A DNA stretch of 64,000 nucleotides from Leidyana gryllorum EB-2025a. Lineage: Eukaryota; Protista; Apicomplexa. The notes under the pieces were generated by a model, which saw only the letters and a program-made list of their open reading frames with translations, was not told the DNA's origin and searched no databases. The position numbers were made by a program, and so were the translations under genes. Positions 1 to 64,000 of this stretch are shown in pieces. Position 1 is the stretch's first letter. Every line of letters starts with the position of its first letter. Location of the stretch: contig JBLWGC010000140.1 in the NCBI GenBank assembly GCA_048772705.1, forward strand, positions 186,001 through 250,000. The letters are read 5' to 3'.

Positions 1-197
1 GGCCAAGACGAGAACGAAAGACATTCAAGGAGATGGAAGAATAAATAGATGTGAGATAACCTCTGGATTTTTGGAACCGTTCAAATTCGCGTCTTCTGTT
101 TTGTCTTTTCGCGGGGGCACAATAGCCTCTCCGCCCCCCTACAACATCTGCTCCAAACAAAAAGTACCCAGTATACCAACAACCCCCCTATCCCCCG

Positions 198-3100
198 TCA
201 GCCTAAGGACCCGTAGACATCAATGTCTTCATCTTCGATCGTGGCTTTCGCAGTACCGCGAAGGCTGTCCTGTAGACGAGGGCCCTGACTTTCCTCAACC
301 TCCCCTGACCCGCCTCCCTTAACAATCTTTGTACGCAGTGACGCCAAAGGATTGATGATGTATGTCGATGTGAACTGATTTAGTTTACTGCTGCTGACCC
401 CACCTGGCTCCAATACCTCCACGCCATTCTCCTCTCCCGTCACGTTCTCAGTTTCCACCGCCGCAGGAGCCTCCACTACCGCGGCAGCCTCCACCGCCGC
501 GGGAGACGATCGAGGCACCTCGGCCTGTGACGCCCCGCCCTCATCACACAATTCCACCGGGAGCGATTGCATCACCTGTCCGTCATCACCGCTTGTTGCA
601 GTGACAGCTGGAATGGCCACACTCGAACGACCTTTCATTTCTGCACAAGTCAAGTTGATGACCTCAACAGCTCGTGAGGCCGATAACAATCCCTCGCCTT
701 CCTCTCCTTCTTTCGGACTCCTCTGCGTGCCAGTGAGGGGTGGGGGCGAAACCAGTAACTCTGCCCCCTCCCCACCATCATCCCTCGGCACCACGGCAGC
801 TCCGCCGCCGCCGCGACTCAGCCCACTCCGTAACATCTTCGATAAAGCACCACTGTGGTACAGTTGAGAGGGAAGGGAGGTAAGTCGTGAACTCAATGAT
901 CGGGTTGAAATCAATGGATCTGACGATTGGGCCATGGGCTCTCTGTTTCTGACAAGCCAACTGGCACCGCCTCCGCCTCGGCTTGAGGCCGCCGGACTCA
1001 GGCAGCTATCACTCGGTGAGGGGGCTATACTCTCTACGTCCTCGCACCAACGCTCCTCATACTTTCGTACTGAAGGGGGCTCGACAGGAGTTTTGACCCC
1101 CCCACTGTCTTCGTGAGAGCCGCTCTTCGGGGACACCGCGTCCCCAGCAGGGGGAGCAATAGCATCCGCAGTCGTCACTCCAGGCCGCGGAGGACTCGAG
1201 GTGCTCGATAACGTCGACCTCGGCTGGCGGTTGAGCGCATTCAGTATGGTTGAATGACCCTTTTTGGCCAACTCAGCGATAACACTCGGAAGAGACGTCA
1301 CCAACTTTTGAGCCGCGCCACTCTGGGGATCTGTCGATCCCATCACATTCGTTTGAGTCGATGGCTTTGGCTGCGATCGCTGCTGCCCATCCATCACTGC
1401 CATTGACAGTTCCCTCAAAGTGTTCTTCTTGTCCCAGTAGGAGGCCACAGCAGCCTTGTAGACTTCTCCTCCCATATCGCGAGCACTTCGGGGACGCTGA
1501 CTCAGCGCTCCTGTCAACCCTTTAACAGTGTACATCCGAGCATCCACCGCTTCGTAGGCTTGTTTCAACTGTCGCAATGGATTCTGTGACTTGGTTAGAT
1601 TGTCTTGGATCAGAGGGTGTTCCATCAACTGTCTGGCGGTGGGGCGCTCTGTGACCAGCGGCACCAGACACTGACGGATAAAACTGATCATTTGAGGAGG
1701 CACTTTGCGCTCCAATAGCTCTGACAACAAACATTCGATGTAATCGACGTCGGTCACAATATCTAAAACCTGCAGCGGAAGCGCAAATGGACAAATTGAG
1801 TGACAACACCTTTCCTCCAAATCGAAACTTACCCGACTAATCGCATCGCCATGAATATCTCCACCAGATAGAGCATCGAACGGAGTGTCGCCTGTAAGTA
1901 ATTCTAAGCTAAACAATCCAAGACACCAGACATCGGTGCTCGACTGCTTGGGGTACTCTTCCCCATCAACACCAGACGTGCCGCCTGCATCATCAAGCAT
2001 TAGACTCGCCCGACCTCCGGTAAATACTCGAGATCCAGATAAATAGTTGTCCCGGACATAGTCCAGACTCTCGGGGGGACAATGACTCAGACTGCCCCCG
2101 AAAAATACACCCGATTCCCGACATCCGAAAGCCTCAGCCGCCGGCACTCGATGCGCGGCACCGAAATCAATCAAGATTGCTTCTGCTTTATCGTTCACCA
2201 ACACATTGTCAGCCTTCACATCGCCGTGCACAGTTGCCGACAGAGTGTCAAACTCGTGCAACGCCACCAACGCCTCCAATACTTGGCTGTCAGCCTGTGT
2301 CACAACCGCTCACATCACTCACCGTAACCATACTGTGATCATTTCAGGAGCCAAACCCTCACTTTCACAAGCCTACACGTGCCAGAATGTGATGAACCAG
2401 ACAGGCCTCTTCCTCACACAGGACCGCAGACCGCAGAGTAAAGAATCTCTCTCCACTTACCAGTCGACGTAGTGATCCTGGATAATAGTCCAATGCAAAT
2501 ACCACATGACTGCGTAGAGAGACAATCTCGTGAATCCTGAAGGGAACTTTTAGCTTCGCACACCTCCTGTCATAACTCAAAGACTCACTTTGAAATATGC
2601 GGCAGTGTCGCAGACGCCACATGAATCGCCGCCTCCAATTCAATCCGAGGACTCAAGTCATTCTGCTTTCCGCCCCCAGGACCTCGTTGAGGCAGGCTGA
2701 GCGCTGGCTCCGACTTTGAGGGCTTATTGCACAAAGGCTGCGGGGAAGAGTTCCCCTTCTGCACAGCGGCGGCCGAGGGCTCGCAGACCCACATGAACTT
2801 GAGTGCAAACAACTTGTCGAGGTACAGATTAGTACCATCGACAATTCGACACGCCTTGTACACCAGCGAGGTTCGACCCCAATTGATCACATCAAGCAAC
2901 CGCCACCGACAATCTGAAGCAGCTACCTCATCAGGGAACCGAACATTCGATATGATGGTATGCCCTGGGGGCCATCGCGACCAGATTCGACGTACGCCTG
3001 AACCGATCAAACAGTGCTCTCGAGTAGGCTCCCCATGTTGCACCGCAGATGACGCCTTTTCCAGCTTGTCTTTGGTGGTCTCTTCAGTGACGGGAGCGGG

Positions 3101-3256
3101 ACTCTTTTGCGTCGTTCCGTTGCCCCCCTCCCCTGCTCCAGACTGTAGATTTTGGCGCCCAGGCGAGGAGTCAGGCTGTTTCTCCTCCCCTTTGCGATGA
3201 CGGCTGGTAGAACTGACTGATTGGAGCGATGACGAAGACGATCTGCTGGATGACAT
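198..3256 (-). CDS. Ser/Thr protein kinase (possibly STE-like), multi-exon, long low-complexity C-tail
   Basis: Motifs spread over ORFs 2585-3289, 2365-2643 and 198-2303: INWGRTSLVY, FALKFM, HGDVKADNVL, DFG, PPE, STDVWCLG, RPTARQLMEHP. Start ATG approximate. Confidence 0.88.
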
Positions 3257-3587
3257 CAACAAACACCATTTTTGTGGACTAAGCTGCAATCAGTGCATCT
3301 ATAGGTACCCATCATTCTTTCACTCCATTAATCCGCGAATCGTACGTTTGTTCACATCAACTCACTTCCGCCCCCAACACTCTCGGGGTATCTGTGATAG
3401 TACACTATAGTCGCCAACGGTGGACAATGTTCGACGCCATATCAAGCTCTAGGTAGGTTCGGTATGCGAAGAGGACTAAACTGCTGCGCTTTGTGGTGAT
3501 CGCGGGCTACCGTGCCCAACTTGCTCCCTCAATTCACCCCTCCAACAGTCTCTTGCATCCTCAAGTACACCCGCAGTTGGTGTCTAC

Positions 3588-5124
3588 TTAATCCTTCTTC
3601 TCGTCCTCAAGTGAATCGTAAAATACATTGTGGATTGACTCCTTCATGTGAGTGTTGTAGATAGCGTCCGCCAGCAGAGGCCCTGCGACCATTGATGAGG
3701 TGGAAGTTAAGGGGTGGAACCTACCGATGCTCAATTGCGTGATGCGAGGGCAAGTGGCCACTGCCTCGGACTGCTTGATGGAGTCTGATACAACGACTTC
3801 TTCAATCGGTGATTTGGTCAATCTATCGATCGCTGGGCCGGAGAACAATCCGTGAGTTGCAAAACAAAAAATGCGCTGCGAAACCGAGTAAATGGTCAAA
3901 CGTGGTGTACGGAGCTTACTTTGGCACCGTTCGTCTTGAGCATTCTTGCAGCCTCACACAAAGTTCCAGCAGTATCAATCATGTCGTCTACAATGATAAC
4001 GTCGGAGCCCTGTCGACGAAATATTGGTGGAGGAAATCATTGTTTGATACTTACATCAACTCGTCCCACCAACTCCATCTTCTCAATAGCATTAGCTCCG
4101 GCGCGCTGCTTGATGAGCATAGCCAATCCGGTGCTCTTGTCTGTGTTGAGAGCAGTGAAACCTTCCTGGAAGTTTCGTGCCCGGTACACGCCACCTGAAG
4201 GAGAAGGCCGTTGCCAGCTCCACCGGGACTACTTACCCGCATCCGGGGAGACGATGACCGGATTTTGTAGGTCTTTCTGGTTGAAGTAGCGCAGTCCAAC
4301 CTTCTGAGCTTCCAAATTATCCACCGGAACTCGTGGACCGAAAAAGCCCTGGATTTGACCACAGTGGAGGTCAACTGAAATCACGCGATCAACTCCCATG
4401 CACTCAATCATGCGAGCGACATCAGCAGCAGAGATGGGCACTCGAGAGCTCAATTTTCGGTCCTGGCGAGCATAACCATAGTATGGCACAACAGCAGTGA
4501 TTTTCTTTGCCGACGACCTTCGGCAAGTAGAGATCATCAGCAACAGCTCCATCAGGTTCTCATTCACTGGCGGTGATGTTGGCTGGATGATGTAGACATC
4601 GCGACCCCGGATAGAGTCCAGGAACTGAAGGTCAATCTCCCCATCAGCGAATCTGATCGGTGCGACATGTCGGATGCATCAGCGACATCACTCATTACCT
4701 GGTCAGTTTGACACCACCGATAGTGGTTCCCAGATGATTTGCGATGGCCTCCCCGAGCTGTTTGTTGGAGTTGCCACAGAATAGGACGGCCCCCTCGAGA
4801 CCTTTGCCTTCACTGCTCTCATATTTGCGCTCCTCACATTGCACAAAGGAGGGAACGGATTCAACCTCGGTTGGTTCGGCGTCCTTCCGTGACCTTCGTG
4901 CCAAGCCAGCTGCTGCGCCCAAGATGGCTGCGGTGCCAATCAGACCTGCATAGGCACGTCCAGACCGTTGCCTGCCATCTTGACGGTGCCTCCCAGCCTG
5001 CTTCTGCACAAGTGAATGTGTGTGGTATGTGTTTCGCCTGACTCACCAGTCCCAGCAGTGAATCTGCCACTCGTGGGACCTGAGACACGCTTGTGCCACC
5101 CCGCGATAGGGATAATTGAACCAT
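3588..5124 (-). CDS. PRPS: Ribose-phosphate pyrophosphokinase (PRPP synthetase), multi-exon, with N-terminal extension
   Basis: [55 protein letters not shown]. First exon starts at ATG 5124 and is joined through a GT-AG intron. Confidence 0.96.
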
Positions 5125-5205
5125 CAATTGTTCAAGGGCCTTTTTGAAAACAGAAAAAAGAGATGACGCAGTACACACGAACGTTCGATAGCACAGCCGC
5201 ACAAG

Positions 5206-7227
5206 TTAGTAGACCCGCTTCTGGCGCAGTTTGAGCTGTTCGGTTCCCATGCCCATGCTGAGTGACCGTGTAGCTTCTTGGGCACTTGCTGAGGGGGTGA
5301 TTGCTTCGGTTGCGTTGTACTGGTGGAAGTGCGAGTGAGCGTGGTTGTGAGAGTGGGCGTGTTCGTGACCATGTTGGTGAAAGTGGACATGTAGGTCAGC
5401 ACCTGTGGCCGCTTTCTGAAGTTCGGCTTTCAGGTCGGCCAGGGAAATCAGGGGTGTTTCGAGCGGTGGGGCAGGTATGGTGATTTCCTTGACGACTTCA
5501 ACTGGTACTTCTTTGATAACCTCGACTTCTTTGATGACGGGTACTTGAACTTCGCGGATGACCTCTACCTCTTTGATCACTTCAACGGGGACTTCTCGGA
5601 CAACTTCCCGCACAACTTCCACCGGAACCTCGCGGACAACTTGAACTTCGCGCACGACTTCGACTGGTTCGTGGACATCTTGGTGCAGGTTCTTCTCAAT
5701 GTACAGCGGCTCTGCACTCTGGCTGCACAGAGTCAGCCGGCGCTTGCGCTTGTGCTGGTCAATGAGGGCCTGCACGGCGGCCTCCAGAGAAACAGCAGAA
5801 GACATGGAATCGGTATCTAAGGGGGACTAAGGGTGGAAGATGAGGTGAGCCCAGAGGTGAGGAAGTCGGTGACTCACGCCTGTGACAGCTTGATTCTCAA
5901 TAGTGGTCAAACTCATCAAATGCTGAATCATCTCATTCTGTCTGCGAACGACATCTTGATATTTGCGCTCCAAGGCCTGCGTCAGGGAAATACTGATAGA
6001 CTGATGATGAGTATTCAATTCTTACCTCATATCGGGCTTCTGATCCCACCAGCGCTGACTGAGCCGCCTCGTTATTGCGGACCGCCTTCGAGAGAACGAC
6101 ACAGTTAGTCAGCGTTGCCAAATTGTGGAGGGCTTACGTCATTGAGCTTGGCGGCGAGAGTCTCTCCTTCGGACTCCAAGTCGGCGACTAACCGTTCGAA
6201 GTGGGCGATCTCTGGCAAGAAGGAGTGGGAAAAGTGGTTGTGCAGTGTTTACTCACCTTGGCTGTGCTCTTCCCGCAGCTGTCGAGTGCGATCTGTGATT
6301 GAGGTGTTGCGAGGATGTGGTTGACGGCAACGTACGTTGATGTGACTGGTTTTGACCTTCTAATTGCGCCAATTCATATTGGAGATCGCGAATCTGCAGA
6401 GTGTGAATGGTGGGGTGTTGAGGGAGCGTGTAGATCACCTGGCGCTCCAGCACCATAGTACTTTGTTTGGGTTTGTCAGATTCTTGTCGCATATGGCCAG
6501 CTGTCGGACGCCCATCGCGGAGTTCATAGAGCTGTTCATCTTTCTTGTCGAGCTGCGATATGAAAGTTGTGGGACAGATTTGAGTTGAGATTTGGGTGTC
6601 GGGATTGATTGATTGATCGATCTGTTGTGAGGGTGGGAGGCGTACCTCTTCCAAGACTTGTTCATACTTTTGTTTCCAGAGAGTCATCGCCTCGTCGTGT
6701 CTGGTTGCGTTTTCTCGTAGTTGCATCTCTTGTTCGTATCTGGCTTCTTCAAGATCGTTTCGGACGTGAGTCATTTGTTCGAGCTCTTCCGACATTGAGG
6801 CGACAGCCTGATTGAGATCGAGTGCGAGCTCGCAGACCTCTTTTACATCGTTCAATACTTGAGATCTGGGGACTTCAACAGCGGTCGAATAGCTGTTTAC
6901 AGAGAGAGAGTGTGTGTGTTTGTAAATGAATCTACTTTACCGATCGCGTATACGTCTTATGAGGACTTGATAATTTGATAATGCTGAGAGACGAACAGTA
7001 TTGGAGATGGCTCCTCGATTACCGCCTCCCGCTGAAGTGCCGGGTGGTCCGTCTTGTGTGGGTTCTTCTTCTTCAATGATCTGATGGTGGTCGTGTCTCA
7101 TGTTACTGCCCGCTCGATTGTGTCGAGATGGCGGTGGCGGTGCTATAATGTTGGTGACTACGTGGCTTGCGTTGAGTAGGTGTGCGGTTTGGAGGTGGCC
7201 TCCATCGCCTTGGGCGCTGTAAGGCAT
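5206..7227 (-). CDS. Multi-exon coiled-coil protein with C-terminal (V/I)EV(V/I)(R/K)E and VPV repeats (alveolin/articulin-like) and a His-rich tail
   Basis: ORF pieces 6937-7236, 6253-6855, 5827-6018 and 5206-5805 are separated by GT-AG introns. Repeats such as EVVREVPVEVIKEV. Confidence 0.7.
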
Positions 7228-7290
7228 TGTTGACAAAAGAAAAGTGGGTCTTTTGAGTATGAGTTTTCACGCCCCATTGGTCTGCTAAAA

Positions 7291-7962
7291 ATGAGAGGAT
7301 TGCGAAGTACAGTGGTTAGTCTGCTTGGAATGGATGCCGGTCAGTATCAGGGCAACAATGGCCACGGCAATAGTAATTCCTCTTCCGAGGCAAAGGTTCC
7401 GGATTGGATAGTGAAGCAGTGGCCGTGTTCGAACGTGAGTGATGCAGAGTGGGAGGCTTTTGACGGCTTCAACTTCCTGCGCCGAGAGCAAGGCAAGAAG
7501 GACTTGCCTTTTGACCAAGCGATGTGGATCATTTCCAGAGTGCACACTACAGCTAGTAACGCCACCGAAGAGCAGCAAAACCAGCCCGGCTGTGGGACAG
7601 CCCACGACTGGTGGCCCGGACCTCTGCAAGGGAAGACCGGTTACACGACCTGTTGTTTAGGCGATGATGGCAACTGCATGTGGAAGAAACCTAGAGAGAT
7701 CTTTAGCATTGATGATTTAGACTACGGGTATGAGATTGCAAGCTATGCTTCCATGGGGTGGGAGGACGTTCCTCTCAATATGGTCAATATGTTCAACAAC
7801 TCCGAAGGGCACAGAATAGTCATCGTGGAACAAGGACAGTGGTCCAATGCCAACTGGAAAGGGATGGGACCGGGAATCGGTGGCCTCTGGGGGGATGTCT
7901 GGTTCACTCAAAGCGAACCCCCAAAGCCACTAGGCTACTGCCAACGCCCTCGCAAACTTTGA
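7291..7962 (+). CDS. CAP/SCP-superfamily protein of bacterial-type subfamily, intronless
   Basis: HDW..CC....CMWKKPRE..GYEIA..NSEGHRIVI..G.W...WKGMG.GI...VWF resembles bacterial CAP-domain proteins (recalled motif). Confidence 0.7.
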   Translation: MRGLRSTVVSLLGMDAGQYQGNNGHGNSNSSSEAKVPDWIVKQWPCSNVSDAEWEAFDGFNFLRREQGKKDLPFDQAMWIISRVHTTASNATEEQQNQPGCGTAHDWWPGPLQGKTGYTTCCLGDDGNCMWKKPREIFSIDDLDYGYEIASYASMGWEDVPLNMVNMFNNSEGHRIVIVEQGQWSNANWKGMGPGIGGLWGDVWFTQSEPPKPLGYCQRPRKL

Positions 7963-7978
7963 GCCATATTTTTCAAAC

Positions 7979-10900
7979 ATGGATGAACACCTCCTCAAGG
8001 ACCTATTCCAGACCGCTGTCCCAAATTGTCCCGCGTACCGATCCTTCACCAAGTACCGATACCTATACCATCTCATCCAATTTGGCTCCCCGTCACGCCA
8101 TGTGCTCCAGAAGCTCCCAGAGATACACCCCGAACATGAACGCTGGCTCTCATTCTGTCAAGATTTGTCGTTCCTGCTCGTGCTTCTCAGACAAACCGCT
8201 GCTGCCGCAGAAATCAACACTATTGTTGACTCGCTCGCACTCATCTATTCACACTCACATAGCAATATGCACACACGATTCGCCGATCTATGCGCCATAG
8301 AAACTCCCCCACCCAAACCACACGTCCCCCAGAACCACTACTCCATCGCTCCCCTACAGGCACTCAACACTTGGCTTCGCCTCCGCTTCCTACGCAAATA
8401 TGCCACCACACACTTTCAAACTCAGTACTCTAACATACCCATCCCCGCCACGCCGCCGCCCGTATCTCGGAACCCAAGGGACAAACCTTCAAGACAGCAC
8501 CGCCACCACACAGACTCTCCCGACCTCAGATCCACTTCGCCCGGACCCCTCACGCACGCTCAAGAGCTCGACGCAGGTGAGAAACTCGAGAAGAAACCGC
8601 CCCGCCCTTCACAATCAATCCTGCAGCTGCCAACTGGAGACCCAACCAAAACCTCCTCGTCCAACCGCCACCCCAACCTGAACCTGAACCTCCCGCCGAG
8701 GTCCCGGTAGATACGGTCTCAGACGTCGACTCCAACCCCCCGCAGGCGCCTCAACAGGAGGAGATTTCAGAGTCCCAGAAGCCAGACGAAGACGACAAAT
8801 CTCCTGCCCCACACCCGGGACCTCTTACGACCAGTGAAACAGCGCTCAGCTCGTTGCCCGACTCGAGAGCTGCGTCACCGCCAAAGCTGAAACCACCTGC
8901 TGAGACGACCACCAAAGCCAAAGCGTCGGCCTGGTGGATGAACCTATTTTCCAGGGCAGATTCTCGGCCGACCTCCAGCAAAGTGGACACCTATGAAACC
9001 CCAGACGCGGAAGCTGTTGTCGTTGTTAAAGCCGGCGGACCCCTCGCGGGCCGCAAACGACCTCAGCCGCCCTCTATGGCCCCGGGAGACGAAGTCGATG
9101 CACCCGGTCGCGGGGCCCACGGCAGCCCGGGCCAAAAACTCTCGAAAGCTGAAGACGAAGAAGCACGGAAGGCCGAATCGCACAAGTTTGGCAATCGGAA
9201 ACGGGCTCGCGAGGCGGAAACTGGAGCGGACATCGATGTCGATGCCGAAGACCCACCAGTCGAACGCCCTCAAAAGACCCGCGCCGTTACAAGGGTCCCA
9301 CTGCCCAACATAGAAGAAGAAACTGGTATCCAACCCTCTGCTCCAGGCACGGCTGAGCAACCAGATGAAGATACCCCCAAAATCCTCCCCATCCCTGAGG
9401 ATGAGGAAGGAGGAGAAGACGCCGCGGGCGAAGATAAGGCCTCCTCACCCACCAATTATAGCAATCACTTTGCATTCGAAGATACTTTACATCCAGACAA
9501 CGAGCCTAATTGGAAGAGGACATTCACTCCTCTTCTGGAGGTGCCGACATCTGCCACCAACTTCTTTGCAGAACAAGCAGACGTGCTTGCCCGCCGATGG
9601 AGTAATTTGAATCCCCAATACCCCATAACTGCCTCAACCTGCCCCATGGGCGCCGTCCACCCAGACTGGCGGCCCCCCGTTGTCAATCAAGGTGAACACG
9701 CACCCCATGTCATGAACCCTTGTCGTAAACCTCTTTGCAGCTGATAAAGTAGCGCGTAGACTCCACTATAAGGAGGCAAGAACTCTCTTAATGTGTACAG
9801 ACGATCTTGAAGGCTTCACTGCCAATACTCGGGATGGAGTCCTGCAGTCCATTCTGGACGGTAAGTGGCTCTGCCGAGGAAGCACAGCGGCTGACAATGC
9901 GTGCAGGGCTCACGGGTTACGTACCACGCAGTCCTTCGGCGAAAGCTTTCATTCAAGCAGTTCCGGATTATAGTGTGCTGCTCAAGCTTCTGCCGCTGGA
10001 CCAGAAACGTCCAGCATTTGAATGTGGATCTGCATTAATAAGTAGCACTCTTTCGCCACGTCAACGGGCTCTTATTCGGCGGGTGCGGCGTATAGCCAAT
10101 CAAGCCGAAGCATTTGGAATGACTAAAGAAGAACGCGAGTGGTTTGAATTGGTAGCGGGCATCCTGCCTGCACAGTCAAGTGATGAAGTTTATTCCTGGG
10201 AAGAGTGGCTGTTGTTCGCCACAGTTGCAATGGGTAGAGAACTATCCGTTCCCGACCCGAACCTGACTAATCTTCGCAAACGGGCAGGTGAGCACAGCAG
10301 TTCCGATGTCTCCGTGTGCACACACGCGCACGCGGCGACCAAACGTATGCTGAACGGAATCAGCTGTTCTCCTCAGAGGGACGCCAGTCGGACGTTGGAA
10401 CTAAAATCAGCGCCTGTCTCTTGAATCACTTCACTCCTTCCGATTCTGCCGATGCTGTTGTGAAAAGCAGCTCTCAAGTGGTGGACGAAGTATTGGGGAT
10501 ATTGCAGGAGTACACCACAGATCCCGGGGATATTCGAGAGATTACTGTGCTGAGAGAAGTGATTCTCACTGCCAATGCAGTGGATCGATACGAAGAGGTG
10601 TCAACGGCGGAGCCTTCTTCTCCGGCCTCCGATCATTTGATGGTCGAGGCCGAGGTTCAGGGCGAGATCCTCCGCGGACTGAAAGAGAATAGAAAAGAGG
10701 TAGAGGAAGAGGAAGAGGAGGAGGATGCAGAGGACAAGCACGTTGTGCCGTCCAGCAGTGTTCGGCGCAGAGTACTGCGGCGTGCACGTCAGCAAGCCGC
10801 GACCGCAGATTTGATGCGACTATACCAGCAAGCCGCAGGAGGAAGTGCGACAGATTATGCTCAAGGCTTCGCCCCCGTTTTTGGGGCAGACGAATACGAT

Positions 10901-13900
10901 TTCGAGGAGTCGCTGATGGACGACAATGACTCCAGAGTTGATTTTGGCTCGAGTGGCGACGAGGATGGAGACTATGTCGGTGGGGATGAACCCGATGATG
11001 ATGATGAGGGCCCGGGTTCGGGAGATTACAACGACTTTGAGAATGACGGCGGCTCTGACTTTGAAGCTGGTGATAACCACGAGCGGGCTTTCTATTCTCC
11101 CGCCGAAGACCCGAGTGATTTGATGCCTAAAACGGCTCCCACTGTCCCTGTGATAGACGGTCTTGAACCACCTGGGAACCGTGGCGTGCTGCCTCTTGTT
11201 GGTAATATGCTGGAGAACCGGAAGCGGAAGCGAGGGGCAGTCGTCACATCTGTACGTCCCGAGGCAGTTACGCCACGGGGACGCTCTGCTCGGCCTGCGG
11301 GCGGTGAGACGACTACCTCTATCCAGTCTGGTGGACCACCATCCACGTCTCGCAGTGTGTGGAAGAGGATGAAGGGTCTGCTGTTTTCGCGGAACGACGA
11401 CGAGGATTTGCCCCCGCTGGAACCTTCCAGATCACCGACTTTTGGATCCCCTTCGCCTTCGAAAAGCGTTCGGAGGCCTCGAAAGCGGCCACGGAGGGAC
11501 GCTCAACAGTCCCTCCAGGGCACGCGTCTCCGCGAGGCAGCTCCGGAGGAGCAGCAGGCGGCAACTCCAGAGCGTGGTGGGACCATTGACGAACAGCTGG
11601 AGCCCACCGACAGGAGAAGGGAGCGAATTGAATCCGAGACTCAGCACACAGCCGAGGCTCCGGAGGTCGTCCAGGGGGGTGATTCCTCTAACTTCTCTGG
11701 CAACGAGGTTTCTACCGGAGGCGGAGGAGGATTTGGCAACCCATCGGCTAATCCTTTAACCCAAACTACTCCTGCGGAAGGCAGTCAACCCAGTGTTGCA
11801 GCTGCTCAGGTTGCACCACCGCCGCAATCTCAAGAAAGTGTTGCTGTGCCACCCCCAGTTCCCCCTCCGAACCCAGAACACGACATGTCTGGCGCGATGG
11901 CTCCTCAACCGCCGCTGAAGAATGACATGGACGTTGATTGGTTTCCGAATGAGGCGTGTGATGCTTCCGAGATGCTCACGAAGCTTGCGGCATCGGACCC
12001 GATGGCAGTGCCAGCCGAGACGGTGCGTGTGACGCCTCCCTCGGTGGACACAACAACGGTTAGCCCGACACCGCCGGGTGCTGTCCGGGTCGCGGTCAAG
12101 GCAGCTGGGCGGGTGGAAGCGCCTGGGCCGGTGAATGTCCGAGTCAACCCTTCTCCTCCGGTTGCGAAGCGTCCGCGAAGACCGAGAGCACCGCTGTCGA
12201 CCCTGGAAGCAGCTGCGCTGACTATGACGGACCAACCGCCGCCAGTGGATAGCGACCTTCCACCATTACTCGACAATCCTCCGCGAACGAGGGCTGAGAG
12301 CAAACCGAACGCAAAAAGAGGGAGGGCCAAGGCGAGATCCAAAGGCAAAGCGGTCGGGGGCCCGCGTGGTGAAGGAACGGCAGAGACTGCACCAGTGATC
12401 TCTGCCGTTGGGTCGTCACGTCTGCCAGTGGTCTTCACGGAGGGCGGGAGTGAGAGTCTGCGACCCGTACCTTCGTCGAGGCAGCTGGATGATGACATGG
12501 GACTTGGCGAGGAGAGAGCAATGCCGGCTCCGTGGCTGACCCGACCAGCTGGAAACCGCCACGCTTTACCGACGTACGAGACGGGCGGGTATGAGTCTCC
12601 GAGATTGACACAGTTTAAGCATTCTCTGCGACGTTTCTTGAAGGCCATAACGGGTGAAGATATCTCTGTTGAGAGTGAGAAGGTGAAGGAATTAGTGTAT
12701 CGATTGGAAGAGTTGATGAGGAATATGGGTAAAACCGAAACAGTTCAGACTCTGCGACACAAAGTGTTGGTCGATCGAGAGACTTTGTTGATACGAACTT
12801 TGGCTGACGAAATAAGTGAAGCGAGTGCGGAGGAGCTTGAGGAGGGAGAGCTGGAGGAGCGTCCGGATATGATAGTGAGAGATGGAGCCCTGAGGTTTTC
12901 TGAGCGCGTATCTCCGGGCCTGCAGAGGGCAATGTTGCAATTAGTTCAGCAGACGGTGGAGTCGATTGCGGAGGCGGACGGTATACACGGCCGCTTACGA
13001 CAATTACTGAAAGTTCTGATCGGAAAGTCGTTGCAGACAACGACACCAGCGACCGCGCTGGGTGTTCTGGAAGTTTGTGTGCAGCTATTGAGCAGCAGCA
13101 GTGAGACTATTGGGGACAAATTGATTCCTGACTGCGGTAACATTGTGGGCGGGTACAGTGAGATGATTTGGCGATGTCGGCGAACTCTGGCAGATCACGA
13201 TTTCTCGCCACTCGTGATCAACTTCACTCTTCCGGCTTTGAAACATTGCCCAACTGAAGATCGTTTGAAGGCACTCTCGAGGTTTGTGATGGCCGATTGG
13301 ACCGATAAGGCTTCCGATCGACCCGAGTGTATGGATTTCGATACATCGGTTTTCCGAGAGGTTATGGTACAGCTCATGACGACGTGGCACAGTGAAGTGG
13401 AACGGTGGATCGAGCGATTGGTGTACGACACTGTCGATCAGGCACAAGCGTTGATTGCGAGATTAGGCCGCCGGGCCGCGCGAGGGCCGAACGAGTCAGC
13501 GCCCGAGTTGGTCCATGAGGAATTTCTGCGTATGCATAGCACATTGATGTGCACCATCCAATTCTTGAGTCATATTGCTTGTTCTGATGGGTACTGTTAT
13601 GCGGAACCGTTTCCGGATTTGGTGCGGAAACCGCCAACGCCTAAAGCGGATGAACTGGATGACAAATATCTCACACACTTCGGAGCTTCTCAGGCTCTGC
13701 GTATTTATCGTATCAGTGAGCGTAACGCCTCTCACCTGTGGAACTATATGGTGGACCCAATTCGTCATGGCGAGGTGCCTCCGTTTCTGGCTCGGCTGGT
13801 TGTCCAATATTTGGGCATTGCCGGATACTTTGAGCCCGGGATCAAATTCAAACATCCGTCTGAGGTACTCGACAATCTGCGGAGGGGGTTCGAACAGGCG

Positions 13901-16900
13901 CGAAAAGTTCGTCTCCAGACGGAACGGGCGGCGGCTGAGGAAGGCGTGGCTCTCGTTGCTCAGGGTGGAGACACTGCGGCTGCTGACGAGGAGGCAGATG
14001 CCCCCGCAGAGGAGGGTGGCAGTAAGACCGCCCGCCCTGCAGTGTTCGAGCCGAGTTCCGAGTTGAGGAAGGAGATTCGGGAGCAGATCGACACCATTCA
14101 ATCGGAGATGGCGGACAGTTATGGCGATATGTTGGGACGAGTAGTGTCTGCAGACGCTGTGAAAGCAGCGGCCAATCAAACTGAAGAATTATTCTGGAAT
14201 CAAGTTCACCAGTTTGTGACTGAGAGTCGCAGCTCTGAGTACTTTGCCGATCAGCAGTTGGCGTATATTACACATCTTACGACAACAGCTTTGGATCAGT
14301 TGGCCGCATTCTCGATGATTGAGACTCACGGCCGGTCTAAGAATCCACGGGAGCGAGCCCTTATGCGGGCTCGATGGCACAGATCAAACCATCCCGAATG
14401 GCGCGATATCCCAGTGACCGACGCCGAGGTGTTGGCTGAGTTCGACGGGGGCGAGAATGGCTCGGACGGTTATGGGGAAACAAAGATCACCGATATTGAT
14501 ATCGATTTGTTGCGAGCGGTCCGGTTGGGCAATGCGGACAAGAGGAGACTGGGATTGGTGGGCGAGACGGGTCCAAACTTTTCCTCGGGTAAAGGATTCG
14601 GTCCAAAGAAAGCCGCGAAAGCAGCGCAAGCGGCCCCGCCGGCGTCTAAAGCCGGTGCCGCTCCAGACGGTGTCGCCAAGACTGCCGATGCTCCTCCGAG
14701 TCCTCGTACGGAAAAGATGACCAGAGTGGCCCACTGGGCCAACCCTGTGGGTGCCAAAATGAAACTATATCACAGTACTGTGGATGTCAAGAGCGGCAAA
14801 GACGGCAAGAAGCCGTCAAAGCGTTTGGGTCGAGGAGACGTGATGGTTAAAACCTACGGACCGAAAGCGGGCACAGAGGATAAGGAGGGCGATCAGGATA
14901 AGGAGTTTGAGACTTTCACATCTATCCGAGGGATGAAAGAAGACGGACTGAGCGACGATGACTCGGATACCGGAGAAGCCCAGTTGGAATGCGAAGCGGG
15001 TGAGGGAGGCCGGAAACCCGCGAAGAAGCGCGGAGCTAAAGGAAGAAAGTCGAAAGACGTCGACGCTGACGACGAAGAGGACGACGAGAAGGATGATGAA
15101 GCCGACGACGACAGCGAAGAGGAAGAAGTAGAGAAGATGCCAAAGAACGCAGGGCCGTCGAGTCGCTTATTTGACCCCAGGAGGCCCCGGAAATGGGCAT
15201 CCGTTCAGAAACCGCCGCTTTCTCCCACATCGAGACTGGCAGCATATTTCAGAGGACCGAGTTTCGCTGAGATAATGGCCAAAGTACGGAACCCCCCACC
15301 ATCGATCGAAGGGTTGAGATTCATTCAAGCCAACGACAATATCACTGGATGGGTCAGTGATGATCAATTCAATCACGTGGTGGACGACGAGGACAGTGGG
15401 GACCTGGAGACGGAGAAGTTTTGGGTTGTGTTTGGGCAGAGGATCGAGAAACTGTGTTTGGCCATAGCTCGCCGATGGTACCATCCCGAGTTTACGACAA
15501 ATTCTCACTATGAATTCCAAGATTTCCTGACCCTCCGTGGAGGGCGACTTCGCATAGAACTGCCCTTCTTCCAGTTGTCCAAGGCGGTGCAGGCGTTCCG
15601 GAACCGTCTCTGCAAACACTATTGCAGAGAAGGGACTGTGACGGCTGCTGGCCCGAGATTTATCGAAGAACTTCAGTTCTACGCCAACAATTATGTGGAC
15701 GGCAGAATTGAACAGCACATAATCAGTGCGATGCACTCGGCTATGAATGCTCAGTGGAGGGAGCTCGACCCACACACCAAATATCTCTGGGGCTGCGACA
15801 TTGCCCGAACCAAAGAAACCGACGCTATGTACGACGATAACTATGCGAGTGGCTCCGTCTACCCGCCTGGGGCGAATAAGGGCGCGAAAAAGCACTCCGA
15901 GCATCGGCACATCCATCTGGCCGCTCGTTGGCTCTGGAGGGCTCTGAGAACGGGGAAAGACCCCGGACCGCTCGAGACACTGGTGATGTGGCCAGATGGA
16001 ATCCAAGTGCCCCGAAAGAAACAGCTGCGGCGAGAGGCCGCTGATGGGGAGCTCGGGCGACTCATTACCCCACAGTACCTCGAAAAACACAAATATATCG
16101 CTGACCTGAAAGCTGAGGGACGGACGAGCGCATACTTTGAACACGCTGATATCGCCTTGAAACGGCATTTGGCGAGACGCCAATGGACACGACGCGCACT
16201 TTTGGCCGCTCTCAATTGGGCGTACAGAAGCCGTCGCTCTCAGGAGGAGGCCGACACTGAGTGTCCGACACCAATCATTCTTCAAGACTTTCACATACCC
16301 AACAATGTGCTCAACGCAAAGGTGCCCAGAGCCACGCGGCGTTATCGTCCAAAGGACCACCTGGCGATTCCCGAAGATCGCGCTCTGTACGGATACCGAT
16401 CGGACAATGGATATGACAGCGAGGCTCCCCAAGTGCGGCCGTCCCTCCGACTCAAAAGAGCGCGAAGTGCCCCAATGCTCGAGAAAGTCAGGAAACGTCG
16501 TCTTCTGATTCAAGGCGCTATTGAGCTCTACGGCGGAGAAGGGCCGAACCGCCGCACTCGCAGGCGAAGGAAACCAAAGGCCAAAGCAAAGGCGGCAGCG
16601 GCTAAGGCCACGGCAGCGGCTGAGCCCACAGCGGCAAAGGCCACAACGGCAAAGGTCACAACGGCAGCACCTAAGGCTGGAGTGAGCTCAGTGAGGCCGG
16701 GACCTCCCCCTGCGAAGGCGGGTTCGAGGCCTCGGATCAAAATACAGTCACCGAAATCGCGTTTAAAGGTGACGACTCAACTGCTGGCGGAAATGGAAGG
16801 CGCGCGTATTTGGCACAAAGACAGATTCGGAACTCTCAGACAATTCCACGTTGAGAGTTCCGCCACTCGTCGCTTCGACGACGGAGACAGGAAGGAGATG

Positions 16901-19900
16901 GCTGCTGATTGGCTGCTGAAATTCCTCACACTCAGTCCGGAGGAACGACGCGTGTGGATGGACCCTAATGCACCGAGAATGAGTGTAGACTCCCTTAACC
17001 CCCTCTGGACTGAGATGCTGTGCCACGAGATGGGTCAGGCCTCAGGGCCGCCCGGTTCTTGGACCTTTGTGAATGAATATGCGCTCAAGAGGAATCCGCG
17101 GATACAGTGGTTGGCTGCCCGTTGGAGGCCCAAAGTACTCTACCGTCCGAAATACCTCGTGGAGTTGGAGGATAGCGATGAAGAGGAGTTTCAGCATTTG
17201 CGATGGCCGAAGCAGCGGGGCCCGGAAGCGGATGTCGTTCGGATCACCGACACCGCGAGTTGTACAGGACGAATTCAAGGGTCGGGACGGCGGCGAGACG
17301 CTCGCGATCCGCGGCCAGTTCATTTTGATCGATGGCTGGTCCACTTCAAAGGGGAGACCATCCCGGATCCCCCGCCGGACATGAGATTGCTCAAACGATT
17401 GTATTCATCGGCGAAGAGACGGCAGTGCTGGTACAGTTGGGCTCGAACCCGAGTGACTACACTCAAAATACGCGAGGAAATGGTCGCTCGGCTCCTCTTG
17501 TCAACTTGGAGAAACTATGTGGTCAACCGATCGTGCGATGATCTCGACTCCATACTCCACCAATACGGCTTCCGGTGCGACATGCAGCCCTGGAGTGAGC
17601 CACCCAACAACAGACCAGACCCATCTCCATCGACTCGGAAGGGAAGAAGTCTCACCAGCTGGGAATTGGCCAAAGCGTGTATGGAGAGGAGCATCGAATG
17701 GGGCCGAACCGCCCTTGAGCAGGGCGTCACTTACTCTGAGACTCAGAGACAGTCTTTCGACGGTGAGGACTCAAGCCAACTGGTCGAAACCACACAGAGA
17801 AGGTGGGGCCAGATTGACTTCTTCTCCTTGCCGCCTCCCTACAAAACTGCAACCAAAGCACAAGTGGCAACGAGGATCAAAGCTGTCTCCGCAGTGCCCA
17901 AATATCAATCCTCCTTTGCCTCAAAGGCGGGACCGCTCCGCGGAGGCGCTCGCGGCCCCGCAAAGAAGGATCCCACACCTCGAGCCAAAGCCGTACCCAA
18001 ATCTCCCACTGCACCTCCCGCCCGCAAAGCCCCAAAAGCTTCTCCCGCACAACTCGCCATAACGGCCTCTCCCGTTCGAACACGTCACATGCGTACCCGT
18101 CTCCAAGTCGCCGTCCAAGATTCACCCCCGTGTCCTAAGCTTCCGGTCCGACTGGCCGAGCCGCCAACTGAAACCATCCCGCCGCCCGACACACGCACAG
18201 ACCCTCCCGCTGCCAGAGAAACCCCCCCCTCCACTGACACGCCGTCGGAGAAGGCCACGCGGGCCGCCAGACGACCTCAAAAGCGAACAGCGACCCCAAC
18301 TGACACTCAAACTGCGACACAAGAAGCACCCCAAGCCGAGAAAGCAGCCGCAGTCCGAGCCAAAGACAGAGCCGCCGCTCGCGCCCGAGCCCGAGTGGAA
18401 GCCCAACAGCCGAAACAAGTTGAAATCCAACCTGAAACACACACAGCCCCAATGGACAGCCGCACAATGCGACGCAGAAACCGGGACGCCGTCAGAGCTG
18501 CTGCTGAAGTGAATCACTCTCATAACGTGCCAACTGAACCGCAGACGACCGCCTCCGTTCCCAATCCACCAGCACTCCCGTCTGACACAACAGCTCCGGC
18601 TGAGGTCTCAGCTGAGCAACAAACGGAGGCCGCACCTCACTCGCGACCAGCGGTCCCCGCAGCGAAGATTCCGACAGAGACGCGACCCGCGGCCCCAGCG
18701 ACGATTCCCACCGAGACGCGTCCAACAGCCCCCGCAGGGAAGGCTCCGACAGAGACGCGACCCGCGGCCCCAGCGACGATTCCCACCGAGACGCGTCCAA
18801 CAGCCCCCGCAGGGAAGGCTCCGACAGAGACGCGACCAGCGGCCCCCGCAGCGAAGATTCCCACCGAGACGCGACCAGCGGCCCCCGCAGGGAAGGCTCC
18901 GACAGAGACGCGACCCGCGGCCCCCGCAGCGAAGATTCCCACCGAGACGCGTCCAACAGCCCCCGCAGGGAAGGCTCCGACAGAGACGCGACCAGCGGCC
19001 CCAGCGACGATTCCCACCGAGACGCGACCAGCGGCCCCCGCAGGGAAGGCTCCGACAGAGACGCGACCCGCGGCCCCAGCGACGATTCCCACCGAGACGC
19101 GTCCAACAGCCCCCGCAGGGAAGGCTCCGACAGAGACGCGACCAGCGGCCCCCGCAGCGAAGATTCCCACCGAGACGCGACCAGCGGCCCCCGCAGGGAA
19201 GGCTCCGACAGAGACGCGACCCGCGGCCCCAGCGACGATTCCCACCGAGACGCGTCCAACAGCCCCCGCAGGGAAGGCTCCGACAGAGACGCGACCCGCG
19301 GCCCCCGCAGCGAAGATTCCCACCGAGACGCGACCAGCGGCCCCCGCAGCGAAGATTCCCACCGAGACGCGACCAGCGGCCCCTGCAGCGAAGGCTCCGA
19401 CAGAGACGCGACCAGCGGCTCCGACTCAGACACAAACATTACCCACTTACTCGCGTTCAGCGGCCCCGGCAGCGAAGATTCCCTCCAAGACGCGACCCGC
19501 GGCTCCGACTGAGACACAAAGATTACCCACCGAGACGCGACCCGCGGCCCCCGCAGCGAAGATTCCCACCGAGACGCGACCAGCGGCCCCCGCAGGGAAG
19601 ATTCCCACCGAGACGCGACCAGCGGCCCCCGCAGCGAAGATTCCCACCGAGACGCGACCAGCGGCCCCCGCAGCGAAGGCTCCGACAGAGACGCGACCAG
19701 CGGCTCCGACTCAGACACAAACATTACCCACTTACTCGCGTTCAGCGGCCCCGGCAGCGAAGATTCCCTCCAAGACGCGACCCGCGGCTCCGACTGAGAC
19801 ACAAAGATTACCCACCGAGACGCGACCTGCGGCCCCGGCAGCGAAGATTCCCTCTAAGACGCGACCAGCGGCCCCGGCAGCGAAGATTCCCACTGAGACG

Positions 19901-22900
19901 CGAGCAGCACAGAATGGACCCAACGGTCAAGTCGAGACACCAGAGCCCATTTTGCACAAAGCTCGGCCTGACACTCTCACTGTGATCCAACCTGACACCG
20001 AGACTGACACTCAAGTGGGGTCTTCAGAGCCGCCTGCCACAGGAGGCAGCAGTGAGGTGCCGTCCGGGCCGCCTCCTCCTCCCGCGGGAGACCCGCTGCC
20101 ACCTCTGGAAGGCGCGGCGGTTGCCGATGAGACGATGGAGCCGCCTGATTTGAGGGTGTCGTTGGACCAGTTGGCGTGGGATGAGTTTGAGATGGAAGAA
20201 GAGGAGAGTGTGCCGCGAGAGCCTCGTCGGAAATCGATTCCACATCCGTTGTTCCCGGGTCGAACGGAGGGATGTCCGGTGGTCGGTAATCGACCCCGAA
20301 TAGTCCCTCTGGGCGCCGTAGAGGACTTTATGATGGGAGATGGTGACATTTCGGGTGTGCTTGCGTCCATTGGAGAGTACGACTTTGTTAATCGGCCGAG
20401 TCTGGTTGGCGACGAGTCACCGCCGGCGTTCTCACCGCCGGGGCCCGTTCCACTGCCGACCAAACTTTTGGGGACAGTTGAGGAGAGTAACACACCGGTG
20501 TCGGCCATACAGAGCCCCCAACGCATGGCCCCCATCCGAGTGGCCCCTGCTGAGTTTGAGGCGGCGGTTAAGACAACGTACCCGAGTCGACAAACAGATG
20601 AGTCGCCCCCGAAGATAGTTCCACAGCCGAGTGCGCCCCCGTCTAACGAGTGGCCATCGCCGTCGAGCATAAGCGTCGAGTCTGACTGGGTCGAGACCCC
20701 TCTGAACAGACTGCGAAAGAATGTGCCGTCTGAGCTTCGCCCAGTGCCGAGGATGCCTCCAATGCCACGAGACACAGCCGGCAAGCGGCTGGCAGATTGG
20801 GTGAAGCCCCCCTCGGAGACGTTGGTGGAGACACTGGGAGCTGCGGAGACGCAGGCCGGTGCGGAGACAATGAGAGCTGAGGACACTCAGCCAGCCGAGG
20901 AGGGTCAGGCAAAGGTGAGTTGGGGTGCGGTGATGTCTGAAAGTGGGCGTGGTGGTGTCGTCTGTCGCTCGGTGACAATTTCATTGCAGGCGGCGGCGGG
21001 TCCATGGTATCACGAAGGTGTGATGGAGATGTCTCGTTTTGGCGAGCATTTGAGTATGCAAGTTCCAAAGTATCGAATGCAAGTGTCCTCGGGAGTAGTA
21101 ACGGCCATCAGCAAGCGTAATGCGAACTTGTACGCGGTTCGCGACACGGGTGTGGACATGCCCGACCCCGAGTTGGGCGTAGCAGAAGAAGAGATGATGG
21201 AAGAAGGCAAAGGGGGTGGTGAAGCTGACCCGGTTCAGGAGTTGGAGAGCAAGGCGGCAATGTACGACAATTGGGCCAAAGTGGATCCGGACACAGCCCA
21301 CTCGTCGTTCAATCACTTCATGTCAGAGATTAAAAGGGATGGAATGCCCCGACCCCATCGAACACGTCAAGCAGCCCTGCCGGACCCCAACTATGAAGCC
21401 TTGTTAGAGCTTCTCAAGTTTGTTCCAGACGGCACGTCCCCAGCTGAGGTGTTGGACTTGCTGCACAAACACTTTGAGCGACATTGGCGCGAAGGGACTC
21501 CCCCCATTATACTGACTGAGGAGGAGGAGAGACTGCAGAAGTTCGGTAAACAGGCCGCCCGGATGGGCAAAAACGTAAACGTGGTGCTGGTGAAAGTCGG
21601 GGGCGTTGAGGTCCCCATGTTGGAACACGGTGGCAAGAACACAGCGAATCAGCGTGTATATAAACCCGACCCGGCGTGGTGCTCCTGGAGTGACGACGAA
21701 GATTGGCCCAAAGGCTGTCCAGAGGCCGATCCAGTGAGGGCAGCCATTCTGCGAAAAACCTACGGCGCCCACCGCGGACACCCACTGCGTAAGACGTGGC
21801 AGCCTCCACCTAAGGGGTACAAGAGCCCGCCGACGCCAGAGAATGAGAAGGGGGGTTCGACGAACAAGGCGGCTAATATCCCTCCTTTCCCGAATGGGGG
21901 TCGTAACACTTCCGAGTCGTCGGACGGCACTCCCAGGCCCCCTCGAGGCCCTAATTCTGGAAAGCGGTCTGCCCCGACAAACCGACCCTCGCGGAAGAAT
22001 CCTTTCAATGATGGAACTTGGTATCCCCCTGTGGTGCACAAAGAGTTGGCCCGCGAGATAGTGATGGCGGGGCCCGAGGGATTGGATCGTTTGGCTCAAT
22101 TGTTTGACGAGCCCGCAGACCCGGTGCCCAGGCCTTACCAGCCAGCTGCCCACCCGTCTGTGTTCACACTGGTCAACAAGATTGATCGAAACGTAATGCA
22201 GGTCTACGAAACACTGACGTCGGCCGACAAGAAAAAGTCTCGGGGCCGTCCCGGAGCTGCGCACAAATTGGCAGATCTGATGGTGGATTATGTGAGGAGA
22301 GATCCGGATTTGAAAGACGTCTTTTCAAAGTTGGCCAAGGAAACGGCAGAAACCGGTCAGCTGTCGCTCCAAAGCAAACAGGACGCCGCGATCAAAATGT
22401 TTGACGCCTGGTATCAACTGACGTCGATGAAATATGGCGACTTTATGAACGCCACATTCCGTGCAAAGATCGGCAAACCGGAAACCACTGATCTGAGTAT
22501 CTTGGGACCTCTATTGAAAGGTCGAGCCAAAGTCGCCTCCAAGTCTGTGAGCACCAATCCTTCACTGTCGTTGCGCGTACCAAATCAGCGGAAAGCCGCG
22601 ACTGCCGCCCAACCCAAGAAGACGTCTACCGGTATCCGACGAAAACATGTCCCGAAAGCTGGGGCGGCTGCTGACATCAAAGTCGATCCACTGGCGGGAC
22701 TCAGTCCGTTGGAGAGGGCATATTATCGACAGTATGAAGCGTACACTAAAGTGGTGACGGCCATTCGAGACCGCGACATCCGCTTAGAGCTCATTCCAGA
22801 TAACTACCCCGAAGCCGAAGGTGCACCGCGAGACAGGTCGAAGCGGCCTGCCCCGCCCACAATGTCGTGGCAGGAATACATTCACGCGAAATCGGTCGCC

Positions 22901-24523
22901 CTCAACACCATTAACTATTTGCGGAATAAGGCAGAGACAGTGCACCAATATGAGGTCCCCAAGAAGGTCGACCAGTGGAAGGGCATCCAAGCACTCAAAA
23001 ACCCCCCTCCCGACAAGGGGAAAGAAAAGCAACAGAAAGAAAGGCAACAGGAGGCACCACAGGAGGATAAACTGAAGATTGATCCTTCGCTGGTGGTCAC
23101 ATGTTGGGTCAATGAGATACTGTCCTATCTGGTCGTACTGATACGCACAGCCTTCCAACTGGAATTGGAGTATTTCGCGCGCATCGAGGAGAGTGTGCAG
23201 GGCCAACACACCAGTCTCGGATTGGAGGCCGAACGTCGAGTGTTCAAGAGCGATGAGCCCGTCGAGTGGTTCCACGCGGGAGGCCTGCCTGTCAGCTTCA
23301 TGAGAAGAACCAAAAGCGCACTGTGTCCTCCCCGAGGAGCCATGGAATGTCTAAGTGCAGACGGGTGCGTAACGGGACGCGTCCTGCCGGCGCTCTTTAG
23401 ACTCCTCCACGTCCGGAAGAATGTCGTATGCACCGGATACCACAGGTCGGAGCTCAAACGAATGCAACCAAAGTCCCTCACCCTCCAGAACTACGACGAA
23501 TGGCTGGATGAGAACGTTTACGATATGATTTGGTCGTCCCAGTTTGGCCTATGGTGGCTCAACTTGGCTCCTCTGCGCCACGTCCAGGGACTCATGATTT
23601 GGGAGAAAATGCTGAGAGAGAACTGCAAGCCGGCTGGGCCCTCGAAACAATCGGGACACCTCGTCATGTCCAAGAACGGCCCCGCCCTACCCAAACGGAA
23701 AGTCGCGGCCTACAAAGCATGGAAAGTCAGTCTGGGATTCCCATACACCTACGAGACAGAGTTGGGAATGACCTGCGACTCGGTCCTAAGCAAACGGCTA
23801 CAGGCGTCCCGCGTGAGCGAAATTCGCACACTCCTGTCTATGGGAATGAATGAGATCAATCAACATCTCCCGGTCAAAGAGAAGTTGAAAGAAATGGACA
23901 CTTACTTTGAGGCAGTGCAAAGGGACGACGAGGCCGTGGTGGGCTCGATGATTGTCGACGCTGTCAGGCGCAATGCCGTAGACAGCCAGTCAGGACTGCC
24001 CAACTACAGCGAAGATCTGCCCTGCTTCCAGAACGGCGTATTCAGATACCCCCCCATCCTCCTACCTCGGCTGGGGTACGGCCGCTACAACTTCTCTGGC
24101 ACCGGCCACAGATCAGCCAGTGGGAGGTACTGGGCTTCCAAACAGCCACCCAAGCCCACGGACGCTGACGCAAACGCTGACGCAAACGCGGACGCAAACG
24201 CTGCCGCGGGTGAGAGGAACGCTACCGCGGGTGTCCCCACGGCTCCCCCTCCCGCGGGTGTCGATAACGCTACCGCCGAGGGTGTCGAAAATGCAACGGA
24301 CGCTGACGACGCGGACCCTGAAGACGCGGACTCTGAAGACGCGGACGCTGACGACGAAGAGGAGGGCCCAGTAGACTACAGTCTTCAAGGATTGGTGAGC
24401 GGTTTGTTACACGCGCCATGGCAAATGGACGGGCGAAGCGCCAATCTCGTTGAGGCCAGATCATCGTTTGCAAAGACAGTTGAGCAGTATATGACTTTTC
24501 ATACATCGCAGTATGGGAGGTGA
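7979..24523 (+). CDS. Giant ~5,400-aa protein of unknown function, spliced from five track ORFs
   Basis: Phase-1 GT-AG introns at 8577-8626, 9692-9740, 9861-9906 and 10288-10376 join ORFs 7979, 8854, 9791, 9807 and 10316 in frame (16311 nt, divisible by 3). Confidence 0.8.
18642..19905 (+). repeat. Coding minisatellite of 33/36-nt units (PTETRP[A/T]APA[A/G]K[I/A]) with a higher-order ~285-nt duplication
   Basis: More than 30 copies of the ccgacagagacgcgacc/cccaccgagacgcg core. The PTQTQTLPTYSRS block occurs at 19421 and 19706. Confidence 0.95.
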
Positions 24524-24551
24524 AAGTTAGTATAAAGAGAAAAAGGGGAGA

Positions 24552-27016
24552 ATGTGGCTGCCGCTCGTTTTGGGGTTGGCAACCCTATGCCATGGGAATC
24601 ACGCAGAAGTCCAAAGATCCGTCGAGCGCGTGGTGGCCACTCGCACTCTTGGCTGCCCTTTCCCCCAATCGATCCCGATACGATGGATCAACAAACATGG
24701 CGACTTCGAGAAGCGCGGCGTCATGGAACATCGCTTGCGAGAGTGCCCTCAGGCCGTCCGCATCGAAGGCCTCAATGCCTCAAATATCGCCCACATCCTA
24801 GATTACTTCCCAACTGAGGCCTTGCGACACACTATTAGTCATGCCGGTGAGCCCGTTGCCGGAAGTCTCGTAACATCTGAAATGTACACACAGATATGAC
24901 AAATCCCGATAGATTCGAGAAACGCCGGGCCAGAATCATAGAGGATCATCACTGGCGCCTAAGTGTACACAATGCTGTCCACCTCTACGTCAAACACAAA
25001 GGCTGCTCTCGTGCCACGGAGCTGGCCAACTCTCTGAGTCAAATTCATGCATTGCGTAGCGCGCTGGTGGAACTGAGCGACGCCGGTCGCCAACGACATG
25101 CTGAACAGAGCATGGGCTACATTTTGACCATCCACGATGATGTGCTGCTCTATCCCTCCTATCTGCACAGTCGGTTGCTTGAAGAGCTGCCGCTTCCGAT
25201 AGAACATCCCTGGGATGTTTTGCGTCTCGAACGAACTGAGGACGACACGGTTAATCTGCTCTATGAAATGGTGAGTATCAGACTGTAGAGATGCACAATT
25301 GCCGGTGGCTGCTTCGTGTGTGTCTCCGTCCGCACACACTAGTGTGCGAATCATTCTGTGATCCGTCAGGCGGAGCGCGACGGATTGATATTAGACAGTG
25401 CTGTACCGAGCCCCAATCAATGGAACTCCAGCATGTCCCTATGGACCGTCCGGGGTGCCTTGAGGCAGATCCAGAAGTTTTCGAATGAAAGTGATCCTAT
25501 ATTAAGTATGGCAAGACCCAGTGGTTTACGCAAGCACACCAAGTATGACTTGAAGCCTCGGGCGGTTTTGAACAAAGTATGTCGATGGGAAACGCCAGAC
25601 CCCGAGATGGGGTCTCTAACTGCTTATCCTATGTGGGGTACTCAAGCTATTCGAGCTGAGGGGAATTATTCAGCCATTGACGACATTCTGACAGCATCTG
25701 TGCACTACGAGTCCACACAGACGCGTGTCAGCATCGCTTTGACTTCCTATCAATTAAGCGAGGAGTGTTTGAAAGCCAAAGATGAATGTCAGATCAACCC
25801 AAAGATGACATACTTTGCTTTGCAACGCGTTCGGGATTGGCGTTCACAGCCTCGTACAGAGGAATTACGGGACTTTGAGGACTTGGAGGAGCGGATGCGA
25901 GAGCGGCCTATGATTTACTGGGCTCCCTTCCAACTGAATATGACCGAGTTACTCATGTCTCGTGCAGAGTACAATGAGATGATGAAGCGGCAGCACGCAT
26001 TGCATGACGATCATCACCATTATGAGTTACCCGATGCTGAGAAGCACGAGCATTTCCACATCATCGGTCACGAGTCGAAACACTATGAAGACGCTGAGGT
26101 ATATCACGAGGAGGATCAGCACATACATGACATCCAATCTCGTGAGATCTTGAAACACTTTTTTGATCATGATCATCTGCATTATGGAGCAGACGACCCC
26201 AGCCCACCCTTCGACCACATTGACGACTCTCATGACGATGGCCTCGTCCCCGCCGATAACATCCTACCACCCCCGCCATCTCCTGCTGACCTCAAGTCTC
26301 GCAAGAAGCGGAAGCGACGCTCTCACTCCCACGATTATGCGCACGAGCCCTTCTTTGCGGGTGAACTACATGGTCCCCACTCAAACGCCGTTAGCGACAC
26401 TGTCCTTCCTGAGCACTCAAAGAGGCACACAAGACGGTCCGCCACCAAGTCGGCTTCCGCGGCCGAACACGTTGACTCGTCGATAGAGCAACACGACGCG
26501 ATTATGGATCATCATGAGCTGACAGGAGATCACGATGTTTCCGATCACTCTCTGCAGCCAAGGCTGTCCACTGCTCATAGGTCTCGCAGGTTCCATCGCT
26601 CCAAAGGAACAAATGGAGGCAAGTCATCTGATTACCACTCAGCTGGCCCTGTCGAAGTGCCGGAAGGACGGCCCATGCCTCGTCATCATGCTCACCACCA
26701 TCGCTCAGCAGCGTCACCAGCCGAAGACCTCCACGACCACGAAGTGGCGGCTGAGGAGCCTCTCGACATTGAACGTCACAATCGGCGGCCGCTGGGTCAC
26801 GCGGTGAAAGGAGGTTTCTATCACTATGATCATAAAAATTCAGAGTCTGCTCCTGAGCCCGGATTTGGTGACCACAAAGACTTTGAGTTTGCACATCGAG
26901 GTGATAACTCTGTTGCTGGCGACATGGCTCCCGAGGTTCCGCCGTCCAAGTCAAAACGGGGGCGGCACGGCCACAGTTCTCGTCCTGCCTACCACCCGGC
27001 CCGCCCGTATATCTGA
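24552..27016 (+). CDS. Secretory-pathway glycosyltransferase family 25-like protein with His-rich C-terminal half
   Basis: Signal peptide MWLPLVLGLATLCHG. IRWIN..EKR..ME, RIEGLN, ELANSLSQ, YILTIHDDVLL and WDVLRL parallel GT25 motifs. Introns 24847-24893 and 25271-25369. Confidence 0.6.
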
Positions 27017-27461
27017 GCTGCTGAGGACAAGGTGGGCCCGGTCCCTTTTCACCATTCGCCCTATCAAATAGCTAGGTGATGAGCACCACGGCGGGCAATT
27101 CGGTCCATTAATTCGTCACGGAACAGTGGATCTAGGTTGCCCACCTCGTTTGTTGTTTGCCGATCCGAGCAGGCTGGCCGGTCAGATCATTAAGTATGCA
27201 CAGATCGGTGTACTGATTACCAGCTGTCAAGCTGTCGTCTGTCTTAGCACGTGTGTGCGCGCGCGTGTGTGTATTTGTGTGTGTATCTGTGATAGTGATC
27301 TGGGTGGCCGATGGACGAAGCTAAGTATTTATAATATTCTGTTTGCTCAGAATCTGTCTGTGTAGTGGAAAGAGAAGCGAGTCGAACTGACAAATTTCTG
27401 GTGGTCAATTTATGGAATTCACTATTATTAACCTTTGTTGGTTGGTCGACTTGTCGTTTAA

Positions 27462-29150
27462 CTAACGGGCTCTGGCGTTTTTGAGGAAGCTGCTGAAATC
27501 GAAGCCCAAACCGCCGCCGCCTGCTCCTGTTTCAGCGCCACTGGCAGCACTTTCGGCCCCGGTTGCTGCTGAGCCGAGACTACTTTCGGCGGCTGAGGAA
27601 CCCATACTGCTTTCGGCGCCGCTTGCCATACTACTTTCGGCACCATCGAGGGCCTCCTTTTCCTTCTTTTCAAATTCCTCCTTCATTTCCCGCTTCTCCT
27701 GCTCGAACTTTTGGGTTTGTTTCTCGAGTTCGGCTTGTAGTCGCTTGTTATAATCCGCTTCTTCCTGCCGTTTCATCTTGGCTGCTTGTTCCTCCTGAGC
27801 TCTCTTTCTCGCCGTTTTGTCAAAGAGACCTGCCAACACGGAAGCCTTGTTTCCGTCATTCTGGCCCCGCAGATTCGCCAGTGAGGCGAATCCTTTGAAT
27901 TTCGGAGCAGCAGAGGGTGCTGATGGGCCGGCTGGTCCACGAGCGACAGGTCTTCCACCACCTTCGGCACCCTCCGAGCTATATGTCTCACTGTTGGCCT
28001 CGTACGAGCCATAGTCGGATGAACCTTCTTGGCCTTCCTGCTGAGCGGCGGGTCTTGGTGCGTAAGCACGTTGCATTGGCATTTGTTGTTGTGCCATGGC
28101 GACTTGGGGTTGGATGAGGTATGCGTATTGTTGTGGTACGGGGCGCGCTTCAGCAAAGCCGTTGAGACCGCGTTCCACAAGATATCGACCGAGAGTCTCG
28201 CGATTCATTGGCTCGAACTGTGTGATCTGCCGATCTTCAATACCGACCTCCTCCAAATCTTTGGGATCAAATCTCGCACTGAATGGGTTTCTGACAGTTT
28301 TATCCTCCTCACCATTCTCTGGTGTCCCCTCCTCGCCGCCATTCAACCCCGTCGGTATCAAAGACTGCGCCAGCACCCGGGCTCGGCCTATAGCGTGCAA
28401 TCCCAGAGGCTCCACCTGCAGCCGTCTCTTGAATGGAATTGGGGCGGTATTCAGGAATATATTGGTCAACTGCGAGGAAGCCTGACGTTCGCCACGGGTG
28501 AGTTGAGGTTGACTCAGAGCGAGACATCCTGCGGTGGCCATACTGAGAGCGACAAACATCTGCTGATTCGAACTCAGAGGCTCTCGTCGACTCAATGTTA
28601 ACATCACTTGATTCCAGGCATCTTCTGCAGCATTGGTTAAAGTTAACTTCTCAGCTATGGTGACGAAATCGTCGACCTTTGTGTCAATACCGGTCAAAGA
28701 GAGTAGTTTTGACTCGGGAATCTGCGCTCCCAACTCAGAGACCCACGCTATGGGATTCGTTATATTCAGCTGGGGCGGTGGTAATCTGTTGTTTAAAGCC
28801 TCAACTGCAGCAGCTTGGACAGCTGCTACTTCCCTGGCACGGATCTCTGGCAACTTCGCCAGGTGGTTCACATGTTTGATGGCCGTTTGAGACGCATCCC
28901 CGTACCCAAAAAGCGTCGAGACTTTGCCAAAGTTCGCCCTCGAATACTGTTTGATCTTCCCATCCTTTCTCAATAAGTTTTCCAACTCATCGACCTTGTC
29001 GTCTGCCAACAGAAACCACGCAGAGTCTGGCACCTCGTTGACTGTGCTGGTCACTGGCAGAGCAAACGTATATAAGATTTCATGAGCTAACGATGGGATC
29101 GCTGCCCACTGAGAGCCTTTGACATCTCTCCCGCCATTCGGCAGTCGCAT
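27462..29150 (-). CDS. Intronless hypothetical protein with C-terminal coiled coil and AESS repeats
   Basis: ~560-codon ORF with first ATG at 29150. No family recognised. Confidence 0.75.
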   Translation of the reverse strand: MRLPNGGRDVKGSQWAAIPSLAHEILYTFALPVTSTVNEVPDSAWFLLADDKVDELENLLRKDGKIKQYSRANFGKVSTLFGYGDASQTAIKHVNHLAKLPEIRAREVAAVQAAAVEALNNRLPPPQLNITNPIAWVSELGAQIPESKLLSLTGIDTKVDDFVTIAEKLTLTNAAEDAWNQVMLTLSRREPLSSNQQMFVALSMATAGCLALSQPQLTRGERQASSQLTNIFLNTAPIPFKRRLQVEPLGLHAIGRARVLAQSLIPTGLNGGEEGTPENGEEDKTVRNPFSARFDPKDLEEVGIEDRQITQFEPMNRETLGRYLVERGLNGFAEARPVPQQYAYLIQPQVAMAQQQMPMQRAYAPRPAAQQEGQEGSSDYGSYEANSETYSSEGAEGGGRPVARGPAGPSAPSAAPKFKGFASLANLRGQNDGNKASVLAGLFDKTARKRAQEEQAAKMKRQEEADYNKRLQAELEKQTQKFEQEKREMKEEFEKKEKEALDGAESSMASGAESSMGSSAAESSLGSAATGAESAASGAETGAGGGGLGFDFSSFLKNARAR

Positions 29151-29180
29151 TATTTTTATTTTGCCACTCAAAACAAAAAG

Positions 29181-30678
29181 TTACTCCCAAGCATCTTTTT
29201 TGCCCTTTCCCCGCAAGCGCCAAAAAACATACACAGAAGCACCCAGCAATAATCCCAGACTGCCCAACGTGCTCGAAACACTGTAGGATGACGGCATACT
29301 GTCAAACCCCTACAACCAAAATTTGCACACACGGAGACACGGAACACACAAACATCACGCAATTTGTGGACACATAGATCTTACTTGTGCTGGTCGGTAA
29401 ATCACGCTTTCCGTCAGACTCTCGCTGATAATTTGGCATTCCGTTGCACTCTCCCGATGAGTTGGAATGCACTCGAAACTCCAAATTGGTCCGTTCTGTG
29501 GAGTAGTCAGGTCACAAGCCGATCACCTCCTCACACAACCCACCTGATAGTGTTCGATAAAGTCGACCGGCTGGAATTCCAGATAGCTGTCATATGGAGG
29601 CACGTCATTGTCCAGCATCGTTCCCATTCCATCTTGATCAGCGTTTGCAGCGTCCGCTAGCGGAGGAGGGATCGGGCGTCGGGCGCTGAGCAGTTTGGGT
29701 GGAATGGCGCTGAGAAGGCCGGTCTCAGTGGATACAGCAACCAATGTTTGGGGAGTGATCCAGGCGTTGGTGTGAGTGAAAGCCACGGCATCGAAGGATG
29801 CGGTACCGAGACTGAACGTTTCATCAAAAATCACCAAACCCTCCACCGACTCTTCGGCGTCTTCAGTGGGGGGCACCAGAGTCGGTTTGTTACTGCTCGA
29901 CTTTGGCAGCCAACTGGCCAGTCGGTCTGTTTGGAATAGAGAGTTAGTGTGGGCTGAACGGTCGCCAGACGGGCTTACTTTGCTTCTTGTGGGAGGAGAA
30001 GACTTCGGTCAATCGAAGTTCCATTCGACGGTCTCTAACATTCTCGTAGATGACAGCGATGCGGTTTCCTTCCATAAGCAAATGGTCGACTGATCGCGCG
30101 TCCTCTGGAAGCAGTTGGCGATAGACAATATCCCCATTTTCCATATCCAGCAGAGAGACACTGAGACGCTTCGATGCCTTTTCTTCTGTAACGATAGCAG
30201 CCACTCCATTGAGACAGAGCCCTTGGAGGATAGACTCATCTTTTCGCTTCCGCGTCACCCTCATATTCGAGCAGTCAGCATAGGGCCGTGCGAAAGCTGT
30301 GAAGAGGATTTGGGGTGAGTGTGTCCATGGACGGCCGAAGGATGCACCGTTGGCGCGGAAATATCATTACTCACCCACGATATTATCAAACTGCAATTGC
30401 CAGAACGGCGTAACGGAAGCCATGTGTTTGTCGGGGTTGAGACTCAATTGATAGCTGCCCCATACGGTGCGAGTGATGGGTCCTGTGACTCTGTGAACAT
30501 TGGTGTCCTGGGTGTGTGGACCGCTAAAGCCAAAGTATGGTATCTCGTTTGTGGAAGCAGATGCGAGGGCGTTGCGGGAGACTGCGAAACCCTCGAGGAA
30601 GCACAGAATATCGTCAATATTGCCCTGTGACAGGACTTGGGACGCCTCAGTCAGCAACGGGGCTGCACAAACAGACAT
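29181..30678 (-). CDS. EMC1: ER membrane protein complex subunit 1-like (C-terminal region plus TM only), multi-exon
   Basis: THTNAWITPQTL..IPPKLLSARRP..PPYD..FIEHYQ, PTHRES, GFDSMP, then a TM segment and the terminal KKDAWE*. Confidence 0.7.
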
Positions 30679-30713
30679 CCTCCGGGTTTTGGTGCGCAAA
30701 AAAGAAGCTACAA

Positions 30714-32133
30714 CTACCGCTGTTCTTCGACTTCAGCCTGTTATATGTAAGACAGAGATCATATCACATCAGCCACTCTGCCCCATTACTCACCCTTATT
30801 GGGTCAAAAAACGGGTGCTGCATCGCTTCCTGTGGAAGGATGCGCTGCGTGTGATCGTATACGAGCATCTTGTCAATCAGATCGATAGCATCACCAGACG
30901 CCAAATGGTGATTCTCAGGTTTAACAAATGCAGTCCAAGGCTTCCGTGGATATCTGTTTGGAGGCCGAGACTAATCACAAGACGCACGCCGCCAGAACTC
31001 ACCCTTCCAAAGTGTGCTCGTCGTAGTGACTGTCGAGCTGCAGCTTGTACTTGTCCACATAGGCGAAAAGACCCTCAGAACCTGCAGCAGAGAAGACTTG
31101 AAGAGGCAAACGCTGCGGATAGCCTCCACTCACCCATCACCTTTGCAATCTTCACCAGTTGATCGTAATTGTCATGACCGTAAAAGAAGGGCTCACGCTT
31201 GAAAACCTGCGAATCAAGAGAGATCAATTTGAGTGTGACACGGGGTAAATTTCGAGGCGCAAGCGGTGAAACTGGCATCTGACGGCACAAACACACACAC
31301 ACACGGTATGGCGCACTCACACACATTACGGCGCACTCACACACATTACGGCGTACTCAGACACAGCACACACAGCACACACTCGCTGGAGATACAGGTA
31401 GGGTGTAACCGAAACTTACCAGGCCAGCAAGGACGCAGCCTAGAGACCAAATGTCTAGTGAATAGTCGTATAGTTGGAGGTCGACAAGGAGTTCGGGTCC
31501 TTTGTAATAGCGTGAGGCAACCCGGACATTGTATTCGCGTCCTGGGTGGTAGAACTCGGCGAGTCCCCAGTCAATTAGGCGAAGTTTGCGATTAGCATGA
31601 TCAATCATGACGTTATGGGGTTTAACGTCTCTGTGCATGATTCCTCTGGAGTGGCAGAAGTCGAGTGCCCTGAGTATTTGATAGATATAATAGCGTATGT
31701 CATAGCCACTGAGTTTAGGGTAGAGTGTCTTGAAGTCGACATTATTGACCTTCTCGGTGATGAGGCTGGGAGTTCTACTGACGGGGTCTTTTACAATGTC
31801 AATGAGCTCGACGATGTTGGGTCCTCCTCGAAGGTTCTGCAGGATCTTTATTTCCCGCTTGATTTTCTTCTTCTTGACGGGTTTGAGGATTTTCACGACA
31901 CACGGCCGTTCGGTACCACCCCGCAGACAGACTGCATCAAAGACTTCCGAGTACTTTCCGCGCCCGATTTTCTTGATGACCTCGAAATCCGTCGGAGCGC
32001 TCCATTGCACTGGTGCATTCTCGTAGTCCCAATACTCCCGCGGCATCTGCTCATTGACGTTTGCGTAGTACCGAGGCAGAGGGACTGGTGCCCCGCCCGC
32101 CGTGCGAGGGGTCTGCAAGGTGTTGTACTCCAT
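30714..32133 (-). CDS. CK2A: Casein kinase II catalytic subunit alpha, multi-exon
   Basis: [66 protein letters not shown]. Last exon AEVEEQR*. Confidence 0.97.
31285..31385. repeat. Intronic (CA)n and ~20-nt ggcgcactcacacacattac tandem repeat
   Basis: Seen directly inside the long CK2 intron. Confidence 0.8.
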
Positions 32134-32162
32134 AAACTCCGCCAAAAAAGAAAAGACTATTT

Positions 32163-33987
32163 ATGAATGAACTTGAGCGCCTCCAGAAGCGCCTCGATGT
32201 TGCAGAGAAGAAGGCCGCTCGGCTCAAGGAGATAGCCATTCAGGCCAAAGTATTGGAAAAGGAGCGCGATGCCGTTCTCAATCTATTGTTAACCCGTCTG
32301 CCAGACACTCAAACACCACCATATACATTGCTCACTGCTGTGCAACACTTGCTGCTGCTCGACACACACTCGACTGTCACTCAACAACAAGAGGGTGCTG
32401 CTGCTATTAAAGAAGGAGACGGCCACTCATCAATCCCAACACCGCCGTCTCCTTCGGCCCCTCCCGAGAAAAGGAGACCCCAACTATCAGTGGCAAAGCC
32501 GATCTCTCTATCCATCACCGCCACTGCGACGCCCTCCCCACCCTCCTCTCCCTCGGATTTGGTCACACGCTTGCAGTCAGAGACGGCTCGTCTCAAAGAA
32601 GAAGCGGTAGTGACCAAACAGAACTTCCAGACGATTCTGGATGTAAAGGAACAGGAACTCGATAGTTTACAGTCCACCAATCGGGCGATCAAAGCCGAGT
32701 TTGACAACACTGCCCGCCTCAATAAACAATTGAACGATCACATATCCTTCCTCGAAAACGAGCTCGCCATACGCAAACTCGAAGTCGAGCGTGCCAACGA
32801 GGCCAATCGGCTCGCCCAAGATGAGATCGTCACTCTCAAACAAGCGGCCCTCGTTCTCCCGTCTCCCGGATATCTAACTGCTCTCGACCTGTCCACAGAC
32901 TCTCGTCAAAACTCTAAACAGACTCAAGCAACCGACTCGGCGGCCGCATTAGGAGAGCCGTCTCCTCAATATGAGGGAGGAGGAATAAGTCCCCCGACTA
33001 TGGAGAGGCGCCAGGGCTCCGATGCCGCTGCTAAAAATGACGTCTCAGTCCCAACAATGCGCCCTCCGTCTACGTTGGCTAAGCATCTCATCTCGGTTTA
33101 CTTGGAGCCCTCGGCCGCCGCCTCACCGGCCGTCTCCTCCTCCTCAGACTCGGCTGTGATGACACGCAGTGATCCCGCGCCCAACGGGGGGGTGCCGACT
33201 ATACTCTCGTCGCTCCCGAGTTCCACTCCGACGTCGAGCGCTGCCGAAGGCGAGTCTGGAATGGTCTCTGTCAGATCACTGGACCATCTCCCGTCTCAGA
33301 CGGAGACGGTGGCCGATATACGAAGTCAGCTCCAAAAGGTGAGACTCTTTGAGGCGGACTATCGATCTTTATCGCTTTCCAGCTGGAAGCAGTGCTGAGA
33401 GCTAAAAATGTGGTGATAGAAAAGCTAAATCGACGCATCAGGAATCTCGGTGAGTCAAAGTAAAGAAGAAAGCAGTAAAGTCACTCCCCAACAAGTCAAC
33501 AAATCACTCCCCAACAAGTCACTCCCCAACAAGTCACTCTTCTCCCCCCCCCCTTTTCATTTGCCGCTCGCCTGCAGAATCGGAAGACGCGATTGATGTG
33601 ACAGTGAAGCGAATGGCGGAGAGAGAGATGCGGTACGAGAGAGAGGTGGGTCGGCTGAAGTTAGAGGGAGAGCGGTATCGATCTCAAGTGAATCGGTTGA
33701 AAATGGAGTTAGAGGCGTATCGGTCGGTCAGCGGCGAGTGTGACAATGATATTACTGAGGGCGGCAGTGGGGAGGCATCTTCTTCATCGGCTGGCGGGGG
33801 GGTTATGAATGTGGTAGATTTTCGATATCTACAGCGCGTTGTGCCTCAATATCTGTTAATGGAGAAGCGGGGTGAGCAGCAGATGGCGACGGCTTTGCTG
33901 CCGGTGATCTGTGCGTTGCTGAGAATCCCTGGGGAAAGTGTTAAAGAGATTCTGGCTGGGCAGAAAATCCCTCTGCCCCGTTTTTGA
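32163..33987 (+). CDS. Coiled-coil golgin with C-terminal GRIP domain
   Basis: Heptad-rich ORF plus last exon DFRYLQRVVPQYL...ALLPVICALLRI (GRIP-like). Introns near 33339-33382 and 33450-33577. Confidence 0.75.
33478..33540. repeat. Intronic aagtcactccccaac repeat (3-4 copies)
   Basis: Seen directly. Confidence 0.8.
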
Positions 33988-34020
33988 AAACCACACATCT
34001 CCTGTTTGTTGTTGCTGCCA

Positions 34021-35655
34021 ATGTTTAGATCACCGCCAACAGTACCGAGCTGCGAGATCGCGCCGTCTGTTAGTGGGGGAGGGCAAGAGAGTGAAGATTC
34101 TATAACGACTGTGTTGAGACGCAACTGGCTCAAAATCATGCCAGATGAGTTACGGATGGAGATCATATCGTATCTGGGAGATCCCTTGGATATATTGGGA
34201 GCCATTTACGGCCTCCATCCGGAATCTCTGAGACTTCAGCGTCAGTCATCATCTTCTGCGACTACCAGACTTTCGAGACCAATACCTCTCAGCCCCTCCG
34301 AGTACAAGCATTTGGCCCTCCTATGGACCCGAAGGACTGTGGCTGATAAGTGGTGGCGCGGGAGACCTGTTGTCGACAATACCCACAACGTCCCTCCGCC
34401 AACAATAACAATACTTCACTCCCCCTACGGCCGGGAGATAAAGACTTTAGATCAACAAGACTTGGACGGAGACGAGAATGAGCCGGAGTCTCCGTCTTCG
34501 TCTTCGCTGCCATCGTGTGTGGTTAGACTTTATATCTGTGAACGACGACTGTGTCGCGAGATCAATGATGGACGTTGGCGTCTACCTCGCACGGACCTCC
34601 CGACAGTGTTTGTCGCGGTCATGACGTGGATAGGACGATTCTTGCGAATGATTGAATCTCACATTGGGGGCATTAAAATCAAGAAATCAGTCGAGTTGAG
34701 TTTGGTTCTTTTGCGACGAATGCGGACGCTAATACCCGCCGAATTGATTCTGCAAACTTGTCGACGCCAGCTTCAACCTCTTCTGACCGAACTTGAGATC
34801 AGAGACACCCCTGTCCCAAAAGTTGCCGTCTCTGTCGACTCGAGTTCAACTGCATCGACACGACAGTATCCCTCGCAACACAAAGTGTTTGCGTCTCAAT
34901 CGTCGTTGGGGAGTCTCCAACGACGGTCGTACGGCGCCGAATACAGTCGTGTGGGTGCTCATCGCGGCAGTTTGAGTACGGGCACAGCAGGGGGGTCGGT
35001 TGGGGCTCTGTCAGAGTCCTTGTCGTCGTCTGGTATATCTCTCGACGGGACTATCAGTTCAGATGAGGATTTCGACGAGGACGACGATTTCCATCAAGGC
35101 GGTGCTTGGCTGGCGGCACGTCACTATCAGTATCTGGAAGGTGTAAAGCACCTGGCCTTTATGGTCAGAGACAATGACCCGTTACTGCGGGTGGTTGCGC
35201 AGAGTCAATGGGACTCACTCGAGTCCATAGAGTTACACACAATGTTCAATGTGGGCGGTTTGCGCACGGGAAACGGCTTATCGTATTTGTTGGACGCTAT
35301 CAGTAACGTTCCTAATCTGGTGGTCGAGATCTATCTCGATCCGCGGGGAGACGCCCCAGTGACTTGGAAAAGAGCCATCAGCTTGTTGACGCACGGATCG
35401 TCTGTCAAAGTGTTTCTGGGGGCTGCAGGGATCTCTGTCGATATGGTGGAACGCGCACTCAAGGATCCAAGTGGTAACACCGCTGTTTTGGACTACATAG
35501 AGTTCCTGGCGGAGAGTGTGAAAGGCTTCGTTCCCGACCACAATCACCAGGTAGAGCTCGGCTACTTTCTCTGTCGCAAAGATGAGCCCTCTCCCCCGCC
35601 CAACCCACTCCTCCGACCCCACTATTACTCTTTCACCAAAAGATTTGCCACTTAG
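34021..35655 (+). CDS. F-box-like protein
   Basis: N-terminal LKIMPDELRMEIISYL matches the F-box consensus. Intronless ORF. Confidence 0.6.
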   Translation: MFRSPPTVPSCEIAPSVSGGGQESEDSITTVLRRNWLKIMPDELRMEIISYLGDPLDILGAIYGLHPESLRLQRQSSSSATTRLSRPIPLSPSEYKHLALLWTRRTVADKWWRGRPVVDNTHNVPPPTITILHSPYGREIKTLDQQDLDGDENEPESPSSSSLPSCVVRLYICERRLCREINDGRWRLPRTDLPTVFVAVMTWIGRFLRMIESHIGGIKIKKSVELSLVLLRRMRTLIPAELILQTCRRQLQPLLTELEIRDTPVPKVAVSVDSSSTASTRQYPSQHKVFASQSSLGSLQRRSYGAEYSRVGAHRGSLSTGTAGGSVGALSESLSSSGISLDGTISSDEDFDEDDDFHQGGAWLAARHYQYLEGVKHLAFMVRDNDPLLRVVAQSQWDSLESIELHTMFNVGGLRTGNGLSYLLDAISNVPNLVVEIYLDPRGDAPVTWKRAISLLTHGSSVKVFLGAAGISVDMVERALKDPSGNTAVLDYIEFLAESVKGFVPDHNHQVELGYFLCRKDEPSPPPNPLLRPHYYSFTKRFAT

Positions 35656-35692
35656 TATTTAGAGCCACTGGACAGATACACGACTTTTGTAA

Positions 35693-36846
35693 TTATATAT
35701 GCAGTACTCCGAAAAACGCATGGAAACCACTGGCCACCATATTCCCATCCAATAGAAATGCCCGTCGCCAGAACGTTATCACATACGAAAAGACCGGAGT
35801 CTGCATCAACCGAAGGGGTCGTCCAGTTTTTGTACAATAAACAAGAGAGATAGAGAGAGACTCACCGTAGTCCCTATCACATAGATCAGACCGAAAGTCA
35901 CCAATGCCATCGTTCGCGGATTCCAACGACTCGCCCCCAACCATCGCTTCAGCCAACACGTGGGGGACAGATAGGGACTCACCACTCCCCAACCTGACGC
36001 GAGATTCAGTATAACGGGGAGGGGGCGGACTCACCGTCGAGTGGAGGTAAGGGCACCAGATTCAGCACACAGGCCATCCCCTGTAGCACAATTAAAACAC
36101 TCCAAGCTTTTCCGGTGCTGCCGCGTAGAGCCCAGTCACTCCGGGCAAAGAGCTTTGAAAAGAAGGCTGCGACGCAGACAGAGTATCAATTGGCACAGCC
36201 ACTTCAATTCAAAGCTCACTGAGACTGGCGAGGAGCACTCGGAGAGCGATGGCGAAAAGCAGATTGTTGAGAGGGCCCGCGATGGCCGTCATAGCTTCCC
36301 ATTGCCGGGACCTCAGATTTCCGGTTTGTACCAAAACAGAACCACCCGGGAGGGCAATACCGCCGAGGATAAGGAGTAATACGGGTAATATCAGCGACAT
36401 GACGGGATCCATATACAGAAGAAAGTTCAAAGTGAGGTACCCGCGAGCCAGAACCGATTGGTCACCTCCCCAATAAGCGCTGAGAGCGTGACCGTATTCA
36501 TGAAACGTTAAAGACAGAATCCATCCGGCCACCACAATTAGCCACAGCAACAGCTGAGAAGCAACAAGTCGATGGGTCCGTCAGCCAGCGGAACTTACAG
36601 CTGACCCAAAGTATACCCCGACAATCGACCACACGCCGAACAGTGACACTAAGAGTATGAAGGCCAGACTAACAGCCTTTTGTTTCGATCGACTCTCGAC
36701 ATTTTGAAGCTCCAAGTCTACGCTGGGCTGCCTCCACAGCATCTTTTGGATCAGTGCCCATTTTTTGTCCACGCCCACACAGATCGATACACAATCATCA
36801 CAACTCACCCGCCGGGAGGGGGGGGTTCAACTCCCCTCTGAGACAT
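35693..36846 (-). CDS. Site-2 protease / peptidase M50 family membrane metalloprotease, multi-exon
   Basis: TFHEYGHA (HExxH), AGPLNN, and NLVPLPPLDG in a downstream exon; several TM segments. Start approximate. Confidence 0.88.
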
Positions 36847-37040
36847 AACGGCCCAAAAAATCGATCACAACTGATACTGTCAGCAGAAAGTCAGCATCAA
36901 TTTTTTGTCTTCATCCTTCTCACTCATCGAGCCTTTCACTAACCGAGCAGTTGATTGGCCACTCCCCCATTCCCGCGATTGGGCTTTGGCACCTTCGCCC
37001 CGCCCCGCCCCCTCCCCTCCCTCACAGCGCATTGCTTCGC

Positions 37041-37141
37041 ATGATGACAACCTATGCACGCGGAGTCTCGTCTAATGGTAAAGTTCGTGTGAACCGAGCC
37101 ATTGGATAGGACGGTGACTGGCGAAGGATTATGAGATCTGA
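37041..37141 (+). ncRNA. Box C/D snoRNA, SNORD97-like guide for Cm34 of elongator tRNA-Met(CAU)
   Basis: C box ATGATGA 37041, D box CTGA 37138. Guide GGATTATGAGA pairs with UCUCAUAAUCC and the D+5 rule lands on C34. Internal hairpin tctaatgg/ccattgga. Confidence 0.8.
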
Positions 37142-37159
37142 GACAATTTGTGTGTGACT

Positions 37160-37293
37160 GAGGCTGCTGGCGTTCCATCACGTGGCTCTTCCAGCCCGCG
37201 TGGGGGGTCATAAAGCAGCCAGACCGACTCGTTGCCTGCTCGAGGTCTCTTCCCCACCAATGGAGGTCGACCTCTTCTAGGCTTCGGACATTC
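37160..37293 (+). ncRNA. Box H/ACA snoRNA, copy A (LSU UUAUGAC-U-G-AACGCC pocket)
   Basis: Two hairpins (ggctgct/agcagcc; gcct/aggc with gaggtc/gacctc), H-like AGACCG, ACA at 37288. Paralog at 38114. Confidence 0.75.
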
Positions 37294-37310
37294 CCTCCTG
37301 AATGCGTGTC

Positions 37311-37440
37311 TCTGCCAGCGTCGCTAATCTTCACTCGCTACAATGGGGTGAAGATTGGTACGCTTGGCGACATTGATTGGTTGCCTCTTCCATGCGCTGA
37401 CCGCCCCGTCCGGCGCCAGGGCCCACCGGTTACCTACATC
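37311..37440 (+). ncRNA. Candidate H/ACA-like two-hairpin RNA
   Basis: Near-perfect hairpin gccagcgt-gctaatcttcactc/gggtgaagattggt-acgcttggc, a second hairpin with gcgctg/cggcgc, ending ACAtcc. H box non-canonical. Confidence 0.4.
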
Positions 37441-37452
37441 CTGCGTGCAAAT

Positions 37453-37517
37453 ATGATGACAACACATCCGCCTTGCTGAGGCTCCGGCCTTTGAGGGTAC
37501 TGTTGTAATGAGACTGA
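37453..37517 (+). ncRNA. Box C/D snoRNA, SNORD57/snR51-like guide for SSU Am99/Am100
   Basis: C box 37453, D' CTGA 37476, D CTGA 37514. Guide ACTGTTGTAATGAG pairs with SSU CUCAUUA(C)AACAGU, and D+5 is the A of CUCA. Confidence 0.75.
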
Positions 37518-37538
37518 TCAATATTCCACGAATCCTGT

Positions 37539-37588
37539 GTGATAATCAATGGATCCCAGTGCCCTTCACTGTTCACCACCTTCTCTGA
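37539..37588 (+). ncRNA. Candidate minimal C/D guide RNA
   Basis: Degenerate C box GTGATAA, D box CTGA 37585. GTTCACCACCTT is complementary to LSU-like AAG(G/A)UGGUGAAC. Only 50 nt long. Confidence 0.3.
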
Positions 37589-37620
37589 CCCCGCCACCCG
37601 ACCCAATCCTCGTCCCACAA

Positions 37621-37690
37621 ATGATGATTCCAAGTTGCCGCCCCAGTCTGACATTTCTCTGACTGAAAAGGCAAATGCAGTAATTTCTGA
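37621..37690 (+). ncRNA. Box C/D snoRNA SNORD31/snR67-like, copy 1
   Basis: ATGATGA...CCGCCCCAGT-CTGA...TGACTGAAAAGG...TTTCTGA. Guide pairs with the LSU P-loop ACUGGGGCGG and D'+5 is the E. coli G2251 equivalent. Confidence 0.9.
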
Positions 37691-37720
37691 TCTCAACCTA
37701 TTGATTCCTCTCCCCAATTT

Positions 37721-37745
37721 CACACACACACACACACACACACAC
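37721..37745. repeat. (CA)n microsatellite between snoRNA copies 1 and 2
   Basis: Seen directly. Confidence 0.9.
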
Positions 37746-37775
37746 TCTATTTCTCTTCCCTTTTTCGGTATTCAG

Positions 37776-37845
37776 ATGATGATTACAAGTTGCCGCCCCA
37801 GTCTGACATTTCTCTGACTGAAAAGGCAAAAGCAGTAATTTCTGA
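37776..37845 (+). ncRNA. Box C/D snoRNA SNORD31/snR67-like, copy 2
   Basis: 70-nt near-identical copy with intact boxes and guide. Confidence 0.9.
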
Positions 37846-37895
37846 TCGAATTTTGTCTCCACTTCCCGTTTCAGATTGTGTCCACTGTCCCACAA

Positions 37896-37965
37896 ATGAT
37901 GATTACAAGTTGCCGCCCCAGTCTGACATCTCTCTGACTGAAAAGGCAAATGCAGTAATTTCTGA
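37896..37965 (+). ncRNA. Box C/D snoRNA SNORD31/snR67-like, copy 3
   Basis: 70-nt near-identical copy with intact boxes and guide. Confidence 0.9.
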
Positions 37966-38011
37966 TCCAACTTGTGTGTCTGTTCTGTCTTGATGTGAGG
38001 TGGTGTCTCGA

Positions 38012-38081
38012 GTGATGATTCCAAGTTGCCGCCCCAGTCTGACATCTCTCTGACTGAAAAGGCAAAAGCAGTAATTTCTGA
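38012..38081 (+). ncRNA. Box C/D snoRNA SNORD31/snR67-like, copy 4
   Basis: 70-nt near-identical copy with a GTGATGA C box. Confidence 0.9.
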
Positions 38082-38113
38082 CTTGACGACGACCATCGAA
38101 GCATAATTTGTGG

Positions 38114-38250
38114 GAGGCTACCGGCGTTCGCTGCATTGGCTCTCTTCAGCCCAATGTAACGGTCATGAGGTAGCCAGATCAAAGTGTTCCCTGCTCGAGG
38201 CGCTTCTCCTTTACCTATGAGACGAAGCCTCTTCTGGGACTCATACATCC
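38114..38250 (+). ncRNA. Box H/ACA snoRNA, copy B
   Basis: Stem ggctacc/ggtagcc, canonical H box AGATCA 38176, second hairpin, ACA at 38245. Pockets match copy A. Confidence 0.8.
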
Positions 38251-38271
38251 GTCCATCCCTTCGGAATAAGT

Positions 38272-38410
38272 GGCTGTCTTCTGAAACAAGTCCTCGCGAA
38301 ACCGACAGCGAGCGTCTTGATGTCCCGACAGCAAAACCAAATCTCGTGCTGTGGTCGCTCAATGGTCTCTTCGTTCTTACAGAGTTGGCCGCCGTCTACA
38401 ACCCACAACC
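38272..38410 (+). ncRNA. Candidate box H/ACA snoRNA (target not identified)
   Basis: Stem gctgtc/gacagc with an internal loop, H box AAACCA 38334, second hairpin tgtgg/ctaca, ACA at 38405. Confidence 0.55.
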
Positions 38411-39407
38411 CTTTACAGAATCCAAACACTGCATACAGCAGCGAGCAAAGCCGCAAACTCTTTCGAAAACCTAAAGAAGACAGTTTAGCGTCACGAATCA
38501 CAGAGAGACACGCCACAAATATGTTCAGTGCTGCCTACAATTGTGATCATGTTGACAGAGTTAACAGATGCCTTTGCACCTCATGTCCCAAAAGACTTCA
38601 GAGTAACTACTTAATGAACGGTGCACCTAAGCAGGCAGTCATATGTCTCGTCGGGTAGTGCCGGTCGTAAGCAGCGTGCAACAATAAGAACGGCGACAAC
38701 TGCTGGATTGTCGCCACCGGCCAGGACCGGTCCGGCGGGTGTCTGTGTCTCCGGGGCCGGCCGGCCCGGAGACGGAGACACAGACTAACACAGAGGAACA
38801 CAGAAGCTTAGAATCCGAGGCACTCAAAAAACCACTTTTTTACACGAACCCAGATAGATCATACTCCAAAAACATCCAAACCGGACCCAATTCCCGGAGT
38901 GGACCTAGATCGGGCCCGGTCGGTCCCCCCAGGGCTGGCCGGGACTACAAAACAGAGACATTGTCGGCAACCGGCCAGGTCGAGAGATTAGGGAGACGCC
39001 GTCTCCTTGCGCACATTACGGTACCACAGTGCTGCAAATGATGCATAGAGATACCACAATCCCCAACACCTCATCAATCTCGAAGTGGAGGCAGCAGGAA
39101 TAGGGAGGTGACTTGAGCAACGCCCACCAAACGGTGATGTCTGGAGGCCGTAAGTCGAATAAAAGAAAACTCGTCGCAACCGAACGACGGGACACTTGGG
39201 AAGTGTACGTGGTCACTCGATGTGCCCAGCTGCCCTTTCCGACGAAGCCGGGTGCCCCGTGTGCTTCCTAATTGAGCCTCGTCGACTGCTGAAACTCTTT
39301 GTCGTCTCCAGATGAATAGAGACGAAACGACCTCAAGTGTTGACTTGGCGGCCAGCAGGCCTGGGTACTTTACAGAGGCGAAGGGAATCAATGAACGGAT
39401 GAGCGAT

Positions 39408-39458
39408 GGAAGGAAAGAGGGCGACAGAAGGAAAGCGGGCGACAGAAGGAAAGCGGAC
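39408..39458. repeat. 18-nt tandem repeat gaaggaaagcgggcgaca (~3 copies)
   Basis: Seen directly. Confidence 0.75.
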
Positions 39459-39614
39459 AATGGGTACGCTGAGTCTATCTATGTGGGGCGACTGGCACTG
39501 GGGCGACTCGTACAGAGGCGACTGCGAAATTTCAAAAGTCGGTAAAGTTTGGTTTGCGCCTGTCGTCGCAGAATTTGATTTGGATTAGGCGCTTCCGGCA
39601 AGTGGGTGTGAGAG

Positions 39615-40739
39615 ATGAGCAAACTGGTGCCGACAATCCGGCGGAGTGTTTCCACCAATGGAACACACAGTCACACCACCCACGGGTGGTCTTTGTGGTT
39701 AGAGGCCTCGCTTGCAGGGTGGTGCTGTTCGACAGACACTACTTCAGTAGAGGACATTGCCACGGTACCTTCATTCTTACCACAGGAGGTGGACCTGAAC
39801 GCGGAGCCCCCGGCATTTTGGCGTCTGCCAGGTCTGCCGCAGACGCAACCTTTGGATCCGAAGTTTGCATTTCTGTGTCACAGAGTGGGCCCACGCTGGC
39901 ATGAGACTCCAATGATGACGTATCTGTGGTCTCATCGCGAGAGCCCGAACGACGGATGGATTACAGTCTTACCTCGGGCTGGGAGACAGTACTTCCACGT
40001 GTACGCCGGACCCGACAGCTTCCGCGAGGACGGAGAGACTGGGGCAGTGATACCAAGTCTGGGCTTTCAGTCCGTTTGCACTTGGGCAGCAGTGACCTGT
40101 GAGAAATCAGGACAGATTTTAGAGGTATCCACAAGGGGGGGGCCCATTACGAAAAAAGCCGTTCGAAAGCAACGGTTAATGAATTGGGCTGTTCTCCGTG
40201 ACCCTTCGACCGTCGTGGAGACAGCTGCAGCACCGGTGACCGATCAGGGGTGCATCGCTTTGACCGCGATGGCGGACGAGGAGCGGAAAAAGTACTCTCG
40301 AAGGTTGTTGAGCCTCGAGGTCGATGCAATACACGCCAAGTCAGCCGTGAATGTGCCCGTCAAAGACTGGAGGTGCAGTCCCAAGACTGTGCAGCTACTC
40401 TATCTGCAGCGAGGGTCTTCAACAAGGTTTGCGGGGCAGTTCTTCAAGGCGTTGGAAGCCTTTGCCGGCAGCTTCATGGGAGGCTGGGTGTCCATCGAGT
40501 GCATTGACGGCGAGGGCTACCGATACGACTTTAAATGGGGAGACGCCGATCAAGTAGTACATGCGCATAGACGCGTGGTGGTCACTGGTGAAGGCTGGGA
40601 GGGAAAAGATGTGCCGCAGCCCGACGAGAAATCCTCCAAAAAGCGATCCTCCAGCAGCAGCAGGAAGCGGTCCCCCAGCAGCAGCAGGAAGCGGTCCCCC
40701 AGCAGCAGCAGAAAGCGGTCCAGCAGCAGACACCGCTGA
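39615..40739 (+). CDS. Orphan family member 1 with C-terminal SSSRKRSP repeats
   Basis: 374-aa ORF that shares motifs with the next two ORFs; 24-nt repeats at 40640-40730. Confidence 0.7.
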   Translation: MSKLVPTIRRSVSTNGTHSHTTHGWSLWLEASLAGWCCSTDTTSVEDIATVPSFLPQEVDLNAEPPAFWRLPGLPQTQPLDPKFAFLCHRVGPRWHETPMMTYLWSHRESPNDGWITVLPRAGRQYFHVYAGPDSFREDGETGAVIPSLGFQSVCTWAAVTCEKSGQILEVSTRGGPITKKAVRKQRLMNWAVLRDPSTVVETAAAPVTDQGCIALTAMADEERKKYSRRLLSLEVDAIHAKSAVNVPVKDWRCSPKTVQLLYLQRGSSTRFAGQFFKALEAFAGSFMGGWVSIECIDGEGYRYDFKWGDADQVVHAHRRVVVTGEGWEGKDVPQPDEKSSKKRSSSSSRKRSPSSSRKRSPSSSRKRSSSRHR

Positions 40740-40830
40740 TCACAATTTTTCAGCTGAACATTTATTCGTGGATCATTATTTGCCTCTGCCGCCGGTTCAC
40801 CACCAACACTGTATGCACTTTCCCTATTAG

Positions 40831-41922
40831 ATGGCTCCTTTAACACGCATCAACCAGAAAGTGGATCACACCAGCGTCGACCGGCTGTCGGCCTCCTGTT
40901 TGCTCCAGATGGTGGGAGATGTAGTATGGACCACGACAACAGGTTCCGGGGCGATGGAGACACCAACTTCCAGTGTCGTCGTTGAGGGAGAAGGCTCTCA
41001 TTTCCAATCAATGGCCGCTGATGTCCACGTGGCCCGGCCAAAGTCACCCGCTCCCAAACCGAACCCCAAAATGGTAACTACACCAGTGTCGGTCGATCAG
41101 GATGAGTGGTTGTTCCGATCAAACTGGACCGAGAGGAGCTGCGAAAGATTGGTCGGCCAACTCCTGTGGCACGCGGAGTCCGAGTTTATTAAACACTGCG
41201 ACGTGATATACACTTGGAACGGTCGCCGATATCCGGAGGGGGGCCAAGTGACCGCTCGTCTGCCAAACAACACTACCCTCAAATTCCATGGCGGCGACAA
41301 CTTTTCCAGGGATGGCTCGCCAAACCCCTTATTGGAGCGACTCATGGAATGGGCAACTCATTGCAACCTGCCCGAAGATGCGGTTCTCATCATTAACAAT
41401 GACGAAAAAGTTGCAGTGATCTCGGGATGGGAAGGCACCCAATACAAAACCCTCTCCGTGAACATCACTGGCGACCACCTTGAGGATATTGACTGGAAGC
41501 CCCCTTCCAAAACACACACACACACACACACCGAGCACCAGCCCCGCTCGACCCCCGTTTCGCCGCTGACGTGGTGTTTCACACCCGCCGCGCTCAGAAA
41601 TCTGATGCGGGGAAGTCAAAAGTACAGTTTATTCGCTTCCAACTTCCTCAAGTCTCTGCAAGCGACCCTGTCGTATTCGGGTGGGAAGGTCACTGTGCGG
41701 GAAGTGGAGTCCGATGAGTGTGCGTTCGAAATTTATGAAGCCAACAACAATAAAGTGCATCGCATCTATGTACCCCAGAGAGAGCAATGGTCGGACATGG
41801 CAGCCCTGAGAACCCAGACACGAGAAGAATGCCTGAATTGGGAAGACCAGATCGCCACCACTGCAGAGGAAAGCACCACACTAACAACAACAACGAGCGC
41901 GCAGGTTCAGACATTACAGTAG
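40831..41922 (+). CDS. Orphan family member 2
   Basis: 363-aa ORF that aligns by eye with member 1 in two blocks. Confidence 0.7.
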   Translation: MAPLTRINQKVDHTSVDRLSASCLLQMVGDVVWTTTTGSGAMETPTSSVVVEGEGSHFQSMAADVHVARPKSPAPKPNPKMVTTPVSVDQDEWLFRSNWTERSCERLVGQLLWHAESEFIKHCDVIYTWNGRRYPEGGQVTARLPNNTTLKFHGGDNFSRDGSPNPLLERLMEWATHCNLPEDAVLIINNDEKVAVISGWEGTQYKTLSVNITGDHLEDIDWKPPSKTHTHTHTEHQPRSTPVSPLTWCFTPAALRNLMRGSQKYSLFASNFLKSLQATLSYSGGKVTVREVESDECAFEIYEANNNKVHRIYVPQREQWSDMAALRTQTREECLNWEDQIATTAEESTTLTTTTSAQVQTLQ

Positions 41923-41982
41923 TTAGTTACTTCAGGTAGGGCCTGACACCCACGGACGTTTTTGTGCTTTTTACTCCACTTA

Positions 41983-42954
41983 ATGACGCCTCTGCGATGC
42001 TCTCCAACCGCTGGCTCAAGTCCGTCTTCAAAGCTCCAATTCTGGTGGCTCCATCCCTTAGTGACTTCGGGGGTCACGTTGCTGCCAGAGGACATCGCCA
42101 ATAAGACTGAAAGTCGCTCGTTCTGTTGCTGCTGGAAGACTCGGAAGCTGCCGACTCGCACCCTGACGGCAGAGGCAGCAGCAACAGCATACACAATACT
42201 CGAGGCGCCAGGCGCGCCTGCGAGAAGAGAGATGCCCCTCACCATGAAGGCGCTCGTTGAGGGGGTGGTGTCGCATGGCTACCGGCTGCATTGGACGCCC
42301 GAGAACCCCTCGTGGTATCTGATTCGCTATCCTAACACTGGGCAGTGGCTGAGACTCGAGTCGGAAACACCAATGATGGGGGATAATTCGGAGTTTGATG
42401 AGGACTGGCTGTGTGCTCTGCGATGGGCGCCCCGAGCGGCAGAACGAAATGATTGGCATATGGGGAGGTGTGTATTGTGCCGAGACAAGGTGACTGGGGA
42501 CTTTGAGTTGCGGTACTATACAAGAAGCTTGAGTAGACTTTTGATAATTGACCGTCTCCCTCCAGATAGAGAGTTCTTCAATCTTCGGGGGAGCGTGAGA
42601 CAGCTGAAGGATTGGGGAAAGGCTCCGCAGCCGCCTGTGGAGAAGTGGGAATGGACGAGGGAAGCCCAAGCGGCTGTGAAGACACTGACTGATTCGGCTC
42701 TGGCGGATCTCAAGAGTCAACTGCTCGACATGCTGCCCAGGCTGGCGGGTACCAACAGTGTCAAAGTGTCGGTCAGCAACAAGATTTCATTCACCAAAAC
42801 GTTCGAGTTTCAACTGAGCAGTAACGAACTGCTCCGAATTTTGGTCAACGGCGCTCCAAGGTTCCCCGAATTCGTTGCTGATAGCAGTCGTCCTTTTAGT
42901 ACGCAAGCCTCTACCAGCTCTCCTCAGTGCAGCAAAGAGCTGCAAATTGATTAG
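41983..42954 (+). CDS. Orphan family member 3 (more diverged)
   Basis: ~320-aa ORF with a PV..W.WT block and C-terminal pattern like members 1 and 2. Start uncertain. Confidence 0.6.
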   Translation: MTPLRCSPTAGSSPSSKLQFWWLHPLVTSGVTLLPEDIANKTESRSFCCCWKTRKLPTRTLTAEAAATAYTILEAPGAPARREMPLTMKALVEGVVSHGYRLHWTPENPSWYLIRYPNTGQWLRLESETPMMGDNSEFDEDWLCALRWAPRAAERNDWHMGRCVLCRDKVTGDFELRYYTRSLSRLLIIDRLPPDREFFNLRGSVRQLKDWGKAPQPPVEKWEWTREAQAAVKTLTDSALADLKSQLLDMLPRLAGTNSVKVSVSNKISFTKTFEFQLSSNELLRILVNGAPRFPEFVADSSRPFSTQASTSSPQCSKELQID

Positions 42955-42977
42955 GGATTTTTGAAAACTGATCCCTC

Positions 42978-44705
42978 ATGACAGTCACCTGTATAACATA
43001 CAACAGAAGGACCGGCTGTACGTCGCCGTCATACGCCAGGAGCAGCAGAGAGACAGCATGGGTATCATTTGTAATGTCATTGACCCCTACCACCATCGAC
43101 AGTTGTGACCACGGAGAAGTATTAAGCGGCCCCCGCGTCCCCGTCCCCCTTCCGTTACCAAAGGGTCGACCCAATTCAGACCCCACTTCTTGGATCACAG
43201 GTCACCGGACGTCAGCCTATCAGTCTGTCGCTCGTGAGAAGGCTGCGTTGAAGAAGGTTCAAGCGATGCGTCAGGACATTGTTGCAGTACTCTTTAACAC
43301 ACTACTCATCAAACAAGCCGACGGGCCTCCGCCTCCCAAGGAATACACCCCCCGCGAGACTTTGTGCTTTTCCGATGAGGACATACCCTTTGCGGACGAC
43401 GACGGCGAGGACGACGAGACCCACCAAACTCTTTCTCCTCCTCTCGAGCCAAACTCAAAGTCAGACATAACGGAGTCTTTTGAGTCGATGTCACAGGATT
43501 TCTCCACTGATGTTGCGGTCACAAAATCCTCATCATCTTTATTCGACGCCAACCGGCTGTTCGTGTCACAAATGACTCAAGGGCGAGAAGAGACATGGCT
43601 CGAACCGCTTATCCAGAGAGATCGGTGGTACAACTTTGTCCGTCAAGAGTACTTTGTCACCAGTTTGACTATACCGCAGGTGACTGACCTGGATGAGGAT
43701 GACGGCGGAAGCAGCCTCCCCTGTACAGCCTTCCGCATCCTTCACCCCGAGACGCACCTGTGTACGCACCTCGTCTTCTTCTTCCCCCGAGGACGCGTCT
43801 GCATCTCCAAGCCTGATGCTACAAAGGCTGTTTGGATTGACTCCTCTCTGCCCGCCGGAGATCCCGTCGCAGACCTGTCCCTTCCTCAAGAGCCTCTCGA
43901 CCTCGCCGACCCCGTCCAAATAGTTGGTTTTGTTGATTACTTATGCAAAGTCTATTCCATCCCTTTGACACGCCACTCTTCTTCTCCGACGGCGGCTGAT
44001 TCTAAAGAAAACAAGAGAAACAGCTTCTGGTCCTTCCGATCCGGCGATCGGCTCAACGCCTTCGCGAACGCGGCAGCCAAAGTAGCTAGAAGTGCGACAT
44101 GGAGACTACGAGGAAAGGACCGTCCGTCTAGAGACATGCCCTTGAGGAAACTCTCTCAGTCTGCTCCTGCGCTCAACTCGGAACCATCCAACGCGACATC
44201 GAGGCGACGCCCTGACTCCACGCCACCGTGGACGAGATATAATGGGATGGAGGGTGTCGACTGTGGTGGGGCTGTGCCGAAAACGGACGCCAATGCCGAC
44301 GGTACCGCTAACAATACAAAGTCTTCACCGACCACTGGAGAGAGAAGAATGTCACTGAAGCGTGTTGTTTCCAAGGTACGCGGCCGAAGTGACCAGAAGG
44401 GGGGGTCCAAGTCGTCGGAGGGAATTTCGAGTTTAAACTGTTGGAGTTCAACGGGAACCAGCAGTCCGGCTCCCACCCGGGGGGGCGAAGGCGCCTACCA
44501 CTACGGCACATTGCCCGTCCCCCTTGTTCCAGAAGGTGTTGGAGTGACGACAGGTCAGAAACGTCCAGGTGGGAAGCCCAGGTCGATGACAAGTGGTGCA
44601 GTACCAACGGGGACTGCCCCTCGTTGTTCCCGCCCCTCGTCGACACTAAACCGATTGAGAGAGCGATTTGGGGCAGTGGGAAGGTTTGTGGCTGTGGCCG
44701 CCTAA
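42978..44705 (+). CDS. Hypothetical protein with Ser/Arg-rich disordered C-terminus
   Basis: 575-aa intronless ORF. Confidence 0.7.
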   Translation: MTVTCITYNRRTGCTSPSYARSSRETAWVSFVMSLTPTTIDSCDHGEVLSGPRVPVPLPLPKGRPNSDPTSWITGHRTSAYQSVAREKAALKKVQAMRQDIVAVLFNTLLIKQADGPPPPKEYTPRETLCFSDEDIPFADDDGEDDETHQTLSPPLEPNSKSDITESFESMSQDFSTDVAVTKSSSSLFDANRLFVSQMTQGREETWLEPLIQRDRWYNFVRQEYFVTSLTIPQVTDLDEDDGGSSLPCTAFRILHPETHLCTHLVFFFPRGRVCISKPDATKAVWIDSSLPAGDPVADLSLPQEPLDLADPVQIVGFVDYLCKVYSIPLTRHSSSPTAADSKENKRNSFWSFRSGDRLNAFANAAAKVARSATWRLRGKDRPSRDMPLRKLSQSAPALNSEPSNATSRRRPDSTPPWTRYNGMEGVDCGGAVPKTDANADGTANNTKSSPTTGERRMSLKRVVSKVRGRSDQKGGSKSSEGISSLNCWSSTGTSSPAPTRGGEGAYHYGTLPVPLVPEGVGVTTGQKRPGGKPRSMTSGAVPTGTAPRCSRPSSTLNRLRERFGAVGRFVAVAA

Positions 44706-45001
44706 TGAGAAAACATTTTCTCAGGAATTAAACATCACAGGTTTCATACTTTATTCAATCTATTCTTTTGAGCCCGAGGGACTCAATGAGTCACAGCTTC
44801 GTTCCGGCCAACTGATTGATCGATGGGCTGCACCACCCGACAGCCTTTCATCTCGTATACTGCCTCCCTGGAGGTCTATCACTTTTGATGATTTATTTCC
44901 GTACTTTGTGCCAAACTTGCTATTGACTGAGTGAGCACCTATGTGACTGCTGGACCAATTCGACGGTCGGCCTCGGACTTTGCGCTGGGCGAGGCGATCG
45001 G

Positions 45002-48000
45002 ATGAACTCAATTGCGGCTCCGCTGGGGAGAAGCAATTTTTTTTTTCAGCGATTGAGAACCCCGGGAATGGGTCCATCAGTGCGAAGTAGGAATGGTCGG
45101 GAGGTATACAGTGTTCACAAGCGGTTAATCCAATGTATTGAGTTCTTGAGTCTGATGCAAGACACAACTCTCGCTGCTGGAGTCGTCGAGGGACCACAGC
45201 AACGACTATCTCGATGCTATCAAGAGCTCTCAAGAACTGATCGCCAATGGAAGTTGTACGATCGAATGACACTGCGTCGAGCTCTGAGGGCAATGTTGGA
45301 AGCAGAGCTTCGTCATGAGGCGGCCTCGCGGCCTCTCCAGACGACAACTGATTTTGACACCCTGGATACCGCCATCACTGACTTGGACTCTGCCACACAC
45401 TCCCAATCACCCACCTCATCCACTCAAGGAGGATATTGTCCGGCTGAGGAGGCCCACGAAGCTTTGGTTGAAACTATGGCGACGTATTTGGAGCATATTC
45501 TACCCGACCGTTGTGCACGTCTGCGAGCGGGTGGCGACTCGCTCAAGTCCAAGTTGTGGAGAGCAGATGTGGAGAGACTGGTAGAACGCCTGGTGGACAG
45601 ATCAATACCCCGCGGAACGAAACGAGAGAAGAAAAAGTATTCAGCTCGAGCGAAATGTGAAGCCATAATTCGACAGCTCAGCCTCTGGCTGAACCACGAG
45701 AGTGATGGAGACAATCGTCATTCTTCTAATTCGCCTTCAGCATCGACATCGTGCCTACAACTTATCTCCGCCGATGTTCAACCTTTCATTTGTCCCAAGT
45801 GGGAGTGCCCCACCAAGACTTTCACTTTGAATCGATCCGAAGTGTCTGAGGGTTGGACGCTGGGTGATTTGTATCGGCCAGGGGCCGTTCACGTCCCCAT
45901 TGACTTCTGCGATTCATTTGTCATTCCAAGTGGAGAGGTCAGTAGAGATCATTTGGATTTTCCTTTAGAACTCACGGAGCTTTTGGAGAGAGTACTGGAC
46001 CTTATTTACAAGTCACCTCCCGACACGTACCACAAAGTCAGAGTGTCGATGGTCGAAACCGAGGGTGGACCGATATTCTTCCGAGCCGTTCTGATGGCAG
46101 CGACACCCGTCTTCCTCACATCTCCAGTTCTGGGATGGTTTCGTCCGACTTCATCATCTCGCACACTCGACCTCTGGGCGACACCAGATCACGCTGGTGC
46201 CCGAGATCGGAAACCTCGCACCACTCAAATTACCGCCGTCAGAGGGAATCAGTACATTGGCTACAAATTCAGACCGGGCGATGCTGATGGTAAAGGAGTC
46301 ATCGCCACGCCCAATAGGGTCGTCGGTATCCAGATCGATACCAAATCGGTTGAAGATCCCACGATCTATGGTCTCGAGAAACTGCATCTGAAGGTCATTT
46401 ACCGTTTAATGGATGATTACGACGTCACTCCCTTTACCCACAGTCTCTATGTAACAGCCGATCGTGTGGAACTGCGCAAACTCCCCGCCGAAGACAACTC
46501 GTCATCATACGGCCACCAAGTCATCGCCAACGTCCACATACCTTCGGGTGAGAAGATGCTCACTTGCAGTCCCTTCTGCTTCCTGACGGTCAAAAATAGA
46601 GGCAGTGCAGAGTGGAATAAGGCTATGAGGACGGCTCAGTCGATTGACTATGACATCTCGAAGCTCCACACAGTGTGCCATGACGACTATCTCCGACATC
46701 TCTGCTTCCAACAAGTCAATCCTCATGTACGACGGGAACGCGATAATCACATCATAGGAGCCACAATATTTGCATTTCAAAACCGCATTCGCCGCGATGA
46801 AGCGCGAAATCTCATTTTATCCGATATCCCCTTAACCGAAATCGGCGATATTACCCCAACTCGCCGAGACACCCCAATTCAACAACAAGACGCCCCTGTT
46901 GCTGACGACTCTATACCACCGCCCCCGCCGCCGCCACCGTTTCAATTACCGCCTGGTAACCCTCCATTGGACGAGACAGTGCAGCGAAACAGTTTGGCGT
47001 TGTTGACGGAACTCCGAAATAACGCTCAATTCAAGCGACGATCACACACAGACTCCACCACTCCCCGTCAGAGCCCTCGCGATGACCTCCCGCCGCCGAC
47101 GCATTCAACTCGCCACTCCAGCATTGATTTGAATGGGCTTCGAGACTCAACCCCCTCCGCTCGGATAGGGGGTGGTATACCGGAGACGGAGACAGCGAAT
47201 GGAGGACATCAGTCCGGGCCCTTCCACAGCAACGCCCACAGGATCTCAAGTCTGCACGAAATAGAGTCGAGACAGACCGATATGTCTCGAGGGGCGGACG
47301 ATATTGTGTGGGAACGGATGCCGTGTGTCCTCTCCCATGATGAGCATCACCACCACCACCATCGAGGGTGGGAGCCTACAGCTGAAGCGATACAGCCCGC
47401 CAGCAAATATCCCGCCCCCGTCAACGGATACCCCCACTCTTATTTAAGTGGGGCAGACAGTGTACGACCGGACCTCTCCTACGACCAGCAGTCTCAGATG
47501 GCGGCTGTGGAACATCGCAATGGAGACTATGTTGAATACGAGACTCCGAGCCGAGCAGATTTATGGTTCCTCCAGAAAGGAACACGCGACACGACCGACA
47601 GCCCCAATACCCCCATCCACAGGCAACAGTGTTATGAACACGGACTCATTCTTCCCGAAGACATGGAGCAGCGGTGCTCGATGAGTGCAGTGCCACACGA
47701 CGCATTCCCTTTCCACCACGCGCGCAGAGAGGTACACGGACCACCCGTTCCCGGACATCAAGCGCGCTTTGTTTCCGAGGAGGAAGACGTTCCGGGATCA
47801 CTTCAATCTCACCACGATGCGAACGGCAGAGGAGCTGCACTAAACGCCAGGGGACTTCCCATCAGTCCCCCCTACGACGATTATCGGGTCTGGAGACCAT
47901 CGGCTGCGAACGCTGAAGCCGTTCACAACAGTGATATAGCCAACTCGTCTTTCCACCCGGGTCCGAACGAGTGCGGACTACCGACTGTTGACCTTCGCCG

Positions 48001-51000
48001 TGAGAGTGGGGAACAATATGGGGGCGAATACGTCTCGGATGGATTGCATTGGGCACCCTTCGTGCCGAGAGGCCGTTTGGCCGATTGGGCATCGCAGGGA
48101 GACCCAAGTCTTCAAGGCCAACAGCATCAAGTTTTCGCTGCTGCAGAGGGAAGAGGCAGATTTGAGGTTGACGGCGAACTCTCACCCGACTTTACAGCTC
48201 CTTTTCCTCAGGACCTTCACGAATTGCCCGATTTTATCCACCTGGACACTATCAAATACGAGAACGAATTACTCCCCGCATCCGGAGCCAAAGGTGGGCC
48301 AGTGTCCAGCCGCAGAAGTTCTGGGGCCACATATTACTCTGCCGTGGACAACTACGATGGGGAAGCCGATGTGACAACAGGACTTGACAACCCCGACGGC
48401 TTGATCGGTATACGATCGGCCGCGCTCTCCTACGCCGCAGAGGTTGGGCAGCAATGGTCAGAGTTTGACGGTGATTGTGATGCAGAGGTGGAACACTTCA
48501 CGAGCCGATCCCCGTCAAGAAGAAGTCCCGGCCAAAGCCAAACTCCGATGAACGACTTTGAGCGCAGTACCCAAACCCCGCACTATCAAGAAGGAATGGA
48601 TCGTGAGGGATTCGTGCCAATTAAGAAGGCTGAGCCGACGACGATCCTCAATCAGCAACGATTCGGGCCCCATGGGGCGGATAACGGTGCAACAGGTATT
48701 GCGGGAACGCAGTTTGCCAATGTTGTACCGGAAGTGTCAGCCCTGAGCTCCAGTGAACCTTTCACAACGCTACCCGGAATTGCTCACTATTCTGCTGCTA
48801 AGGGCAATTTTGATTATCGCACGCCATCACACTTTGAGCGTAAGCGACCGCAGCGGACGACAGAGTCTTTGGGAGCAGAAATGCGCACAGCTGAACCCTC
48901 CAGAAGACCCGTTGACGCTGCTGCCGTTGGCCCGCGGTCACCCGTTGGCCAGAGTCCAAAGGGCGATGCCGCCGCTCAAAAGCCTAACGCACTGTTCGCC
49001 TCCCCAGTCACTGGACTGCTCTCAACAGAGCTGCCGCTGCCAACGATGACATTCACACCTCCCGTTGATAACACCGAAATGAGATCGGCATTTCTGACTT
49101 CACTTTTCGCACCTGAGAGTGAAGAGAGAATGTCTCAGTCACCATTCGTTGTTGGCACGTCTGATCACTCGCTTGAAAGGAACGTATCGCCGTCTCCATT
49201 CCGCGAAGAGAATACTCCACAGCAGTCGCCCGCCCCCATTGTGGGATCGACAGCAGAGGACGGTCGTCATTTTGTCACCCCGAGGTCGACACCAACGAAG
49301 AAAGCATCCGTTGAGGGAGGCTCTCAGGACAGCACTGCTGGCAGCCCGAGTGGGCTCGCCCTCATCGCGGGTGAGGGCTCTGTCACAATCAGTCCCAGCC
49401 GTGGCGGTGAGCGACAGTCCCCGTCTCGGGGTGGAAACGACTTTCTGGGGACTCCTCCGGTCAGCAGCACACCCAGAATTGTAGGGATGCGAGCCAAGTC
49501 ATCACTCGTCCCGACCGTCGGCGTCTCTTCAAAACCAGAGTCTCCCAAGTCCCCTCAACTCTCGTCAACAACAGCAGACCTGCTGGCATTCGCACAGAGC
49601 ACATTTGAGCCCACCTCTATCGATCCGGCGTCGAGTGTTCCTACGGCGACCCTCGCCGTCTCCGACGACGACTTCATTCTCACCGCAGACGCTACTCATC
49701 CACCAATCCCTTTCAGAAGAGCTTCTGCAGTCGTCATCACTCGGAGCGACGCAGAAGGAACAGTCACCCCCATCAACCTCCAGCCGCTCTCGCCTTCGGA
49801 ACTCCAATCTCCGGTGATTGATCCGCCCAGCGAGGTCGGCTCGACACCATTGGAAGCTGAGGTTCTGGAAGACGAAAAATCAGTCACCATCAATGCCACT
49901 GGGCGCCCGCGGAGCTCACCGTCACCTGCAGAACAACAGCAGCGCGTTGGGACGGCACCCCCTCTACCGGGCAGTGACAACGTCGACGGCACACCCAGCG
50001 CCACTTCGACGACATTCGTGCTCCACTCGCCCATTTCTGCAGTGATGAAGGGGACAGAACCTCAAGTCGCAGGGCCAACTCTCCTTCACCAAATTCATAA
50101 CGCATCTTTGGAGCAAAGGACAACACCAACTCTGGAGACTCGCTCCACCACGCCAGTCGACGTTCAGGAAAACAGTCCAGAAGATGAGGCGCTGATCGCA
50201 GACGCAGTGGTGCAGACGGTGGAGCCGGGAACTCGCGAGAGCTCCTCGGAGTATCACGAGGCCCTCTCGTTGTGTCAGGAAGGGGTTCGAGAGATGGAGC
50301 AGCAGCCACAGACAAATGTCGAGTCAATAGAAGAGGAGCACAATGAGAGGATGGGAGACGGAGACGGAGATGTTTTTCTAAATGAGCCCATCCGGTCAAG
50401 TTCCTTTGACCCCAACTTGTTACGGGCGCCGGGGCTGAACCGCGTTGACAGTACACCTGAAAGGTCGTCATGGCCTCGAGTGCGAGGCGTCGGGCAACGG
50501 CTAAAAGCAAAGATTCTGCAACCGCTGTCTCGTGCGACCGAAGCGGTGAAGAATTCCATCGCGTCGAGTCTGCCAACGACTCAGAACGCTGGTGGTATTC
50601 AGCTCTCAGGCGCGACAGCTATCCGAGATGATACCTCGCGGACAGCAGAGACTCCCGTCGTGGTTGAGTCTCCGGAACGAGTGGTCACAGTGAGCACGAG
50701 AGATGACTCGGTGAGCCGGTCGTCGAGGACGGAACCAACAGTGTCGTGGGAGGGTCCAGCGCGGCTGTTGTCCAAGTTGAAGGGACGACAGCAACTTGAA
50801 ATAACTCCCGCACTGAGTCAGGAAGTCAAACGAATTGTCGGAAAGTACAAATGGGCTAAACAGGCGACAGAGGATTTGGACAGACTCCCTTTGAGTCTGA
50901 CAGATAAGATCAGAGTCGCAGAGATATTGGGTGGAGAGAAGGCCGCCTGGGATGCGTTGAAGCGGGCTGATGAGGCCTATGTACGTCTTGAAGGGTCCAA

Positions 51001-52339
51001 CTGGCTCCACTTAGCCAACGAGCACCCAGCGCTCGTTACTGCAGGCCACTTCAAAGTTGGTCTCTTCAACAGCGGTCTGCGAGCTGCAACCATCCGGGAG
51101 GCCCAACAGATGGGACTGACCGCAGAGGGGCTTTCGCACGTGATAGCCAAGGGACTCGACTTACAGCTGTTGTTGTCCAGTGATTCCGCGTGTATCTTGT
51201 CGGACGCCGAAGTGCTGAGCAAATTGACGGCTCAGTCATTGTCCACTTGGATTGCTCCGGCTCTGCGGAGCAGCCATCTCGATGCCGGTACCATGCTGCC
51301 GAGGATCAGGAAAGTCATAGAGCGTCAGAAGGCCAATGCTGGGGACACTTTGACTTTGCTGAGCAAATGGTATGTGCGGTTACCGGGTCGGACTGCGTCT
51401 CTCTCTCGAGCTTTGTTGAAATTGGGATCAACTCACTCTTACAAAAGTCTCTGCGCGTGGGATCGATCTTTGAGAGACAGTTATTACTCCCAGGATCTCA
51501 GACCAGTCGCGGTGTCCGGATACAGTGAAGGGACCGTCTCGTGGATGTTGGAACATTTTAACTCGCGGGAAATCGAGCAGCTTTGTGCCCGTCAATACAG
51601 CGAGCCTGTTGTGGCATTCCTCAAGAGACTCAGTGTCCCAAAAGTCCGCGAGTTCTTGAACGGATATCAGTATCTCAATCTCACAATCGAAGCAATGCTG
51701 AGTAACGTGGAGATGGATAGGTCGTCGTCGCCGGAAGCCAATGCCGAAATTGTTTATCGGTTACTCACCGCGAGCAAAGTGGAGTCAATCTCGGAAGAAC
51801 CCTATCTGAACGACTCTGAGGTTCAGGCTCTGGCTTTGCGACAATTCGATCATCAGCCACTGATGGATATCATAGACGCGCTGGAAGCCGAGTCGAGGCG
51901 CTCGAGTCTGAAATTCCGTATTGGGTTCTGCGTGAACATCGACGACGCCATCGCCGAGATTGTGCGACAAGACACAGGGGGTCGTGTGAGACGCGAGTTT
52001 GTGGACAAAATCTTTGGGCCGGAAGACAGTCCCTTCGCCGCACCTCTATTGAGCAACGCGGCACTCAACTGTCTCCTGATGGTCTGTGACGAATGTGAAT
52101 CCTTGGAGCAAAAGGTTGAACTCCTCGCACAGATCGGAAGCCGCGGATACACTTCAGACGATATAGTCCGATTACTCACTGTGGCCGGCGGCGTCGCAAA
52201 CTACCGCACCATCATCAAGTTGGTCAAACTGTACCGCCACGACGATTTTCAAAGGGCTTTCGACGATTACTCCCATCACAGACTCACCCGAGGCCACTTC
52301 TGCCAACTCATGTTGAACCCCTCTAGCAGGACCCATTAA
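45002..52339 (+). CDS. Large hypothetical protein (ordered N- and C-terminal regions, polyproline, long disordered centre)
   Basis: 2445-aa ORF. The T-tract plus CAG at 45036-45049 suggests the true 5' end may be spliced. Confidence 0.8.
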   Translation: MNSIAAPLGRSNFFFQRLRTPGMGPSVRSRNGREVYSVHKRLIQCIEFLSLMQDTTLAAGVVEGPQQRLSRCYQELSRTDRQWKLYDRMTLRRALRAMLEAELRHEAASRPLQTTTDFDTLDTAITDLDSATHSQSPTSSTQGGYCPAEEAHEALVETMATYLEHILPDRCARLRAGGDSLKSKLWRADVERLVERLVDRSIPRGTKREKKKYSARAKCEAIIRQLSLWLNHESDGDNRHSSNSPSASTSCLQLISADVQPFICPKWECPTKTFTLNRSEVSEGWTLGDLYRPGAVHVPIDFCDSFVIPSGEVSRDHLDFPLELTELLERVLDLIYKSPPDTYHKVRVSMVETEGGPIFFRAVLMAATPVFLTSPVLGWFRPTSSSRTLDLWATPDHAGARDRKPRTTQITAVRGNQYIGYKFRPGDADGKGVIATPNRVVGIQIDTKSVEDPTIYGLEKLHLKVIYRLMDDYDVTPFTHSLYVTADRVELRKLPAEDNSSSYGHQVIANVHIPSGEKMLTCSPFCFLTVKNRGSAEWNKAMRTAQSIDYDISKLHTVCHDDYLRHLCFQQVNPHVRRERDNHIIGATIFAFQNRIRRDEARNLILSDIPLTEIGDITPTRRDTPIQQQDAPVADDSIPPPPPPPPFQLPPGNPPLDETVQRNSLALLTELRNNAQFKRRSHTDSTTPRQSPRDDLPPPTHSTRHSSIDLNGLRDSTPSARIGGGIPETETANGGHQSGPFHSNAHRISSLHEIESRQTDMSRGADDIVWERMPCVLSHDEHHHHHHRGWEPTAEAIQPASKYPAPVNGYPHSYLSGADSVRPDLSYDQQSQMAAVEHRNGDYVEYETPSRADLWFLQKGTRDTTDSPNTPIHRQQCYEHGLILPEDMEQRCSMSAVPHDAFPFHHARREVHGPPVPGHQARFVSEEEDVPGSLQSHHDANGRGAALNARGLPISPPYDDYRVWRPSAANAEAVHNSDIANSSFHPGPNECGLPTVDLRRESGEQYGGEYVSDGLHWAPFVPRGRLADWASQGDPSLQGQQHQVFAAAEGRGRFEVDGELSPDFTAPFPQDLHELPDFIHLDTIKYENELLPASGAKGGPVSSRRSSGATYYSAVDNYDGEADVTTGLDNPDGLIGIRSAALSYAAEVGQQWSEFDGDCDAEVEHFTSRSPSRRSPGQSQTPMNDFERSTQTPHYQEGMDREGFVPIKKAEPTTILNQQRFGPHGADNGATGIAGTQFANVVPEVSALSSSEPFTTLPGIAHYSAAKGNFDYRTPSHFERKRPQRTTESLGAEMRTAEPSRRPVDAAAVGPRSPVGQSPKGDAAAQKPNALFASPVTGLLSTELPLPTMTFTPPVDNTEMRSAFLTSLFAPESEERMSQSPFVVGTSDHSLERNVSPSPFREENTPQQSPAPIVGSTAEDGRHFVTPRSTPTKKASVEGGSQDSTAGSPSGLALIAGEGSVTISPSRGGERQSPSRGGNDFLGTPPVSSTPRIVGMRAKSSLVPTVGVSSKPESPKSPQLSSTTADLLAFAQSTFEPTSIDPASSVPTATLAVSDDDFILTADATHPPIPFRRASAVVITRSDAEGTVTPINLQPLSPSELQSPVIDPPSEVGSTPLEAEVLEDEKSVTINATGRPRSSPSPAEQQQRVGTAPPLPGSDNVDGTPSATSTTFVLHSPISAVMKGTEPQVAGPTLLHQIHNASLEQRTTPTLETRSTTPVDVQENSPEDEALIADAVVQTVEPGTRESSSEYHEALSLCQEGVREMEQQPQTNVESIEEEHNERMGDGDGDVFLNEPIRSSSFDPNLLRAPGLNRVDSTPERSSWPRVRGVGQRLKAKILQPLSRATEAVKNSIASSLPTTQNAGGIQLSGATAIRDDTSRTAETPVVVESPERVVTVSTRDDSVSRSSRTEPTVSWEGPARLLSKLKGRQQLEITPALSQEVKRIVGKYKWAKQATEDLDRLPLSLTDKIRVAEILGGEKAAWDALKRADEAYVRLEGSNWLHLANEHPALVTAGHFKVGLFNSGLRAATIREAQQMGLTAEGLSHVIAKGLDLQLLLSSDSACILSDAEVLSKLTAQSLSTWIAPALRSSHLDAGTMLPRIRKVIERQKANAGDTLTLLSKWYVRLPGRTASLSRALLKLGSTHSYKSLCAWDRSLRDSYYSQDLRPVAVSGYSEGTVSWMLEHFNSREIEQLCARQYSEPVVAFLKRLSVPKVREFLNGYQYLNLTIEAMLSNVEMDRSSSPEANAEIVYRLLTASKVESISEEPYLNDSEVQALALRQFDHQPLMDIIDALEAESRRSSLKFRIGFCVNIDDAIAEIVRQDTGGRVRREFVDKIFGPEDSPFAAPLLSNAALNCLLMVCDECESLEQKVELLAQIGSRGYTSDDIVRLLTVAGGVANYRTIIKLVKLYRHDDFQRAFDDYSHHRLTRGHFCQLMLNPSSRTH

Positions 52340-52876
52340 GAAGAGATCTGTGTCAAAAGTGATTCATCTGAATTTTGTTGCCACCGAAATAGTGCAGGTT
52401 GATACCAATGAACCGAGTCGAACACTAAGCTTAATTAACGAAGAAAGAAAGAAAGAGGAGAGAAGTGAGAAAGAAAGATCGACAGATAGGTGATAGAGTC
52501 ACATACAGCAATGCGGATATGTGATGAAACCCGACACTCTCCGAGTCTCCTGTGGCAGTGGGGCGACAGGACAGGCACACTCTGCCGCCTATCCGTTTGA
52601 GCGCAATCAGTCAGTCATTCATTGAATCGATTGAATTGTGGAGTCACCATATAACAACATGGAAGTAGAGGGAAAGAACCGCAACAGAACGATTGATAAA
52701 GAATAGTAACTATGGTGGTTGTTGCTCATCGTCGTTGTTCCGGCCAAAGGCGTTAATGACCGGTCGCAAGTTCGCGTCTAAGTGATAGTGAGATTTGAGT
52801 GATGAGGACAGTTGGTCTAAATGACATCATCAATGGGTGAGGAAGAATGAAACAATTGTCGAAGTGGGTTCCTCCA

Positions 52877-55613
52877 TCAGTTGGATGACGGTCGCTGTCT
52901 TCGGCATCGAAGCCACCAAGTAGCAGCTGCGGCTGTCAAACCCAACATAACAATGGGGGTGGCAGGGTGACGTAGAATATTTGTGGCTCGAGCAACTACT
53001 GATGATGCTGTACTCTTCTTATTGTTCTCAGCCTCCCGGTTGGGTTTGGGTGTCGCTTCAGTTGTCGTGGTCGAAGGCAAAGTCAATTGCTCGACCCACT
53101 GTACTCGACCAACCGCCACATCCACAGAGTCCAATTCCTCATCCGTGGTGGACTCGCCGGTCGCTGACTTTCTCATCCCAATTCGCTTCCGGGCACCGCC
53201 CTGAGCGCTCCAATTCCCGCCACTCGACCGTTCGTCCGCCTGTTGAGCAGCTGCCACCGCCAATATGGACTTGACCACCTCTTGATCGATTTTGACAACT
53301 CCACAGCTGGGCATCTTGGAACAGTCCCAGTGCTCTATCTTGAGCGTAGAAGGAATGTTCGGGTGCTCCTCGCAGCCACGGAAGGTCTGAAGTTGGATCT
53401 CATTAGACTCTAGCGACTTCACCATGTAGGTATCTTGCAGACTGTATCCAAACTTGCGGTAATAGTTTCTCGTACCCACTCCCGCAATAATGACCATCCG
53501 ATCGAAACCTTTGCAAAGTGCCAAAGCCTCAGCAGCCAACAACAGTCCGCGGCCGAAACCGCTATGTTGATACCGCTTGTCTTCCTTTCCCTTTGATTTC
53601 TCCGTGGTCGAGACCAACATCCCGTAAACGTGAAGCTCGCGGATCAGAGCCGTCTGCTCATTCTGCAAACATGGGAAAGGCGATTTGAACTTGAGTGCCT
53701 CCTCGTCGTCACCACCGGTCACAGACATCCGCTTCGGCAACCGTAGTCGAAGGAATCCGAACAAAGTACGGCCATCCTCAGTTTCGAAGCTTATAAAGTA
53801 TTCCGTTCCGCCAAAAGTCTCGTAGCTTCGTACCATCAAATGCCCATCTTTGATATTCTTAATCTCCAATCGAATCTCTCGACATCGCATACACTTGCAG
53901 GCCCATCCCATCTGGGTACTCGCCTGCTCCAAGAGTTGTCTCAAATTCGTTTTGCTGTTTCCAGCGATAATGCTCGGATTCGGAATGTCACGGACCACTC
54001 GATTTAACCGAATCCAAGGATACACCAGCCTCTTCACCTGGAGTACCATACTGATCAACTCTATCTCCCCTTGTTGACCGCCTTCAGTGTAGGGCCGATA
54101 TCGCCCCTCCTCGTACCACTTAGCAATCGTGCTGAACGGTGTCACTTCGCACGGATATATCTTCCATTGATCAGCCTGCAATCCCTCGTGACGTAACACT
54201 GTGTCAAACATCAGGCGATCCTTCTCCACGTCCGATCCGGGCAAATCTGGCATAAGGTGAATGTCCACCTTAAAACAACTGTCCTTCAACAGACGGATCG
54301 CTCGAATGGCATCAGCCGTCACACAACCTCTGTTGATCGCCTTGAGTATATTGTCATCCGTGTGTTGAATACCAATCTGTACGCGCGTACACCCGTACCG
54401 CCGTAAACGACGTAATTCGTACTTGTTGATGTAATCAGGCCGGGTCTCTAATGTCAACCCAATCACCTTGCAGGGCGCATCTTCGTTTAGACGCTGCTCC
54501 TCTTCCAATGACAGTCGCTCACGCAACCCTTGTGGAATGGGACAAAGGATGTCTTCTATCGGCCTCTCTGGCTCCCCAGGCAATGTCGTCGATACCGCAC
54601 TGGAAGGCAACCCGAAACTCAATTCCATGAACTTCTCAAACTCGTTAGCAGCATAGAATAGGTCACGGACAAACTCCTCTTGATATGCCGGATCGTAACC
54701 ACTCCATGTTCCTCCCAGCACTAGAATCTCAATCTTGTCAACTACGTGCCCGTTGCGCTTCAATGTGCGAGCGCGATCCCAAAATTGACGTGCTGCATCC
54801 CATCCACATTGATTGCCTCGCAATACTGCATGACCGAAAAGTATAGTAACAAACTTGCTCAATTCTCCACTCACCAGCAGGCTCAGTTGACAAATAAGAC
54901 CGTGGCTGACCAGGCTCATTGGGGCAATAATGACAATTCTTGGGACAGCTAAAAGCTCCTGGACTCGTCAATACGGTGATCACCGCCACTCCTGTAAGAT
55001 TACAACGTTCGAATTACAATATTTCCAACGGCACAAAGCAATCAAGGGACAAGTATTACACACACGCGCGCTCGAACACGCGACAAACGGAGACGTGGTG
55101 CAATCACAACGCGACAAACCACTTCTGCGGTCTGTTTACTTCAAACCGACTACAACGGTCGGTTTTGATTGCACTACCACGAAATCTTTACGTACCAGAC
55201 GAGGTGCGAACGGCACGCTTAGTCAACAGATTGACCAAACTAGGATGAGGCCTGGCCGTCCCATCAGCCTGACATAGTTTCAGGACATGGGCAATTTTAC
55301 TCTTCGAGGGACTGAGACGATGCTTCTTGCGTAATTGAGACATGATAGATTCGAGCTCAGCTGCGGACTGAATCTCGTCTGGATGGGCCGCCAGGTCGCG
55401 TACAAAGGCGAATAGCGCCGTGTCTTCCTCACATTCGGCCTCCAACTTGGCCTCATAAGTGCGCCATGCTTCCATCTGTTGCGCGAATGACTCCAGATGT
55501 CGCCGAGTATGTTCATTCTGCCAATCCTCAGCAGTCACCTGAGCAACTTCGCCTGCTCGCTTGCGGAACGTAGGCTTGTTAGCTGGGAAGAAATCGGCCA
55601 ACCCCTCCTCCAT
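52877..55613 (-). CDS. ELP3: Elongator protein 3 (radical SAM + GNAT) with C-terminal transmembrane tail, 3 exons
   Basis: AVRTSSGVAVITV, CPKNCHYC, LGGTW, LETRPD, HLMPDLPG, RELHVYG, QHSGFG; tail IVMLGLTAAAATWWLRCRRQR. Confidence 0.95.
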
Positions 55614-55651
55614 TATCCAAGTTTTTTTTTGTGCACCCCCGTTTTCGTTGC

Positions 55652-57202
55652 ATGACCGCCAGTACGATGGACGGCCAGGACAGCGCCGATGATGGAGTCG
55701 AGTTGTGGAAGATGAAGCGGCTTATCAAAAAGCTGGAAGATGCCAGAGGGTAAGAGTGACCGTTCGAGGAACCACCATTACGTGCACATTTGTCTTCCCC
55801 AGAAATGGTACTTCTATGATTTCGCTGATCATCAAGCCCAGGGACGAAATTGCCCGAATCAACCGACTCCTTACCGAAGAATATGGCACCGCGTCCAATA
55901 TCAAATCCCGGGTCAACCGACTCTCCGTCCTCAGTGCCATCCAGAGCACTCAACAGAGACTTAGGAGATGGAACAGAACCCCACCAAATGGCCTCGTTAT
56001 CTACTGTGGTACGGTCCTGACTGAAGATGGGAAAGAGAAGAAGCTTTCGATGGACTTCGAACCCTTCAAGCCTGTCAACACTTCCGTGTATCTCTGTGAC
56101 AACAAATTCCATGTCGATCCTCTCAAGGAGATCCTCGAGTCCAATGACAAATTCGGATTTATCATCATGGATGGGTCAGGATCCTTATTCGGCACTGTCC
56201 AAGGCAATGCCCGCGAGGTCCTGCACCGGTTCACGATCGATTTGCCCAAGAAGCACGGCCGTGGTGGTCAATCTGCACTCCGTTTTGCCCGTCTCCGTAT
56301 GGAAAAACGGCACAATTACGTCCGCCGAGTGGCCGAAACGGCAGTACAGATGTTCATCACGAACGACAGACCCAATGTTAAAGGTCTCGTAATCGCTGGT
56401 TCCGCCGATTTCAAGACTGATCTCGCCCAATCGGATATGTTCGATCAAAGGCTCGCCGCTAAAATCCTCAAAATCGTGGATATATCCTACGGTGGCGAGA
56501 ATGGCTTTACTCAAGCAATCGAACTCTCCCAGGACGCGTGAGCATAGCCCATCTTGCTTCAAAGTATTTCCATCTCCTACAGATTGGCCAACGTCAAGTT
56601 TGTCCAGGAAAAGAAAGTTATTCTCAAGTTCTTCGAGGAAGTTGCCACCGACTCGGGACGCTTCGTCTACGGTGTGGACCAAACATTGAAGGTAGACTCT
56701 CGCGGATCACACCCACTTCTCATCTCCTCTACCTTTAGGCACTCGACATGGGAGCAGTAGAGACGTTGATCTTGTGGGAAGGGCTCGAGGTGCAGAGGTG
56801 AGCAGTTTCGCAATGGCACGTCAGAAGTAATGGTCGTTTCTATCTTCAGAATTCAGTTGAAACACCCCGTCACCGAGGCAGAGTCGGTCGAGTTCCGAAC
56901 TTCCGATCAGGCACGAAACGAGGCGTTCAAGGACTCAACAGGCGCTGAGTTGGAAGTCGTCGAACGCATGCCCCTGGCTGAGTGGATAGTTCAGAACTAT
57001 CGCAACTTTGGAGCCACTTTGGAGCTTGTCACTGACTGGTGAGTGCCCTGCCACACATTCTCATTGTCTTTTGCCCCATAGCTCACAAGAGGGTTCGCAG
57101 TTTGTCAAAGGTTTTGGCGGATTGGGTGGTATCCTGCGTTACAAGGTCGATTTCGAGGAATTCGAAGAATATGTGGCCAGCGAGGATGATGACTTCATGT
57201 GA
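55652..57202 (+). CDS. eRF1: Eukaryotic peptide chain release factor 1, about 5 introns
   Basis: [47 protein letters not shown]. Confidence 0.97.
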
Positions 57203-57229
57203 ACAATCAAAGAATTGATCAATGCGGTT

Positions 57230-57919
57230 TCACTCGAGGGTCTCCTCGCATCCTGCAAACACGCCGAACCTCTTTTGTAGTCTGCGAACGATGTGCACCA
57301 CTCACTCATAGGCTGCGTATACGTAATCTATTTGCGTCCCATTGTCCTTGACCACGTCATCGCACCGTTCTAAGCGCGCAAAGAAAGCATCGCATTCACT
57401 GTCTGTTAATGGGCTCGACCCCACTTTGAGGACCTGACAGCCAGCGGATGTCGGCGCGAGAAGCCGACCGATCGCTGCACTCACCTTTTGAAAGAGGTCT
57501 TTGGAAATCAATCCAGTGTCTCCAGGATCCAGGGGGTGGAGGCAATGGATGAGATCTGAGACAGGAGGTAATGGCTCGTAGTTTGTGGTGAAGAAGTCGA
57601 GAAATCTTTCAAAGTTTATGTCTGATTCTGGAGTAGTTGAGTCTAGCTTGAAAAAAGCTAAGGAGAAAAAGAGGGTGGTTCGGCGAGCAACTAATAATAA
57701 GTCACTGACTCGAGATCCTTTGCCGCAGGACCTGTTCCTCTGGCGCTTGGCCAAGTGAGCGAAACAAGGTGGCACAAGTGTCAGGGGTGATAACCCGTTT
57801 GACAGGGTCTGCAACCAAGTGGAACTGTCGTCTGTCCGGTGGGAAAATGGGCAGCCAAGTCGTCGAGACCCCTACTTGATAGCTTCAAGGTTCCAGCGAT
57901 TGATATCTTTCCGGTCCAT
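57230..57919 (-). CDS. Calmodulin/myosin light chain-like EF-hand protein, multi-exon
   Basis: INFERFLDFF, LDPGDTGLIS, LTDSECDAFF, GTQIDY. 3' end uncertain. Confidence 0.65.
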
Positions 57920-57962
57920 AATGGTTGTTGAGTGTGTCTCCCCGGAACACACGTGTGTGTTA

Positions 57963-58691
57963 TTATTGAATTGGTGTAGACAGCAATGTGTCTGGTCGCA
58001 GTGAGTGAGTTTGCGGATTATATGTCCAAAGCCACAAGTGTTTGGGTAAATCGGCGGGTATGAGCTCATGTTGGAATGGAAGGTCGTTGAAGAAGTACTG
58101 CTTGCGGTACTTTCTGTTGGCGATGGGGTTAAGTGAGGACGTGGGGGACCGAACAATGGAGGCCATGACAGCATCAGCGAGGGGTGAAATATGGAAGCGG
58201 TCATCCAGTAGGCGATGAATATCGGAGGTGTTTGAGTGTACCGTTTCACAATATTGTGTTTTGGCTAAAAGGTGGTGAGTGCAATAGTAGAAGTCCTCAG
58301 CAATAGAGTGGGGGCAGTACTTACAGCTGTAACTCAGACCGAAGAGTCGGCATATGACCGGCGCGTTGATTTCTACGAATTTGTCAGCAAAGTTGCCATT
58401 GGGCTCTTCACCAACGAGCCATTTGGTGAAGAGTGAGTATAGATCTATATGGGTATGTAATGCACAGCCAAGTGTCGGAGTCAAGTAAGTGGTAGTAGTA
58501 GCGTAGTGTGGGGACCCACCCTGAGGCGTTTTTGCGGTTTCGTAAAGAGCGGCAAAGGTGAGTGATTTCGTGAGTAGCTCTGTCGAAGACGTGAGAGTAA
58601 GAGTGTCGCAACCCACACCCACCGAGTGGCGGTGACGATTGAGACACAGGGGGCTGTTCGAAGTGGAGATCCTCCTCCTCGGCGCACACAC
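57963..58691 (-). CDS. Hypothetical protein
   Basis: 242-codon ORF with ordinary composition. Start and splicing unresolved. Confidence 0.4.
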   Translation of the reverse strand: MCAPRRRISTSNSPLCLNRHRHSVGVGCDTLTLTSSTELLTKSLTFAALYETAKTPQGGSPHYATTTTYLTPTLGCALHTHIDLYSLFTKWLVGEEPNGNFADKFVEINAPVICRLFGLSYSCKYCPHSIAEDFYYCTHHLLAKTQYCETVHSNTSDIHRLLDDRFHISPLADAVMASIVRSPTSSLNPIANRKYRKQYFFNDLPFQHELIPADLPKHLWLWTYNPQTHSLRPDTLLSTPIQ

Positions 58692-60781
58692 CTATTTGAT
58701 AGAGTAGTAGAGTAATGAATTAGGACGATGTCCCCGCACCTCGTATGGGGTCATACTCCGTATGTAGTAGGCTAGGTATGTATATGTGTGAGTCTAGCTT
58801 TTAAACGTCGCGCGTACCCGCAGATATGTGGGCTCAATTGCTGCATAAAGTGAGTTTGGAAGGTTCGATCGCTCTCCAATCGCCATATGAGGTTTGAATG
58901 TATATCTTGAGAGAGAGTAATATCGTCAACCTCCTGCATTGTACCCGCCGCTTCGTACCTGATCCAATGTCAGACTTGTTGATAAAGGCATCCAGAATCC
59001 CGCTCGTGGCTACGACGACGCGTACCATTGCCACAGAAAGCATCATCATGTCTGCGCCAATCTGTCAGCACACACAATCATCATCATCTCTAGCTAGCTA
59101 CTACAACAATAGCCAGCCAGCCAGTCAAACAGACATTATCAATCAGGCCCGCAAAGTGGCGAAAAATCCAGGCCTCACTACTATTCCGCAATAGAAACAA
59201 TGTAGACAGCGAGAAGCACGTCGTAGTCAAGTACAGCTCCCACGCACTCATAACTCAAACAATCCATCCTTCACTCCGAAAGAGGCAGAGAGGAGATCGA
59301 AGGCAGACAAAGGGATGGATGGACGGTAGATAGATAAACGTATGTCAGATTCAGAGGGCCTCCCAGACGGGACCCAACAACACAGCGATAACAGGGGAGG
59401 CTCAGATATGTACATACAAGAGACAGCCAAGTCCCAATAGAGAAGGAAAGAAAGAGAGATACAGAGAGTATAAAGGTAAATGTGTGAGTGTAAATATGTG
59501 TGACTTTGAGCTCTCGGTGCCGCCTTCACCAATAACGTAAACTTTTCGGCCTCAATACCAACATTCACCATCCGACGAGACCAACTCGTTTTTCGCCGCC
59601 CCGCTTCGAGTGGGATTGATATCATCACAGCGAGGAAGAGAGAAAGCGGACGACAAAGCCACAGACAAATGGAGAGACGATCGCAATGCACGCCCTCTTC
59701 TTTTGTCGCCGGTTGTCATGAATGTTCATCGTTGGCTTGAAGGGCGTGCGCGCGCGCAGTCTTCGAAATCCACAGATATTCAATGTACATTGACCAACAC
59801 TGATCAATGTCGCCGCCCAACCCGCGGTCCAGGGAGATTGACACTCAAGTATTGAAGTCGTAATTCCAATCAATCAATCTGTTCCATCAATCGAGCAGTC
59901 GTCTCTGTATGTGTGTGTGTGTCTCTGGAGTGGTCGGTTTACTTAATGTCTCGGCCCCGCTCCGTTGTGGGGCGACCGAGTGGTGTGTGTGGGCGTGTGA
60001 ATTTGGCCTCTATTATGCGGTATTACTGTTCCGTTTGCGTTTTGGCGATAGATTGATTATTGGTCATTCGGTAAATATGAGTCAATCAGTCAGTCAGTCA
60101 GTCGGTCAGTCATCATAAGACGGGCAAATCTGTCATAAGGGGAGAAATCATTTAGCTTCGCGCACCGCAGACCACACAATCCTCCTCAATTCCCGAATAC
60201 AACGTGTGTGTGTGCGTGTGTGTGCACGCGGACCGCCGATGACGAGGGTGTGTAGGTTTGCCGTAATGAACCATTGTAAATCATATACAGTTCGTGTTGG
60301 TGTTATTTGAGACTGACAGTGAAACGAGTATTGTGAGTGGCGGCAGGCGGCGGACAAACCCTGCTGCTGCTGCTATTTTCCTTCTCTTCCGCCTCAGACT
60401 GGGTTGGAAGTAAAGCTTTCTATGGAGGAGCGAGAGTATGTATAAGCGCGCGAGCGAGCAATTAGAGAGAGACACAGAGAGATGTAACATGGCGGCGCGC
60501 AAGCACGACGATGATGACGACGACGACACGTACGAGCGACACGGTGTTGACGTCGTTCCTCCACACCGCGGGCCGAAGGATCAAATCAAACGCACACAAA
60601 TGGCGAACACGGGCGCGCGCGCGCCCGCAAGCTCGCGATATGATAGGGGACGGCGACGGTGCACCGGAAAGAAGGGAGTTGAATAAAGGGACTGTGGTGA
60701 TAAAGAAAGACGATCGGATTCTGAGGGCATTATATGCGTTTCCTCGGGTTTGGGGTGGCCTTCGCAGGCCTCTATAGTTGC

Positions 60782-63399
60782 CTACTGAGGAGCGGCAGTA
60801 CTTGTGGAGGGGGCGGCGGTTGCATAGCACATCGAGGGCATCCCCCAACCGCCGTACGAGCTCGGAACAGAATAGTAGGCACCATAGTGTGGGTCCACAA
60901 CGCACACCGGAGCGGGCTGGCCCGGATGCCAGTACATCGGGATACCCGCTACGTAACTGCCAGATCCGAGAGCAGTCTCTTCCTCCTCAATCTTCTCCAA
61001 CTCGTCTTCCGGCACTCCAACTCCAGTCACCAAACAGACCACTGAAGGGGCAGGAGCTGGAGTCGCTGGCACATAGTAGCAACCCATCATGGGGTTCACC
61101 ATCAGTTGGACTGGATGCAACATATCCGGGAGCGGCTCTCGACGTCTCGGGTTCGAACTTCCGCGGGGAGACACGCTGCTTCCCATTGGATTTGCACTCA
61201 GAGCCTCGCCCATTGTCTCACGAGTGAGCTCGGAACGAGCAGAACGCGGCGAGCTCTGCGCCGTCAAGGCCTCATAGTGCTGGGGAGCAGCAGTCGACTC
61301 TTCAGCGCGTGGTGTCGAGGGCTTTGTTTGCTGCTCGTTATCAGAAGGCGGAGAAGAACTGTTCACCGCTTGCGATGGTAACTGTTCACAGAGCTTCGCA
61401 TTGATCCGTGCCGCCTCCTGGGCACAATCCTCAATCATCCGCTCCTTCTCCTCCGCAGACAAACTGAACACTTTACCCTTCGAATACAATGAGCTGACCG
61501 ATCTCGCAGCGGCTGAAGAGCCAAACACGCTCTCAATAGTCGCTGATCCTCCGGGACTGCGACGCCCGTTGCTGCCGCGACCACCACATCGACTCTTCCT
61601 GTTACACGAGTGGTTCGCCAGTCTTTCACCATTCCGACTCAACGATTCCCGATTCGGCACAAACGAAACCATCAAATTGGCTGGGCGCTCCTCGGAGGTG
61701 ATGGATAGAATGTCTTCCTTCACATCGCCCGGAGTGATCGCGGACTGAATTGTCCGGCGCCACAACTGAATGTCGTTCCCACGCCGCACATCACGAATGT
61801 GAAGTGAAACAAGATTCTGAAGAAACAGAAAGATGTGATAGAGATCAGAGGCAGTATCATCGAGGCACGCAAGCGAGCACACGGGAACACTGAGAGGGGG
61901 ATATATGTGGCGTAAAATCAGTAGTTTCACACCGACTACGGAGAGAGACGGCACTTTGCGATCGGCACTCGACTGCGGAGACGGAGACGGCGCAAACACG
62001 CACACGCTTGTCGACCCCAAAGACTGCGCGAAAGTCCCGACTGACAGTCGATCCGCCATGCCTGCAGTGTTCGAGTCCTCCCCAAGTAGTTGATTGAAAC
62101 TCGCTCTCCCACCCCATGTGCCACCATGTAGGTACAGACAGAATGCGCACAAGACACAAGTACGTGGACCGTCATCCATCTCCCAGCATAAGCAGAATGT
62201 ACAACTCACATAGTTCTTCCAGTCTCGGAAGAGTCCAGAGAAGAAACCCAAAGCCGTCTTGGTGAATATTGCCTGAAAGTGTATGTTGATTGGTGAGATT
62301 GCAAGTCGCGACTTACCTCGGTATCATCGCGCGCGAAATTCTTGACGAGAAATCTGCCACCCGTTTCGTTGGCGCTATCCTCCCAAATGGGTCTGATGCC
62401 TTCTCGGCAGAAAGCTATAACCGAATTTGGGGGAAGAGTGTTCCAGTCGAGCATTCGATGGAACTCAAAGAATTCGGAGACACGGGTGAAAATCCCGATT
62501 TTATGCATGCCTCCTTCGTATACTTCTTTATTGATCCCCTTCCGGGCTCCGCCCGATGGGAGTGTATACCAAATCTCAAACCGTTCGTGGAAGATTACGT
62601 CGCCATCTTCCTCGGTCATGTGACCCTCGAGGGGTCGCGCAGTCTCCGATATTTGGGACGCGCATTCAGTGTCGCTCGGGGGCTCAGATACAGCATCTAT
62701 CGAGGATGTTGTTGTTGGAGGGGGTGGATTGGTGGAGTAGGCGGCGGATTCGGGTTCAGAAGTAGGAGTTTCGGGTTCGGGTTCGGCAGGCCAGCCTCGC
62801 ATTCGACCTTCAAAGGTGGCTGGGGAACGGCTACGACTATCATCGGTCGCCTTGGTGTGTTTGTGGAAGGGCGGATCAGCGGGTTCAGGGGGATGTATCG
62901 TTGCCGCAGTCGGCGGCTCCGAGGGAAGGCTGATGGTGGGGGCTGATGAATTTTGGGATGTGGGAGTGGAGTCTTCAGGGGCAGAATCGTTTGAGCAGGT
63001 GGAAGGATCCTCTTCGATAATGGAAGACGAGGGAATGGAAGTGGAGGACTCAGTAGAGGAGAGGGGAGCTGCTGCCTCCTTCTGCTGCTGCTGTTGAGCA
63101 GTAGCCAGAGAGGAGGTCTGTCTAGGCCAGTCAAGCAATACCTCGAGGGAGGATATGCCAGCGAATCGTCGTTTTCTCGGGGCGTCCGGGTTGTTAGCAG
63201 GAGTGGCTGGTGGTTTCGACGACGGCGGCGGAGTGGCCATAGAGGCCGCGGCGTGTCCACGAGACGCGCCTCCTCGGTAGGATGAACTTGCGTTCATACG
63301 GCGGTTACCACCCGCTCCGCGTCTACCATGATGTCTTGAGGAAGCTGGAGATTGTCTGTCGTTGGAATATGCGTCCATAGCAGCAGCCGTCGCGCGCAT
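60782..63399 (-). CDS. Atypical eIF4E-family cap-binding protein with long N- and C-terminal extensions
   Basis: FEIWYT, FTRVSEFF, REGIRPIWEDSANETGGRF, DIQLWR. Introns near 62317-62274 and 62209-61817. Confidence 0.88.
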
Positions 63400-64000
63400 G
63401 GAGCGGCTATAGCTGTCAGTGCTGCAGGGACGGGGTCGGAGAGCCTCGCCGCGAACGGTTTCGGGTTCGACCTGGAACTCGTCATCTGACTGAGAGGAGA
63501 TAAGGAGATAGTTTGCCTCTGTACACTCACCACTTCAATTTCAGACCACAACTTCCCCGTAGTTTTGGATAGAATAGTGTCCGTGGACATCATTTGGAGT
63601 GACTTGGTTGGAACCTCGTTTCAATGGACAGCGAAAAAACCCAAGTAGATTAAAAATCTACTTGACAATGCAAGAGGGACTAGCACGAGACTTGGCGCAG
63701 CAAGAGGGGATTAGAGGCTATTGAGCGTGAGAGCGGTTAATCACGAATGCTTTCCCACTGGGAGTGATGCGATAGTTCGGAGTAAAGTGGCGGGAACCAA
63801 AATTTTGTTTTCTTAACCATCATTCAAGCAAACACGACACAACGATAGCGCTCCACACGTCTCTATCCTACGCCCAGAGTGCCAATGTACCGTCTTGATG
63901 CCCTGTCATAATCCAAGGTTGACTTGGATGCCATGCTACAGTTCGAACGCCCGACAAGTTTGACTGTTTTCAGATAGAGTGTCAATTAACCCTTTACATT

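What the first reader, a model, noticed from the sequence alone, without database searches (positions are those of the whole stretch)
37041..38410. Hidden mixed C/D + H/ACA snoRNA cluster (~10 RNAs in 1.4 kb) in an apparent ORF desert
Seen: same-strand back-to-back units with C (RTGATGA) and D (CTGA) boxes, or hairpin-H-hairpin-ACA architecture. They lie divergent from the M50 gene and downstream of a GC-box-like tract at ~36997-37020, with no host gene exons visible. Known: polycistronic snoRNA clusters occur in plants, yeast and trypanosomes. Inference: an independently transcribed polycistron guiding SSU, LSU and tRNA modification in an alveolate, invisible to protein-centred annotation.
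Basis: partly seen in the sequence, partly recalled or inferred. Interest (0 to 1): 0.8.

Follow-up and report, generated by a model that had tools for sequence, protein, structure and literature searches.

The report
Unannotated mixed snoRNA gene cluster
This gene-free-looking 1.4 kb stretch is a real, tightly packed cluster of at least eight small nucleolar RNA genes that guide chemical modification of the organism's own ribosomal RNA and methionine tRNA; it is a useful annotation but an ordinary kind of locus.

Summary
On the + strand of 37041-38403, eight units are well supported.

- **Six box C/D RNAs.**
  - Four tandem copies are of the U31/SNORD31/snR67 type. They aim at the LSU P-loop G2492, the E. 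coli G2251 site.
  - One has a perfect 14-bp guide to SSU A100, the site served by snR51 in yeast and SNORD57 in human.
  - One has a 12 Watson-Crick + 1 G·U guide that places C34 of the genome's own elongator tRNA-Met for methylation, as SNORD97 does.
- **Two paralogous H/ACA RNAs.** All 36 predicted pairs are kept, 12 through compensatory changes, and the pocket strands are identical in both.
- **A third H/ACA-like unit** (38272-38403) is only plausible.
- **Two claimed units are not supported:** 37539-37588 and 37306-37441. The latter is mostly a 28-bp hairpin without a pocket.

A scan of both strands of the whole window for C box + CTGA + a guide of at least 10 bp found hits only at the six C/D units.

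Rfam gives no hit at gathering score, only sub-threshold U31 matches. No RNA run was listed, so expression and the single-precursor idea remain inferred. That inference rests on 12-85 nt spacers and the absence of splice donors.

Other first-stage notes record similar snoRNA arrays elsewhere in this genome. This is a new member of a known kind, of modest interest.

The parts
36209..36761 (-). 5' part of the divergent M50-like metalloprotease gene. The ATG is at 36761-36759 and the HEYGH exon is at 36209-36550.
   Evidence: Three-frame translation. Pfam Peptidase_M50 E 1.6e-5, 24.8 bits, below the 27.2 cut-off for this single exon. Exons were searched singly by reference and never joined.
36996..37023 (.). 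GC/C-rich tract 18 nt upstream of the first C box. Its role is unknown.
   Evidence: Located. No k-mer of 10 or more is shared with the upstream regions of two other snoRNA arrays.
37041..37141 (+). C/D snoRNA CD1 (101 nt). C box 37041-47, D box 37138-41, and a long internal hairpin. The D guide is aimed at C34 of elongator tRNA-Met(CAT).
   Evidence: 12 Watson-Crick + 1 G·U contiguous pairs to L012:3979-4052. The 5th guide nucleotide faces C34. No Rfam family at E<=10.
37162..37293 (+). H/ACA snoRNA A. Lower stem 37162-68 with 37214-20. Pocket strands 37169-74 and 37207-13. H-like box AGACCG at 37221-26. ACA at 37288-90.
   Evidence: Fold. Paralog covariation. Ranked 1st in the architecture scan. 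Coordinates.
37306..37441 (+). Unclassified. A 28-bp near-perfect hairpin (37306-37373) is followed by a weak hairpin and ACATCC. It is not a canonical H/ACA guide.
   Evidence: Hairpin z -5.9. + strand -36.8 versus - strand -25.0 kcal/mol, with 4 G·U pairs. It has no internal pocket, and its H-like box ACATTG lacks the final A. No significant target.
37453..37517 (+). C/D snoRNA CD2 (65 nt). C box 37453-59, D' 37476-79, D 37514-17. The D guide aims at SSU A100. The D' guide tentatively aims at LSU G1789.
   Evidence: The D guide makes 14 perfect pairs with SSU 97-110, scoring 28 against a maximum of 25.5 in 30 shuffles. The D' guide makes 10 WC + 1 G·U and equals the best shuffle.
37539..37588 (+). 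Claimed C/D unit; not supported.
   Evidence: C box GTGATAA, 50 nt long, no fold signal (z -0.17). Best rRNA duplexes have mismatches and G·U pairs within the shuffle range. It matches only a weak, chance-level Rfam snoR41 hit (17.5 bits, E 3.5).
37621..37690 (+). U31/SNORD31/snR67-type C/D snoRNA, copy 1. D' guide to LSU G2492.
   Evidence: Rfam SNORD31 33.6 bits (GA 40), E 4.4e-5. 11 WC + 1 G·U to LSU 2488-2499.
37776..37845 (+). U31-type C/D snoRNA, copy 2.
   Evidence: Rfam snR67 34.5 bits (GA 55), E 1.5e-4. Same guide and target.
37896..37965 (+). U31-type C/D snoRNA, copy 3.
   Evidence: Rfam SNORD31 34.0 bits, E 3.4e-5. Same guide and target.
38012..38081 (+). U31-type C/D snoRNA, copy 4 (C box GTGATGA).
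   Evidence: Rfam SNORD31 33.8 bits, E 3.8e-5. Same guide and target.
38116..38250 (+). H/ACA snoRNA B, paralog of A. Lower stem 38116-22 with 38169-75. Pocket strands 38123-28 and 38162-68. H box AGATCA at 38176-81. ACA at 38245-47.
38272..38403 (+). Possible third H/ACA snoRNA. Hairpin 1 has a 7-bp lower stem, a 9/8-nt internal loop and an AAACCA hinge. Hairpin 2 is poorly formed. ACA at 38398-400.
   Evidence: Fold z -0.16. It did not pass the architecture scan. Its best target, next to the LSU sarcin-ricin loop, would need a hairpin with no lower stem and is reached by 7% of shuffles.

Best explanation
Positions 37041-38403 (+ strand) hold a cluster of at least eight snoRNA genes. It sits 279 nt from, and divergent to, an M50-like protease gene.

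**C/D RNAs (inferred to assemble with fibrillarin-type snoRNP proteins and direct 2'-O-methylation)**
- CD1 targets C34 of elongator tRNA-Met.
- CD2 targets SSU A100 and possibly LSU G1789.
- Four near-identical U31-type copies target the LSU P-loop G2492.

**H/ACA RNAs (inferred pseudouridylation guides)**
- Two diverged paralogs have kept identical pocket strands in their first hairpin.
- Their best common target is LSU U2983, but this is only weakly supported.

**Transcription**
- The units are 12-85 nt apart and no splice donor lies between them.
- The most likely mode is therefore one + strand precursor started in the 279-nt divergent region and trimmed to the protein-protected mature ends.

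Shown here: the boxes, the architecture, the paralog covariation and the pairing to the genome's own targets. Inferred: expression, the modifications themselves, and the single precursor.
For: - **C-box enrichment and strand bias**.
- **Specificity control.** The window-wide scan has hits only at the six C/D units.
- **U31 copies.** They give sub-threshold Rfam SNORD31/snR67 matches over the full model length. They are invariant in boxes and D' guide while the flanks diverge.
- **P-loop target.** The own LSU reads GGCTGGGGCGGCAC at 2486-2499 and pairs 11 WC + 1 G·U with the guide.
- **CD2.** The D guide is a perfect 14-mer to SSU 97-110. It places A100 in the GGCUCA*UUA context, although the downstream target sequence differs from yeast as I recall it.
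- **CD1.** The guide pairs with the elongator tRNA-Met found next to the rDNA and places C34. The same target is published for SNORD97/SCARNA97 in vertebrates, with candidate homologs in insects, plants and tunicates (PMC6601510).
- **H/ACA pair.** All 36 pairs are kept in both copies. 12 changed on both sides, against 0-3 in slid controls. The pocket strands GGCGTT and GTCAT are identical, and the pocket-to-H-box distance is 14 nt.
- **No splice donors.** There is no GTRAGT donor on the + strand from 36700 to 39149, whereas this genome's introns use GTRAGT...CAG.
- **No significant coding signal.** Overlapping ORFs have only one very weak Pfam hit (RseC_MucC, 13.5 bits, E 0.069).
- **Genome context.** Other tandem snoRNA arrays lie on the same contig.
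Against: - No Rfam family reaches its gathering score.
- No RNA-seq run was listed, so no transcript, mature end or modification has been observed.
- No related genome with synteny could be found, so conservation rests on within-locus paralogs only.
- H/ACA target predictions are not better than shuffles. The U2983 site is 5+6 bp and is not, to my memory, a known pseudouridine in yeast or human.
- H/ACA copy A has G rather than A at the last H-box position.
- Most C/D units lack a clear terminal stem.
- Antisense 11-12-mers to rRNA or tRNA occur about 1.3 per kb per strand across the window, so pairing alone is weak without the box context.
Confidence: 0.8

Rival explanations
1. The snoRNAs are real but are not an independent transcription unit. 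They would be carried in the leader, or in a non-canonical intron, of a longer + strand transcript. That transcript would continue into the downstream same-strand ORFs from 39615 onward, or be a non-coding host gene.
For: - Five + strand ORFs follow at 39615-52339 with gaps of only 23-296 bp.
- A GTAAGT donor lies at 39150, between the cluster and the first ORF.
- Another first-stage note in this genome describes a snoRNA cluster running into an RPL4 gene (I did not check it).
Against: - No canonical donor lies within or between the units, so a one-snoRNA-per-intron layout is excluded.
- About 1.2 kb, including a GC-rich palindrome at 38739-38785, separates the cluster from the next ORF.
- There are no transcript data either way.
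Confidence: 0.15
2. Only some of the units work. Several U31 copies, H/ACA copy A, or both, would be decaying duplicates or pseudogenes. The array would then be a by-product of unequal recombination rather than a selected increase in dosage.
For: - The three variable positions in the U31 copies occur in all four combinations, suggesting ongoing recombination.
- One of them lies in the D guide, which has no convincing target.
- H/ACA copy A has a degenerate H box, AGACCG.
Against: - All four U31 copies keep intact C, D' and D boxes and an identical D' guide, while their flanks are unrelated.
- Both H/ACA copies keep every predicted pair through 12 compensatory changes and have identical pocket strands. 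That pattern argues for selection on both.
Confidence: 0.1
3. The region is a non-functional repeat or minisatellite with chance box-like motifs.
For: - No Rfam gathering-score hit.
- A (CA)n microsatellite lies inside one spacer.
Against: - The box enrichment, the strand bias and the scan control, whose hits fall only here.
- The guides hit three independently known modification sites in the genome's own RNAs.
- The compensatory changes in the H/ACA pair.
Confidence: 0.02

Closest known systems
SNORD31 (U31) / yeast snR67, Rfam RF00089 and RF01177, clan CL00053
   Same: - Same box order and the same D' antisense core (CCGCCCCAG followed by CUGA).
- Same target, the second G of the LSU P-loop GGGG (E. 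coli G2251).
- Full-length alignment to both Rfam models.
   Different: - Scores of 33.6-34.5 bits are below the gathering scores of 40 and 55.
- It is present as four tandem copies.
- The D guide does not match the snR67 second target region and has no convincing target here.
Yeast snR51 / human SNORD57 (18S Am100 / Am99)
   Same: The D guide places the homologous A in the conserved GGCUCA*UUA context of the SSU for methylation (site equivalence from my own knowledge of the yeast 18S sequence).
   Different: - No detectable sequence homology to any Rfam family.
- The guide is adapted to this organism's diverged downstream sequence.
- The D' guide points to a different LSU site than I recall for snR51.
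SNORD97 / SCARNA97 (2'-O-methylation of C34 of elongator tRNA-Met(CAT))
   Same: A D-box guide pairs across the anticodon loop and places wobble C34 at the 5th position. That target is published for vertebrates, with candidate homologs in insects, flowering plants and tunicates, and as an archaeal C/D sRNP function (PMC6601510).
   Different: - No sequence homology was shown (no Rfam hit).
- It is 101 nt long with an internal hairpin.
- It sits in a cluster rather than in an intron.
- The lineage is a protist.
Polycistronic snoRNA clusters of plants, yeast (e.g. snR72-78), trypanosomatids and Euglena
   Same: - Several different C/D and H/ACA genes lie on one strand with spacers of tens of nucleotides.
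- Some genes are tandemly reiterated.
- No promoter-sized gaps separate the units.
   Different: - No precursor was observed here.
- No recognisable RNase III (AGNN-loop) processing hairpins were identified.
- The cluster is head-to-head with a protein gene.

Membership tests
Box C/D snoRNA | 5' C box RUGAUGA and 3' D box CUGA, 60-150 nt apart | tested here: met
   Six units have exact boxes, 65-101 nt apart. The seventh claimed unit (37539-88) fails.
Box C/D snoRNA | An antisense element of at least 10 nt ending next to D or D', with the target nucleotide opposite the 5th position | tested here: met
   SSU A100 (14 bp), LSU G2492 (11+1 bp) and tRNA-Met C34 (12+1 bp). The scan control has no hits elsewhere in the window.
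Box C/D snoRNA | Terminal stem or k-turn closing the C and D boxes | tested here: inconclusive
   By eye, only short or offset complementarity flanks the boxes.
Box C/D snoRNA | A stable small RNA bound by fibrillarin, Nop56, Nop58 and Snu13 | not testable with these tools
   No RNA run was listed.
SNORD31 / snR67 (Rfam CL00053) | Score at or above the Rfam gathering threshold | tested here: not met
   33.6-34.5 bits against thresholds of 40 (RF00089) and 55 (RF01177). E-values 3e-5 to 1.5e-4.
SNORD31 / snR67 (Rfam CL00053) | D' guide to the LSU P-loop G (E. coli G2251 equivalent) | tested here: met
SNORD97 / SCARNA97 | D guide pairing with the elongator tRNA-Met anticodon loop and selecting C34 | tested here: met
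   using the tRNA found. The initiator tRNA-Met pairs over only 10 nt.
SNORD97 / SCARNA97 | Sequence homology outside the guide | tested here: not met
   No Rfam family matches 37041-37141 at E<=10. I did not confirm that Rfam holds a SNORD97 model.
Box H/ACA snoRNA | Hairpin, H box (ANANNA), hairpin, then ACA 3 nt from the 3' end | tested here: met
   Unit B meets it fully (AGATCA; ACA+3). Unit A meets it with AGACCG (last position G).. The 37306-37441 unit fails. The 38272-38403 unit is inconclusive.
Box H/ACA snoRNA | An internal pocket 14-16 nt from the box whose two strands pair around a target U | tested here: inconclusive
   Hairpin 1 of A and B has conserved strands 14 nt from the H box. 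These pair 5+6 bp around LSU U2983. Exactly this pattern occurred once in 2000 shuffles, but the score lies within the shuffle range once the pocket boundaries are left free.
Box H/ACA snoRNA | Structure supported by covariation | tested here: met
   12 of 36 pairs changed on both sides and 100% of cells are paired. Slid controls give 0-3. Caveat: there are only two sequences, and the structure was derived from them.
Polycistronic snoRNA cluster | Several snoRNA genes on one strand, too close together for separate promoters | tested here: met
   Gaps of 12-85 nt.
Polycistronic snoRNA cluster | A single precursor transcript processed into the individual RNAs | not testable with these tools
   No RNA run was listed.

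The most novel reading that the evidence does not exclude
The strand-specific, near-perfect 28-bp hairpin at 37306-37373 sits between snoRNAs and lacks any guide pocket. It could be a built-in RNase III or Dicer-type element. That is, it could be either the cleavage signal that opens the polycistronic precursor or a miRNA-like small-RNA precursor riding on the snoRNA transcript. Neither has been described for this lineage.
Probability: 0.1. Interest if true: 0.55.

Novelty: new member of a known kind. Interest (0 to 1): 0.33.

Why it matters
- **Annotation.** It adds eight snoRNA genes, with specific and testable targets, to a small apicomplexan-like genome. Few snoRNAs are annotated in its better-studied relatives. 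For example, C. parvum had 3 benchmark snoRNAs plus 7 new ones in PMC9465071.
- **tRNA-Met guide.** If confirmed, it would extend C/D-guided methylation of the tRNA-Met wobble cytidine to a protist. That activity is known from archaea and vertebrates and is predicted in insects and plants. A protist example would support an ancient origin.
- **Genome-wide trait.** Tandem amplification of snoRNA genes appears to be common in this genome. That may interest those studying rRNA modification dosage in reduced genomes.
- **What does not change.** None of this alters how snoRNAs are understood to work.

Tried and rejected
- **Rfam families on the whole genome.** Searches with RF02543 and RF01960 on the own genome failed four times. 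I located the rDNA with a DNA pattern instead.
- **P-loop pattern.** The human-type U version found only chance hits, because this LSU has C at that position. A fifth genomic match to the U31 target complement (L005) is in coding-like sequence and is a chance match.
- **Expression.** No RNA run was listed, so read laying was never used.
- **Relatives.**
  - A CK2-alpha neighbour led to one Logan contig (L016, 87% protein identity). It shares only the kinase gene and has no cluster.
  - The plant contig L017 is irrelevant.
  - The M50 exon found a single 534-nt contig.
  - The 411-aa neighbour is not on record.
  - The one metagenome scan with the U31 guide returned unrelated eukaryotes. L018 and L019 are true U31-like RNAs and L018 holds three copies. 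L020 is a chance match in coding-like DNA.
- **Paralogs.** No copy of any unit lies elsewhere in the genome.
- **Promoter.** No motif is shared with two other arrays. The bacterial promoter and terminator scan is uninformative for a eukaryote.
- **H/ACA targets.** Free and constrained searches gave scores within the shuffle range. The sarcin-ricin-loop target for 38272-38403 would need a hairpin with no lower stem, so I rejected it.
- **Second guides.**
  - The U31 D guide pairs at best 10 WC + 1 G·U with SSU U598, in two copies only. That is not a site I know to be modified.
  - CD1 has no D' box or second target.
- **Processing hairpins.** Hairpins like 37306-37373 were not found in two other arrays.
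- **M50 gene.** It was examined exon by exon by reference. I made no joined model.
Full report
**What is in the sequence**

The stretch 37041-38403 has no ORF with a significant Pfam match; the only hit is a 13.5-bit RseC_MucC match at E 0.069. It does carry six exact RTGATGA heptamers on the + strand and none on the - strand. About 0.39 were expected from the rest of the window (P about 4e-6).

A repeat search finds four 81-nt direct repeats that are 89-98% identical (37612-38083). It also finds a diverged pair at 37206 and 38161. Aligning the four repeats shows that only 3 positions vary from the C box to the D box. The flanks are unrelated, so the conserved unit coincides with a C/D RNA.

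**Getting the organism's own targets**

The window is G000:C140:186001-250000 of a 15.5 Mb assembly. Rfam-family searches on the genome failed. I therefore located the rDNA with an SSU 3'-end pattern, fetched it and delimited the genes with Rfam:
- LSU at L012:5309-8537 (-)
- 5.8S at L012:8669-8821 (-)
- SSU at L014:457-2234 (+)
- 5S at L014:5623-5742 (+), with a second copy at L012:4912-5031 (+)

ARAGORN found 21 tRNA genes beside the LSU. They include an elongator-type and an initiator-type tRNA-Met.

**C/D units**

- **U31 copies (37621-90, 37776-845, 37896-965, 38012-81).**
  - They align over the full length of Rfam SNORD31 and snR67 at 33.6-34.5 bits (E 3e-5 to 1.5e-4). That is below the gathering scores of 40 and 55.
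  - Their D' guide pairs 11 WC + 1 G·U with LSU 2488-2499. This places G2492, the second G of the P-loop GGGG (E. coli G2251 by my knowledge), at the 5th position.
- **CD2 (37453-37517).**
  - It has a perfect 14-bp D guide to SSU 97-110, placing A100 in GGCUCA*UUA. By my knowledge of yeast 18S this is the snR51/SNORD57 site.
  - Its D' guide pairs 10 WC + 1 G·U with LSU 1785-1795 (G1789). That only equals the best of 30 shuffles, so it is tentative.
- **CD1 (37041-37141).**
  - It has one guide, upstream of the D box. This pairs 12 WC + 1 G·U with the elongator tRNA-Met and places wobble C34.
  - The initiator tRNA-Met pairs over only 10 nt.
  - This is the published target of SNORD97/SCARNA97. 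Candidate homologs are reported in insects, flowering plants and tunicates, and the archaeal counterpart is a C/D sRNP (PMC6601510).

**Control for chance**

Antisense 11-12-mers to these RNAs occur about 1.3 per kb per strand across the window, so pairing alone means little. I therefore scanned both strands of the whole window for three things together:
- RTGATGA
- CTGA within 150 nt
- a gap-free duplex of at least 10 Watson-Crick pairs ending 0-1 nt from the box

Every hit falls at the six C boxes above. None falls at the other 38 RTGATGA sites.

**H/ACA units**

- **The two paralogs.** Units 37162-37293 and 38116-38250 fold as hairpin, hinge, hairpin, ACA+3. They are about 80% identical.
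- **Covariation.**
  - RNAalifold predicts 36 pairs, all kept in both copies, 12 of them through changes on both sides.
  - Slid controls give 0-3 such pairs and 33-46% pairing.
  - The caveat is that there are only two sequences and the structure was derived from them.
- **Pocket.** The first-hairpin pocket strands (GGCGTT and GTCAT) are identical in both copies. They lie 14 nt from the H box.
- **Target.**
  - The pocket strands can pair 5+6 bp around LSU U2983.
  - Exactly that pattern occurred once in 2000 shuffles.
  - With the boundaries left free, the score is within the shuffle range.
  - I know of no pseudouridine at the homologous site in yeast or human. The target is therefore unresolved.
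- **Second hairpin.** Its internal loop is only about 3+3 nt, and neighbouring positions covary with each other. It is probably structural rather than a guide.
- **Background rate.** A crude architecture scan of both strands of the window found 29 candidates. Unit A ranks 1st, 37313-37438 ranks 3rd and unit B ranks 14th.

**Units that do not hold**

- **37539-37588.** It has GTGATAA for a C box, is 50 nt long, shows no fold signal and has no convincing target.
- **37306-37373.** It is a 28-bp near-perfect hairpin (z -5.9).
  - It is more stable on the + strand (-36.8 against -25.0 kcal/mol) and has 4 G·U pairs.
  - It has no pocket.
  - The following hairpin and ACATCC do not give a canonical H/ACA.
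- **38272-38403.**
  - Its first hairpin is well formed, with a 9/8-nt loop and an AAACCA hinge.
  - Its second hairpin is poor (z -0.16 overall).
  - It failed the architecture scan.

**Setting and transcription**

- **Upstream side.**
  - The M50-like gene starts at 36761 on the - strand. I searched its exons singly by reference and made no joined model.
  - The C-rich tract at 36996-37023 is real. It is not shared with the upstream regions of two other snoRNA arrays on the same contig.
- **Splicing.** This genome's introns are GTRAGT...CAG. No such donor occurs on the + strand from 36700 to 39149, so the units are not one per intron.
- **Spacing.** Gaps between units are 12-85 nt, too short for separate promoters. 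A single precursor is therefore the best reading, but it is an inference.
- **Missing data.** No RNA run was listed.
- **Open alternative.** A longer transcript running into the closely spaced + strand ORFs from 39615 cannot be excluded.

**Lineage and relatives**

- **Lineage.**
  - At least four AP2 domains above the Pfam cut-off fit a myzozoan or apicomplexan. Another agent's note says the same.
  - My CK2-alpha search gave no clear taxonomic signal.
- **Relatives.**
  - No relative with synteny could be found.
  - No copy of any unit exists elsewhere in the genome.
  - The metagenome scan did show U31-type RNAs with the same guide in unrelated eukaryotes, one of them with three copies.

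**Verdict**

This is a genuine, unannotated mixed snoRNA cluster of at least eight genes. Its predicted targets lie in the organism's own SSU rRNA, LSU rRNA and elongator tRNA-Met.

It belongs to a well-known kind of locus, seen in plants, yeast, trypanosomatids and other protists. First-stage notes record similar arrays elsewhere in this genome. Interest is modest. The tRNA-Met guide and the odd long hairpin are the two points worth a bench test.

Noticed in passing
L012:1-5031 (G000:C157): 21 tRNA genes are packed into about 4.8 kb directly beside a 5S gene and the LSU rRNA gene. The ITS1 is very short, about 70 nt.
   Followed up: partly
L014:457-5209 (G000:C73): Two SSU-5.8S-LSU 5' fragments face each other as an inverted pair about 1.2 kb apart, with a 5S gene nearby. 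This is either a palindromic rDNA end or an assembly fold-back.
   Followed up: no
window 38739-38785: A GC-rich near-perfect DNA palindrome lies about 340 nt downstream of the cluster. The surrounding 141 nt fold with z -3.0. It might mark the end of the transcription unit or be a repeat remnant.
   Followed up: partly
window 38931-39068 (+) and 60888-61056 (-): Two further hairpin-H-hairpin-ACA candidates came from my crude architecture scan (H boxes AGATTA and AGACTG). The first lies just downstream of the cluster and folds with z -2.4.
   Followed up: partly
L021:2138-2985 (- strand; ends 19 nt before the window) and L022:1248-1650: Two more tandem triplicated C/D-type arrays lie on the same contig. 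One gives a weak Rfam snR60/Z15 hit (31.1 bits). Tandem amplification of snoRNA genes seems to be a trait of the whole genome.
   Followed up: partly
window 39615-52339 (+): Five long same-strand ORFs are separated by only 23-296 bp. The two I scanned have no Pfam match.
   Followed up: no
window 37721-37746: A (CA)13 microsatellite lies inside the spacer between U31 copies 1 and 2. The spacers are otherwise unrelated to one another.
   Followed up: no
L018:3618-4793 (metagenome contig Ga0126336_10001063): An unrelated, AT-richer eukaryote carries three U31-type copies within 1.2 kb. They have the same P-loop guide and canonical C' boxes.
   Followed up: partly

Follow-up and report, generated by a model that had tools for sequence, protein, structure and literature searches.

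Architecture of the unit and its gene neighbourhood

At positions 37041-37141, on the plus strand of the window (by which we mean the whole 64-kb stretch of DNA that was analysed), lies a predicted box C/D RNA. It opens a cluster of snoRNA genes, all on this strand, within a region (35655-39615) that is free of ORFs. A box C/D unit had been proposed here by an earlier, sequence-only reading of this DNA, and both of its boxes, ATGATGA at 37041-37047 and CTGA at 37138-37141, read as that reading described. The unit and the rest of the cluster comprise the following features.

37031-37034 (+): 5′ half of a distal terminal stem, AUUG, paired with 37144-37147 in the predicted fold
37041-37141 (+): whole predicted box C/D RNA, 101 nt from C box to D box, with mature ends probably a few bases further out
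37041-37047 (+): C box AUGAUGA (DNA ATGATGA), a perfect RUGAUGA
37048-37060 (+): 5′ spacer or possible D′ guide, without a convincing rRNA target
37065-37112 (+): internal hairpin in the minimum-free-energy fold, which would juxtapose the D′ and C′ regions
37113-37119 (+): probable C′ box GGUGACU, which retains the UGA core and precedes the D box by 18 nt
37125-37137 (+): D guide AGGAUUAUGAGAU (DNA AGGATTATGAGAT), which pairs with nt 42-30 of elongator tRNA-Met
37138-37141 (+): D box CUGA (DNA CTGA)
37144-37147 (+): 3′ half of the distal terminal stem, CAAU, paired with 37031-37034 in the predicted fold
37160-38260 (+): rest of the snoRNA cluster
about 37160-37295 (+): H/ACA-like unit
37453-37517 (+): compact 65-nt C/D unit with two functional-looking guides (D′ for LSU G1789, D for SSU A100)
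starts at 37621, 37776, 37896 and 38012 (+): four SNORD31/snR67-like C/D copies
about 38100-38260 (+): H/ACA-like unit

In the predicted fold, the C and D boxes of the first unit would be brought together by one adjacent C-G pair and the 4-bp distal stem. This is a weak stem, and those of the neighbouring C/D units are no better. The fold z-score for the whole 37041-37141 RNA is only -0.94. Two candidate D′ boxes, CGGA (37061-64) and CUAA (37072-75), are both degenerate, and when either was taken as the D′ box, no guide match exceeding chance was found in the organism's own rRNAs and tRNAs. The unit is present as a single copy in the 15.5-Mb genome. In searches against Rfam 15, the locus matched no family, either at gathering score, as applied to the whole window, or at E ≤ 10 over 36900-37300. 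No tRNA genes were found within the window.

The compact unit at 37453-37517 provided a positive control for the rRNA sequences used and for the D+5 rule, by which the fifth nucleotide before the D box selects the target. The D guide of this unit forms 14 Watson-Crick pairs that select SSU A100, a position that by number corresponds to the conserved Am100 of yeast 18S rRNA, and its D′ guide selects LSU G1789 (10 Watson-Crick pairs and one G·U). For the four repeats beginning at 37621, the rule gives LSU G2492 as the target; they also resemble Rfam SNORD31/snR67, with matches (E about 2e-5) that do not reach gathering score. These neighbouring C/D snoRNAs resemble the first unit in strand, in box architecture and in their similarly weak terminal stems; they pair with rRNA, however, whereas the first unit is without an rRNA target and pairs with a tRNA. 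The first unit and its neighbours probably derive from one precursor. Another C/D-like unit may sit at about 37540-37588.

A fibrillarin gene is present in the genome (C213:212095-212879), where it matches in two pieces. The first of these contains one in-frame TAG, for which a short intron is the likely cause.

The sequence-only reading had also assigned the DNA to an alveolate lineage. The best PDB matches of the genome's RPL3 (L064:1420-2592, minus strand) are 5xxb (644 bits), 9ygm (589 bits) and 3j79 (578 bits), all ahead of plant, fungal and animal proteins. The entry 5xxb is the Toxoplasma ribosome and 3j79 that of Plasmodium. The closeness of RPL3 to these two proteins supports an alveolate origin, with the scope of an apicomplexan-type placement.

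Two open frames elsewhere in the window were also recorded. With its Radical_SAM and Radical_SAM_C domains, a 680-aa ORF at 52877-54919 (minus strand) resembles Elp3, an enzyme that modifies wobble uridines of tRNA; the protein-atlas clusters nearest to it have mostly giant-virus and archaeal members. A 4735-aa open frame at 10316-24523 (plus strand) includes a stretch of 66% GC (18-20 kb), and a search for PDB relatives at E ≤ 1e-10 found none.

Predicted pairing with the anticodon arm of elongator tRNA-Met

The guide core GGATTATGAGA occupies 37126-37136 and is followed by T37137. G37133, at D+5, faces C34 of elongator tRNA-Met. A scripted scan anchored at D+5 returned this same nucleotide as its top target, with 12 Watson-Crick pairs and one G·U over nt 30-42 of the tRNA.

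U37137 with G30: G·U wobble
A37136 to G37126 with U31 to C41: Watson-Crick
A37125 with U42: Watson-Crick

The sequence-only reading had claimed exact complementarity to tRNA nt 31-41, with C34 selected by the D+5 rule. Both claims were borne out, and the duplex proved one pair longer at each end (A37125:U42 and U37137·G30).

The target 11-mer TCTCATAATCC occurs 173 times in the 15.5-Mb assembly, compared with three occurrences of a reversed control. Nearly all of the sites that we fetched (28 of 30) are 73/74-nt tRNA-Met(CAU) genes within a very dense tRNA array. Because the commonest of these genes has G1:C72 and a T54-type T loop, we identify it as the elongator. A different tRNA-Met gene, with A1:U72, GGGCTCATAACCC and an GATCGAAAC T loop, is the initiator. 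The sequence UCUCAUAAUCC is present in the organism's own elongator gene, and the anticodon arm, which the earlier reading had singled out for checking, matches the guide exactly. The initiator (GGGCUCAUAACCC) is not a match, as it would pair with the guide over 7 bp only. Three 11-mer sites outside tRNAs (L019, L030 and L040) matched no Rfam family.

Contigs such as C11, C43, C61 and C81 (loci L001-L039) carry very dense tRNA gene arrays that use both strands and mix tRNA species, at about 10-15 genes per 3 kb. The rDNA unit (L044, C73:1-7459, and L048, C157:1-10000) lies directly beside a tRNA array and includes a 5S gene encoded on the other strand. Two partial rDNA units lie inverted relative to each other on contig C73; an assembly artefact or a palindrome could account for this.

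Position 41 of the tRNA differs between lineages. About 170 copies of the gregarine elongator tRNA-Met have C41 (reading ...AAUCC) and eight have U41; the eight would form a G·U pair with G37126 of the guide. U41 (UCUCAUAAUCU; TCTCATAATCT) is found in every animal and plant elongator tRNA-Met listed by Vitali and Kiss (PMC6601510, supplementary Fig. S4). The guide differs in step with its target: G37126 faces the lineage-specific C41 here, and human SCARNA97, by its probe sequence, has A at the facing position, with the human and plant data as reference. Of all the evidence for selection on the pairing, we consider this compensating difference the strongest single item.

The organism's own rRNAs, recovered by pattern and DNA query, were as follows.

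L044:457-2234: SSU rRNA
L044:2305-2457: 5.8S rRNA
L048:5309-8537 (minus): LSU (25S-like) rRNA
L048:4912-5031: 5S rRNA

The scan found no target comparable to C34 of elongator tRNA-Met in the SSU, 5.8S, LSU and 5S rRNAs, in the available ETS/ITS rDNA spacers, or among 53 tRNA species. The next-best target, which is also the best rRNA site, was 5.8S C83, with only 8 Watson-Crick and four G·U pairs. The better rRNA target that the sequence-only reading had named as a possible objection was not found in the rRNAs and the available rDNA spacers.

Complementarity of this length is not in itself rare. Matches of 12 nt between tRNAs and the 64-kb window are common by chance, and the case therefore rests on the coincidence of several features. 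There are 608 CTGA sites on the two strands of the window, and when guides were anchored at D+5 and compared with 9.3 kb of the organism's own rRNA and tRNA, 10 of them reached at least 12 Watson-Crick pairs. With a RUGAUGA added 50-170 nt upstream, all cases with at least 10 Watson-Crick pairs fell in the cluster at 37041-38081, except one. That one, at 60116 (minus strand), was rejected as a low-complexity CTGA repeat. Out of the 9.3 kb of possible target, the guide at 37125-37137 lands on the single tRNA nucleotide known to be C/D-modified in other eukaryotes.

Two further tRNA matches in the window were noted. At 51651-51690 (minus strand), the 20 nt before a CTGA (51670) form 14 Watson-Crick and three G·U pairs with the anticodon region of tRNA-Lys(CUU); because this pseudo-guide lacks a C box and falls, in antisense, within a 2445-aa ORF, we treat it as probably due to chance. 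A run of 16 nt at 38694-38709 (plus strand) is perfectly antisense to nt 68-83, at the 3′ end of tRNA-Ser(AGA/CGA/UGA). This run lies within a small inverted repeat, 0.4 kb past the downstream end of the snoRNA cluster, and no D box follows it. It may be a relic tRNA fragment.

Together, these observations lead us to the computational prediction that 37041-37141 probably encodes a box C/D guide RNA for Cm34 of elongator tRNA-Met. The basis of this prediction is the boxes, the register, the complementarity, the lack of a better target, the cluster and the fibrillarin gene. If expressed as we suppose, the RNA would form an RNP with Snu13, Nop56, Nop58 and fibrillarin, in which the 13-nt D guide would pair with nt 30-42 of the opened anticodon arm of elongator tRNA-Met(CAU) and fibrillarin would then 2′-O-methylate the wobble cytidine C34. 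That RNA-guided anticodon methylation might exist in alveolates had been suggested by the sequence-only reading; the anticodon-arm match, the absence of a better target, the lineage, the cluster and the covariation at position 41 support it as a prediction.

A second contact with the same tRNA may be considered. The sequence ACCUAUGC at 37050-37057, just 3′ of the C box, could form 8 bp (7 Watson-Crick and one G·U) with nt 24-31 of elongator tRNA-Met, adjoining the main duplex. This pairing is weak: in shuffles, P was 0.036 for a match anywhere in the tRNA and 0.0085 for an adjacent one, and other tRNAs score higher against the region. It is doubtful that the RNA holds the tRNA at two sites (nt 30-42 by the D guide and nt 24-31 by 37050-37057). 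Were it to do so, nt 24-42 would be covered jointly by the two elements, which would assist the opening of the anticodon and D stems, and the arrangement would resemble the "extra base-pairing" described for some rRNA snoRNAs. If real and common to eukaryotes, an element of this kind would give similarity beyond the guide itself and so favour common descent from an ancestral tRNA-Met guide.

Metagenomic candidates and alternative explanations

We scanned metagenomes with the pattern TGATGA, followed by 60-90 nt and GATTATGAGATCTGA, and obtained 15 contigs or loci. Five C/D-like units combine the tRNA-Met guide, the spacer U and the D box.

L050:134-217 (+)
L060:82-179 (-)
L049:1439-1536 (-)
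L053:110-202 (+)
L057:3361-3444 (-)

The L050 unit, with clear C′ and D′ boxes and a terminal stem of 6 bp without mismatch, is likely to be a real C/D RNA. Those on L060, L049/L056, L053 and L057 are plausible as such. Several of the remaining contigs were set aside as probably chance matches or coding sequence. The GC content of the contigs that carry these five units ranges from 24 to 45%. None of the candidates is related to the gregarine unit outside the guide, and none has an Rfam match. Their alignment shows conserved boxes and guide around a free interior, a pattern that is mostly imposed by the search itself. A UGA-containing motif lies at the C′ position in five of the six tRNA-Met guide candidates aligned. 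L060 has an element like 37050-37057 at the same place, and as judged by eye only, the bases of this element would follow the 28-42 pair implied by its own D guide. The metagenomic scan suggests that a tRNA-Met guide may be present in many uncultured eukaryotes.

How the gregarine guide came by its target is a separate matter. It may work as described and yet have arisen independently of the SNORD97/SCARNA97 guides of animals and plants, by convergence on the same target. We regard this as quite possible, though we lean away from it. Its likeness to SCARNA97 and to the metagenomic candidates is confined to the boxes and the target-constrained guide, no covariance model matches, and the gene belongs to a polycistronic cluster here whereas the vertebrate genes are intronic (PMC6601510). 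On the other hand, the spacer base and the register are the same as in human, and inheritance more simply accounts for the reported presence of such guides in animals, plants and archaea. Because target-constrained sequence is the only similarity, descent and convergence fit the present data alike.

It is also conceivable, but unlikely, that the locus encodes a genuine, expressed C/D snoRNA that makes no use of its complementarity to tRNA-Met, either as an orphan, or acting on an snRNA or mRNA, or as a chaperone. Our target scan covered rRNA, rDNA spacers and tRNAs; many C/D RNAs are orphans, and the 5′ guide of this unit has no convincing target. Against this, the 13-bp duplex puts D+5 on exactly the one tRNA site that C/D RNPs are known to modify elsewhere, in other eukaryotes and in archaea, and the guide tracks the lineage-specific C41. 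Furthermore, the three 11-mer sites examined outside tRNAs match no Rfam family.

Finally, a chance juxtaposition or relic, in which an antisense tRNA-Met fragment came to lie beside C/D-box-like sequences without forming a functional RNA, has some grounds in a genome with thousands of tRNA copies, in the frequency of chance 12-nt tRNA matches within 64 kb, in the antisense tRNA-Ser fragment only 1.5 kb downstream and in the unremarkable fold z-score, but is highly improbable given that the tRNA similarity ends exactly at the guide borders with no decayed tRNA flanks, that the C box is perfect and stands at the right distance on the right strand, that the unit heads a snoRNA cluster, and that the register, which is the same as in human SCARNA97, falls exactly on C34.

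Relation to known tRNA-Met guides

Guidance of tRNA modification by snoRNAs is rare in eukaryotes, and the guide for Cm34 of tRNA-Met is the best-documented case. Vitali and Kiss (2019; PMC6601510) showed that in human cells SNORD97 and SCARNA97 (formerly SNORD133) direct the Cm34 modification of elongator tRNA-Met(CAT). The two human paralogues lie in introns of EIF4G2 and LARP4 and have an anti-angiogenin role. The authors reported homologues in all vertebrates examined and, in supplementary Fig. S3C, one candidate gene each for insects, Ciona, Arabidopsis and rape. An archaeal box C/D sRNA guides Cm34 of the same tRNA (Joardar et al., 2011, as cited in PMC6601510).

A very ancient origin of this guide had been put forward by the sequence-only reading. 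The alveolate candidate strengthens that proposal, but the idea is not new: a widespread and ancient tRNA-Met guide is already in print, as Vitali and Kiss (2019) had the insect, Ciona and plant candidates together with the archaeal guide (PMC6601510). The earlier reading knew of no such guide in this group, and our literature search (with the guide motif, and with SNORD97 plus protist names) likewise found no report of a tRNA-Met Cm34 guide in alveolates. A candidate in a gregarine-like apicomplexan, with a compensating change, would extend the guide system to the SAR supergroup, and this extension would strengthen the dating of the system to at least the last eukaryotic common ancestor and perhaps to an archaeal ancestor. 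It also gives a concrete target assignment for one snoRNA in a group in which few snoRNAs are described, and makes GAUUAUGAGAU-CUGA a marker motif for seeking the guide in further protists. Known biology is thereby extended, with no new mechanism.

The closest known counterpart is human SCARNA97. Its 3′ end, as implied by the published probe, reads ...AAGAUUAUGAGAU-CUGA / ...GGGUAAGAUUAUGAGAU-CUGA (PMC6601510), so that its last 15 bases (GAUUAUGAGAU-CUGA, including the spacer U) are, as far as the probe implies them, identical to those of the gregarine unit. Both RNAs use a D-box guide that places C34 at D+5 in the same register, and the duplex is 12-13 bp in both. They differ in that the gregarine guide has G opposite C41 where SCARNA97 has A, and forms one extra pair with U42. 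The gregarine unit is 101 nt long with an internal hairpin, whereas SNORD97/SCARNA97 have 142 nt or a pyrimidine-rich insert. It is a single-copy gene in a polycistronic snoRNA cluster, in contrast to the two intronic human paralogues; a second gene corresponding to SCARNA97 was sought in the genome and rejected, as the guide followed by CUGA occurs nowhere else and a site at C211:497-512 has AUGA and no C box. By Rfam or covariance model, the gregarine unit is not recognised as a homologue of SNORD97/SCARNA97. The sequence-only reading had called the unit SNORD97-like; because no Rfam model matches the locus, this description holds as a functional analogy and not as a statement of family.

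The single candidates of insects, Ciona, Arabidopsis and rape resemble the gregarine unit in that each genome has one gene, with an invariant D guide against elongator tRNA-Met, known by prediction only. These candidates belong to Opisthokonta and Archaeplastida and face tRNAs with U41, whereas the gregarine tRNA has C41. The archaeal sRNP and the predicted gregarine guide have in common an RNA-guided, fibrillarin-type 2′-O-methylation that is directed, or in the gregarine would be directed, to the same nucleotide of the same tRNA.
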